Notes under the pieces: generated by a model
The model's database searches: none
Seen by the model: only the letters and a program-made list of their open reading frames with translations
Told to the model about the DNA's origin: nothing
Program-made: the position numbers and the translations under genes
Part shown: positions 1 through 64,000 of the stretch, piece by piece
Layout: each line of letters starts with the position of its first letter
How positions within the stretch are numbered: the stretch's first letter is position 1
Assembly: GCF_963921235.1 (NCBI RefSeq)
Contig: NC_086097.1
Span: 59,956,001 to 60,020,000 of the forward strand
Source of the DNA: Mobula hypostoma
Taxonomy: Eukaryota
Direction: 5' to 3'
DNA: 64,000 nt

Positions 1-69
1 TATTGTAAATAGCTGCGGCCCCAACGCCAAGCATTGCGGTACCCTACTAGTCACTGCCTGCCATTCTGA
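1..69 (-). mobile_element. CR1 LINE RT fragment (runs off window edge)
   Basis: Reverse complement reads tcagaatggcaggcagtgactagtagggtaccgcaatgc..., matching the SEWQAVTSGVPQGSVLGPQLFTI segment of the ORF2 at ~52880-52950. Confidence 0.8.
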
Positions 70-1042
70 CTTTGACATGACACAATCCTGAAAGGGATGA
101 CAGCTTCAAATTACAATGATTGTTCATAGCAAATATCACTTATACCATACTTCTTATTCAACATTGATTTTTATTATAAAAAACAACATTTTCTGTATGA
201 TGCATGCTGTGTTGAAAGTAGCCTTTGCAAGAGTATGTCAGCAATGCATTTTTAATCCTTTCCATTGAAGTTAGGGGAATAGAATATCAGATACGGTGGA
301 AAATTAACAGCTAATTCATGAATTTTGTAACGTGGGAAAAATACACACTCAGGACAACCAATACACTTTTGGGTCTTTAATTCCTTTATCTGTTTCAGAT
401 GTTTTAATTCAGAAAGAGGGTATCAAAATGAAAACAACAAAATGAATTTCAAAAAAACAGTTTTTGCTGTTACAATCTCAGCTTAATTTTAGTCCACACA
501 CTTGTGTATCAACTAGTTACATATGCAGTATGAAAATAAATAAAATAAAATATATAAAACCAATACTGTAGTGGCAATTCTAAAAATATAAAATACAAAT
601 GATATTAGAATCCCACCAACTCCGTACCATATACACAACATCAAAAATATGATTAAATACATCTCATCTTAACTAAGAGGTATACTCACTTACACACACA
701 CATGCTTAACTTCCAAACACGTATAGGCTAGACCCTATAACGAATTCTCCTCGCTCACACTACGTGAATAGAGATAAACATATTCACATTACTCTGTTAC
801 ATTCACATTCCATCATAAAACAATAAAGAAAAAACAAAAATAAACTTTTACGAAAAATTTTCAATATATTGCCTTGTAGTTAAATTACTAGAAAGACTAA
901 CCTACTAGGCCAATAAGGAACTTTGCACAGCCACACTATCCAGCGCCAATACCTTACTCGTGAAAATCTAAAGCACCCACATGTAAAACATGTCAAATTA
1001 CCAATATTCTAGATTTACAAACAAATATAAATGAATTTATTC

Positions 1043-1177
1043 ACAAACAAGAGAAAATCTGCAGATGCTAGAAATCCAAGCCACACACGCAAAATTTTAG
1101 AAGAACTCAACAGGCCAGGCAGCATCTATGGAAAAGAGTACAGTCGCCATTTTGGGCTGAGACCCTTCAGCAGAACT
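1043..1177 (-). mobile_element. Penelope-like terminal repeat (pLTR) remnant with decayed minimal hammerhead motif
   Basis: Same family as 25320-25567. Minus strand reads agtt-CTGCTGA-agggtctcagccc-AAAAT-ggc-gactg, a degenerate CUGANGA...GAAAC core. Confidence 0.65.
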
Positions 1178-2049
1178 CACCAAATATCATTCAGCTTTCC
1201 TCACCATATGACCAGTAGTCAACGTTCATTCTAGAACATTGTAACTCTTCTTTCTATTCCAGTTGTGCATAATGAAGACACAGGCAGCTATTTTAGCATT
1301 GCCAGGGTGAACACACAAGTCCACTTTAACAATAATATAATATTTAACAGTCACTTGGTGACCTTAATGTTAAAAGAAATGGTTAACTGTTCCTTATTCT
1401 ATCCTTATTCCCGGTCACAAACATATGATCTTGCATATCTTCATGCTTTCCACAGGTTAGGTATAGCTTCCGTCCATTCTAGTTCTGTATGCTCTGATGT
1501 TGTCAATGAGTGGTGTGCATCATTTGCACACCCTATCACAGGTGAGGCAGGTGAGAGGCCTCGACTTGGCCCCCACATGTTCACATTGTAGACAGTTGAG
1601 GTCTATTAAGGATTCAGGGCTGTGTGTTCTGTCTCCATCCTGAGCAACCACTAGCAAAATATTTGCATTGGGTGGTGGGGATATTACATATTTTATTTAG
1701 AAAGCCATTGAGAACATCCTTGAAGTGTTCCTCTCTTATTCTGGAAATCTCTTTAAGTAACAAAATGAAAGTAGTGCTTTTGTTTTGGGTGTCTGCTATC
1801 AGGAAAAAGGATAATATAGATTACCCAATGAAATCGGTTAAAAACTTTCAACTAATATGATAAGGTAGACTGTTACTTAAGTGATAATTTTCAGCCACTG
1901 GGAATATTTCTCAAGAATAGGGAAACCTGGTGAAGTTTATTCTTTATTCTCTTTCAGTTGATTGCATAGCTAATCCTCTATTTTCCTACCACTAAGTTGA
2001 AGAACTTTAGTTTTCTTGTCCATAATAGAACATTAAGTACTTAGAATAT

Positions 2050-4135
2050 AGAGTCATAGAGTTATAGAAAAGTACAGTGCAGAAACAGACTCTTTTGCCC
2101 ATCTAGTCTGTGCTGAACCAGTTAATCTGCTACTCCTGCACTAGGACAATAACCTTCCATACATCTACTATCTATGCACCTGCCTAAACTTCTCTTAAGT
2201 TTTGAAATCCGGCTGGTATGCACTACTTGCACTGGCAGCTCATTCCACATTCTTATGACCCTCTGAGTGAAGATGTTCCCCCTCATGTTCCCCTTAAATA
2301 TGTCACCTTTAACTTTTAACCCATGACCTAGAGTTGTCATTTCACTCAACCTTAACGGAAAAAGCCTGCTTGCATTTATCCTATCTATACCTCTCATAAC
2401 TTCATACACCCCTATCAAATCTTTCCTCAGTCTTCGATGTTCCAAGGAATAACAACCTAACCAATTCAATCTTCCCTCATAACTCAAGTCTTCAAGTCCC
2501 GGCAATATCCTTTTAAATTTTCTCTGTGCTTTTTCAGCATTATATTTTTCCTGTAGGTGGGAAACCAAAACTGGACACAATCCTCCAAATTGGGCCTCAC
2601 CAATGTCATATATAACTTCAACATAACATCCCATCTCCTGTACTCAATACTTTGATTTATGAAGGCCAATGTGCCAAAAACATTCTTTATGACCCTATTA
2701 TCTGTGATGTCACTTTCAAATAATAATAAACCTGTATTCCCAGATCCCTTTGTTCTATCACACTCCTCAGTGCCCTACCATTCACTGCATAAGACATACC
2801 TAAGTTGGTCCAACTGAAGTGTACCACCTTGCACTTGTCTGCATTAAATTCCATCTGCCATTTTTCAGCCCATTTTACTAGCTGGTTCCAGATTTTGTTG
2901 TAAGACATGATAGTGTTCCTCACTGTTCACTGTCCACTACACCCTTAATCTTGGTGTCATCCACAAATGTGCAAATCTAGTTTATCACATTAACCACATT
3001 GATATAGATGACAAACAAAGATGGACACAGCACCGATCCCTGTGGCTGTCCACTAGTTACAGTTCTCCAGTCAGAGAGGCAACCTTCTCCTACCAACTCC
3101 CTAGCTTCTCCCTCAAATCTATTCCAATTTACTACCTCATCATGAATGTTGAGTGATTGAACTTTCTTGACTAACCTTCCATGCAGGACAATATTAGCTA
3201 TCTTCTAATCCTCTGGCACCTCATCTGTCACTAACGATGATTTAAATATTTCTGCTAGGTCCCTGTAATTTCTGCACTAGCCTCCCACAGGGGCTAAGGG
3301 AACTTTTTGTCAGGCCCTTGGGTTTATCCATCTTAACTTGCCTTAAAACAGCAAACACCTCCTCCTCTGTAGTCTGCACAGGGTTTATGAAGTCAATGCT
3401 GCTTTGCTGCACTTCTATAGACTCTGTGCTCACCTTCTGAGTAAATACAAATGCAAAAAATCCTTTTAAGATCTCCCCCATCTCTCTCGTATCCACACAT
3501 GGATTAGCATTCTGATTTTTCAGAGTACCAATTTTGTACCTTGCACTCCTTTTGTTCTTAACTTATCTGTAGAATCCCTTAGGATTCTCCTTCATCTTGT
3601 CTTCTGGGGCAACCTCATGCCTTCCTTTAGCCCTCCTGATTTCTTTCTTAAGTTTTCTCTTGCATTGTTTATACCCCATAAGCACCTCATTTGTAACTCA
3701 CTGCCTACACCTGCTATGCATCTCCTTTTTTGTTCTTAAGCAGGGCCTCAATATCTCTCGAAACCTCATTACACCTGTTATCTTTACCTTTTATTCTGAC
3801 AGACACATACAAGCTTTGTACTCTCAAAACTTCAGGTTTGAAGGTCTCCCACTTAACAAACATACCTTTGCCAGAAAACAGCCTGTTCCAATCCATACTT
3901 GCTAGGTCCTTTTCGAAACCATCATAATTGGCCTTTCTCCAATTTAGAATTTCATCCATGGACCAGACCTATCTTTTTCACAGTTACTTGGAAACTAGTG
4001 GCATCATGATCACTGGATGCAAAGTGTTCCCCTACAAAATATTTTGTCACCTGCCCTGTCTCATTCCCTGATAGCAGATCAGGTATTCAGCACTCTTTCA
4101 TTGGGACTTCTATGTACTGATTAAGGAAACTTTCC
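2050..4135 (-). mobile_element. CR1 LINE, 5'-truncated and decayed ORF2 (APE end, RT, C-terminus)
   Basis: ORFs 2122-2634, 2484-2669, 2687-2923, 3242-3496 and 3714-3959 give CR1 ORF2 peptides (WAEKWQMEFNADKC, LVRPNLEDCVQFW, RGNIFTQRVIRMWNELP); 3' tail atagagtc/atagagtt repeat at ~2050. Confidence 0.92.
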
Positions 4136-4329
4136 CGCTGCTCAAAATATCAAAACATCAAACTGCTGTGAGTCGGTGCCTTAGGTACTCAATTGGCAAA
4201 CCTGTGTGAGCAACATCTTCTCACACTTCATTCATATTGAAAACAACATTTAGTGAATAAACTCAGTTTTTGGATCCCTCTCTCAGATATTTAGATCTCT
4301 CTCCATTCTCCTGCAGGTTGTTAGTTTTT

Positions 4330-5682
4330 CCACCAAGCTACGTCCCTGGTTGGTAAGTTGATGGAGAAGATCCTGAGAGGCAGGATTTATGAACATTTGG
4401 AGAGGCATAATATGATTAGGAATAGTCAGCATGCCTTACGAGCCTGATTGAATTTTTTGAGGATGTGACTAAACACATTGATGAAGGTAGAGCAGTAGAT
4501 GTAGTGTATATAGATTTCAGTAAGGCATTTGACAAGGTACTCCGTGCAAGGCTTATTGAGAAAGTAAGGAGGCATGGGATCCAAGGGGACATTGCTTTGT
4601 GGATCCAGAACTGGCTTGCCCACAGAAGGCAAAGAGTGGTTGTAGGTGGGTCATATTCTGCATGGAGGTCGGTGACCAGTGGTGTGCCTCAGGAATCTGT
4701 TCTGGGACCCCTACTCTTCTTGATTTTTATAAATCACCTGGATGAGGAAGTGGCGGGATGGGTTAATAAATTTGCTGATGACACAAAGGCTGGGAGTGTT
4801 GTGGATACTGTAGAGGGCTGTCAGAGGTTACAGCAGGACATTGATAGAATGCAAAAATGGGCTGAGAAGTGGCAGATGGAGCTCAACCCAGATAAGTGTG
4901 TGAGGTGGTTCATTTTGGTCGGTCAAATATGATGGCAGAATATAGCATTAATGATAAGACTCTTGGCAGTGTGGAGGATCAGAGGGATCTTGGGGTCTGA
5001 GTCCATAGGACATTCAAAGCTGCTGCGCAGGTTGACTCTGTGGTTAAGAAAGCATACGGTGCATTGGCCTTCATCAGTCGTGGGATTGAGTTTAGGAGCC
5101 GAGAGGTAATGTTGCAGCTACATAGGACCCTGGTCAGACTCCACTTGGAGGACTGTGCACAGTCCTGGTCGCCTCACTACAAGAAGGATGTAGAAACCAT
5201 AGAAAGTGTGCAGAAGTCATTTACAAAGATCTTGCCTGGATTGGGGAGCATGTCTTATGAGAATAGATTGAGTGAACTTGGCTTTTTTTCCTTGGACTTA
5301 CAGAGGATGAGAGGTGACCAGATAAAGGTATATAAGATGATGAGAGGCATTGATCATGTGGATAGTCAGAGGCTTTTTCCCAGGGCTGAAATGGCTAGCA
5401 CGAGAGGGCACAGTTTTAAGGTGCTTGGAAGTAGGTACAGAGGAGGTGTCAGTTTTTTACGCAGAGAGTGGTGAGTGCATGGAATAGGCTGCCTGCGATG
5501 GTGATGGAGGTGGATATGATAGGGTCTTTTAAGAGACTGCTGGACAGGTATAGGAGCTCAGAATAATAGAGGGATATTGGTAACCCTAGGTAATTCTAAG
5601 GTAAGGACAGTTTCGACATAGTTTTGTGTGCTGAAGGCCTGTATTGTGCTGTAGGTTTTCTGTTTCTGTGTTTCTATGTTTC
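4330..5682 (+). mobile_element. CR1 LINE 3' portion (RT to 3' tail)
   Basis: ORFs 4465-4932 (DFSKAFDKV, SGVPQESVLGP, KFADD) and 5040-5474; ttctgtgt/ttctatgt tail at ~5655-5682. Confidence 0.93.
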
Positions 5683-5964
5683 ATCTTTCATTACCCTCTC
5701 TCCTGCCACCACATGCACCATATTCACCCACGTGGTTCTGACAATCTCACTTCCTTAAGTAAATAGTCCTAACAGTAGTCATAAGGAATGAATGCATCAT
5801 CCCTTTCCAGCAAAAAATAAATAGTTTACTTGACGTTAGAATCAGTATCACTTTGTACAAGGAAAGAACTAACATGGAACTCCCTCTGGAACAAGCTTTC
5901 TCTTTTATACAAGCTGACCTCAGAATGGGTTATTAGCATGAACTGGAACAAAGGCACTACCCTC

Positions 5965-6520
5965 CAAACTTTCCATTGGGATTGGGGATGAGCTTCCACA
6001 ACCTATTAAGTCGTCCCAATGGAGTGCACCTCAAATAGCCTCTGACAACCAAGTCTGGATCCTGGTCTTCATGTGTGGCTTATTTACTAAGCTCGGTGGA
6101 ACCATTTCTACCGACATGACAGGGGACAAAGGCAGGTTACAGGCACCTTAAAACCAACTGCCTCGGGTGGATGAGGCTCATCAGCAGTGAGTGGTAGCTC
6201 ATCTAGGAGAAGGAAAAGTCTGATCCTAAAGTTCCATTGCCTCGTGGCTATATTTACTCATGGGGAAGGCTTTGGGAGTAAGCCCTGAGGAAAATTTTGG
6301 AGCTTGACTCCCTTATGCAGTCCCATGTTGAGTTCAACACTGACAGGCAACTCCAGTGATGCCACTGGTGCCAAACTGTATCAGTCTCTGCCTTTGCTTT
6401 GAATTCATCAGCTGTATAGGGCGGGGGAGTCCATGGGCATCTGCTTGCTCTCCACATCATACTATCCTGGCTTGTGTATTACGTAGACAACATCCATGGT
6501 CAACCTCAACCAACAGAGGG
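5965..6520 (+). mobile_element. Non-autonomous element resembling an RTE-clade 5' UTR
   Basis: Contains catctaggagaaggaaaagtctga...cattgcctcgtggcta, resembling RTE 5' UTR motifs as I recall them; no convincing coding content. Confidence 0.4.
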
Positions 6521-8371
6521 TCTCTCTGCCTGTGGCACTCATCACACTGTAGTTCCTGTGAGGAAGTACAGTTAAAGCTGTCAAATAATTCTCTGATACG
6601 AGCCCTCCTCAAATATTCCGACAGTCTGATCTCCTGTTGGATCTTTCAATTGCAGATGTTTGAAAAACAGATGAAGACCTCATAGATATTTCCACAATGG
6701 AATACACTTGGATTATTGTCTCTGTCCTCACACCGTCTTCTCGTTGGGAGGTCAGTCATTTGCCTTTATTACACTGGAGAGAAATAGGGGAGAGTTTATT
6801 CCCAACAAATCACTGCACCCTCTCTGAATGGTCACTCTTGTTATTAATCAATAAAATAATCCTATATTGAAGGCTAAAAATAAAGTTGGTGTTTTGCTCT
6901 TCTCCTGAATTACATTTTTAAACTAGCAAGTGCATAAATAATTAACAAGGTTCTGGCAACTGTTAAATGACACAAAGCACTGTGCAAGCATAGAGATAAC
7001 TTTCTACAGTATAATTTTAATTCACAGTGAAAACTAATACCATAAATTGCACCAGACTATGTGTAATTAGAGTGTCACGATGGCAAGCAGGTTTTATATA
7101 AAAAATGGATCATCAGTATAGAAAATTTAGTATACTGTAATGAAAGGAAATGTAGATAGTAATTTCATCCTGCAGGTCAGTAAAGAAGCAAACTGTTTTA
7201 AACACAGCTTGCAATTTAAAAATGCTGTAATGATCCTCTGTATGCCATTCTTAGTCTGAGTAATATGCCATTATTTTTCTCTGCAACTTGCTGGTATAAT
7301 TAGTTTCTCACTTTATTTTCCATTTATCATCTCCAGTTTATTAACTCCATTCGTGGTTCTTCTCGGAATTTGGAATTATGCAGAGTATCATGTTTATGCT
7401 GGCACGTTCAGAAATTCCAATTAGTCCTTCTCCCCTGTTCTGTTCTGGTAACCCTGCAAACCTCTGCTTCTGAGGCACATTTCCAATCACACATTGTATC
7501 TCTATCCACTATCTTTTCAGACAGTGCATTTCAAAACAGAAGAAAAAATTACTGATGAAGATTATTTTCATTTCCTCCGTGATGTGTTTGTTCTAATTAT
7601 TGACCCTCCTGTAAGTGAAAGGCTTTCCCTTATTTACTCAACAACACTTTCCATGATTTTGAGGGTCCATGTCAAATTATCCCTTATCTTTTTCACTGTG
7701 AGGAGAAGAACTCCAGCTGCTTTAATCTCCTCCTGCTACCTTTAAATTCTGTTAGCAACCATCTCTGAGACTTTGACATTCATTCTTAATTGTCTATTTT
7801 GAGCAGGACTGTATGTTGTAGCTTATTATAATATTGTTGTACTTTATGCTTTTACAATGTCAAGAATCTCGTAAGTTTTTGACAGTTCTATCAACAAGCT
7901 CAGCAAGCTTCGAAAACTGGTGTCTGATTCTGCAGACTGAAGCATCCTTAGCCTGTGACCAGCTATCCTGGATTATTTCTCTGTCACTTTTTGCTTCTTG
8001 ATTTCCATTTTCATCATCTACGTAGGAAGCATGCTTTGTGGTCGGTGACCCAACCTAGTTGGGTTTTAGTGATCCCTTTTACATTAGGTTCACTTCAATC
8101 ATATTCTCCTAAATGCTGTACATTCACATGGACAAACTAATTAACATGTACTTAAGGTGCATATGATTTGCAGCCTACCCAGTGGAGACTTGACAGATTG
8201 CCCCTTACCCCAGCAGCTATATTTGATCAGCTATGCACCAGAGATTCAGGAATAGACTAGCAACAGTACAATATATAGTTGCTATGAGGGCCAAGGCTTT
8301 GCACACAAAGGGGTCACAGTTACAGCTACCAATTACAGCATTGCTCTGAGTACCTATTTTAATGCATACAT

Positions 8372-8572
8372 AATTAATTAATTTATTTTATTTAGAGGTA
8401 CAGCACGGTAACAGGCGCTTGTGGACCAATGACACCCATGTTACCAATTAACCTACGTTTTGGAATATGAGCGGCAATCAGAACACCTGTAACAAACCCA
8501 TACAGTCACAGAACGAACATGCAAACTCCTTACAGAGAGCGATACAATTGAACCAGGTTGATGGCACTGTGA
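8372..8572 (-). mobile_element. V-SINE/HE1-like tRNA-derived SINE, decayed
   Basis: (TAAA)n tail on the minus strand; core gtttgcatgttc...gtgactgtatgggttt shared with other SINE copies in the window. Confidence 0.7.
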
Positions 8573-11245
8573 TATCCTTGTGGGCAGGTTTGCTAAAGCT
8601 GTTGGGAAGGGTTTAAACTAATTTGGCAGAGGGATGGAAACCAGAGTGGTAGGGCTGAGGATGGGACATTTTGTATACAACTAGATGCAGTGTGTCGAGA
8701 GACTGTGAAGAAATACAGCAGATGATAGGGCAAAATTGCAGTCAGTGGGATGAGTTGCCGTGCAACATGGGGACAAAATCTAAAAGGGTGATGAATACAG
8801 GACTGAAGGTGTTATATTTGAATGTACGCCATATACGGAATTTGGTAGATGATCTTGTAGCGCAGTTAGAGATTGGTAGAGATGATGTTTTGGGCTTCAC
8901 TGAGCCGTGGCTGAAGGAAGATCATAGTTGGGAGCTTAACATCCAAGGATTTACATTGTATTGATAAGACAGGCTGGTATGCAGAGGAGGTAGGGCGGAT
9001 CTGTTGGTTTATGTCCTTAGAAAGAGATGACATAAGATCAAAATGTGTAGAATCCTTGTGGGTAGAGTTAAGAAACTTCAAGGGTAAAAAGATCCTGATG
9101 GGAGTTATATACAGGCCTCCAAACAGTAGCCAGGATGTGGTCCACAAGTTACAACAGGAGGTAGAAAATGCATGTGAAAGGGCAATGTTGTGCGACTCAT
9201 GGGAGATTTCAATATGCAGGTAGATTGGGAAAATTAGTTTGCTGCTAGATTCCATAAGAGAGAATTTGTAGAGTGCCTATGAGATGTCTTTTTGGAGCAG
9301 TTTGTGCTTGAACTCACTAGAGGAATGGTAATTCTAGATTGGGATTTATGTAATGACCCAGGTTTGATTAGGGAGGTTAATATAAAAGAACCCTCAGGAA
9401 GCAATGATCACAATATGATTGAATTCACACCACAGCTTGAGAAGAAGAGGGTAAAATCAGATGGAGCAGTATTACAGTGGAGAAATGGGAATTGCAGAGG
9501 CCTGAGAGAGGAACTGGCCAACATTAATTTGAAGGGGACACTAGCAAGGATGACAACTGAACAGCAATAGCTGGATTTCATCAAAATGTCACTGGCAACC
9601 TATATGATCAAAGGTGACTTGCAGTCAATTCACAAAATTACTTCTTCTTTTAAATATGCTTCTGGTATTAAACTGTGTTTGATTGGAGCCTGTCATTTAC
9701 ATCTTGATGATATGTTTTTTTGGGCAGACTTAGTGATCTGGTGCTTTTTCTGTCTCCAGGGGACCATGGTATGGTTGAGAGTGAGATTAAAACAAAGTGT
9801 GTGACCTAATGGCAGAGTGCAAATCCATGATCAGCTCCATGACTCGCCGTTCTCACAGATGAAAGTATTGAGGAAGATGAGAGCGGAAGGTGATCGGGTG
9901 TTCAGTGCCATCTGCCTGTGTTTAACCAGTCTCGCTCTCCCTCTCGTTTTCTGGCTGCTGGAGGAAAATGCAGAGTCCTGAGTCTTGGGAAGGTTTGGAC
10001 TCCTTGATTCCATGTGTTTTTAGAGGACTCTGCAGTTCCTGTTACAATATGTGTTTTTGGTTTCTGTTTACACATGCTTTATTTCTATTTTGAGCAATTT
10101 TGATTGGAGTGCTTCAATGAGGACTGGCTCTACAGCCTGCAGCCAATGAATGGCACAGCAGTAACCTGAACTGAACTGAACTAAGCTAAACATTCCTACA
10201 CTGATTCAAATACTCTGCTGTTTGATATTTAACATTCTCTGTGTTATTTGCTTCTTTTTGCTGTTTGTGCAATTTGTTCTTTTTTTCACACATTCGCATG
10301 TTTGATGTTCTCTTTGAATTGGCTCCATGGTGTTTCTTTGTTTTGTGGTTGCCTGCAGGAAGACAAATCTTTGGGTTGTATACTGCATACCTACTTTGAT
10401 AATAAATATACTTTGAATCTTTTAATCTTTGAGTTTCTGGGAGCAATTTGGAAGGCAAAGTAAAGACACATCCTAAAGATCAAGAAGTATCCTAAGGAGA
10501 GGAAGAGGCAATCTAAGTCAAAGACAGCAGAAAAGCAAGGGAGAGGGCATATAATATAGCCAAAATTAATGGGAAGATAGAGGTTTGGGAAGCTTTTAAA
10601 AACCAACAGAAGGCAACTTAAAAAGTCATAAAGAAAGAAAAGATGAAATATGAAGCTAAACTAGCCAATAATATTAATGAGGATACAAGAAGTTTTCTCA
10701 GATATATAAAGGGTAAAGGAGATTAAAGAGAATATCAGGACACTAGAGAGGTAATAATGGGGGACAAAGAAATGGCAGTTAGACTTAATATGTATTTTGC
10801 ATCAGTCTTCACTGTAGAAGACACTAGCAGAATGCCAGAAATGTGAGTGAGTCAGGAGCAGAAATGAGTGTCATTGATATTACCAAGGAGAAGGTGCTTG
10901 GGAAGCTGAAAAGTCTGAAAGTAGATAAGTCATCTGGACCAGATGGACTACACCCCAGGGTTCTGAAACAGATAGCTAAGAGATTATGGAAGGATTAGTA
11001 ATGATCTTTCAACAAGTTTTACATTCTGGAATGGTTCCAGAGGACTGGAAAATTGCAAATGTCATTCCGCTCTTTAAGAAGGGAAGGAGTCAGAATAAAA
11101 GAAATTTTCTATGATTAAGGATGAGGCTTTGGTGTACTTGGAGGCACATGATAAAATAGTCAGCACGATTTCCTTAAGGGGAAACATATGTTGGGATTCT
11201 TTGAGGAAATAACAGGCAGAAGAACAAAGGAGAGTCACTGGATGT
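8572..11245 (+). mobile_element. Decayed CR1 LINE from ORF1 3' end through APE to start of RT, interrupted at ~9575-10430
   Basis: ILVGRFAKAVGKGLN* ORF1 end at 8574-8621; APE peptides in ORFs 8671-8964, 9011-9223, 9292-9570; DKSSGPDGLHPRVLK at ~10925. Confidence 0.88.
9805..10431 (+). mobile_element. Non-autonomous non-LTR element inserted in CR1
   Basis: Ends AATAAA plus a degenerate tctttga tail at 10401-10431; CR1 sequence resumes as gagtttctgggagc immediately after. Confidence 0.55.
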
Positions 11246-11285
11246 AATAGGCTAGTCCACTTTAAGTATTCCCAAGGCTGATAAG

Positions 11286-11605
11286 GGGCACCGTGGTGGC
11301 ATAGTTGTCAGCACAACACTATTACAACTCAGGGCTTTTTGGAGTTCAGAGTTCAATTCTGGCACCGTTCCGTAGGGAGTCTCTGTATGCCCTCCCTGTG
11401 GAATGCATGGGTTTTTCTCCAGGCTCTCCGGTTTCCTCCCACAGTCTAAGGACGGACCAGGTAGGTTAATCGGTCATTGTAAATTGTACTGTGACTAGGT
11501 TAGGGTTAATCCGGTCCGTTGGGTTTGCTGGTGCTGGGTGTCTCAAAGGACCACAGGGCCTCCTCCGCATTATATAGCTAATGAAATAAAAGTAAATAAA
11601 TAAAT
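11286..11605 (+). mobile_element. V-SINE/HE1-like SINE
   Basis: A-box-like tggcatagttg, B-box-like gagttcaattc, core ctccggtttcctcccacagtc, (TAAA)n tail. Confidence 0.8.
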
Positions 11606-11832
11606 ATGACCAAGTCCTGTTTCTGTATAAAAGCCAGTGGAATTTGCAGGCCCTGCATGCCCAAATATGGGTCATCAACACATGTATGGGACACGACTTA
11701 TGACTATTACAAACTTCCCCAAATAAATAATTCATAAGGATTAAACAGACAGTTAATATCCAGCTGCAGTTAGGTTGGTCATTAAATTCTTTCATATCGT
11801 ATTGAGGCAAAATAATATCTAGGCTTAAGTAA

Positions 11833-11897
11833 CCTTATAATCATGTAACAACTACAGCACGGAAACAGGCCATCTCGGTCCTTCTAGTCCGTGCCGA
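11833..11897 (-). mobile_element. Extremely 5'-truncated CR1 3' end (~65 bp)
   Basis: tacagcacggaaacaggcc...ctagtccgtgccga is the reverse complement of the CR1 terminal segment seen at 37914-37958. Confidence 0.7.
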
Positions 11898-12099
11898 GTA
11901 GTACTGAAGTACTGAAATATTCTTGAGATTATCGAACAGTGAACAGTGAATGGCTCCAAATCTTCCTGTCCATGGATAATCATGTGTATTCTAGCTGAGT
12001 TGGTCCACTTATCCAAATGCAATTGTGAAAAAATATTTCCACTTGGAAAATTCTTAGACATGAACTCCAGCTTTTGGATCAGATTTGACTGAACACTGA

Positions 12100-12500
12100 A
12101 CTTCCCTTAGCAAGACTGTCTATTTATAGAATGTAATATCACACAGTTTAATTATGCCTCTGTTGGAAACTGGTCATCACGATTCATTCCTGGTCTCTTT
12201 TATCCTTCTGCAGGAAACCACTGGCATTCATAATCCTCCAGGACCTCACTGCAATCTCAGTTTCTAGTCTAGTCTATATAGCTGTCTGAGGCCTAAACTC
12301 TGAAATTCTGGCCTTCAATCTCTTCACTTCTCTGTATTCTTGCTTCACTAAAATTCTACCTCTTTTTTAACCAGGCTATTCACCAAGCTATTACTCAACT
12401 GAAACAAGCTCTTTGTGTGCAGCCAAACAATAAAATATACTTGGTAATATTTCTATGAAGTGTCCTGGAAGAGTTCACCATCTTAAAATGTATGACATGG
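12100..12500 (+). mobile_element. Ancient L2-like LINE 3' end
   Basis: Degenerate ggcctaaactctgaaattc...ctacctcttttttaaccaggct...ctatgaagtgtcctggaagag, resembling L2 3' termini. Confidence 0.4.
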
Positions 12501-12589
12501 AATGATGCATTCACAACTGATCATCCATTGTTGCTATTTCTACAGATAAAATGATCATGCTTAGAAGAAGAAACATTCAGTCAATTGTC

Positions 12590-12860
12590 AGAACAGAAAC
12601 ATGTAACAGAACATAAAACAGTAAAGCACATTAACAGAGTCTTTGCCCACAAATCATCCATGTGCCTTTTCTCGCTGCCTAATTATGTGCCTGACTATAT
12701 ATGCTCTTAAGTGTTGCCATTATATCCACTTCCACCATTTCACTTGCATATCATTGTGTGTGAAGAAAACTTGTAGGCCTTTGAACATTTCCCCTCTCCG
12801 CTTAAAGCTATGCCTTCTAGAATATGGCATTCCATCTTGGGGAAAATAAAGTATGCTAGC
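12590..12860 (-). mobile_element. Old CR1 3' end
   Basis: gaacataaaacagtaaagcaca tail and degenerate ORF2 C-terminal sequence. Confidence 0.55.
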
Positions 12861-13111
12861 TAATATTGCATACTCTGTAATACTTTAATATTAAAGTAGT
12901 AAAACACATTTTATGTTAAGGCATACACTGCACATATATTCACATTTTGCACCAGAGCTACCTCTGTCAAAATTCTGTCGTAATGACTTGAATTAAAATA
13001 AAAATAGAATAGGCACAAGATCCTCAGTTGTTCAGGCAGCATCCATGGAAATGTAACATTTTATCATTGGAGACTTTTCAACAGAGCTGAGTAAAATGAG
13101 AAAACCAGCAT

Positions 13112-15197
13112 TGATAGATGCTCCAGGGTTTAGATATTTCAAAAGGGATAGGGAGGGAAGTATAAGAGGTGAGAGAGTGGCATTGTTAATAAGGGATACC
13201 ATCATAACTGAAAAAGGGATGACATTGTGGAGGGATAGTCTACTGCTCAGTCAGTGTGGGTAGAAAACAGCAACAGGAAGAGATCAGTCACTCAATTTGG
13301 AGTATTTTATAGACCACCTAACAGCAACGGAGACACTGAGAAGCAGTTCAGGAAGCAGAGTTTAGAAATGCGCAAAAATAACAGGAGTGTTGTCATGGGT
13401 AACTTCAGTTTCTCTGATATTTATTGGCACATCCTTAGTGCAAAAGGTTGTTAGGTGTGTCCAGGAAGGATTCTGGACAGAATATGTGGACAGACGAACT
13501 ACAGGAGAGGCCATGCTGTATCTAGTACTAGATAATGAACCTGGTCAGGTGACAGATCTCTCAGTGGGTGAGCATTTCAGAGACAGTGACTACAACTCCT
13601 TGACCTTATTCATAGCCTTGGACAGTTGGACAGAGTGAGAAGCAGATGGTATGGAAAATAACTTAATTGAGGAAGGGTGAATTATGATGCTGTGAGTCAG
13701 GAGCTTGGGAGTGTAAATTGGGAACATAAATACTCAGGGAAATGCACGACAGAAATGTGGAAGTTATTTAGGGAGCACTTGCATGGGGCTCTGGATACGT
13801 TTGTCCCACTGAGGCAGGGAAAGGATGGTAGGGTGAAGAAAATATGTTTGACAAGAGATGTGCAACATCTAACCAAGAGGAAGGAAGAAGCATACTTAAG
13901 ATTTAGGAAGCAAGGATCAGACAAGGCTCTGAAAAGTATAAGGTAGCCAGGAAGAAGCTTAATAAGAGACTTAGGGGTGCTAGAAGGGAGTATAAGAAAG
14001 CCTTGGGTAGTAGATTTAAGGACAACCCCAAGGCATACTACACAAATGTAAAGAACATGAGGAAGACTAAAGTGAAGGTACGACTGATCAGGGATAAAAG
14101 AGGAAGCATAATTGGAACTGGAGGAGGTAGGGAATGTCCTGAGTGAATATTTTGCTTCAGTATTCACCAATGAGAACGACCTCAAGAATTGTGAGGACAG
14201 CGTAAAACAAGCAGATATGTTGGAACATGTTGACGTAAAGAATGAGGGTGTGTTGGAACTTTTGAGAAACTTTATGATGGTAAGCCTCCATGGCTGATTG
14301 GGATATATTATGGGAAGCAAGAGAAAATATTGCTGCACCTCTGGCAATGACCTTTGCTTTCTCACTGGGCACAGGAGTAGTACCTGAAAATTGGAGGGTG
14401 CCAGGAAGGCTAATAGGAATAATCCCAGGAATTATATACCAGTGATGGGCAAACTTTTGAAGAGCATTCTTGGAGACTGGATTTATGAACACTTGGGGAG
14501 CATAGTCTGATTAGGGATAGCCAACATGGCTTTGGAAGGGGCAGGTTATGCCTCACGAGGCTAATCGATTTCTTCAAGGAAGTGACAAAACAAATTGATT
14601 AAGGTAGAGGATGTGGTTTAGATGGATTTTAACAAGGCATTTGAAAAGGTTCACTAAGGTAGGATCATTCAGAAACTCAGGGGGCATGGGATCCAAGGAA
14701 ACTTGGCTGCATGGATATAGAGGAAGGCAGAGGGTGGTCGCAGATCGTGAGTATTCTGCCTGGAGGTCTGTGATCAGTGTTCTTTATGATTTTTATAAAT
14801 GACTTCTACGAGAAAGTGGAAGTGAAGGTTGCATGGGGTAGGATGAAAGATGACTTCATAAAATGATAAGAGGCATAGATAGAGTGGACAGCAGTGACTT
14901 TTTCCTGGGGCAAAGATTACTAATGCAAAAGGGCATAATTTTAAGGTGATTGGAGAAAAGTACAGTATAAAGGGAATGTCTGAGGTTTGTTTTTTAAAAA
15001 GAGTGGTGGGTGGATGGAATGCACTGCCAATGGTGGTGATAGAGACAGATATATTAGCGACATTTAAGAAAGTCTTAGATAGACACATTTATGAAAGAAA
15101 AATGGAAGGTTTTGTGGGAGGGAAGCATGAGATTGTTCTCAGAGTACATTAAAAAGTCGACACAACTTTGTGGGGTGAAGGGCCTGTTCTGTGTTCT
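13112..15197 (+). mobile_element. Decayed CR1 LINE ORF2 (APE to 3' end, with internal deletions)
   Basis: FYRPPNS, VVMGNF, EYFASVFT and KRVVGGWNALP peptides in ORFs 13254-15152; terminal ggcctgttctgtgttcta. Confidence 0.88.
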
Positions 15198-15199
15198 AA

Positions 15200-16040
15200 G
15201 CATATTTTGCTGAGAAGAGGAGGGCTGGAGTGAATAAACAGAATGCTTTGTGATAAGGGAAAGAACAATACCCTGCCAGTGCCATTTTATTGAGGGTGCT
15301 CAATGCTTAATTGATCTGTCTGGATGGGTGTAAATAGATGAGGATAAATGTAGACAAAAGAGCATCTAAATAAATCAAACAAACAACACTGGAACTGTGC
15401 AGTACAAAGCACAGCTGGTAGCCTGAGATAACAGCAGGCTGGAAATACTCAGCAGGTCAGGTTAACATTTGTGGAGAAAGAAATTCTGTGTTAATGTTAA
15501 TGATGACAAACCAGAAATGGCTAGTTCTAGTAGAATCAGGAACATTTGTTTAGCTGAAATTATTCAATATTGTGTCTCAAAGTTTGAGAAAGAAGTTGAG
15601 GGCTTGTTCCTTGAGCTTATGTTAGGTTTTGCTGGCATGGTGTGGATCTCAAAGCCTGAGATCTAAGTGAATAGGTGGATGAAAAATTAAGGAGGCAAAT
15701 GACTAGGAGCGCAGGGCTCCCCCTGTGAATGAAGTGGAACAGCAAAGTGGTTATCCAGGCTGGAGGAGACCACATCATGAGAATTAAATACTGTACAATT
15801 AAGTAGGAAATGTGGAAGAGAATCATTGCTTCATCTGGAGGACTACTTGGCCCCTGTATTGGAAGAGCTGGAAAGGCAAGTGTTGCACTTTAGCAATATT
15901 TCTCTTACTTTTCCAGTTCTAAGGAAAGGTCATCATCCTGAAATGTTAATTCTTTTTCTGTCCATACTTACTGTCTTACAACTGAGTATCTCCAACAATT
16001 TTTATTCACTTTTTCCAGCATCTGCAGTTTTCCTGTCATT
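15200..16040 (-). mobile_element. Degenerate Penelope-like element remnant (possible GIY-YIG region plus terminal repeats)
   Basis: 15745-15865 resembles the antisense of the Penelope GIY-YIG coding region as I recall it; pLTR-like pieces at 15430-15500 and 15910-16035; the other flank is probably 13010-13110, split off by the CR1. Confidence 0.45.
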
Positions 16041-16789
16041 GAATTAAGTTGTTCTATTAATTACAGCCATATGTGAGCAACAAATACATCATAATCTATT
16101 CCTGTGACATTTGATAAAGTTTGATGTGTAGGAAGAAAAGAATTACCCAAGATATTCCATCATATGTCACAAGGATAAGCTATTATGTCTTTTTTCACAT
16201 AGAGACATGAATAATAGATAACTTAATTCAAATGATTATGGACAAACATCCAATGCATTAATTTGTAGACAGCTGGGACAGAAATTTGGTGTGGCTTTTC
16301 AGGTGCATAATTTATGCCATATTTCCAGTGTGTACCTGAATTGGGAAGCCCAAAATTTAACTTAAGTTGTCTCTTGCACTGTCTGAGGTGTGCTGGTCGA
16401 CCTGCCAGAGACTCTTACCACTTTGCTGTGGTCCAGGTTACCCTGTAGAACACTACTACTCCTCTGGATCCATACCTGGCTCAGTATGAAGGTATTACCG
16501 GTTTCTTTAATGGCTTGCAGCCGTCCCATTAACGTTCAGCTGTTATTTTGCTATATATACAAACAAAAAAGTTAGAAATTAGATTTTTTAAAGAAATTTA
16601 TGAGAAGGATCATGGAAGTCACATGGGATTTTCTGATCAATATTAGGAAAAGGTTCTTGTTAGTACTAGCTAGCTAAATGAATGTCTAACACTAAAGATG
16701 TGACTACTGGAGTGACAAGTTTAGTAGTGACTTGTATATTTTCACAGATCGGGCTTGAATGCATGCTTGCTAAATATATTGTCATTATA

Positions 16790-17572
16790 TATTTTTTTTA
16801 ACTTAACAACACCACATGGAAAAGTCTCTTCTGGTCCAACGAGCTGCACTGCCCAGAAACCACCTATTCAACACTAGCCCAATCACAGGACACTTTACAA
16901 TTTACCATGTGCAATTAACCTACTAACTGGTATGTCTCTGGACAGTGGGAGGAAACTGGAGCACCAGGAGAAATCCATGTGCTTCACAAACAGAACGTAC
17001 AACAACTCCTTACAGATGGTACTGGAATTGAACTCAGAACTCCTGAATAGACAATAGACAATAGGTGCAGGAGTAGGCCATTTGTCCCTTTGAGCCAGCA
17101 CTGCCATTCACTGTGATCATGGCTGATCATCCACTATCAGTATCCAGTTCCTGCCTTATCCCCATAACCTTTGATTCCACTATCTTTAAGAGCTCTATCC
17201 ATCTCTTTCTTGAAAGCATCCAGAGACTTGGCCTCCACAGCCTTCTGGGGCAGAGCATTCCATATATCCACCACTCTCTGGGTGAAAAAGTTTTTCCTCA
17301 ACTCCATTCTAAATGGCGTACCCCTAATTCTTAAACTGTGGCCTCTGGTTCTGGACTCACCCATCAGCGGGGACATGCTTCCCACCTGCAGCGTGTCCAA
17401 TCCCTTAATAATCTTATATGTTTCAATAAGATCCCCTCTTAGCCTTCTGACTTCCAGAGTATACAAGCCCAGTTGCTCCAATCTTTCGACATATGACAGT
17501 CCCGCCATCCCAGGAATAAACCTTGTAAGCTGTAATAGTATTGTGCCAACAGCTACACTACCATGGTGTCCA
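16790..17572 (-). mobile_element. V-SINE interrupted by a CR1 3' fragment
   Basis: SINE body 16790-17046 (gggaggaaactggagcacc, ggaattgaactc B-box) continues at 17526-17572 (A-box region tggtagtgtagctgttggcac on the minus strand). Confidence 0.75.
17047..17525 (-). mobile_element. Young CR1 3' fragment
   Basis: ORF 17137-17508 AGLSYVERLEQLGLYTLEVRRLRGDLIETYK...WNALP; (TATTGTC)n tail at 17047-17063. Confidence 0.92.
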
Positions 17573-17893
17573 TGTTAATTTTACAATGGCAAATTAGGCC
17601 TTTAATATGGCAGCTCCCATTTAGATTACCTATACAGTGGAGATCAAGTAAACACTGAAATTTTAAAAAATCCCGATTATAATCACACTAATCCTTTCCT
17701 TTTTTTAAACCTGACATGCCTATAAAATATTATTCAGGAATGAAACAGACTATTAATTATTAATGAAACTGCAGCTAACATTCCAGATATAGGGTGTCAA
17801 CTCTTCGACAGTCCATTTCTCCCCATATTTTCTCCACCAATTTTTCCTTTTGCTCCAGATTCCAGCATCTGCAATGTTTTGTGTCACTAATTT

Positions 17894-18826
17894 TGTCATG
17901 GTCCAGTCCATGAAGTCCGTGTTCCAGATCACGGTCCGGTCCATGATTCACTGTTCTGGGGTTTCTGGTTTTCCCCGGTTTCTGGTTTTCCCCAGTTTCT
18001 GTTGTGGGCACATGATTCTCGTTTTGGGGCTGAGACATAAATACCTCTGCAAACCAGGGATTCCCTGTTGGACTGTCCTGTTCCCCTCCTTGTCTTTCTC
18101 CTCTTGCCTGACTCTCTGCCTGCTCACCTAGCCTGGACACCCCACCTGTATCGCTGAAGTTTTACCACCGGAGCAAGACCGGAGCCTTGTAAGGAACTGT
18201 CTTTTGTTGTGTGGAATTGTCTTTCTGTGTCCACGCCTTCGCTAGGTAGGTCTGGCAGTCTGCCGCTACCTAGTGTTGAGATCTGTCTCTCCATGTTCAG
18301 CGTTCTGTGTATGAGTCCAGGCCCTACGTCCTGTTCCCAAGGAGAGATCCTGGCTCTGTGTTATGTGTATGAGTCCTGGCCCTATGTCCTGTTCCCAAGG
18401 AAGGGTCCCGGCTCTGTGTTCCATGCTCCCATCTCTTCTAGTCCAAGGTTCCATGCTCCTGAAGGCCTTCGTCCAGTCCGTGTACTTAGTCCAGTCCTAT
18501 TGAAGTCTTGTCTATGTGCCTTTAACTGTCCTTCTGTCTCGCAATACCCAGAAGTTCCTCACTCAAGCCATGTTAAGTCCTGTAGCCTCGTCTTGTCCTC
18601 GCCTAGTTCTGGAGTCCGAGCCCGAGTCAAGTCCCAGGTTCTGGGTCCTTGACCAATCCATACCCAAGCCTCAAGACCCCAAGCCTGTCTCCAAGCCTCA
18701 AGCCTCAAGAACCCAAGCCTGTCTCCAAGCCTCAAGCCTCAAGACCCCAAGCTTGTACTCCTGTTGCTTGTACTTCAGTGTCTGTGTCTTGCATTTGGGT
18801 CCATTCCCAACGTCCCCATTGTGACA
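17894..18826 (+). mobile_element. Solo LTR, Gypsy-type
   Basis: Termini TGTCA...TGACA; 5-bp direct repeat AATTT at 17889-17893 and 18827-18831; TATA-like cataaata at ~18036; internal tandem repeats. Confidence 0.85.
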
Positions 18827-19399
18827 AATTTCCCTTTAGCAGTGTAACATTTCCACTTACACAAGTACTTGACAGAAAATTGCTTTGATCATAACGCAAG
18901 GATTTGATTTGGGCAAGCAGTGCATTAATACATACATCGAGCTTGGGTTAATAAATTAGAATCATGCACAGATGTGACGGTTGGTAGTTTAAAACTAGAG
19001 CCTGCAGATTAATGAATCAAAAATGTTTTCTCACTGAGTCACTATTTTTGTGACAGCATTACAAATTTCCATCTTATATAAGGACGATGTTAAAATAGAA
19101 TCAGAACCTGAATTACTCTGCTTTGGTTCCGGTAAAGATCACAAGAAAATATAATGGATCTAAAATTAACCAGATCCATCGAGCACAAAACACTATTGGG
19201 GAAATGAACAGCTTTAAAAAAGCTTGGAGTTTAAAGAAGCGGAAGCTGGAAGGACTGGTAAAACTGAAGTACATGTGGATGAGACTATAAAGAACAGAGG
19301 AGGGAGGGAAGGAGACATTTGGGTTGGTAGAAAAGGTCAGGGTATTCATAGGTGTCTATAGAGTCATGAGGAGGTACAATATGGAAAGAGACAAGAATT

Positions 19400-19700
19400 A
19401 TAGTTCACTGATCCCACACTAATCATCAACCATATATTTATGTAAATTATACGTTAATCCCATTTTAAACCCCACCCCCATGCACTGCTGCTCAGTGACA
19501 TACTAGGGACAATTTACAATGGTGAATTAACCTACCATCCCATACCACTTTGAGATGTAGAAGGAAGCTGGAGCTCTTGGAGGAAACCCTCATGGTCTCG
19601 GGAAGAATGAGTAAACTCCACGCGGACAGAAATCAAACTCAGAATTGGATCCAGCTGTCTAGTGCTGCAAGATGGCAGCATTAGTAACTGCACCACCCTT
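19400..19700 (-). mobile_element. V-SINE-like SINE, decayed
   Basis: ggacaatttacaatggtgaattaaccta...gaaggaagctggagctcttggaggaaaccc core in antisense. Confidence 0.65.
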
Positions 19701-20057
19701 AAATCCAATTGTGAGAGATCGATGAAACAAGAAATTTGGTAAGAAAAAACATGGCATGGCTTCAGCAAATGTTTAACCATTAGGTTTCAGAAGGCCCAAA
19801 AATTCAACTGGTCAGAGCTGAAGTAAAGCTATAGGCACATATGAGGCATAGAGCCTCATTGCAACATTCCAATTATAAATCCCCTGCAGTCTCATTTCAC
19901 AGTGCCACCCCCACACCAACTCAATTCACCCAGTATAAACACACACAGACATATGCACCTGTGATCAAAGTGAGCAGGTTATTTAATATTAATAAGGCCA
20001 TTAAAGTTTCTTTTATAAAATCTAATATCGCACTACCCAAATCTGTCTTACTTTATT

Positions 20058-21270
20058 TAGAACATAGAACATAGAATAGTACAGCACAGTACAGGCCCTT
20101 CGGCCCACAATGTTGTGCCGACCCTCAAACCCTGCCTCCCATATAAGCCCCCACCTTAAATTCCTCCATTTGCCTGTCTAGTAGTCTCTTAAACTTCACT
20201 AGTGTATCTGCCTCCACCACTGACTCAGGCAGTGCATTCCAAGCACCAACCACTCTCTGAGTAAAAAACCTTCCTCTAATATCCCCCTTGAACTTCCCAC
20301 CCCTTACCTTAAAGCCATGTCCTCTTGTATTGAGCAGTGGTGCCCTGGGGAAGAGGCGCTGGCTATCCACTCTATTTATTCCTCTTATTATCTTGTATAC
20401 CTCTATCATGTCTCCTCTCATCTTCCTTCTCTCCAAAGAGTAAAGCCCTAGCTCCCTTAATCTCTGATCATAATGCATACTTTCTAAACCAGGCAGCATC
20501 CTGGTAAATCTCCTTTGTACCCTTTCCAATGCTTCCACATCCTCCCTATAGTGAGGTGACCAGAACTGGACACAGTACTCCAAGTTGGCCTAACCAGAGT
20601 TTTATAGAGCTGCATCATTACCTCACCACTCTTAAACTCTATCCCTTGACTTATGAAATCTAACACCCCATAAGCTTTCTTAACTATCCTATCCACCTGT
20701 AAGGCAACTTTCAGGGATCTGTGGACATGTACCCCGAGATCCCTCTGCTCCTCCACACTACCAAGTTTCCTGCCATTTACTTTGTACTCTGCCTTGGAGT
20801 TTGTCCTTCCAAAGTGTACCACCTCACACTTCTCTGGGTTGAACTCCATCTGCCACTTCTCAGCCCACTTCTGCATCCTATCAATGTCTCTCTGCAATCT
20901 TTGACAATCTTCTACACTATCTACAACACCACCAACCTTTGTGTCATCTGCAAACTTGCCAACCCACCCTTCTACCCCCACATTCAGGTCATTAATAAAA
21001 ATCACGAAAAATAGAGGTCCCAGAACAGATCTTTGTGGGACACCACTAGTCACATCCTCCAATCTGAATGTACTCCCTCCACCACCACCCTCTGCCTTCT
21101 GCAGGCAAGTCAATTCTGAATCCATCTGGCCAAACTTCCCTGGATCCCATGCCTTCTAACTTTCTGAATAAGCCTACCGTGTGGAACCTTGTCAAATGCC
21201 TTACTAAAATCCATATAGATCACATCCACTGCACTACCCTCATCTATATGCCTGGTCACCTCCTGAAAGA
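20058..21270 (-). mobile_element. Young CR1 LINE 3' 1.2 kb (RT domain)
   Basis: ORFs 20484-21125 (TSGVPQRSVLGP, KFADD) and 20125-20583; (TTCTATG)n tail at 20058-20076. Confidence 0.95.
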
Positions 21271-21382
21271 TTTAATTTAAATATCTCCTAATATTTAAGA
21301 AGATTTCTAAGATTAATAAAAAGTAAAATATCAGTGGATCGTCAAAATATATTCCTGATGCATTTATGTGTATCTTTTACTA

Positions 21383-22008
21383 CGAGGGGTGATTGATAAG
21401 TTTGTGGCCTAATGTAGAAGGAGTCAATTATAGAAAACCCAGCACATTCATTTTTCCTACATTTACACACTTAGTCCAGCGGTCATAGAGCATACGGATC
21501 CCTTCTTTGTAGAAGTTGGCGTCTTGGACCTCCAGATGTGGTCCACAGCAGGGGTAATTGATAAGTTCATGGCCTAAAGCACAGGTAGAAGGAGTAGACG
21601 AGAAACTTCAAACTTTCTGCATTTTCACTCAAAGAGTTGAACTGCACATGCATGTAACGAGAGCTACATAACTCATCGCCTTCTACCTTAAGCCACAAAC
21701 TTATCAATCGCCCTGCTGTGGACTACCTGGAGGTCCAAGACGCTCTCATCACATGGATGTGCAGTTCAACTCTTTGAGTGATAATGCAGAAAGTTTGAAG
21801 TTAATAACTCATCTTCTTCTACCTTAGGCCACAAACTTATCAATCACTCTTGCTGTGGACCTCTTCTACGAAGAAGGGATCTGTATGCTCCATGACCACT
21901 AGACTAAGTGTGTACATGTAGGAGGGGCGATGTTGAAAAATAAATGTGCTAAGTTTTCTAAAATTGACTCCTTCTACTTTAGGCCGCAAACTTATCAATC
22001 ACCCCTCG
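21383..22008. mobile_element. Mariner-derived fold-back MITE with nested internal TIR copies
   Basis: TA|CGAGGGGTGATTGATAAGTTTG...CAAACTTATCAATCACCCCTCG|TA; 21455-21535 minus encodes LEVQDANFYKEGIRMLYDRWTKCVNVG, a mariner transposase C-terminus. Confidence 0.9.
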
Positions 22009-23635
22009 TATATACAGAATTATGAGAATGTGCTATGTATTTCACATCAAATGAATATCTAGGTTTAATGAGACTCCAGATGTTGGAAAAATAATGACAA
22101 TCAGAAGAACTTTTAAAAACTTGTTGAAGTGTCACAAAAATTAATTTTCAGTCTTATCATCTCCTGGATGATTGGTTAAAATAAAGTTACTTTTAAATAA
22201 AGTCATAATCATCTTGTTCTTCAGCCACCTTTTTCAGTAAATCTTCAATACCATATTGTTTTTTCACATTGTGAAGTAAGTAATGTTTCTGGTGAAAAAG
22301 ACAAATAAATTCTATTGAGAATAACAACTTTTGTTGATGATAATATGGAAACCTCATCTTCAAAAATCACTGAAAATACATACTCCATATAATAAAATGG
22401 TTGTGTTTATCTCTTCACTTCCAGACTAAAGGAATCAAACAACTTTTTTACATCAATGCAGTTTATCTCCCTATGTAAAGACACGTTAATGGAACACATA
22501 TGCAGAGACTCGTGTTTGCTGTCTAAAGCAATGAAGCAATCGAGTTGTTACTCATTTAATAAGGTGCCAAGGATGACTCCTTTCATTAATCTTGCATCAA
22601 CCTGGACTGCGGTAATTAGCATACAATTTTGTCTTGGTTAACAACCTCCTCGTAATTTTATCTTTGATTGGTCTATGTTGGTTATCACTTCCTTTTGCAA
22701 CCAAAGCACACAACTTAGATATACATATGGAATCAAACTGAAGAAACATTCAATTTACATGATGCGTGATATGTAAACAGAAGCAGAAAATTTTCAATTA
22801 TAAATGCACAAGATCAACAGGAAGGAAAATATCAGCTAACTTACAAACATGCTCCGCAAAACCATAACACTTGGAACATCATAATTCATCGTCTATGTTG
22901 ATCACTACATACATCTGCTGTGCCAGATGGGAACCCCACAGTAATCTATTCTCTTTGTCCACTAAACCTGGTTCAGGAGGTCACGCAGACAGTTGAAAAG
23001 CCCCCGTGTATACATGATTTGACTTTGAAATTGAACCTCACAGGAGCAGGCTCTTTAGTCAACAACATCCATGCTGAACAGAATGTCAAATTAAACAAAA
23101 TCTCTTCTGCCTGTACTCAATCCTCTATTCCCAGCATAATCACATGTCTAACAGCCTTTTAACTGCCACCATCGTATCTGCCTCTACCTCGACTTCTAGC
23201 ACGCCATTCCAGACATTCCTGCTGTCTGTGGAAAAAAAGAGTCAGTCAGGTCTATTAATGCATCAAATACATTTTGCCGGAAATTTGGCCTTGGTTATTG
23301 TCTCCAAATGCACAATATCAAAAATTCTGGAAATACTTTTATGGAAACATTTTCTATGTTTCTATGTTTCTAAAAAGGAATCCTCCAGTTTGCCTGTTTA
23401 CTGATGCTGTTTAACCTGCTAAGTGTTTCCAGTATTTTCTATTTTTATTTCATTATATTTCATTTCACACGTACATTACACTTCACACATGAATTTGTGT
23501 ACAGTGTTTCCATTGTTCTCTCCATGGGGAGTCAATTTGGTGTAAACAAACTGCACAACATGTGTTCAGAGGCCCAAAAAGAAGGATGAAATCCAATTAT
23601 CAGCAGTTCTACCAGACTGGGAGATTAACAACATG

Positions 23636-23817
23636 GAGACACAAGACACTGCAGATGCTGAAATCTGGAATAACAAAAACATCTGCTGGAGGAACTCATT
23701 GGATAAGGCAGCATCTATGGGAGGAAAGGAATCTGAGACATTTCAGGGCAAAACCACTGCATCAGAATCCTTTCTGTCCGCAAATGTTGTACGATCCGTG
23801 GATTTCCTCCAGCAGCT
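23636..23817. mobile_element. Old Penelope-derived fold-back remnant
   Basis: ctgcagatgctgaaatctgg...ctgctggaggaactca followed by the inverted ...tttcctccagcag; same architecture as 25320-25567. Confidence 0.6.
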
Positions 23818-24859
23818 TAGCAACGTGGGGAGACTTCCAATCAGAAAGTTTCACCTAGATTCATAAAAATGGAAGCATCATCTCAGTGAATAGCATATAC
23901 AAACTCTAATAGCAAAAATGGTAAAGTTGCTTCAAGATGTCCTCGTCACGATGTTCTGCCGCGGAGTCTGGACACACACAGGTGAGCTGCTGAATGGGAT
24001 CAGCAATCATGCTCATGTTCCAACCAATCAGTTATTATATTTAACTCCCTTCCTCTCATTTCAGTCTTTTGAGTCTTCACCTAGGCATAGAGACAGCAAT
24101 GCTCCTTACTTACTCAGTCCACATTCCGGCAAAGAAGATTAGAATTTAGATTGATGTTGCAAAGGAGTGGTGTTACTTTAGTATTAAGTTAATGCTACCA
24201 AGCAGCAGTAACGGCATTCGATGTTAGCTTGAGAGTTTCAGTTAGCGTCCCTGTCAGCCAAGCATTTATTGTTTTTCCTTTTGTACTGTGCGGTTCTTAT
24301 TAAAACTCAGTGAACTGCTCATCCTGCTGCCGTGTCTCTCCTTCGGCACCTGGGCCATCACCGAACACTGTGTCAGTTCTCTCAAATCAAACTCAGTGTA
24401 AAAACACAAATCAATATTTAGAGCTGACATATCGAAAAAATAAGGAGCTGGAGATTCTATGTTGCCATATCCCAATGCAGTTAATTTTCAAATTAAGAAC
24501 AATTGTTAAATCATGGACTGAAAAGTTTCATTTAATTTTATTTACACTGCATGCTGATCACACTAATGTAGATAAATGCTTGGAAATGCACCAAGCATCT
24601 AGCAGCATGTAGTGTAGTTCTGGTTATGACTTTTGTACTTTTGATTTACATGTCTGGCCTGACAGAAGGTAAGGCCTAGTCTTGCAGGACACATGAGCTG
24701 TGCATTGATGTGACGGGAAGGAGAGCTTCATGGAATGGATCCTGAGATGATCAGCTTCAGAAAGAATTATTTGAAGTTCAAATGAAACATAGTCCTTCAG
24801 TGACAGTCTCTTGTTCCCTATATTCCAACATTCTGTTGGTCGCAGCATCAAACTCCATC

Positions 24860-25003
24860 AACTGTTTGAGCAAACTTATTTTTTATTCTTTCTTACTTCT
24901 CTTCTAATATGTGTATATTTGTACATCTGTGCACTTGTAATGCTACTGTGACACTCTTAATTTCCTTTGGGATCAATAAAATATCTATCTATCTAACTAA
25001 CTA
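24860..25003 (+). mobile_element. Rex1/Babar LINE 3' UTR fragment
   Basis: Closely similar to 48360-48478; ends AATAAA plus (TATC)n. Confidence 0.7.
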
Positions 25004-25319
25004 ACTCAGATCCACAATTGCAATCCTGACATCTCCAGTATTTGATCACATTCCTAAGCAACCTGACTTTCCCTCCAGCAGGCTCCAACCAATGTTCTGA
25101 TCTATCACTAAGACCCCTCACATGTCAGGGTACTAGAATGAAAGAGATTCTCTGTCATCTCTCTCACTCCAGGACTCTGACACATGTCCTAGTTACATTC
25201 GTGGCAACATTTTTGTACTGTCAGGCTGCGGAGTATAATGCCACACAGAAACAGTGGGAGTCACTAAAAAGTCAAATTTCTTGCAGCTTTTAACATTTAG
25301 CCATGCAGTTGTTTTTCTT

Positions 25320-25567
25320 AAACAACAGGAATTCTGCAGACGCTGGAAATTCAAGCAACACACATCAAAGTTGCTGGTGAACGCAGCAGGCCAGGCAGCA
25401 TCTGTAGGAGGAGGTGCAGTCGACGTTTCAGGCTGAGACCCTTCGTCAGGAATAGGCGTTAGACCCTTCGTCAGGACGAAGGGTCTCGGCCTGAAACGTC
25501 GACTGCACCTCTTCCTACAGATGCTGCCTGGTCTGCTGCGTTCACCAGCAACTTTGATGTGTGTTGC
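25320..25567. mobile_element. Penelope-derived fold-back element with 93-bp inverted arms, 16-bp TSD and minimal hammerhead core
   Basis: Arms 25355-25447 and 25475-25567 (3 mismatches); direct repeat tgcagttgtttttctt at 25304-25319 and 25565-25580; minus strand CTGACGA-agggtctcagcct-GAAAC-GTC. Confidence 0.85.
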
Positions 25568-26071
25568 AGTTGTTTTTCTTCTTTTCTTTGAAAACAAAAA
25601 TGCACAACATCCATACTTCTCCAGCTGGTGGAAAATTGTGTCTATTTTCCAATGGCTGCACCAATGTTCTTGAGAGCATGCTCCCAGATTACTGACAAGA
25701 ACTCAAATGGCAGATGACACTGGCAGGAAGTTGCTAGGGAGATCTCTGGAAGGACACAAGTTCTGGATAGGAGAGACTGCACTTTTCCAAAACATACCTA
25801 TGTTCAATCTGCCTGTTACAGTAGGCTGGTGGAGATAAAGATGAGGTTTGGTCTTGTGGAATGAGGACTGACAATTACTTCCCTAATGTGGATATGACCA
25901 CAAAACTGGTACAAGGCATCAGTTCTTATGCTATTGAGATTTGGAAACCTGAGAACAAAGATGACTTTGCCTTCCACTGTGAGGGATGTGCAGATTAATG
26001 CTTGTGGTTTTATGAGGTGTAAGTATGAAATCATAATCAACATAGACATTGGTTTTTGAGATGTGTAGCTA

Positions 26072-27062
26072 TCATAGAACATATAGAATAGTACAGCTCA
26101 GTACAGGCCCTTTGGCCCACAATGTTTTGCTGACCCTTAAACCCTCCCTCCCATATAACCCCCCCACCTTAAATTCCTCCATATACCTGTCTAGTAGTCT
26201 CTTAAATTTCACAAGTGTATCTGCCTCCACCACTGACTCAGGCAGTGCATTCCAAGCACCAACCACTCTCTGAGTTAAAAACCTTCCTCTAATATCCCCC
26301 TTGAACTTCCCACCCCTTACCTTAAAGCCATGTCCTCTTGTATTGAGCAGTGGTGCCCTGGGGAAGAGACGCTGGCTATCCATTCTATCTATTCCTCTTA
26401 ATATCTTGTACACCTCTATCATGTCTCCTCTCATCCTCATTCTCGCCAAAGAGTAAAGCCCTAGCTCCCTTAATCTCTGATCATAATGTATACTGTCTAA
26501 ACCAGGCAGCATCCTGGTAAATCTCCTCTGTACCCTTTCCAATGCTTCCATATCCTTCCTATAGTGAGGCAAGCAGAACTGGACACAGTACTCCAAGTGT
26601 GGCCTAACCAGAGTTTTATAGAGCTGCATCATTACATTGCGACTCTTAAACTCTATCCCTCGACTTCTGAAAGCTAACACCCCATAAGCTTTCTTAACTA
26701 CCCTATCTACGTGTGAGGCAACTTGCAGAGATCTGTGGACATGTACCCCCAGATCCCTCTGCTCCTCCACACTACCAAATATCCTACCATTTACTTTGTA
26801 CTCTGCCTTGGAGTTTATCCTTCCAAAGTGTACCACCTCACACTTCTCCGGGTTGAACTCCATCTGCCACTTCTCAGCCCACTTCTTCATCCTATCAATG
26901 TCTCTGTGCAATCTTCGACAATCCTCTACACTATCTACAACACCACCAACCTTTGCGTCATCTGCAATCTTGCCAAACCACCCTTCTACCCCAACATCCA
27001 GGTCGTTAATAAAAATCACAAAAAGTAGAGGTCCCAGAACAGATCCTTCTAGGACACCACTA
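26072..27062 (-). mobile_element. Young CR1 LINE 3' 1 kb, same subfamily as 20058-21270
   Basis: ORF 26072-27019 (IADD, WQMEFNPEKC, LVRPHLEYCVQF); near-identical to 20060-21050. Confidence 0.95.
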
Positions 27063-27254
27063 GCTTCCCATAAAGGCTGGGTGGATAAGTCCTGACTCCA
27101 GACACCTACAATGATGTGGTCTCTATTGTACCTGAGGTTCCTGCAAAGTGCCTTGTGAACAGTTACCTTTCTCTGGATCTAGACCAAAGGTAATTTCTGG
27201 TTGGGACCTGAAGGTACAAGGAATCTGTCTTCAGAGTGAATCACGTGTAAAGTA

Positions 27255-27745
27255 GATTCGTAGCAGTGTTGGCAAAGGGAGAGATCTTGAGATCCAAGTC
27301 AACAAATCTAAGTCACTGTGCGAATTGATAGGGTTTTAGGAGCGTGTATGGTGTGCTGTCTGAGTTGGGAGATTGAGTTCAAGAGCCGCAAAGTTATGTT
27401 TCAGCTCTGGTCACCTCAGGAAGGATGTGGAAGCTTTAGAAAGGGTGAAAAGAAGATTTACCAAGGTGTTGCCTGGCTTAGAGAACATATCTTATGTGAA
27501 AAGTGGAGCGAACTAGAGCTTTTGTCATTGGAGAGATGGAGGATCAAAAGTGACTTGATAGAGGTTTATAAAAATATGAGAGTGGATTACTGGTGACTTT
27601 TTTTTCCCAAGTTGGTAATGGCCAATTTCTGAAGACATCTGTTTAATGTGAATGGATGAAAGTTCAGGAGAGACATCAGAGAGATTATACAGAGTGGTGT
27701 GTGCTTGGAATGCACTGCTAGTGGTGGTGAAAGAGACTGATACAA
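27255..27745 (+). mobile_element. Old CR1 3' fragment
   Basis: ORF 27318-27596 EIEFKSRKVMFQL...DLIEVYK; agagtggtgtgtgcttggaatgcactgc. Confidence 0.75.
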
Positions 27746-28042
27746 TGACTGATTGGTTGCCCATCATATCTGTCAATGACAGATTTGTGCACTTCTACTG
27801 TTGTGCACTTTTAGTGATATAAACTACATGAAGAAACCTGTGTGGGAGAGTTTTTAAAGTGGAAGAGATGTTCCATTCTGTCGACCTCAGAAGTCTTTGC
27901 AAGCTGGGAAAGGCAAGTCCTTACCAAATGGCCCCACGGCTACCCTCAACTGATTTAGCCCATCTGTTGAAGTGCTATAGTATGGCCATTGTCACATGCA
28001 AACACCTAGTTGGAGCCCAGGTGAGAGCTGAGTATCTGGTGG

Positions 28043-28312
28043 GGAGCCATAGTAGCATAGCGGTTAGTGCGCCACTATTATAGCTTGCGGCATTGGAGTT
28101 CAGAGTTCAATTCCGGCACTGTTATAAGAAGTTTTGTGTGTTTTCCCCATGACTGCACATGTTTTCTCCAGGTGCTCTAGTTTCCTCCACAGTACAATGA
28201 TGTATCGTTCGTAGGTAAATTGATCATTGTAAATTGTCCTGTGATAAGGCTAGTATTGAATAAGTGGACCTGTTCTGTACTATATTTCTAAATAAATAAC
28301 TAACTAAATAAA
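28043..28312 (+). mobile_element. V-SINE-like SINE
   Basis: tagcatagcggttag A-box, gagttcaattcc B-box, ccaggtgctctagtttcctccacagt core, TAAA tail. Confidence 0.75.
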
Positions 28313-28349
28313 ACAAAGGTGAGTGACACACACAAAATTTCCCACTTCA

Positions 28350-28655
28350 ATTTTTCTCAGGGCTGAAATAGCTAACACGAGAGGGCACAGTTTTAAGGTG
28401 CTTGGAAGCTGGTACAGAGCAGATGTCAGGGCTAAGGTTTCTATGCAGAGAGCGGTGAGTACATGGAATGGGCTGCCGGCAGTGGTGGTGGAGGCAGATA
28501 CGATAGGGTCTTTTAAGAGACTCTTGGATAGGTACATGGAGCATAGAAAAATAGAGGGCTCTGAGTAAGCCTTTGTAATTTCTAAAGTAAGTGCATGTTT
28601 GGCACTGCTTTGTGGGCCGAAGTGCCTGTATTGCGCTGTAGGTTTTCTATGTTTC
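28350..28655 (+). mobile_element. CR1 3' fragment (lineage of 4330-5682)
   Basis: RAEIANTRGHSFKVLG...WNGLP; ttctatgt tail. Confidence 0.88.
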
Positions 28656-28782
28656 AATTCTACCAAAGATCCCACCCCTCCATGGACACCCATACACCTC
28701 AACAGGAATATTTAAAAGACGTTCAGGCACATGGATAAATGAATAATGGAGTGTTATCATCTGTATAGGAGGGAAAGGTTAA

Positions 28783-28860
28783 AAGGTACCAAACTTTTTC
28801 TTATGACCTGGAGTGCTACCATTAACCAAGGGGTCTGTGGACCCCAATTTGGGAACCCCT
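28783..28860. mobile_element. Small hAT-like MITE remnant
   Basis: aggtaccaaac...tttgggaacccctg resembles CAGGGGTTCCCAA-type terminal inverted repeats. Confidence 0.45.
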
Positions 28861-29816
28861 GAGTTAGACAGGTTGTGAAATAGATTTACATAGATCAGCA
28901 CAACATCGTGATCCAAAGGGCCCATACTGTGCTGTACTGTTCTAAGTGAGCAGCAAGTGTGTGAATTAGGTCTGGTGTAACTAGTGCAGTTTCTGAACCT
29001 TCATAGTCAGTGAAACCTGGTTCCTTTGCAAATGAAGTGTGATTTTTGTTTTTAGATCCTTGAGGTTGAAAATATTACTGGTGACGAATTTGGAATGTTA
29101 CACTACTGTTGAGTCATGGTGACTGGTGCTGAAACACCAAGAAACAAGAGCAAGGTTATTTCACTCTGTTTTGGTGCAGTTTTCACATTTTTAACATTTT
29201 GCTTTTGGCACTGTGTAGATAAAATGTTAGGTTAGACTTTTCCAAGATTGAGCAAATGAAAAACTAAATCTACTGAACTTGTGCTATCAAGGACCCCCTT
29301 CGCAGATATTAAAGGGAGACTTGCACAAGTTTGAGAATTTCTTGCCAAAGGTAAGTGATAACACTGAATTAATGTAAATAAAACAATTGGGTGGAAGGAT
29401 TATAGGATTTAATCCATCCTGCTGCGCCCCCAATCACAGACCTTCCAATATGGATCTTCCTCCTTTCCCTCCTCCTTACTCTATGATTTCGCCAACTCTC
29501 CATTACCTTTTGTTACCTGTTCTACCATTGATCAATTATCTGATCTTAACATAATTCAGCCTTAGATCCAAGCTGCTGGAGCTACTATTTATACGCAGCA
29601 CCTTCAACAACATAGGATCAAATCCAGAGAGCGCTAAGGCTGCACCCAAATTTGCATGCGTGCTCCATGCTGTACCCCATGTTATAATTACTAGTCTGAT
29701 ATTTAGTTATTTACCAAAAAGATAGGAACAACATACTGGGAATACCCCATCTTGTTTCCTAGTTTTTTTTTGGTTGCTCAAATGACTGATAGATGATTTA
29801 CCAAAAAGAAGATATA

Positions 29817-29922
29817 GATCTTCTCCTCTAGTAGGGAAAAAATCCATCCAGTTTCTTTAAATGCACAAGGAATAAATTCAGCAGGCACTGGATGGATTTT
29901 TTCTCTACTAGAGGAGAAGATC
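29817..29922. repeat. Inverted repeat: 36-bp arms, 34-nt spacer
   Basis: gatcttctcctctagtagggaaaaaatccatccagt (29817-29852) versus actggatggattttttctctactagaggagaagatc (29887-29922), one G:T mismatch. Confidence 0.95.
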
Positions 29923-30114
29923 GATATGACAGCAGACAATTTGGAGATTTGAGTTTCCACAAATAACTTTGCAAGTTATGTAAAGTCCTGTGAGATCAAC
30001 AATCTGGGATGTTAAGCCCTTTCTCTCTCTAGAGATGTTGCCTGACCTGCTAAGTATTTCCAGCATTTCTGAATTTCAGTAGCTGTGGAATGTTACTTTT
30101 TGTACTTGCACTCA

Positions 30115-30635
30115 TTCCTCTCCAAGTGAGATTCAGATCTCTCCTGTCTTCCATCTCTCATTTCTTTCCTTTTCCACCCACTACTGAGGAACGTTCTTAG
30201 TCCTATGCCACATTTACCGAACATCATCCTTAACCTACCTAAAATCATATGGTTCCTCCCATTCCCTCCCCTTGACTTCTATTGCCTTTGCTTCCTGCCC
30301 ATTTCTTTTCACCTTATTTCTCTCTCACAGACTGCCCCTCTTACTTTTTTACTCCTTATCTTCTTTCACCATCATTTCCTCCACTGACCCTCCAATCTTC
30401 TTATATTGTATTTTTTCCTCAACTTCTTGTTTGTGTCCCTTCTTCCGTCTTTCTACTCTGCTCTATTTTTCCTTCTACTCTCCTCTCCATTTTTCCAGTC
30501 TCTTTCCTGTTTTTATTCTCATTTCATTTCACTCTTCAGTTATTTCTCACATTCTAAATTCAACTCTACCTCCTAAATCCACTTTGTCCTTGTGTCTTTT
30601 TTCCCTCTTTCGCTTTTCTATTCTTGTATATGCTT
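30115..30635 (+). repeat. Polypyrimidine low-complexity tract
   Basis: About 500 bp strongly C/T-rich on the + strand with no regular period. Confidence 0.8.
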
Positions 30636-32664
30636 AATGAACCCTCCACTGTCTAAACCTGTCTATCTATGAATGACTATCTTCATCTTGATCCCTGGTG
30701 TAGAAAGACTCTGCATTTGATGACATCACCCAAGCATTTGAGACTATTTTTATCAACACAATAATAATGGGAAAAAAGCTCATCCAGAAATTTTAGATAA
30801 AAGGTATTAAGAGAATATTTGGACCATGCATTACATTTAACAAAATTATATTACCTGCTGATCTCTATTTTCATACTGTTTTTTTTCTGAAAGAGCAGGA
30901 TTTTTAATGTTATTTTTATAATCCATTTCTCCTGCTCATATGCTTTTTTTTGTAATAGCTGTTCATTTTTTCCAGTATGAAGCCACCATATTCCTGGCAT
31001 TTAACAGCTCCAAACATTACCATGTATTTCTCACACAGCAGCATCTGTGACCTGACAAGTCTGGTGGAAAGAAAAACATTTTTTTTAATAGAGAGAGGCA
31101 TTAGCTTCAACATTGAGATGTTAAGAACATCTCGGTGGTGAAACATTGCTGCATCTCTTCATGGGTGTATTCTGAAAAATGAGGTGACATGATTAATAGT
31201 TCAAGGAGCTGTTTTATGTTTTGCATTCTGTCTGAACTGTGTATTACTGAGCTTTATAGAGTAAAAATGGGAAAAGCCTCAGCAAGATTAAACATTAACA
31301 GCTCGTGGAAATTAAAATGAAGGATCTTGAAGATTTCGAAATGAGGTTCCGATTTCTTTAAAGCATCTGTAATAAAAATGCAAGTGTAACATAAAATTCA
31401 TTACTAAATTCAGATGATGTGAGAAAACAACTTTGGGATTCAGCAGAAGTTAAGGAGGAGAGTTAAAAAAGATCAGCCAGGATTGAATGGCGGAGCTGAC
31501 TTGATGAGCCAGATGGCCTAATTCTGTTCCTATATGTTACGGTCATATGATCTTAAATCTCGACCTTGCGCTCCTTGATAAACCAAGGAGATTTACCAGG
31601 ATGCTGCCTGAATTAGAGGGTATGAGATATAAAGAGAGGTTGGTTTGTTTTCTCAGGAACATTGATAGTTCATAAAATTATGAGAGGCATAGGTAGTGTA
31701 GAGAATCAGAACCATTTCCCTGATGTAGAAATTTTAAAAAAATACTGGAGGACATGGATTTAAGGTGATGGGGAAAAGTTAAAAGGAGATGTGCAGGTCA
31801 AGTTTGCTTGCAGGAGAGATTGGGCGCCTGGAATGATGTAGTGCTGTTTCAGAGGCCTTCAGACAGTCACACAGACATGTGGGGAATAATCAAGCAGAAG
31901 AGTTTAATTTGGCGATGTATTCCACATCCCATTATGACCATCCTGTTATACGTTCCATATTCTATATGTCAATACTGAGAGTAAGCACCTGATGGCAGGA
32001 CCAGCAACTCCAGGCCCAAAAATAGCTGAAATATTTCCAATATGTGAACAATTATGTACTTGCCTTGGGTAATGGGGGCTAAAGAGATTATCACCTATTT
32101 TACCACACTGTCATATTCAGACCCAATCAGAAGTATGTTCATTTGCCACATCAGCCATCTCCTGCCTCATCTGCAGAATAAACACATTTCCCCATTTGCC
32201 AGTTTTAATTTCTCTATTACTCTCCTTGTGTATCTGAAGAGTGGGCCATAGCAATTGTTACCCAGAAATGGGTTTGGTAATACTGGTGCAGTAGGAGACA
32301 TTATCTTTAATTCCTCACAACTGGAAGTGCTAGGAGAAGACACACATACATAGCAAAGCAATCTGCGCAGGGTATTCAGGAGACAATTTTCCTACTGAAA
32401 ATCAGCCACATTGTGAGAAATTAGTGTGGACAATCTCACTGAAACATGTCACCTGCATCAACCAACATCAGACCGGGGATAAAATCATTTGTGTCATTGT
32501 TATTATCCATGGTTTTTTTCTGCAGTGCGGGGGTTGGGGATGTGTTGCTATTGTCACTGTTTTTTTCTGCAAGTGAGGGTGTTAGGGATTGCATTGTTCC
32601 TTTTTTTTCTGAAGGGGAATTGTCGGAGATTGTTATTGTTATTGTCTTTTCTGTACTGAGGGGG

Positions 32665-33460
32665 TTCAAAGGTTAATTTATTATCAAAGTGTTTATGCAG
32701 TATACGACTCTAAGGTCATCTTCTGCAGATAGCCATGAAGCAAAGAAAACCATGGAAGTCATTCAAAGAAGAAGATCAAAATCGCCCCAGCAGAATTGCG
32801 CAAACAGCAACATAAACTATCCCTCCATGCAGAAAAACAAATAGTGCAAATGGCAAGCACATCAAATCCTAAACCTCCACACAAAGAAACTAATAAACTG
32901 CGCCAAATGGCGACAAGAAAGAACAGAATATAAAAACAAAAAACTGAAAGGGTTCACAGTCCAATCCATAAATCAAAGAACCTCGGTAACATCGTCCAGC
33001 AGCATTGAGGGAGAGAGACACTTCTCGAATGGAGAGGCCTTCCCTCGGGAGCAATGGGTGATAGGTCACCATGCATGGACACCTTATCCGGCAGCAGCGA
33101 GAGAGGAATCTGTCACAGTAACGAGCACGAGGCAGGTACTCTGTGCTGAACGGCCGTTTGCCTCAATGTTTCAATCTTCCTTGAAACATTAATCAGTGAG
33201 AATGGAGTCAATCATGGACTCGCGCACTGTCCCTAAGCTTGTTCACCTTGAGACCACTTGCCTCCTAGAATTTTCTTGGAGTCAGCAAAGTGCTAGATCA
33301 CTCAATTGATCTCTATATGGTAAGTCGCAGGCTCTAACAGTTCCAGAAACATATTTAAGATAAAAAAAAAGATGTAGAAGAAGTGAATTAATTAGTTTCA
33401 TGGACAATCTGGAAGATTTTGCCTGAGGAAATATTGTTCGCAGGTGCCATCTTGACCAGA
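32665..33460 (-). mobile_element. Non-autonomous non-LTR element with 5' AAGATGGC motif
   Basis: GCCATCTT at 33446-33453; 3' end ttcaaaggttaatttattatcaaag (AATAAA plus tail on the minus strand), similar to the 10340-10430 3' end. Confidence 0.55.
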
Positions 33461-33689
33461 TCTTTGAATATTTTGCCTTTTGCTGAGGCAGTGAGAGGTG
33501 GACACAGAATCCATAGAGGGGAAGTAGGTTTCCTTTACCTGCTGAGCCATGTCCACAACTCTCTGTATTTTCTTATAGTTACAGGCAGAGCAGTTGCCCT
33601 TGGAAACCTCAATGCAGCTGGATAGGGTGCTTTCTATCGTGCAACAATAAAAATTGGTGAAGGTCAGAGGGGACGTAGTTCATCGTGGA

Positions 33690-34435
33690 AGTTTAATTGT
33701 CATTCAACCATGCATGGACACCCATGAATAAAGCCAAACAAAACTGTGTTACTTCAGGGCCAAGGTGCACCACACAGTAACAACAGTCATACACTGCACA
33801 AAGACAGCAAGCATGTGTAAGATATCAGTAAAATGCAGCCACACAAAAATATAGTCAAAGACCCCTGACTCTATGAATGTTGCAGAAATTTGCAGTCAAA
33901 CACAATACGGTGAACACGGGGGCAGCAGCGACACCACCTTGGATGTTCTACCACACTGCCCCCCGTTGAGCACACTGACTCTGACACCATTCTCCTGGGT
34001 AGCTGCAGAGAGGTGACACTGCAGCGTGAGGCCGAGTCCTCGTCACAACTGAGGCCACACTGCTTTCCCTCCGTCTGCCAATAAATCACTGAATTGGTCT
34101 TGTTGCATTCTTCATTAACAATGTCCATCAGGGTCTTGCTATCACAAGAAAAGTGACTAACACAATCACTCGCTGTTAGACTGCACACCTCCTTCACGCA
34201 CTGATGGCCTCTGCAGCTCTTTCACACAAGCACCAGCACGATCTACGCCAAGTAGTCCAGCTCCTTCAGTTTCTCTGCCAATGAGCAACTTGCTGATAGG
34301 GTAGACCTGCAGTACTTTAGATTCTTAATATCCAGCAGAGTCTTGAGATCGTAAAAAAATCCATTTAAAAAGGGCAATAACAACCTTGGCTGACCCCGTA
34401 GAAGCTGCTGCATTTGAACGCGCTGCCACCTTACT
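33690..34435 (-). mobile_element. Second non-autonomous non-LTR element, inserted in an old Rex-like LINE
   Basis: gcgctgccacctt at ~34420-34432 (AAGGTGGCAGCGC on the minus strand); flanks 33500-33680 and 34440-34670 are Rex1/Babar-like. Confidence 0.5.
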
Positions 34436-34855
34436 GCATGTACATGCCAAATTTCTTCAGCCTCCAGAGGAATTAGAGGCAGTGGTGAACCTTCTTGGAT
34501 GTGTCATCAATGTGGTTGGATGAGGACAGTCTATTGACGATGTTCATTCATAGGGACCTGAAGCTCCCAACCTTCTCAGCGTCAACATCATTAATGTAGA
34601 TAAGAATATGTACAATGCCCCCTTTCTTAAGTCAATCAGCAAATCTTTTGTTCTGCTGATATTGAGGAAATGTTCAAAGTTCAAAGTAAATTTATTATCA
34701 AATACATGCTGTATATCCACCATATCATCATCAGGTGCCATGTCCTGTTTGAGCTTTGACTGCCATGGCCCACACACTCCTGTTTTGGGTCAAGTGGATC
34801 AATTCATTGTTATTTATTTCCAGTTCTCTGGCTGCTGTCTCCATCATCATTTGTC

Positions 34856-35633
34856 CGACAGAGTGATCAGCAGCACTGGGGCTCCACAGGGGACTGTCTT
34901 GTCTCCCTTTCTCTTCACCATTTACACCTCAGACTTCAACTACTGCACAGAGTCTTGTCATCTTCAGAAGTTTTCTGATGACTCTGCCATAGCTGGATGC
35001 ATCAGCAAGTGAGATGAGGCTGAGTACAGGTCTACGGTAGGAAACTTTGTCACATGGTGTGAGCAGAATTATCTGCAGCTTAATGTGAAAAAGACTAAGG
35101 AGCTGGTGGTAGACCTGAGGAGAGCTAAGGTACCGGTGACCCCTGTTTCCATCCAGGGGGTCAGTGTGGACATGGTGGAGGATTACAAATACCTGGGGAT
35201 ACGAATTAACAATAAACTGGACTGGTCAAAGAACACTGAGGCTGTCTACAAGAAGGAACTGGACTCTCTGACGGTGGTGTCTGAAAAGAGGATGCTGTCC
35301 AAGTTGCATGCTATCTTGGACAATGTCTCCCATCCACTACATAATGTACTGGGTGGGCACAGGAGTACATTCAGCCAGAGACCTATTCCACCGAGATGCA
35401 ACACTGAGTGTCATAGGAAGCCATTCCTGCCTGTGGCCATCAAACTTTACAACTCCTCCCTTGGAGGGTGAGACACCCTGAGCCAATAGGCTAGTCCTGG
35501 ACTTATTTCCTGGCATAATTTACATATTACAATTTAATTATTTATGGTTTTATTACTATTTAATTATTTATGGTGCAACTGTAACAAAAACCAACTTCCC
35601 CCGGGATCAATAAAGTATGTCTATGACTATGAC
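34856..35633 (+). mobile_element. Rex1/Babar LINE 3' fragment with internal deletion, inserted in the RTE
   Basis: STGAPQGTVLSPFLFTIYT...KFSDD, KTKELVVDLRR, YKYLG, FLPVAIKLYN; AATAAA plus (TATGAC)n tail. Confidence 0.9.
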
Positions 35634-36184
35634 TTTGCCTTCCTTTTGCTTTCTTCCCTTCAATCTTTCCCATAATTATCATGCATTCTAACTCCTCTTT
35701 CGTAATCACGTCCAATGAAGTTACGTTGCCTTTTCATGATCTCATACATTATTTCTCTTTTTATGTTTGCTCTGTTCATGACATCCTTGTTAGATATTCA
35801 TTTCATCCATGATATTCTTTGCATCCTCCTCAAAAACCACATCTCTGCTGCTTCAATTTGTTTCCTTATGTTACTAGATATTGTCCAACATTCTGATCCA
35901 TACAATATAACTGGATAACCAAAACATTTCAGTACTCTGTGACGGGTTGGCATGCCTAGTTTAGTAATGGTCAGTATACTCTTCATTCTCATAAAGGTGT
36001 CTTTTGCCGTCCCTATTCTTCTTTTGATGTCCATGTCGCACCTGCCATCTGATGTCACCCAGCTTCCTAAGTCGCAAAGGTTCTGTACTTGTTTTATGTC
36101 TTCCCCAGTTATTTTCAGCTTGCAGGTAGGATTCTCCTTCTTTTTGGATATCACCATACATTCTGTCTTTTTGCAATTGATAGA

Positions 36185-37982
36185 TTGTAAGGGATAAAAT
36201 TGGTCCTCTTGAAGATCAGAGTGGTCAGCTATGTGCGGAATCAAAGGAAATGGGGGAGATCTTAAATAGGTTTTTTGCATCTGTATTTACTAAGGAAACT
36301 GGCATGAAGTCTATGGAATTAAGGGAATCAAGTAGTGAGATCATGGAAACTGTACAGGTTGAAAAGGAGGAGGTGCTTGCTGTCTAGAGGAAAATTGAAG
36401 TGGATAAATCTCCGAGACCTGACGGGGTGTTCCCTCGGACCTTGAAGGAGACTAGTGTTGAAATTGCAGGGCCCTGGCAGAAATATTTAAAATGTCGCTG
36501 TCTACAGGTGAGGTGCCGGAGGATTGGAGAGTGGCTCATGTTGTTCCGTTGTTTAAAAAAGGATCGAAAAGTAATACAGGAAATTATAGGCCAGTAAGTT
36601 TAACGTTGGTAGTAGTTAAGTTATTGGAGGGAGTACTAAGAGACAGAATCTACAAGCATTTGGATAGACGGGGACTTATTAGGGAGAGTCAACATGGCTT
36701 TGTGCGTGGTAGGTCATGTTTGACTAATCTATTGGAGTTTTTTGAGGAGGTTATCAGGAAAGTGGATGAAGGGAAGGCAGTGGATATTGTCTACATAGAC
36801 TTCAGTAAGGCCTTTGACAAGGTCCCGCATGGGAGGTTAGTTAGGAAAATTCAGTTGCTAGGTATACATGGAGAGGTGGCAAATTGGATTAGACATTGGC
36901 TCAATGGAAGAAGCCAAAGAGTGGTGGTAGAGAATTGCTTCTCCGAGTGGAGGCCTGTGACTAGTGGTGTGCCACAGGGATCAGTGCTGGGTCCATTGTT
37001 ATTTGTTATCTATATCAATGATCTGGATGATAATGTGGTAAATTGGATCAGCAAATTTGCTGATGATACAAAGATTGAGGGTGTAGTAGACAGTGAGGAA
37101 GGTTTTCAGAGCCTGCAGAGGGACTTGGACCAGCTGGAAAAATGGGCTGAAAAATGGCAGATGGAGTTTAATACAGACAAGTGTGAGGTATTGCACATTG
37201 GAAGGACAAACCAAGGTAGAACATACAGGGTTAATGGTAAGGCACTGAGGAGTGCAGTGGAACAGAGGGATCTGGGAATACAGATAAAAAATTCCCTACA
37301 AGTGGCATCACAGGTAGATAGGGTCGTAAAGAGAGCTTTTGGTACATTGGCCTTTATTAATCAAAGTATTGAGTATAAGAACTGGAATGTTATGATGAGG
37401 TTGTATAAGGCATTGGTGAGGCCGAATCTGGAGTATTGTGTTCAGTTTTGGTCATCAAATTACAGGAAGGATATAAATAAGGTTGCAAGAGTGCAGAGAA
37501 GGTTTACAAGGATGTTGCCGGGACTTGAGAAACTCAGTTACAGAGAAAGGTTGAATAGGTTAGGACTTTATTCCCTGGAGCGTAGAAGAATGAGGGGAGA
37601 TTTGTTAGAGGTATATAAAATTATGTTGGGTATAGATAGAGTGAATGCAAGCAGGCTTTTTCCACTGAGGCAAGGGGAGGAAAAAAAACAGAGGACATGG
37701 GTTAAGGGTGAGGGGGGGAAAAGTTTAAAGGGAACATTAGGTGGGGGCTTCTTCACACAGAGAGTGGTGGAAGTATGGAATGAGCTGCCAGACGAGGTGG
37801 TAAATGCGGGTTCTTATTTAACACTTAAGAATAAATTGGACAGATACATGGATGGGAGGTGTATGGAGGGATATGGTCCGTGTGCAGGTCAGTGGGACTA
37901 TGCAGAAAATGGTTCGGCACAGCCAAGAAGGGCCAAAAGGCCTGTTTCTGTGCTGTAGTTTCTATGGTTTCTATGGTTTCTA
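36185..37982 (+). mobile_element. Young 5'-truncated CR1 LINE inserted in the RTE
   Basis: Contains ORF 36492-37958; (TTTCTATGG)n tail. Confidence 0.95.
36492..37958 (+). CDS. CR1 ORF2 reverse transcriptase domain (partial, 488 aa)
   Basis: NYRPVSL, QHGF, DFSKAFDKV, GVPQGSVLGP and FADD motifs all present; a short segment near the C-terminus appears frameshifted. Confidence 0.85.
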   Translation: MSLSTGEVPEDWRVAHVVPLFKKGSKSNTGNYRPVSLTLVVVKLLEGVLRDRIYKHLDRRGLIRESQHGFVRGRSCLTNLLEFFEEVIRKVDEGKAVDIVYIDFSKAFDKVPHGRLVRKIQLLGIHGEVANWIRHWLNGRSQRVVVENCFSEWRPVTSGVPQGSVLGPLLFVIYINDLDDNVVNWISKFADDTKIEGVVDSEEGFQSLQRDLDQLEKWAEKWQMEFNTDKCEVLHIGRTNQGRTYRVNGKALRSAVEQRDLGIQIKNSLQVASQVDRVVKRAFGTLAFINQSIEYKNWNVMMRLYKALVRPNLEYCVQFWSSNYRKDINKVARVQRRFTRMLPGLEKLSYRERLNRLGLYSLERRRMRGDLLEVYKIMLGIDRVNASRLFPLRQGEEKKQRTWVKGEGGKSLKGTLGGGFFTQRVVEVWNELPDEVVNAGSYLTLKNKLDRYMDGRCMEGYGPCAGQWDYAENGSAQPRRAKRPVSVL

Positions 37983-38039
37983 ACCCAGTTTTGCACTTTC
38001 TTCAATAACTATATCAATTAAGTTTTTTATCCACAATAT

Positions 38040-39420
38040 ACTACCCTAAAATAATTTTCTGGTGGGCATACACAGTAAATACAAGAAACAGAATAAAATC
38101 GATGAGGCTGCACCCAACAGGATGGACAAACAACCAATATGCAAAGTACATCAAACCGTGGGTTACAGAAGAGAAAAAAATAAACAAGCAATACATTTTG
38201 GGAACATGCGATGAAGAGAACTTGAAAGTGAGTCTATAGGTTATGGGAACAGTTCAGTGTTGGGGTAAGTGAAGTTATCTTCACTTACGGGAGGAGGCGG
38301 AAGGAGAAGATGGCGGTGCGACACAGCGCGCGCAGCTTTCCGATGAAATGATATCATATCTGCGAAGTAGGATGCCGTGCACAATTCTGATTTGATGGAG
38401 ACAGATGTGAGAAGCAGAGGAGCATCTGGAGAAAACTTTTGAAATGCCCGGTTTGCTGCTGCTGCTACTGTGCAATCGAGAATCTCCAGAGGGAAGGCCC
38501 CAAAATCCCTGGCTTTGCCTGCTGCTGGCGACCGAGGCAAGGATCGAAGCGTTCGGCAGAGATGGTGCTCTGTACTCGGTGTCGGAGGGCTGATCGGAGG
38601 CTCGAAGTTTTTGGATGACTCAGAGTCGGACAGTAGTCGCTCATGGCAGGGAGAGTTTTCTTCTTTCTCCTGTCTGCGTGAGATGTGGGACTTTCGAGAG
38701 ACTTTGAACGTTTTTTTTACCGCGACCATGGCATGTTCTTCATCAAGTTATGGTATTGTTGCACTGTTGTAACTATATGTTATAATTATGTGGTTTTTGT
38801 TAGCTTTTCAGTCTTGGTCTGTCCTGTGTTTCTGTGATATCACACCGGAGGAATATTATATCATTTCTTAATGCATGCATTACTAAATGACAATAAAAGA
38901 AGACTGCGTGTCCTCATAGTCTGATAATCTAATCCAAACTTTTCATCTCTGGTTCAAGAGCCTGATGGTTGAAGGATAATAACTGTTCCTGAACCTGGTA
39001 GGTGGATCCTGTGGCTCCTTCTTCCTGATGGTCACAGCGAGAAAAGACGATGCCCTGCGTGGTGGAGTTCCTTGATGATGGATGCTGCTTTTCTGCAACA
39101 GCACTCCATGTAGATGTGCTCATTGGGTGAGGGTATTACCCATGATGTACTGGACTGTATCACTACTTTTTGTATGAGTTTCCATTCAAGAGCACTGATG
39201 AAAAGGCTGTTGTCATGACACCAAATCACTTGGCTTTCTGTCTCTTTCCTGTAATCTGACTCATCGTTATTTGAGATGTGGCCCACTGCAAACCTGTAGA
39301 TGGAGTTAGAGCCAAATCTGGCAACAGAATGGTATCGTCAGTGAACTTTACTGTGTACACAGACAAGAGTAGGGTGCTGACAATACATCCTGTGGGAAAG
39401 CAGTGCTGAGAATCCTGGGA
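38040..39420 (-). mobile_element. Decayed Rex1/Babar-related element hosting the RTE and the 38285-38934 insert
   Basis: Its 3' tail is at 34672-34720; ORFs 38929-39123 and 39032-39286 give GHISNNDESDYR...WCHDN and KAASIIKE. Confidence 0.6.
38285..38934 (+). mobile_element. Young CpG-rich non-autonomous non-LTR element
   Basis: 5' AAGATGGCGG at 38307-38316, many intact CpGs, AATAAA at 38892 and (TAATC)n tail; interrupts host gtgaagttatc...tctggttcaagagcc. Confidence 0.7.
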
Positions 39421-40439
39421 AGCTACCTTCTCAAGACCACAACATCAAGCCTAGACCCATCTGAGATTAAGCAGCAAAGGGCTTGTGTATTTCCAGGACA
39501 GTAACAAACAAATATGGTGTGAAATTGTGTGGTACACTTTAACGGGGATGTCGCATTGACAGCCTATGGATGATCTTACGGCTTTGGACATAGGGCAATG
39601 CCCATCTTATGGCTGAGCTCTCTTCCTGAATTTTTTTGTAAGGCAGAAATGAACAAAAGCAGGATCACACAATTGTTGCATTCTCCCATGCATCCACCAG
39701 TAATATTGAGCCCTAGTTACTCTTAGTCATCTTTATTAGGCCTACCATTTTATCCTCATGCTTGATACCAGACACCCGAATATAGACAGACTATTCCAAC
39801 CAGCTTAGAGCTACCTAATCTGTTCCCTCCCTCAAATGCTTTCTGCCCGATGTATAGAAGAGTCTACAATTCTCATATTGGTCACATTAACTACTTCAGG
39901 CTACAAAAATGGGGCAGGAGTAAATCAGCTTGAGTTCAGCGGAGGTGCCGCAGAGGTAATATAGCAACTCATCAGGTGTGATAATGCTTATTAATTCCAC
40001 AATCCTTACCTTCAGAAGGATAAAGGCAGCGGATTCATAGAAGTAAACATTCAAAGTTCTCCATCACACACCAATTGATTTCCAAATAATCTTTTCATTG
40101 TTATTTTGGCAATGTCCTGAAACTCCCTATTTCTACAGGATTGTGGAAAATATTTCTCGATTTGTTCTGCAATGGTCTAAGATGACCACTTACCACCATC
40201 TTCTCAACAGCAAGCTTGGTCTATAAAGATGGGCCTTGCAAATGTAATAAATAAATAAGAAAAATGACCGCAGACATCAACTTTGATGAAACATTAACAT
40301 GACTTCAGTAATCATCAAAGGGGATTTGTTCACTAGACTACACAATCATTTGTACACCTATTTCTAGGAATGCATAACAAGATTCAGTAAAGGCAACCGA
40401 TGGGTTGTATTGCTTTTTTGGTGCCTGCTATAATTTTTT

Positions 40440-41280
40440 GAATCAGAATCAGGTTTATTATCACCAGCATGTGTCATGAAATTTGTTAACTTAGCAGCAG
40501 CAGTTGAATGCAATACATAATATAGGAAAAAAATAATAAATAAGTAAATCAGTTATTGTATACGTATATTGAACAGATTAAAAAATTGTGCAAAAAACAA
40601 ATAATATATATTAAAAAAGTTAAGTAGGTTTCAAGGGTTCAATGTCCATTTAGGAATCAGATGGCAGAGGGGAAGAAACTGTTCCTGAATCACTAAGTGT
40701 GTGCCTTCAGGCTTCTGTATCTCCTACCTGATGGTAACAGTGAGAAAAGGACATGCCTTGGGTGCTGGAGGTCCTTAATAATGAACACTGCCTTTCTGGG
40801 ACGTCACTCCTTGAAGATGTCCTAAGTACTTTGTAGGCTAATACCCAAGATGGAGCCAGTAAAGTTACAACCCTCTGCAGTTTCTTTTGGTCCTGGGCAG
40901 TAGCCACCCCCCCCCCCCCCCACCCACACCAGACAGTAATGCAGCCTATCAGGATGCTCTCCACGGTATATCTATAGAAGTTTTTGAGTGTATTTGTTGC
41001 TTCAAACTCCTAATAAAGTATAGCCACTGTCTTGCCTTCTTTATAACTACATCGATATGTTGGGACCAGGTTAGATCCTCAGAGATCTTGACACCCAGGA
41101 ATTTGAAGCTGCTCACTCTATCTACTTCTGATCCCCCTATGAGGATTGGTACGTGTTCCTTTATTTTACCCTTCCTGAAGTCCACAATCAGCTCTTTCGT
41201 CTTTCTGACATTGAGTGCCAGGTTGTTGCTGCTGCACCATTCCACTAGTTGCCGTATCCCACTCATGTACGCTTATCCAC
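40440..41280 (-). mobile_element. Rex1/Babar LINE 3' fragment
   Basis: LVEWCSSNNLALNVRKTKELIVDFRK...FKFLGVKISEDLTWS...KKARQWLYF; (GATTCT)n tail. Confidence 0.88.
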
Positions 41281-41729
41281 ACCTCCTGACACTCCTCTCA
41301 TTCCACAGCGTTTAGCCTGATGTACATAAACATTTCTCTTCTACCAATCGTGATATTCCCAGAAGTCAGGAACACTGGCGTTGTGAGTAATTGTGCAGGC
41401 GAGCTTAGAATGAGAAACTCACACATAATTCATATTTCAATTTAATCTCAGTCATAAAGAAATTTTAATCCAATTAAAGCTGCATTTTATCTGAAATCCT
41501 AACTCAGGCTTTCTGTTAATTCAGAAGACATTTGCTTCTGTTAAAAAATGAAGTGACAAACTTTAAGCTCAACTTGAGGACAACATGAATGTTGGTGTGC
41601 AGAAGCAACAGCTAATCAATTCAGAGCTAATGGTTCAGAGCAAAATCTTGCAAACCTGCTGCATCCAGTTGTATTGAACTATTTTTGGGAGAGAGGTGCT
41701 CATTAAATATGCTATAAATATGCTGGTAC

Positions 41730-42118
41730 AAAGGTTCAGCCTGGCTTGGTGTGGAGTTCATGTACCTGAGTCAAAAAAATCAGTGATTTAATGTATATGG
41801 TTAGCTTAATATTTTAGCATAGGATTAAAGGAGTCTTCATCAGTTAGACGTTCCAGATTTTGCTGCCTCAGATGGTTATGAAGAATCCTATGGCATTAAA
41901 TGAGGAAGATCTGTATGCTTCCCTCTTGGCCTGACCCATCCTTTATTCTCATTAGTCACCATTGAAGGTTAGTTTCCTATTGTCAACTCCAATTTTGTTA
42001 TTGGGACCCAGTTATTGTGTTTTCTTACACTGCCATTGTTGCTTCCAAATGTGCTTCAATGGTTCTGAAGTACTTTAGGATATCCTGAGCTAATAAAAAC
42101 TATATAAATGTAAATTTT
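41730..42118 (+). mobile_element. Ancient Deu-domain-like SINE with L2-type tail
   Basis: cagatgg...aagaatcctatggcatta...gaggaaga central block and tail ctgaagtactttaggatatcctgag...ctatataaatgtaaatt. Confidence 0.45.
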
Positions 42119-43475
42119 CCTTTTATGAAATGCATTTATGTGCAGGAAACAAAGCATTGCTAGAACAGCAAATAATAATGCCAGTCATGGTATGTGCATC
42201 TTAAGTAAAAATAACTTGCTAATATAATTTATTTTAATGCAATTTTAGGCCAGTAGCAGTAATAGTAGTTATGTGATATCTTTGATGTACTGTCATGATG
42301 TACTATTTTGTTTGGTTTAAACAAATCTATTACTGTTCTTGTAATTGAAACATTATGATAGATGTTATTATCTTCTTCAATGAAATTTACATTTCGTTTC
42401 ATAAGTTAGTTTAGCTTATGTAAACTATAATATAATGTACTTTTTCATGATTCATGTTGTTATAAAACATAGTTTTAAAAAATACAGTGTATAGTTCACA
42501 GCAGCAGATTACGATCTGTTTTTCATGTACCAGGAGAGAGTGATGTTTTCAAATATCTGTCAGAACACCAGAACACTAACTTCCAGCCACCTTCAAGCAT
42601 TTAATGCCGGGAAACTAACAGTAACCATACTATTACAGAATGAAAAACTGTTCAAGATTACCAGACATGGGCTTCTTAAATGGCCTCAGTAGAGGTGCTA
42701 AAGCTTTCCACCACTCCATGGTGAAACCATTGGTACTTCAACTCACAGCACTAAGCGAATAGTTGAACAGAAGACATCATGAGTATTTAAAGAAGTTCAT
42801 TTTGTGGACTTCACTTCTTTTATTTTCTCCTTGATGTTCTGCACCCCTTCCTAATAAACCTGAACTGCTCTCTATATTGTTTCTCTTCCAGTTCAGTGAC
42901 TTCACACATACATGATATTTCCTCAGATACCCTTTTTACACTGCCTTTGTTGACACAGTTTTCAGCTACCTATAATTAATGCCATGAAGCTAACTTTTCT
43001 CAGTACATAAAGATCCCAACATTAATAGATTAGTTATTGATATGTTAAGTGATTTGGTTTGCAAGCTTCCTTGAACTAAGCAACTTAGTCAGCATTGTCT
43101 GTTTTGAAACAAACTCAATTAAATAATCCATTGTCTTATATTGCATCTATTGAGCATCAATAAACCAGGTACAGTTACTTTCTACAGACAGAGTGTTTGC
43201 AATATACAGAGCTTGTTTGCAAAGCTGTTCTATGGAGAGTACCTAGTTTTAACTTCAATCCTATAACTTTTTTCCATTTATATTTTTGGAGCTGAAGCCT
43301 GGCTCTCATTTTATGACCAGAGCTAAACAAAGCATATAGTTGGAAGTTTACTTGCATTTATTTGTGATCTCACAGGTGGCAGCTGCTGTGTTTAGAAAGT
43401 GAGCTTATCAGAACATGAGATCCCCTCGGATTAGAAAGTGAATATCTATTGCAGAAATAAATAGGGATTATCTTT

Positions 43476-43650
43476 AAAAACGCAAACACAAGGAAATCTG
43501 CAGACGCTGGAAGTTCAAGCAACACACATCAAAGTTGCCGGTGGAACTTCCTCGAAGGACAAAGGGTCTTGGCCCGAAACGTCGACTGTACCTCTTCCTA
43601 GAGATGCTGCCTGGCCTGCTGCGTTCACCAGCAACTTTGATGTATGTTGC
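43476..43650. mobile_element. Penelope-derived fold-back element inserted in an old CR1 3' end
   Basis: Same family as 25320-25567; GAAACGTC at ~43576; direct repeat tagggattatcttt (43462-43475) versus tagtgattgtcttt (43651-43664). Confidence 0.8.
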
Positions 43651-44447
43651 TAGTGATTGTCTTTCCTGAGGGATGACCTTATAGATGTAAAGTTATGAAA
43701 GACATAGGTAAGGTGAATAGTCACATTGCTTATCACAGGGTAGGGGAGTCGAAAGTTATAGAGCATATGTTTAAGGTGAGGGGAGAAAACTAAATGGGAT
43801 CAGAAGGGTAAATTTTTGGGCTGAAAGGCTTTTTTCCATCTTTATAATTTGTTGACCTGGATTACCTACAACAGGCAACTAAAGACATTGAAAAGTCTGT
43901 ATCCACAAAATCCTCCCAATTCAAGGGTAAGCAAGTTAATGTTAACATCTTCTCCCAGGCTAGCATCCCCATTACTAAGGTCCTACTTACTCCCAGTTGT
44001 CTCCATTCGGCAGACCACATTGCTTGTCTGCTGACATCAAACTCCCAAGGTAATTCCAAGCTCTGCTTTCCAAATTCCTTTACAAAATGCAACATCCTCA
44101 CTAGCTCCAGGGAATTTCTGGCCCCTGATCACTCAAAGTGAAGGAGTAGCAGTCAGAGTTACATTTGAGACCAAGTGTGAAAAGTACACAGAATGTCACG
44201 TAAGCGGTGCAAGGAAAACCCAACTCATCCATCACTTCCTGCCCTATCTGTGGAGGAGCCAGCAGGTGTCAGATTGATCTCACTGGCCAGCTCAGAACCC
44301 ACAATATCAGAATGGATGCACGCCATCCTCAATCCTGAGGGACTGATGAAGAAGCCTTGTTGTCCAAACAACGTGTTTTATCGGAAATGCTTAAGTGTTT
44401 GGCCTGAATGTTGCCTGGAATTGGTAGTGATTTTGTTTTGCAGAGTA

Positions 44448-44487
44448 AGAGAGAGAGAGAGGGAGACAGACAGATAGACAGACAGAT
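44448..44487 (+). repeat. Compound microsatellite (GA)n/(GACA)n
   Basis: agagagagagagagggagacagacagatagacagacaga. Confidence 0.9.
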
Positions 44488-44559
44488 GTCATAATACTCT
44501 TATCCGCTGTTTACATGTTTAGTGGAGCTAGTTGACTTGTAATATCATTGAATGTTAAA

Positions 44560-44930
44560 GAAGCACAGTCATGTCCAGACACTTTTCAGTACAAGTATTA
44601 CCTGCTACTTTGTCAAGGTCTAATGGGTGCTTCATTTGCTGTCAGTAACAAGTGGAATTGAGCACTATGTGGTCATTGTGAACATGTCCAGTTCTCACCT
44701 TATGATGGAAGGAAGGTCATTAATGTAGCACCTGAAGAGAGTTAGGCATCTCACTCAGTGATGTCACTGGGGCTGGGTTGATTGCCTTTCAACATCAGAA
44801 TGATCTATCTTCTCCTGCAGGACATGACACCACCTATTAGCAAGTTTTCACTTAATGTCCATTGGTGTTTACCAGGGGTCCTTAATACCATTTTTGTCCA
44901 AATGCTGCCTTGAAGTTAGTCACACTTTAC
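44560..44930 (-). mobile_element. Ancient CR1/L2-group LINE RT fragment
   Basis: Minus strand caggtgctacattaatgaccttccttccatcataaggtgagaactggacatgttcacaatgac translates to CYINDLPSIIR*ELDMFTM, the RT segment before the (Y/F)ADD motif. Confidence 0.6.
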
Positions 44931-45926
44931 TCATGTATTTAAAGGATCCATCTTTGTGTTTATCAAATGTCGCACACCATAACCTTGAACTTAACAGAAC
45001 AAGCCGCAGGAGCTTTGGTTACGACTATGGGATACAATACAATCATGAGAATGCAAGACTATAGGAATACAGCTGTAGGAACCTGAAAGTAAGGTGAATG
45101 CAGGGTGGGATTTATGAAGAGTGTGACAAGTGATGACTGGATCTGCTTTGGTGGTTTGCGCTAGTGCTAATGTATTGGTCCACTTACCGCAGCATTTCGT
45201 ATCAGTGGGAAGGATATAACAGTGGAGTGTTTGGAAGCTTGGGTAGTTTATTGGGGCCTCACTGACAAGGCAGTCATATCCAGCACCACGGATCAAACAG
45301 AGTGAGAGATGTGCTGTAGTGAGAGGGATCTACACATACCCAGTATTTTAATCCTTGCTATTCTGTCCTAATAATTTAGCTCTAAGTAAATAATTGTAGT
45401 TTGTGTCTTTCTGACTTACTGGTGTGAAGCCTATGATTTTCACTGGGCACTCTACCCATGAAGTAAGAAAATAGCTAACAGAGTAAAGGAAAATCTCTAG
45501 ATGTTAATGTTGAAGACAGCGAGGCATTACCAATTTTTGCTGTTCCTGTCTGGAAGAAGCTGGATGCAAACATATTAGCCACTGGTATAACAGCCTAATC
45601 ACTGTTCTACAGCTGAAGTTTGATCTATATTACATGGCAGATCACCATGTGGACCTCTTCAGGGAACCACGCCTCCACAGTCATTGCTCAAAGGAGAAAT
45701 GAAGATGCTGGACTATAGCAGGAAAGCCATGCTGACCAGAGATCTTCTGGGTTGTGGTCTGATCCTCCTTCCTGTTTTGGTGCAAGGGAGTGGGTCAATC
45801 AAAGCACGCACTTCTAAAGTGTAAATCCCCTGAACAGTTGCCACAGTGAAAATCAGCAATATTGATTGGTAGCATCCAAATCAGTCTTCCACTGGTCTGG
45901 ATGTTACTACCAACCATACCTGTTGT

Positions 45927-46800
45927 TATCAGAATCAGGTTTATTATGTGTCGTGAAATTTGTTAACTTAGCTCCAGTAGTTCAATGCAAACAGGATAAT
46001 ATAGAAAGGAAAATGAAATAAATAAGTAAGCAAGTCAACTATCATAACTATATATTTGTATATTGAATATATTGAAATATGGCTAAAACAGAAATAATAT
46101 ATTTTTTAAAAGTGAGGTAGTGTTCATGGGTTCAATGTCCATTTAGGAATGGAATGGTAGAGGGAAAGAAGCTGTTCCTGAATTGCTGAGTGAGTGCCTT
46201 TAGGCTTCTGTACCTCCTTATTGACAGAAACAATGAGAAAAGGGTGTGCCCTGGGTGATGGGAGTCCTTAATAATGGACGTCGCCTTCCTGAGACACTGT
46301 TCCATGATGATTTCTTGGATACACGGAGGCTCGTACCCAAGATGGAGCTGACTAATTTTATGACTTTCTGTACCTTCTTTTGGTCTTATTCAGTAGTATC
46401 CCACCCCTGCAGTGCCAGGCAGTGATGCAGCCTTTAAGAATGCAATCCATGGTACCTCTCTAGAAGTTTTTGAGTGTTTTAGCTGACAAACCAAATCTCT
46501 TCAAACTTCAAATGAAATATAGCCACTGTCTTGCCTTCTCTATAGCTGCATTGATACGTTGGGACCAGGTTAGATCCTCAGAGATCTTGAAACCCAGGAA
46601 CCTGAAATTGCTCACCTTCTCCCCTTCTGACCCCCTATAAGGATTGGTTCATATTCCTTTATCTTAACTTTCCCGAAGACCACAATCAGCTCTTTCGTCT
46701 TACCAACATTGAGTGCAAGGTTGTTCCTGTGACACCATTCAACTAGCTGGTATATCACACTCCTATACGCCCTCTCGTCTCCATCTGAGGTTCTACCAGT
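45927..46800 (-). mobile_element. Rex1/Babar LINE 3' fragment (sister of 40440-41280)
   Basis: Collinear similarity to 40440-41280, including the atcagaatcaggtttatt tail. Confidence 0.85.
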
Positions 46801-47574
46801 CTATTAGTCATCATTCCTGCAGGCTTACCCCTGTGAAGACTGGAAGGTCAATTTTATTTGTGCAGGTGGCTTCAGAGTTGAATGATAAAGATGCACAAAA
46901 TCACAGGGCTTCAAACAAATAAATGGCGTGAGGTGGGTGGATGGAACCAGCACTGTAAGGGAAACTTCTCTGGAAACCTTGGACAAAATGGCAGGGTTGA
47001 CCCCAGCTTTAGCAAGTCTAAACATTCCTGATGCCTCAGGCATTCAGAAATATTTAAAAGATTATTAAAAATGAAAGGCATAATAATAACACTTCTATTA
47101 TTTATGAATCCACCAACATCAATGCTGGAAATCCCAGCCAGGTGTGTCTCTGCTGCTGACTCCATGAGGAGATGTAAAGCTAAGAATTGGATGTTGCAAT
47201 GAAGCCTGTAGGCTGGGACCTACGTGATCCAATGAGATCTCTGAGTACCATGTTTGGAAAAGAGCTGTTTTTGTTTACCATCAAAATCCAGGTCTTTAAG
47301 GATCCTTTTAAATAGGAAAGTATAAGGGAGGTGACTTGCTGCTAATAGGACTTTGTGTGTGTGATTAGCATGCATTGCTTGCTGAAATTTTATGCTTCAG
47401 TTTGACAGTGTTGGTATTAAATCAGTGCTCTTGAAGAATGGTATCCTCAGCTCCCTTCTCTGTGTGAAGCCAGCATATTCTCATCATGCATGCTATCTGC
47501 ACCAGACCCCCGATAATCCCTACCGAACTTGCAGAGTAACACAAGTCATGTTAAAATGCAAGTTCTCTATTTGC

Positions 47575-48478
47575 AGAGCTGTGTGTCAGACATGGCCATA
47601 AGCAGCACTGGGGCTCCACAGGGGTCTGTATTGGCTCCCTTCCTATTTATCCTGTATACCTTAGATTTTAGATACAACACTAAGTCATGGCATCTGCAGT
47701 TCTCTGATGACTCAGCAATAGTTGGATGTATAAAGGGAGAATGGGAGGATGAATACGTAGCCCTAGTGGGGCACTTTGTTAAACAGCGCAAGCTGAATCA
47801 TCTGTGGCTCAACATTAGTAAGACAAAGGAGATGGTGATGGACTTTAGAAAGACTCAGCCTTCACAGTTCCTTCTTACTATTGATAGTGAGGATGTAGAT
47901 GTGGAGAGGACCTACAAGTATGTGGGGGTGCACCTGGATGATAGACTTGAGTGGAGCACCAACAGGCTGTGGATAGGAAGGGCCAGAGTCACCTCTACTT
48001 CCTGAGGACACTGGGGTCCTTTGGAGTATGCAGGCCTTTCCTCTACATGTTCTACCAGTCTGTTGTCACCAGTAAAATCTTCTATGCAGTGGTATGCTGG
48101 GGCAATGGCATCAACACAGGTGATTCCCACAGGCTCAATAAACTGATTATGCAGGAGTTAAACTGGAAACATTGGAGGCTGCACATTTCTCACCCTCTGC
48201 GTGCCACCTTGGCTGCACAGAGGAGCATTTTTAGTAATAGACTAAGACAACCACACTGCTCCAAAGTGCACTATATGAGCTCTTTTTTACCCTTGACCAT
48301 TGGGCTCTATAATGAGTCAAGCTAAGCTGGGAAAGTGATGACCCCCTTCTGTTAGACTGTTTGAGGTAACTTATTTTTTAATTCTTTCTACAGCTCTTCT
48401 AATATTTATATCTGTGCACTTGTAAATCTACTTCACACTGTAATTTCCTTTGGATAAATAAAGTACTATCTATCTATT
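47575..48478 (+). mobile_element. Rex1/Babar LINE 3' fragment
   Basis: ISSTGAPQGSVLAPFLFILYT, FSDD, KTKEMVMDFRK, YKYVGVHLD; AATAAA plus (CTAT)n tail. Confidence 0.88.
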
Positions 48479-50309
48479 AAAAGTAGGCACCCCTCTCATA
48501 AAAAAATAATTAATACCACATATCTCAGCTTCTTAATTTGGTAATAAGATGACTTTGATATCATTAAATTACCGTATGGTAGTGGGAGAAAATGAAGAAA
48601 AACCTGAAGGTGCTGGAAATCTAAAATAAAAGCAGAAAATGCCAGAACTACTCAATGGATCAAGTCACATCTGTGGGAAGAGAAAAAGAGTTAAAATTTT
48701 GGGTTGAAGAAGAATGCTGATGAAAGGATGATTTTCAGCCTATACCTCACAGAAGCTGAACAACCCCTCACACCCTTCACTGGATCACATCTGCCCTGAG
48801 TCCCTCAGATAGTCACTAATGTTTTTTTTCACGGGAGGTTGTACTTCCACAGTCTACAACCTCTCAGTTCCCTACAGCAATCAGTCCACCTCTATCTCCT
48901 TCAGCCCCCTCTTGACTCACAGCTTTCTCTTGTATCATGATAGTTAGAGAGGCTATCAATATGCAGGTAGTATGGAAAATCTCATTGGTAATGGATCCAA
49001 AGAGAGGGAGTTAGTTGAATGCCTAAAAGATGGCTTTTTGTAGCAGCTTGTGTTCAAAAGATCACAAGACAAAGGAGCAGAAGTAGGCCATTCGGCCCAT
49101 TGAGTCTGCTCCGCCACTCCACCATGAGCTAAACTATTCTTCCATTTATTTCCAGTTTCTGGCTTTTCCCCCATATCCCTTGATGCCCTGACTAATTAGA
49201 TAACTATCCATCTCCTCCTTAAACGGTCTCAATGATTGGGCCTCCACAGCTGTATGTGGCAACGAATTCCAATAATTCAAGACTCTCTGCTTAAAAAAAA
49301 TTTCTCCTCATCTCTGTTCTAATTCTAGGACTGTGGCCTTTTGTCCTGGACTCACCCACCAAGGGAAACAGCCGTTCCACACCTACTCTGTCCAACACTT
49401 TCAAAATTTGAAATGTTTCTATGAGATCCCCTCTCATTCTTCTATACTCTAATGAATACAGTCCAAGAGCTGACAAACGCTCCTCATATGTTAGCCCTTG
49501 CATTCCAGGAATCAGCCTTGTAAATCTTCTCTGAACTCTCTCCAACATCTGAACATCCCTTCTAAGAACTGCACACAGTATTCCAAATGAGGTCTCACCA
49601 GTGCCCCATAGAGCTTCATCAACACCTTCTTACTCTTATACACTATTCCTCTTGAAATGAATGCCAACTTAGCATTCGCTTTCCTTACTGCCGATCCAAC
49701 CTGGTGATTAACCTTTAGGGTATCCTGCACAAGGACCCCCAAGTCTCTTTGCACTTCTGATTTTTGAATTTTCTCCCCATCTAAATAATAATCTGCCTGA
49801 TTATTTCTTCTTCCAAAATGTAAAACTGTACATTTCTCAACGTTGTATCTCATCTGCCATTTCTTTGCCCACTCTCCTAAACTGATCAAGTCTCTCTGCA
49901 ACCTTTCCACTTCTTCAACACTTCCTGCTCCTCCACCTATCTTGGTGTAATCCACAAATTTAGCCACAAAACCATTTAATCCATAATCTAAATCATCGAT
50001 ATACATTGTAAAAAGAAGCGGCCCCAACACCGACCCCTGCGGAACACCACTAGTAACCAGCAACCAATCAGAATAGGATCCCTTTATTCCCACTCTTTGC
50101 TTTCTGCCTATCAGCCAATGCTCCACCCATTCCAATATCTTTCCTGTAATTCCATGGGCTCTCATCTTATTAAGCAGCCTCTTATGCAGCACCTTATCGA
50201 AGGCCTTTTGAAAATCCAAATACACACATCCAGAGCCTCTCCCTTATCAATCTCATTTGAGATTACCTCAAAAAATTCCAATAGGTTGGTGAGGCAGGAT
50301 CTTCTCTTC

Positions 50310-50796
50310 GATAGTAAGGGGGTCAGATAGGCGATTCTGTGGACGTAGTCCAGAGACCCGGATGGTAGTTTGCCTCCCTGGTGCCAGGGTCCGGGATATT
50401 TCTGATCGTGTCCAAGATATCCTGAAGTGGGAGGGTGAGGAGCCAGAGGTCGTGGTACATATAGGTACCAATGACATAGGTAGGAAAAGGGATGAGGTCC
50501 TGAAAGGAGAATATAGGGAGCAAGGAAGGGAGTTGAGAAAAAGGACCGCAAAGGTAGTAATCTCAGGATTACTGCCTGTGCCACGCGATAGTGAGAGTAG
50601 GAATGTGATGAGGTGGAGGATTAATGCGTGGCTGAGGGATTGGAGCAGGGGGCAGGGATTCAAGTTTTTGGATCATTGGGACCTCTTTTGGCGCAGGCGT
50701 GACCTGTACAAAAAGGACGGGTTACACTTGAATCCTAGGGGGACCAATATCCTGGCAGGGAGATTAGCAGGGGCTACTGAGGTGACTTTAAACTAG
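50310..50796 (+). CDS. CR1 ORF1, SGNH/GDSL esterase domain (5'-truncated)
   Basis: SIVRG (block I remnant), LPGA, VHIGTND (block III), DGLHLN (block V); stop TAG at 50794-50796. Confidence 0.9.
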
Positions 50797-53700
50797 AATG
50801 GTTGGGGGGTGGGAATCAAATTAAAGAGGCTAGGCGTGAGGAGGTTAGTTCACAACAGAGGGATGGGAACCAGTGCAGAGAGACAGAGGGGTGTAAAGTG
50901 AGCGTAGAAGCAAAAAGTACAAAGGAGAAAAGTAAAAGTGGCAGGCCGACAAATCCAGGGCAAGCATTAAAAAGGGCCATTTTTCAACATAATTGTACAA
51001 GGGCTAAGAGAGTTGTAAAAGAGTGCCTGAAGGCTTTATGTGTCAATGCAAGGAGCATTCGTAATAAGGTGGATGAATTGAAAGTGCAGATTGTTATTAA
51101 TGATTATGATATAGTTGGGATCACAGAGACATGGCTCCAGGGTGACCAGGGATGGGAGCTCAACGTTCAGGGATATTCAATATTCAGGAGGGATAGACAT
51201 GAAGGAAGGGGAGGTGGGGTGGCGTTACTGGTTAAAGAAGAGATTAACGCAATAGAAAGGAAGGACATAAGCCGGGAAGATGTGGAATCGATATGGGTAG
51301 AGCTGCGTAACACTAAGGGGCAGAAGACGCTGGTGGGAGTTGTGTACAGGCCACCTAATAGTAGTAGTGGGGTCGGAGATGGTATTAAACAGGAAATTAG
51401 AAATGTGTGCAATAAAGGAACAGCAGTTATAATGGGTGACTTCAATCTACATGTAGACTGGGTGAACCAAATTGGTAAAGGTGCTGAGGAAGAGGATTTC
51501 TTGGAATGTATGCGGGATGGTTTTTTGAACCAACATGTCGAGGAACCAACTAGAGAGCAGGCTATTCTGGACTGGGTTTTGAGCAATGAGGAAGGGTTAA
51601 TTAGCGATCTTGTCGTGAGAGGCCCCTTGGGTAAGAGTGACCATAATATGGTGGAATTCTTCATTAATATAGAGAGTGACATAGTTAATTCAGAAACAAA
51701 GGTTCTGAACTTAAAGAGGGGTAACTTTGAAGGTATGAGACGGGAATTAGCTAAGATAGACTGGCAAATGACACTTAAAGGATTGACGGTGGATATGCAA
51801 TGGCAAGCATTTAAAGGTTGCATGGATGAACTACAACAATTGTTCATCCCAGTTTGGCAAAAGAATAAATCAAGGAAGGTAGTGCACCCGTGGCTGACAA
51901 GAGAAATTAGGGATAGTATCAATTCCAAAGAAGTAGCATACAAATTAGCCAGAGAAAGTGGCTCACCTGAGGACAGGGAGAAATTCAGAGTTCAGCAGAG
52001 GAGGACAAAGGGCTTAATTAGGAAGGGGAAAAAAGATTATGAGAGAAAACTGGCAGGGAACATAAAAACGGACTGTAAAAGCTTTAATAGATATGTAAAA
52101 AGGAAAAGACTGGTAAAGACAAATGTAGGTTCCCTACAGACAGAAACAGGTGAATTGATTATGGGGAGCAAGGACATGGCAGACCAATTGAATAATTACT
52201 TTGGTTCTGTCTTCACTAAGGAGGACATAAATAATCTTCCAGAAATAGTAAGGGACAGAGGGTCCAGTGAGATGGAGGAACTGAGTGAAAGACATGTTAG
52301 GAGGGAAGTGGTGTTAGGTAAATTGAAGGGATTGAAGGCAGATAAATCCCCAGGGCCAGATGGTCTGCATCCTAGAGTGCTTAAGGAAGTAGCCCAAGAA
52401 ATAGTGGATGCATTAGTGATAATTTTTCAAAACTCGTTAGATTCTGGACTAGTTCCTGAGGATTGGAGGGTGGCTAATGTAACCCCAATTTTTAAAAAAG
52501 GAGGGAGAGAGAAACCGGGGAATTATAGACCGGTTAGCCTAACGTCGGTGGTGGGGAAACTGCTGGAGTCAGTTATCGAGGATGTGATAACAGCACATTT
52601 GGAAAGCGGTGAAATGATCGGACAAAGTCAGCATGGATTTGTGAAAGGAAAATCATGTCTGACGAATCTCATAGAATTTTTTGAGGATGTAACTAGTAGA
52701 GTGGATAGGGGAGAACCAGTGGATGTGGTATATTTGGATTTTCAAAAGGCTTTTGACAAGGTCCCACACAGGAGATTAGTGTGCAAACTTAAAGCACACG
52801 GTATTGGGGGTAAGGTATTGGTGTGGGTGGAGAATTGGTTAGCAGACAGGAAGCAAAGAGTGGGAATAAACGGGACCTTTTCAGAATGGCAGGCGGTGAC
52901 TAGTGGGGTACCGCAAGGCTCAGTGCTGGGACCCCAGTTGTTTACAATATATATTAATGACTTGGATGAGGGAATTAAATGCAGCATCTCCAAGTTTGCG
53001 GATGACACGAAGCTGGGTGGCAGTGTTAGCAGTGAGGAGGATGCTAAGAGGATGCAGGGTGACTTGGATAGGTTGGGTGAGTGGGCAAATTCATGGCAGA
53101 TGCAATTTAATGTGGATAAATGTGAAGTTATCCACTTTGGTGGCAAAAATAGGAAAACAGATTATTATCTGAATGGTGGCCGATTAGGAAAAGGGGAGAT
53201 GCAACGAGACCTGAGTGTCATTATGCACCAGTCATTGAAAGTGGGCATGCAGGTACAGCAGGCGGTGAAAAAGGCGAATGGTATGCTGGCATTTATAGCG
53301 AGAGGATTCGAGTACAGGAGCAGGGAGGTACTACTGCAGTTGTACAAGGCCTTGGTGAGACCACACCTGGAGTATTGTGTGCAGTTTTGGTCCCCTAATC
53401 TGAGGAAAGACATCTTTGCCATAGAGGGAGTACAAAGAAGGTTCACCAGATTGATTCCTGGGATGGCAGGACTTTCATATGAAGAAAGACTGGATGAACT
53501 GGGCTTGTACTCGTTGGAATTTAGAAGATTGAGGGGGGATCTGATTGAAACGTATAAGATCCTAAAGGGATTGGACAGGCTAGATGCAGGAAGATTGTTC
53601 CCGATGTTGGGGAAGTCCAGAACGAGGGGTCACAGTTTGAGGATAGAGGGGAAGCCTTTTAGGACCGAGATTAGGAAAAACTTCTTCATACAGAGAGTGG

Positions 53701-53834
53701 TGAATCTGTGGAATTCTCTGCCACAGCAAACTGTTGAGGCCAGTTCATTGGCTATGTTTAAGAGGGAGTTAGATATGGCCCTTGTGGCTACGGGGGTCAG
53801 GGGGTATGGAGGGAAGGCTGGGGCGGGGTTCTGA
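50787..53834 (+). CDS. CR1 ORF2: APE endonuclease plus reverse transcriptase, uninterrupted
   Basis: Frame open from 50781; NARSIRNK, ITETW, YRPP, GDFN, SDH (APE); QHGF, DFQKAFD, GVPQGSVLGP, FADD (RT). The track start at 50802 is TTG; the first in-frame ATG is at 51432. Confidence 0.95.
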   Translation, partial: FKLEWLGGGNQIKEARREEVSSQQRDGNQCRETEGCKVSVEAKSTKEKSKSGRPTNPGQALKRAIFQHNCTRAKRVVKECLKALCVNARSIRNKVDELKVQIVINDYDIVGITETWLQGDQGWELNVQGYSIFRRDRHEGRGGGVALLVKEEINAIERKDISREDVESIWVELRNTKGQKTLVGVVYRPPNSSSGVGDGIKQEIRNVCNKGTAVIMGDFNLHVDWVNQIGKGAEEEDFLECMRDGFLNQHVEEPTREQAILDWVLSNEEGLISDLVVRGPLGKSDHNMVEFFINIESDIVNSETKVLNLKRGNFEGMRRELAKIDWQMTLKGLTVDMQWQAFKGCMDELQQLFIPVWQKNKSRKVVHPWLTREIRDSINSKEVAYKLARESGSPEDREKFRVQQRRTKGLIRKGKKDYERKLAGNIKTDCKSFNRYVKRKRLVKTNVGSLQTETGELIMGSKDMADQLNNYFGSVFTKEDINNLPEIVRDRGSSEMEELSERHVRREVVLGKLKGLKADKSPGPDGLHPRVLKEVAQEIVDALVIIFQNSLDSGLVPEDWRVANVTPIFKKGGREKPGNYRPVSLTSVVGKLLESVIEDVITAHLESGEMIGQSQHGFVKGKSCLTNLIEFFEDVTSRVDRGEPVDVVYLDFQKAFDKVPHRRLVCKLKAHGIGGKVLVWVENWLADRKQRVGINGTFSEWQAVTSGVPQGSVLGPQLFTIYINDLDEGIKCSISKFADDTKLGGSVSSEEDAKRMQGDLDRLGEWANSWQMQFNVDKCEVIHFGGKNRKTDYYLNGGRLGKGEMQRDLSVIMHQSLKVGMQVQQAVKKANGMLAFIARGFEYRSREVLLQLYKALVRPHLEYCVQFWSPNLRKDIFAIEGVQRRFTRLIPGMAGLSYEERLDELGLYSLEFRRLRGDLIETYKILKGLDRLDAGRLFPMLGKSRTRGHSLRIEGKPFRTEIRKNFFIQRVVNLWNSLPQQTVEASSLAMFKRELDMALVATGVRGYGGKAGAGF

Positions 53835-56800
53835 GTTGGATGATCAGCCATGATCATAATAAATGGCGGTGCAGGCTCGAAGGGCCAAATGGCCTACTCC
53901 TGCACCTATTTTCTATGTTTCTATGTTTCTATGAAACCATGCTGGCTTGGGCCTACCTTGCCATGCACCTCGAGGTATTTCATAACCTTGTCCTTGAGGA
54001 TTGAATCTAATAACTTTCCAAGTACTGATGTCAGACTAATAGGTCTGTAATTTTCTTTTTGCTGCGTCCCTCCTTTCTTAAAAAGCGAAACTACATTTGC
54101 GACCTTCCAGACCTCCAGAACTATGCCAGAGTCTATTGATTCCTGGTAGATCATTTCCAATGCCCCCACAATCTCCAAAGCCACCTCCTTCAGAATCCAT
54201 GGGTGCACCTCATCCGGTCCGGGAGACTTATCTATTCTTAGTCCATCTAGCTTCCCAAGCACTGTCTCTCTAGTAATCTTGACTGTACCTAATTCTATTC
54301 CCTGAGACCTCTGGCTATCAGGTATGTTACTAATGTCTTCCACTGTGAAGACTGATGCAAAATACTCATTTAGTTCCTCTGCCATCTCTTTGTTACCCAT
54401 TATAATTTCTCCAGCATCATTTTCAATCAATCCTATATCTACCCGTGTCACTCTTTTACTCTTCATATATTTTTTAAAAACTCTTAGTATCCTCTTTAAT
54501 GTTAATTGCCAACTTCCTTTCATAATTCATCTTTTCTTTCCTAATGACTTTCTTAGTTTCCTTCTGTGTTTTTAAAAGTCTTCCTGTCCTCAGTTTTCCC
54601 ACTAATTTTTGCTTCCTTGTATGCCGTCTCTTTTGCTTTTATTTTAGACTTAACCTCTCTCGTTAGCCACTTCTGTGCCATTTTTCTATTCATGATTTTC
54701 TTTTACTCTTGGAATATATTTTTCCTGCACTTTCCTTATTTCTTGTAGGAATTTCATCCAATTCTGCTCTACCGTCCCTCCATCTAGTTTACTTTTCCAA
54801 TCTACTTGGGCTAGTTCCACTCTCAGACCACTGTAATTTCCCTTGTTCCACTGAAATATCGATACACCTAATACCAGCTTCTCCTTTTCAAATTTGAAAC
54901 TGAACTCAATCATATTATGATCACTACTTCCAAGGGGTTCCATTACCTCCAGCTCCCTAATCGCCTCAGGTTCATTACTCAGCACCCAATCCAAAACATC
55001 TGATCCCCTGGTGGGCTTATGGACAAGCTGCTCCAAAAAGCCATCCTGTAGGCATTTTACAAACTCCCTCTCCTGAGATCCAGTACCTTCCTGACTTTCC
55101 CAATCCACTTTCATATTAAAATCCCCCATAATTATCTTGACATTTTCCTTCTGACACACTTTTTCTATTTCCAGCTGTAACTTGTAGTTCACATCCCGGC
55201 TGCTGTTTGGAGGCCTGTATATAACTACTATTAGTGTCTTTTTACCTTTGCCATTTCTTAACTCAACCCATAAGGAGTCTACCTCTTCTGATCCTGTGTC
55301 CCTTCTTTCTAGTGATTTGATATCATTACTTACCATCAGAGTCACGCCACCCCCTTTACCTACCTTCCTAACTTTCCTATACACTGTGTATCCTTGGACA
55401 TTCAGCTCCCAATCACATCCATCATTTAGCCATGACTCGGTGATGGCCACAATGTCATATCTTTTAACCTGTAGCTGTATAACAAGGTCATCCACTTTAT
55501 TTCTAATGCTACGTTCACTTAAGTACAATACATTTAGATTAGTATCTGTTACCGATTTTGTTATATTTCTATCGCACAGCAAATTATCCTGTCTATTCAC
55601 CTGCCTGACCTTCTTGCCATCTTTACTGCACAGTATCTTTGACTTATTTCTATTTTCCTCTTCCTTGACCCTAACATCCTGGTTTCCTTCCTCCTGCCAA
55701 CTTAGTTTAAACCCTCCCTAGCAGCTATATTAAACAATCCCGCTAGGATATTAGCACCCTTTGTGTTCAGGTGTAACCCATCATTTTTGTATAAATCACA
55801 CCTCCCCCAAAATAGTTCACAATGATCCAAGAATTTGAAGCACCAGTTACTTAGCCACACATTCATCTGCTTAAGTCTGCTATTCTTACCTTCATTAGCG
55901 CGTGGCTCAGGCAGTAATCCTGAGATTATTACTCTGGAGGTCCGGCTTTTCAATTTTATTCCTAGCTCCCAGTAATCTTCCTTCAGGACCTCCTCTCTTT
56001 TTCTGTCTATGTCATTGGTACCAACATGTACCAAGACTTCTGGCTGCTTGCCTTCTCTCCTCAGAATACTCTGGACTAGATCTGAGACATCCCGTACCCT
56101 GGCACCAGGGAGGCAACACACCATCCAGGTATCCTTGTCTGGCTCGCAATCTCTTGTCTGTTCCCCTCACTATGGAATCCCTTATAACTACTGTATTTCT
56201 CCTTGCTCTCTTGATCACGGCACTGGGCAGAGTGCCAGAGTCCCGTTCGCTGTGGTCTTCCTCTGTCAGGTCAACCTCTCCAACAGTATCTAAAACGATA
56301 TATCGATTTCTGAGGGGGACTGTCACAGAGGTGCTGTCCACTATCTCTCTATAGGTATTATCAATCACCTCCTCACTTTCCCTAATTAGCTGAAGATCAT
56401 CAAATTACAGCTCCAGATCCCTAACAATGTTTGAGCCCACTGGGGAAAACGTAATTCTGTCTTGGGCATTGTGTAATGAATCAGATTTGATTAGGGAGCT
56501 TAAGGTAGGCAATGAACATAATATGATAGAATTAACCCTAAGTTGAGAGAGAGAAGCTAAAGTCAAATGTATCAGTATTACAGTGGATTAAAGGGAATTA
56601 CAGAGGCATGAGAGAAGAACTGGCCAAGTTGATTGTTAGGGGACACCAGCAGGAGTGACAGCAGAATAGCAATGGTTGATGTTTCTGGAAGCAATGCGGA
56701 AGGCGGAGGATAGACATTTCCCAAAACAGAAGAAGTATTCTAAAGGCAGGATGGTGCTATTGTGGCTGACAAGGGAAGTCAAAGACAGCATAAAAGCAAA

Positions 56801-57267
56801 CTAGAGGCCACATGATAGAGAAAAATTAGTGAGAAGGTAGAGGATTGGGAAGCTTTTAAAAACCAACAGAAGCCAACTAAAAAAGCCACAAGGAAAGAAA
56901 AGGTGAAATATGAAAGTAAGAAAGCCAATAATATAACAGAGGATACAAGAGATTTTCTCAGGTATATAAAGAGTAAAAGAGAGATGAAAGTGAATATTGG
57001 ACTTTTGGGAAATGATGCAGGAGAAGCAGTAATGGGGGACAAAGGAATGGCAGATGAACTTGAGTAATTTGTGTCTTTTTTCACTGTGGAGGAATCTAGC
57101 AGTTTGAAAGAAATTCTAGAGTGTCAGGGAGCTTAACTGAGTGTAATTTCTATTACTACAGTGTAGGTCTGAAGGTAGATGTCACCTAGACCAAATGGAC
57201 TATACCCAGGCTTCGGAAAGAAGTTGCTGAAGAGATTGTGGAGGCATTAGTATTCATCTTTCAAGAA

Positions 57268-57920
57268 CCGATAAATGCTTTCAGTGTAATCAAGAAATTG
57301 GTACTTTTTTACATTCTACTTGGTCTTGTTTTAAAATTCAACCCTTTTGGATAAATTTAAGAGTCTTATTGGAACAAATTACTGGAACTCAACTTCCACA
57401 TAACCCTGTATTATTTCTATTAGGTGATATTGAAGGGATAAAGCCGAAACTTTAATTAAATAAATATCAGAAAGAATTTATAAAAATTGCATTGGCAGTA
57501 GCTAAGAAGACTATAGCAGTTACTTGGAAATCTGATTCGTGTTTAAGTATGAATCGTTGGAATAATGAAATGGCTAGTTCTGTTCCACTTGAAAAAATTA
57601 CTTATAATTTAAGAGATAAATATGTAACATTTTTGAATATTTGGCACCCTTATTTACGAAAGGTAGGATGGCATATTTAAGTGCTCCGATAAAGATCTTG
57701 GTCCCTTGGGGAAAGTAACAAATAAGTATACCAAATTTATTTTGAACTCCATGGAGCATGTGGAAACCTTCCAACACCCAGGCGGTTCTCCTTTGTTTTC
57801 TTCTTCTTTTTTAGGTAGGACTATATATGGGGGGGGGAGGGTTAAGGGGAGGGGGGAGGGTAGACACTATCTTTTCATGTATTCATTTTGAAAATTCAAT
57901 AAAAATTATATTTTTTAAAA
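57268..57920 (+). mobile_element. L1-clade LINE 3' fragment
   Basis: DKCFQCNQEIGTFLHSTWSC (CCHC knuckle), AKKTIAVTWK, IWHPYL; G-rich 3' UTR, AATAAA and A-rich tail; aagaa repeated at 57263-57267 and 57921-57925. Confidence 0.88.
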
Positions 57921-58199
57921 AAGAATCATTAGATTCTGGAATTGGTCCAGAGGACTGGAAAGGTGCAAATGTCACTTTAGTCTTTAAGAAGGGAGGAAGG
58001 AAGAAGATAGAAAATTATAGATCATTCAACCTGACTTCTGTTGTTGGGAAGATATTGGTGTCTATTATTAAGGATGAGGTGCTAGGTGGCACATGATAGT
58101 GTAGATCAGAGTCAGCATAGTTTTCTTAAGGGAAAATCTTGTCTGACAAATCTGTTGGAATTCTTTGTGAAATAACAATTAGGATAGACAAAGGAAAGA

Positions 58200-58558
58200 T
58201 ATATCTCCACCAAAGGAGGTGTAAGTCACTCTTTTCATCTTCTAGCCTTCAGGTCACCCATGGGCAAGGTTTAGCACGTGCTTAGCTCACCAGTCAGGGT
58301 TACATGAAGTCATGGGAGCAGGTGGTGGATAGTTGTAGGGGCAGCTGGTGCATATCACAAGTCCTGGTTATGTAACCACTGATACCAGGTGGACAATTTC
58401 TGAAGAGTATTGATAATAGCTGCGGTCACTCATCTTGTACAGGCACTGCCCAGAAGAAGCCAATGGCAAACCACTTCTGTAGAAAAGTTTGGCAAGAACA
58501 ATCAAGGTCATTGACCATGATTGCCCATGTCATATGACATGGCACATAATGATGACAA
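58200..58558 (+). mobile_element. RTE-related non-autonomous element/SINE
   Basis: gaagaagccaatggcaaaccacttctg resembles the BovB/Bov-A-type GGAGAAGGNAATGGCAACCCACTCC block; 3' gacatggcacataatgatgac matches the RTE tail at 34724-34744. Confidence 0.7.
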
Positions 58559-58879
58559 TGGACATAGGATAGCTCTGGGCCTGTACTCACTGGAGTTTGG
58601 AAGAATGAGGGAGGCTTTCATTGAAACTTATCTAATACAGAAAGGCCCAGATAGAGTGCAAAGGATGTTTATTATAGTGCGGGATTCTTGGATTAGAGCG
58701 CACAGACTCAGAATAAAGTGAATCTATTTAGAACAGAGATGAGGAGGAATTCTTCAGCTAGAGGGTGGTGGATCTGTGGAATTCATTACTTTGGAGGTCA
58801 AATCAAAGCGGTTATTGATAGGTTCTTGATTAATCAGGGCGTCAAAAGTTATGGGAAGAAGGCGGAAGAATGGGGTTGA

Positions 58880-59082
58880 TTAATTAATTATCCTCCTGTG
58901 CCTCACTGGTACATTGAACATAAACCATGCCATTTCTTTGTTTGTCTGTTTAATGAGGCCAAGTTGCTAGCTTGACACTCAACCCAGCATGGATGGAAAG
59001 CGTGTAAGGAACTGACCGGATTGAAACTGGAGACCACTCGCCCCGAAGTCTGGTGCAGATGCTACTACCCCACCAGACAGCT
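58880..59082 (-). mobile_element. tRNA-derived SINE
   Basis: Minus strand tggtggggtagtag (A-box) and agtttcaatcc (B-box); flanked by agaatggggtt / agaattggggtt. Confidence 0.7.
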
Positions 59083-60439
59083 TAGAATTGGGGTTAAGAG
59101 GGATAATAAATCAGCCATTATGGCATGGTGGAGCAGACATGATGGGCCGAATGGTTAATCCTCCTCCTACGTCTTATGATCTTATGGTATTGACTCTATT
59201 CTTTTTCCACTTGATCATTTCTTTCAGTTTGCCAAACTCAGAAAATAATTTCATACTTACCAAATGATTTTTGATTTTCTATGTCATCTTGTTAGCTGAG
59301 ACTGGTTTCTTAAAATATCTCACAATGACAGCAAACACTCACAGGAATCCATCAGCTGAATTTCCTTCTCACTGAAACAACACCAAGAAGCAGCAACAAA
59401 TGATATTGTGGGCTGCTTCTTTAATGATACAATGAAGGCGCGCAAGTAAATAGATACAAAGATTCCTCTTTCTATCTGATGAAGTTATGAAGGGAATTCA
59501 GAAACAGCTTTGACCAAATTCCTCCTCTGACAGATTCACGTTGTGCCTTTCCACCACAGCACCCTCATACCTGTCTCATACTTGCATCATGGATAGACTG
59601 GATTGCACAACCTCTCCTAATTTCCATTTATAATATTAGCTTTGCGATGCGCAACTAAACTTTCTGATGAATATGAATACCTCTTAATATATTTTGTTAA
59701 GAATGTGAGGTGAACAGGAATTGTGGGGCAGAAGCTGCTGTCAGGTAAAAATTCATGAAGAGTGTAAGTATCTGACCCTTAGCAATTTTTAACTTTATGC
59801 TAATTGACATCTTCTTGAAAGTAGTAAAGAGTGAAAGTAGATACTGGCAGAGTAAATATTTGCATAATGTCAGTTAAAGAATTTCCACAATAACTCATAT
59901 GAAACACTAATGGAGTGTATTTTAAGTTTTGTACAACCTGATTAAATTATATAATGCTAGATGTTTTAAAGGAACGTGTTTGAGTTACTAGCTACAGCAT
60001 ACTCTTATCAGAGCTGTCATGTTTGTTCCTTGCTTTCTATTACAGCAAATATAAAATAATAAATTTGCAGTGTGAAACAGGAAAAACGGACACATGCTCA
60101 ATGCATTGTTGATCACATCATTTTAACCTTATCAACAAATAAAGATGTTGACAATATTGACCTTTAAGATGAAAAGCATGGACATGGCTTTCTGTAATTT
60201 CAATAAAGCAGTATTTGTGAGATAAGATATCAGTGCTAAACACAAATTAACTCCAAATGTCGATAATAGTCCTTGGTGCCCACTGATGCATAGTAACACC
60301 AGATGTCCCTGCAGTACGCTGGCCTCATTTGGTAATGGAATTTGTTTTGTTTAATGGACAAAAGTTTTGATTATGCATTTATTTTGTTCTGTTGTCAATT
60401 CAGGTCTCAGTCAAACTTGCAACAAATTAGTGAGATTCT

Positions 60440-62610
60440 GAATGTACAGCCACAGAGTTTCTGCTCAACTGCGAGAGCAGGACTGTGAAAAGGGGACTTA
60501 ATTCCATAGGGATGGGCTTCACCTGAATCAAGTTGAAAGCACTGCTTTAGAAAATTGAATCATAATGGCTTTTAGTGAGGCCTTAAATCAGGCATTTCCA
60601 ATCTGGGGAGCAGGGACCCCTTGCTTAAAAAACCCTGCCCGAACTGAAATAGATGGAAAGGAGGTTCAGGTGAAGGAAAATTAAGGAAGCTGAGTAGAAA
60701 AAAAAACCTTGTGATAGTATTTACAGCCACTAGTTGCCAGATCGTTGGTTTTGCCTGTGTGCTAATTAATGTTTCCCAGCCGCTTAGGACTGTGTGCTCT
60801 AAGTTTTGCTCCAGTACTGAGAATCACCTGTGAAACTCAGTCTCTTCATGTCAAGATCAGTTTTCTAAGTTCTACTCCAGTTCCGAGGTTTACCTGTGAA
60901 ACCCAGCCTCTCCGCGTCAAGATAAGTCTTCTAAAGTTTTACTTCAGTACCGAGGTTTGCCTGTGTAACTCCGTCTCTCTGTGCTAAGAAGAGTTTTGTC
61001 TGCCCTTTCCCTTTCTACGCTCCGTGTCAAGATAATTCTGCCTGTCTCCTGCCTTCCTGCTCTCCATCCTGTTGGCCGTTCACATCTGCATCCTAACTAA
61101 ATCTCCATGCCTGTGTCCTGCACTTGGGTCCGCCTCATTTGTTGCAACAGAGTAGTCCATTGTAGAATGGGCCTGGTCTGCTCGAAGCTTGTAGCAGCTT
61201 AATGGGCTGAATAGTCTGCTTCCATGCTGTACTCAGTAAGAACGGAGCGAATGAGGACCTGAGGAAACTAGCACCAGTAAAATATGAGCGTTGATGAAAT
61301 TCAGGAAAACTAATAAATCGCAGGACTTGATGACTTGCATGCTAACACTTTGATTAAGGTCACTTTGGAGATAATGGTTATTGTCTTCAAAACTTCAATT
61401 GATTCTAAAATCGTGCCCAGAATCTGGAAAGTACAACATGTACTCCTTTGATTGAAGAAAATAAAAGGCTGCATCTGTAGTAAGAGGAAGTGTTGATGTT
61501 TCTAGACAAAGATCCTGGCCTGGACCTGAGTTTATATGATGGGATATTCCACCTGAAACATGAACTCTGGCCATTACTCATGAAATGAGGAAGGAGGAAA
61601 TGGGGGTTATAGGCCAATCGACTTGAGCAAAGTTGGGAAAATATTAGAATCTCTTATGAAGAAGAAATGACAGACCACTTGGAAAATATTAACAGGATTG
61701 CATGGATTTATGAAAGGAAAATTATGTCTGACCGATCATTTCAGTTTTGAAATTGGAACTTGCTAAATAGATATAGGCAAAACAGTTGGTACGGTATACT
61801 TGGACCTCCGATGGTCTTTGAGTAGGTGCCTCAAAAGAAGTCATTAAACAAAGTTTAAGATTAGGATGTTGGGGGCAATTTATTGATGTTAATTGCGGAT
61901 TGGTTAACTGATAGAACGCACAAATAGGAACAAGCAAACAAGTCATGTTTAGTTTGAAAAACAGGTTGCTGAAGAGATTGGAGCAGGGCTTCAGCTGTTC
62001 ACAATCTTTATCAATGATATGAATGAGGGCATCGAGTGTAATATGTTTAGGTTTTCTAATGATACAAAAATCTGTGCTAGTGAGAGCTATGAGGAGAATG
62101 TTGAAGGGCGTCAAGGGATCTAGGCAGTTTGACTAGATGGGTAAGTGCATGGGAAAAGTGAATCAATGTGGTAATGTGACACTGTGCACTATCATTATAA
62201 ATTGGAAGGTAAAGCATTTCTAAATGATTAGCAGATCAGAAGCTGATGGATGCTTTTGTATATTAACCACTAAGGGTTTGCATACAGCAGGAAAGATTAA
62301 TATTATGTTGCATTTTATCATAAGAGGATTTGAATACAAGAATAAAGATGCCATACTGCAATCACATGGTTTGCTGGTGAGCCCACACCTGGAATATTAT
62401 TCACAGGTCTGATCTCCTACCTCGGACGTAGAGATATAGAGGAATGTAAGGAAAGTTTACCATGATAATATTTGGGGTTGGAGTGTGGACTTGTCCTTTG
62501 AGGAATGATTTTGAGCCAATAATTACTAGAAATTATAAGAATGAGATTTGTACTCATAGAAAATATAAGTTTCTTACCTTTTTGACGGTGTAGAGGCAGG
62601 GAAGGCTTCT
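60440..62610 (+). mobile_element. Very old CR1 (ORF1 DGLHLN remnant, RT remnants) with insertions
   Basis: gatgggcttcacctgaat (DGLHLN) at ~60511; IRGFEYKNKDAILQ...LVSPHLEY at 62224-62412. Confidence 0.65.
60710..61149 (+). mobile_element. Degenerate LTR-like element with 3 x 66-bp tandem repeat
   Basis: Units start at 60799, 60865 and 60931; 3' ctgtgtcctgcacttgggtcc...aca shares the terminal motif of the solo LTR at 18782-18826; 5' boundary uncertain. Confidence 0.55.
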
Positions 62611-62614
62611 AGCT

Positions 62615-64000
62615 GAGAAGTCAGAAGTTGGGTTTATTGTCATATCCTCAAGGACATGTATGCACAGATAAGCACATCATGTATGCTACCTGCAGCATCA
62701 CACACACATAACATCAGATACACAATGTTGACGAATAAAGCATAAATTATACATATTTTTTAAGAAAGAATACAATTGAAAGCAGAAACAGTCAGTTGCA
62801 CTGCAAAGCAGTCAGTCCTTGCTATACCAAGACAGTGATTAGTGTTGAGTCAATAACCAGATGATTGAAGGGAAGTAACTGCTCTTGAACCTGATAGTGT
62901 GGGACTTCAGGCTTCTGTATCTCCTGCCCAGAGGCTGCAAAAGATAGCATGACCCAAATGGTGAGGACCTTTGATGATGGATGTTGCCTTCTTCAGGAGC
63001 TTTATGTAGTTGCTACTGGTGATGGGAAAGAAGTGGCTATGATGAATGAGGCTGAATCCACTACTGTCTGCAGTTTCTTGTGTGTACCTGTGTTTAAATT
63101 GCTGTATGAGACCATGAAGCAGTCAGTCACGACACTGGCTTAGGTATCCAGATGAGGTGAGACAAAATTTCTTAACCCATCAGGTGCTGAGTCTTTGGAA
63201 TTCATTGTGTAAGAGGGCTGTGGAGATTTATTTTCTTGCAGGCATTTACAGGAAAATAAAGAAATGCAATTAAATTTATGAAAAGCTAAAGGCTGATGAA
63301 CAACCAATGTGAAAAAGAAGACAAACTGTGCACATTTAAAAAAATAATATTACCGAGAACATGAGTTATAGAACCCATGAAGGTGAGTCAGTAGGTTATG
63401 GAATAAGGTTATACTTTATACTTTATTGTTGCCAAACAATTGATACTAGAACGTACAATGATCACAGTGATATTTGATTCTGCGCTTCCCGCTCCCTGGA
63501 GTATAGTTTAGAAAGTAGAGATGAGTGAAGTTATTGCTGCTAGTCCAAGAACCTGATGGTTGTAGGGTAATAATTGCTCCTCAGCTGAGAGACATGGGAC
63601 CTAAGGTTCCAATACCCCTTGTCTGATGGTAGTAGTGAAAAGAGTGGGGGTCCTTGATGATGGATATGGTTTCATGTGGCAATGCTCTTTTGTAAGTGTG
63701 CTCACTAGTGAGGAGGGTTTTGCCTGTGATGGACTGGGCTGTATCCATCACTTTCTGTAGACTTTTCCAGTCCTGGGCATTGGTATTTCCATATCAGGTC
63801 ATGATGTCGCCAGTTAGGATACTCTCAAATCTGCACCTATAGAAGAGGAGTTTTCAAAGTTTTAGATGCTGAATCTACACAAACTTCTAAGAAAGTAGAG
63901 GTGCTGTCATGCCTTCTTTATGATGACGCTTACATTCTGGTCCTCGAACAGATCCCCTTATATGATAATGCAAAGGGACTTAATGTTACTGATCCTCTCC
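62615..64000 (-). mobile_element. Decayed Rex1/Babar-related elements, with a short younger LINE 3' end at ~63410-63502
   Basis: Similar to 38040-39200 and 40440-41000 (gatggttgtagggtaataattgctcc, aaacttctaagaaagtagaggtgctg). Confidence 0.6.

Follow-up and report, generated by a model that had tools for sequence, protein, structure and literature searches.

The window, the whole 64,000-nucleotide stretch of cartilaginous-fish DNA analysed here, contains at this locus a nest of CR1-type LINE copies (Table 1). The element E2 lies on the minus strand and extends from ~56424 to 53934 and then from 50310 down to ~49060, a second copy, E1, having inserted antisense inside its reverse transcriptase (RT) region. 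E2 is a dead relic in which the signal described below is still present: its ORF1 carries a frameshift near 56150 and a 12-nt deletion near 55839, its ORF2 is broken at 54686, and the element is also interrupted by the plus-strand E1. In ORF1, the Pfam family Lipase_GDSL_2 scores above the cut-off in E1 and below it in E2, and a profile of the ORF1 esterase matches PDB entry 4c1b with E=1e-38. Among named proteins, the closest to E1 ORF1 comes from Mobula (96%). In a tree of ORF1 esterases, E1 and E2 cluster with vertebrate CR1-type ORF1s, apart from an L2-type clade. E1 ORF2 combines PF03372 and PF00078 within one frame; in E2 we located PF03372, plus RT pieces by tblastn. The E1 3' tail consists of an 8-nt tandem unit repeated 3.6 times, and the E2 tail near 49060 is short, with no repeat called there by the repeat finder. 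An SGNH esterase ORF1, an ORF2 with APE endonuclease and RT, a short tandem 3' tail (in E1) and 5' truncation are all features of canonical CR1, as described in the accessible portions of PMC13343379 and PMC3905857. In the accessible text of these two sources and of PMC4120745, two ORFs are described, the route to ORF2 is not mentioned and the word 'frameshift' does not occur.

Table 1. Positions of CR1 features in the window
Feature	Positions	Strand	Remarks
E2 ORF1, upstream part	56012..56424	-	5'-truncated, in another frame; matched by the intact relative P0005
E2 ORF1, SGNH esterase domain, last open frame	55702..56166	-	decayed copy
E2 slippery heptamer T TTA AAC	55705..55711	-	in ORF1 phase, X XXY YYZ
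E2 ORF1 stop TAA	55702..55704	-	abuts heptamer; TAG or TGA in other lineages
E2 G-run	55690..55694	-	+11 to +15 past heptamer; GGAGG in window copy
E2 -1 frame linker	55520..55705	-	62 codons, no stop, no ATG; in-frame GTG at 55600-55598
E2 ORF2, APE endonuclease part	54686..55519	-	first Met ~55336; frame break at 54686
E2 ORF2, continuation in broken frames	53934..54685	-	reaches E1 insertion point
E2 reverse transcriptase and 3' end	49060..50310	-	far side of inserted E1
E1, 5'-truncated CR1	50311..53933	+	intact 1017-aa -1 frame (APE and RT), 8-nt tail repeat
E1 junction	50787..50809	+	heptamer 50787-50793, TAG, 7 nt, G6 at 50804-50809
E4 junction	8612..8633	+	third, decayed copy; heptamer, TAA, 7 nt, GAGGG

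The ORF1/ORF2 junction of E2

Read on the minus strand from 55713 to 55702, E2 ORF1 ends GGT TTA AAC TAA, which bears out the heptamer and stop given in a preliminary description of this DNA. An open -1 frame spans 55717 to 54686 (343 aa); it reads FKLSWQEEGNQ past the shift site, and Pfam Exo_endo_phos starts at its residue 72. It was correctly described as running into the APE ORF with no AUG before the endonuclease, position 55600 being the G of an in-frame GTG. This GTG was considered as an ORF2 start and rejected, its context being weak and a matching codon not being common to the lineages. The 186-nt linker contains no stop in the -1 frame, five in the 0 frame and eight in the +1 frame, and only 0.3% of 5000 base shuffles were as open. 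It differs in length from that of E1 (62 versus 84 codons), as had been noted, and the E4 linker holds three in-frame ATGs ahead of the endonuclease. A UAAUG stop-start overlap is absent from E1, E2, E4 and all junction loci that we retrieved. TTTAAAC occurs at 16 sites in the window, four of them followed by TAA or TAG, and three of these four are CR1 ORF1/ORF2 junctions.

We asked where the endonuclease begins relative to the junction. Counted in codons past the shift site of E2, an N-A-R-S-type first endonuclease motif lies at 63 and the first Met at 124. A profile of these endonucleases placed the motif on the first L1 endonuclease strand (residues 10-14); the profile was required, PDB searches with single endonuclease sequences giving no match. 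Since the first strand is encoded upstream of the first Met, an AUG-started ORF2p would lack it together with the T-E motif.

The preliminary description had treated E1 and E2 as divergent lineages, whose shared heptamer, phase and FKLxW...GNQ peptide would independently support frameshifting. The F-K-L part of the peptide carries no such weight: TTT AAA CTA is simply what the heptamer and stop spell in the -1 frame, and tandem slippage would give L-N followed by L, with neither F nor K in the product. W and GNQ are common to the three window junctions and missing from the distant loci L001-L005 and L023 introduced below. Nor are E1 and E2 independent at the junction. With 59% identity between their ORF1s, the two agree in codon at 67% of the 84 degenerate residues that they have in common (in ORF2, identity is 46% and the same codon is used at 34% of 144), so two shared codons prove little; from these rates, retention of both by descent alone would have a probability a little short of even. 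The two-lineage argument being weak alone, we looked for distant relatives with queries that left the heptamer out, and it is this wider evidence that supports the frameshift model.

Conservation of the junction among distant CR1 lineages

A search with the ORF1 alignment, in which the heptamer was not queried, returned 17 metagenome loci and 10 additional loci in apparent host DNA within bacterial assemblies. We excluded three bacterial esterases (L013-L015) and two contigs truncated ahead of the junction (L010, L012). The 22 remaining, junction-bearing loci, which represent about five lineages, read TTTAAAC TAG in 16 cases, the heptamer with a decayed stop in one, and a one-base deviation in five. 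All five deviants are single copies; four have other lesions, including L006, where a synonymous heptamer change is accompanied by a mutated stop, and L007 ends 5 nt later. No esterase ORF1 was seen at 12 additional endonuclease loci from G001.

We then compared codons across E1, E2, L001, L002, L003 and L005, whose ORF1s are 32-71% identical. In 37 alignment columns all six share a degenerate residue, and it has a single codon in three of them: one Gly, the terminal Leu (TTA) and the terminal Asn (AAC), that is, in 1 of the 35 other columns and in both terminal ones. In seven lineages checked, the codon ahead of TTA ends in T, despite coding for T, G, H, Y or C. From each element's own codon use, the joint chance is ~1e-9 over the six lineages and 2e-5 when three distant lineages are taken. 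Between lineages, the E1/E2 and L002/L004 pairs excluded, the same-codon rate is 0.25-0.49. All seven linkers (84, 62, 33, 42, 42, 37 and 36 codons) lack a stop in the -1 frame and six lack Met, the L006 linker having one in-frame AUG. At lineage level we found neither a synonymous change of the Leu-Asn codons nor a stop in the linker, the two patterns that had been named in advance as speaking against the model. Judged by these codon comparisons, the junction is under nucleotide-level selection, far beyond the two window copies.

Published consensuses extend the host range. We searched the consensus table of PMC13343379, as accessible in cells of 400 letters, by motif and read the matches by eye: the heptamer followed by a stop gave 23 matches, 18 of them at an ORF1 end and with all three stop codons. 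Hosts of the junction are alligator, crocodile, bearded dragon, bullfrog, coelacanth, bowfin, another bony fish, chimaera, sharks and rays. When Leu-Asn-stop was written with synonymous codons, six spellings had 15 matches in the same cells, none at a CR1 ORF1 end, and a seventh had 16, none of the eight listed being at such an end. Three consensus rows contain a UAAUG overlap. The supplement of PMC11203168, as far as accessible, contained no match, and that of PMC4316615 contained two, both in the ORF2 3' region.

At the protein level, 41 of 46 motif-bearing ORF1 relatives from one search end in L-N, with named members in lizards, turtles, frogs and a hummingbird. In 2/41 the L-N is preceded by Glu, a misfit in that no Glu codon can end in T. 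Its distance past the catalytic motif is 21, 27, 28 or 34 residues, fixed at 21 in vertebrate CR1; because this distance varies, L-N tracks the junction and not the helix. The L2-type clade (15 rows) has no L-N, and L-N is also missing from the aligned ZfL2-1 esterase, whose structure is solved.

A larger set of 90 motif-bearing relatives carries at the equivalent place L-N in 33 cases, Q-G-N in seven, x-K-N in 12 and none of these in 38. The residue before L-N has codons ending only in a pyrimidine in 10 proteins and only in a purine in one; before G-N or K-N the counts are 0 and 8. The slippery sites T TTA AAC, G GGA AAC and A AAA AAC would demand just such a switch (10:1 versus 0:8). U_UUA_AAC, G_GGA_AAC and A_AAA_AAC are among the shiftiest heptamers (PMC5009743, in its accessible part). 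The three groups are clustered yet interleaved in the tree, and the cases in the split are therefore not independent of one another. DNA relatives of the Q-G-N and x-K-N clades were found neither in viral contigs nor in plasmids; on the protein evidence, their ends would fit other slippery heptamers. P0144 and P0148, proteins of a single family, represent the same DNA read in two frames and together constrain it to A AAA AAY, 10 nt and G5, with a -1 frame that enters the endonuclease and a stop 13 codons away. Across the x-K-N clade, the stop falls ~10-13 codons past the site.

In place of a genome-wide consensus, we aligned the contigs of three sequencing runs on 55440-55960. Summed contig depth in run X1 was 628,000-828,000 at the junction, ~16,000-60,000 in the linker and 45,000-82,000 in adjacent ORF1; related copies thus reach ~10-50 times the depth of the flanks, a figure that is summed contig depth and not copy number. 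Loose contig ends on both sides of the junction indicate that other lineages match this core only. No variant fell within 55702-55711 among the 40 of 71 variant rows listed; as the listed variants all reach ~37% in some run, this excludes only large ones, and heptamer variants at 8-37% are possible. An upstream TTA codon shows ~40% synonymous variation. Near the E2 junction, 4/10 linker variants are silent in the -1 frame and none creates a stop; the variants are mostly private to the window copy and make a weak test of selection.

A G-run at fixed distance from the heptamer

Two features of the junction were overlooked in the preliminary description, a G-run at fixed distance and the lack of downstream structure. 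A run of G5-6 starts exactly at +11 after the heptamer, leaving a 10-nt spacer, in E1, L001, L002, L003, L005, L006 and L023. G5 occurs at +11 and nowhere else in 6/7 linkers, the seventh being that of the decayed E2. In the aligned contigs, position 55692 is G in 91% and 94% of depth (two runs); as most copies have G there, the family carries G5 although the window copy reads GGAGG. Six published consensus rows show exactly the same spacing (two alligator rows, crocodile, chimaera, sawfish and catshark), and in other rows the run is shifted, noisy or absent (PMC13343379, accessible cells). The G-run covers synonymous positions of the -1 frame, and its joint chance is ~2e-6 for six lineages that are not fully independent. 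Heptamer, spacer and G-run form a cassette of 23 nt. As a general feature of the x-K-N clade the G-run was discarded, since by eye only 1/9 testable proteins is compatible with G at +11 to +15.

We detected no local hairpin downstream of the heptamer (fold z-scores of -1.7 to +1.2 in 24 folds) and no pairs in a consensus structure of nine sequences, with tools whose scope is pseudoknot-free folding. No distant partner of the G-run is shared among five elements, and Rfam gave no hits within the window. An intramolecular G-quadruplex was rejected as a general answer: L001-L005 have one tract only, though several occur in shark and amniote rows. A pause would probably come from the adjacent stop codon and/or the linear G5-6 motif, and not from a hairpin or pseudoknot.

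Access to ORF2 in CR1 elements

The best explanation, and in our judgement a probable one, of the phased heptamer, the open and in most lineages AUG-less linker, the nucleotide conservation and the fixed G-run is that esterase-ORF1 CR1 LINEs use programmed -1 frameshifting to make an ORF1-ORF2 fusion. Most ribosomes would terminate at the end of ORF1, giving free ORF1p. A smaller share would slip by -1 on U UUA AAC, the Leu and Asn tRNAs re-pairing on UUU AAA, would read CUR as Leu, and would continue through the loosely constrained linker to the endonuclease and RT. The slippage that we infer would yield a fusion of ORF1p and ORF2p, roughly 1,320 residues long, in a Gag-Pol-like arrangement, and the G-run may contribute to it. 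Weighing against frameshifting are the lack of a stimulatory structure, the linker AUGs in E4 and L006, and the UAAUG in three of the accessible consensus rows, as well as the two relatives with Glu ahead of L-N and the 38 of 90 that carry none of the three end types; lineages with a linker AUG or UAAUG keep the heptamer regardless.

The main rival, which we consider unlikely, is termination at the ORF1 stop followed by reinitiation, or by initiation at a non-AUG codon nearby, in the -1 frame, giving a separate ORF2p; UAAUG would be used as in SART1, or an AUG-independent start as for L1, and the conserved letters would serve to place or hold the ribosome. Such reinitiation is the accepted route in SART1 and L1 according to the accessible text of PMC2881922, PMC3894237 and PMC3708506. 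It likewise predicts an open linker, and the UAAUG rows, the E4 linker ATGs and the near-cognate codons present in each of the seven linkers agree with it. However, the codon that overlaps the stop varies freely (AGT, GAA, GAT, GGT, GTT), no near-cognate position is common to all seven lineages, and in the x-K-N clade the stop lies beyond the site by the ~10-13 codons given above. Reinitiation also leaves both the exact phase of X XXY YYZ and the apparent switch among three heptamers unexplained.

Very improbably, the letters could be kept for another RNA or DNA job such as splicing, transcription or packaging, ORF2 being translated from a separate or spliced transcript. An AG does precede the G-run in several lineages, and a branch-like CTAA/CTAG overlaps the stop, but AG is missing in E1 and in the accessible alligator and crocodile rows, no pyrimidine tract lies between the branch-like word and AG, no recurrent joint was found at the site among the aligned contigs, and such a job gives no reason for the ORF1 phase or for a -1 frame that opens at the heptamer. 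We give the least credence to a constraint on the protein combined with descent, in which ORF1p requires Leu-Asn at its C-terminus, with codons and frame inherited by accident. The fixed distance of L-N in vertebrate CR1 and the unsaturated ORF1 codons of E1 and E2 speak for it. Yet distant lineages are near synonymous saturation while TTA and AAC are invariant, the 15 matches to synonymous Leu-Asn-stop spellings, read by eye in the accessible table, were never at a CR1 ORF1 end, the L2-type clade and the solved esterase do without L-N, and ORF2 would be left startless. On the codon table of six lineages, this reading is already largely refuted.

We compared frameshifting at the CR1 junction to known systems. 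In coronavirus and arterivirus ORF1a/1b and in retroviral gag-pol, an in-phase U_UUA_AAC likewise ends the upstream ORF, and in viral -1 frameshifting the polymerase similarly lies in the -1 frame without a start of its own (PMC5009743, accessible part). Canonical stimulatory structures sit 5-9 nt from the slippery site, as stated in the part of PMC7618472 available; CR1, a cellular LINE, has no pseudoknot or hairpin 5-9 nt downstream. The CR1 junction works like viral -1 frameshifting but lacks this structure, and is not classed here with the canonical signals. A closer layout is found in the PRRSV nsp2 -2/-1 frameshift, where PCBP and nsp1beta bind a linear motif after a 10-nt spacer (PMC4937337, accessible part). 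There too the motif is linear and of low complexity, with no obvious structure; it is C-rich in PRRSV and G5-6 in CR1, so that the likeness is an analogy of layout only and does not by itself point to a binder.

Among LINEs, the APE-type Dictyostelium elements TRE5-A and TRE3-A are said in a figure legend of PMC5911963 to need a -1 frameshift for ORF2; they belong to another clade with another ORF1, and their frameshift is known here from this review statement alone. For Paramecium LINEs, +1 shifting or reinitiation has been suggested (PMC5405496, accessible part). In SART1 and L1, as in CR1, ORF2 translation is coupled to ORF1 on one RNA, but ORF2p is made separately there, whereas most CR1 lineages in the accessible data have a slippery heptamer in place of UAAUG. 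We found no report of -1 frameshifting in CR1 in the literature searched; subscription papers and the 1997 CR1 descriptions lie mostly outside it, and an earlier remark is possible.

How LINE ORF2 is translated is called an open question in the accessible text of PMC3894237 and PMC3708506, with reinitiation the sole worked-out answer, and most vertebrate species are said to have CR1 as their dominant retrotransposon (PMC13343379, accessible part). If CR1 frameshifts, an ORF2 annotated from its first AUG misses the first endonuclease strand, the true enzyme would be an ORF1-ORF2 fusion made at a set ratio to ORF1p, and screens for intact CR1 should score the junction. If the G-run has a real role, it would be a new kind of candidate stimulator. 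We tentatively suggest, while thinking it somewhat less probable than its negation, that heptamer, 10-nt spacer and unstructured G5-6 form one ancient cassette in the CR1s of vertebrates and distant animal hosts. Its motif might have a binder, either a host protein that recognises G-runs or ORF1p itself, making ORF2 expression a regulated frameshift, and the esterase-ORF1p-RT fusion might co-assemble with free ORF1p as Gag-Pol does with Gag. Were this reading true, the dominant retrotransposon of birds, reptiles and sharks would carry a cellular, structure-free and protein-stimulated -1 frameshift signal.

Nested CR1 copies and other repeats

We found a nest of three levels at window positions 48960-57300, in which E1, a plus-strand CR1 copy, lies within the decayed minus-strand copy E2, which itself lies within an older CR1 fragment on the plus strand. 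No clear target-site duplications were found in this nest.

Further repeat features of the window
Feature	Position	Strand
Older CR1 fragment, outermost level of the nest	48987-49085 and 56433-57279	+
Many more CR1 RT fragments, 5'-truncated, and two more 8-9 nt tail repeats	36462-37982 (+), 23351-23372, 17137-17574 (-), 20125-21271 (-), 26072-27178 (-)	
Tandem arrays	18302-18420, 18665-18761, 60798-60979	

ORF1/ORF2 junctions in related elements

In the lineage of E4, a third CR1 copy, an in-frame ATG lies roughly where E2 carries its GTG (55600), and the linker contains two additional in-frame ATGs upstream of the endonuclease (8700-8840, plus strand). A similar ATG is present in one stingray consensus row. 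At the protein level, several ORF1 relatives lacking the L-N, G-N and K-N dipeptides carry F-F or F-L near the equivalent place (P0067, P0083, P0091, P0109, P0113, P0145 and P0176); these could be U UUU UUU/A heptamers.

L047:1501-2400 (+) belongs to another kind of LINE, whose esterase-like ORF1 is non-canonical. Its ORF1 and ORF2 overlap by ~110 nt, with ORF2 in the -1 frame; a clean heptamer is absent, and an AUG is present upstream of the endonuclease.

Bacterial assemblies and bacterial-named records contain animal CR1 copies (L018-L027, G001-G003; proteins P0023 and P0242), with 25 matches to the ORF1 profile and 61 to the endonuclease profile in G001. These copies appear to be host contamination. 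In five natural copies (P0023, P0148, P0235, P0253 and P0256), listed in databases as fused gene models, loss of one base in ORF1 lets reading continue into the -1 linker, and two of the five reach the endonuclease.

Divergence of ORF1 and ORF2

E1 and E2 use the same codon at 67% of shared ORF1 residues (50311-50793, plus strand, versus 55705-56148, minus strand) but at only 34% in ORF2. This difference in codon sharing suggests that the ORF1 module was swapped between CR1 lineages at a more recent time. The junction was perhaps carried along in this exchange.
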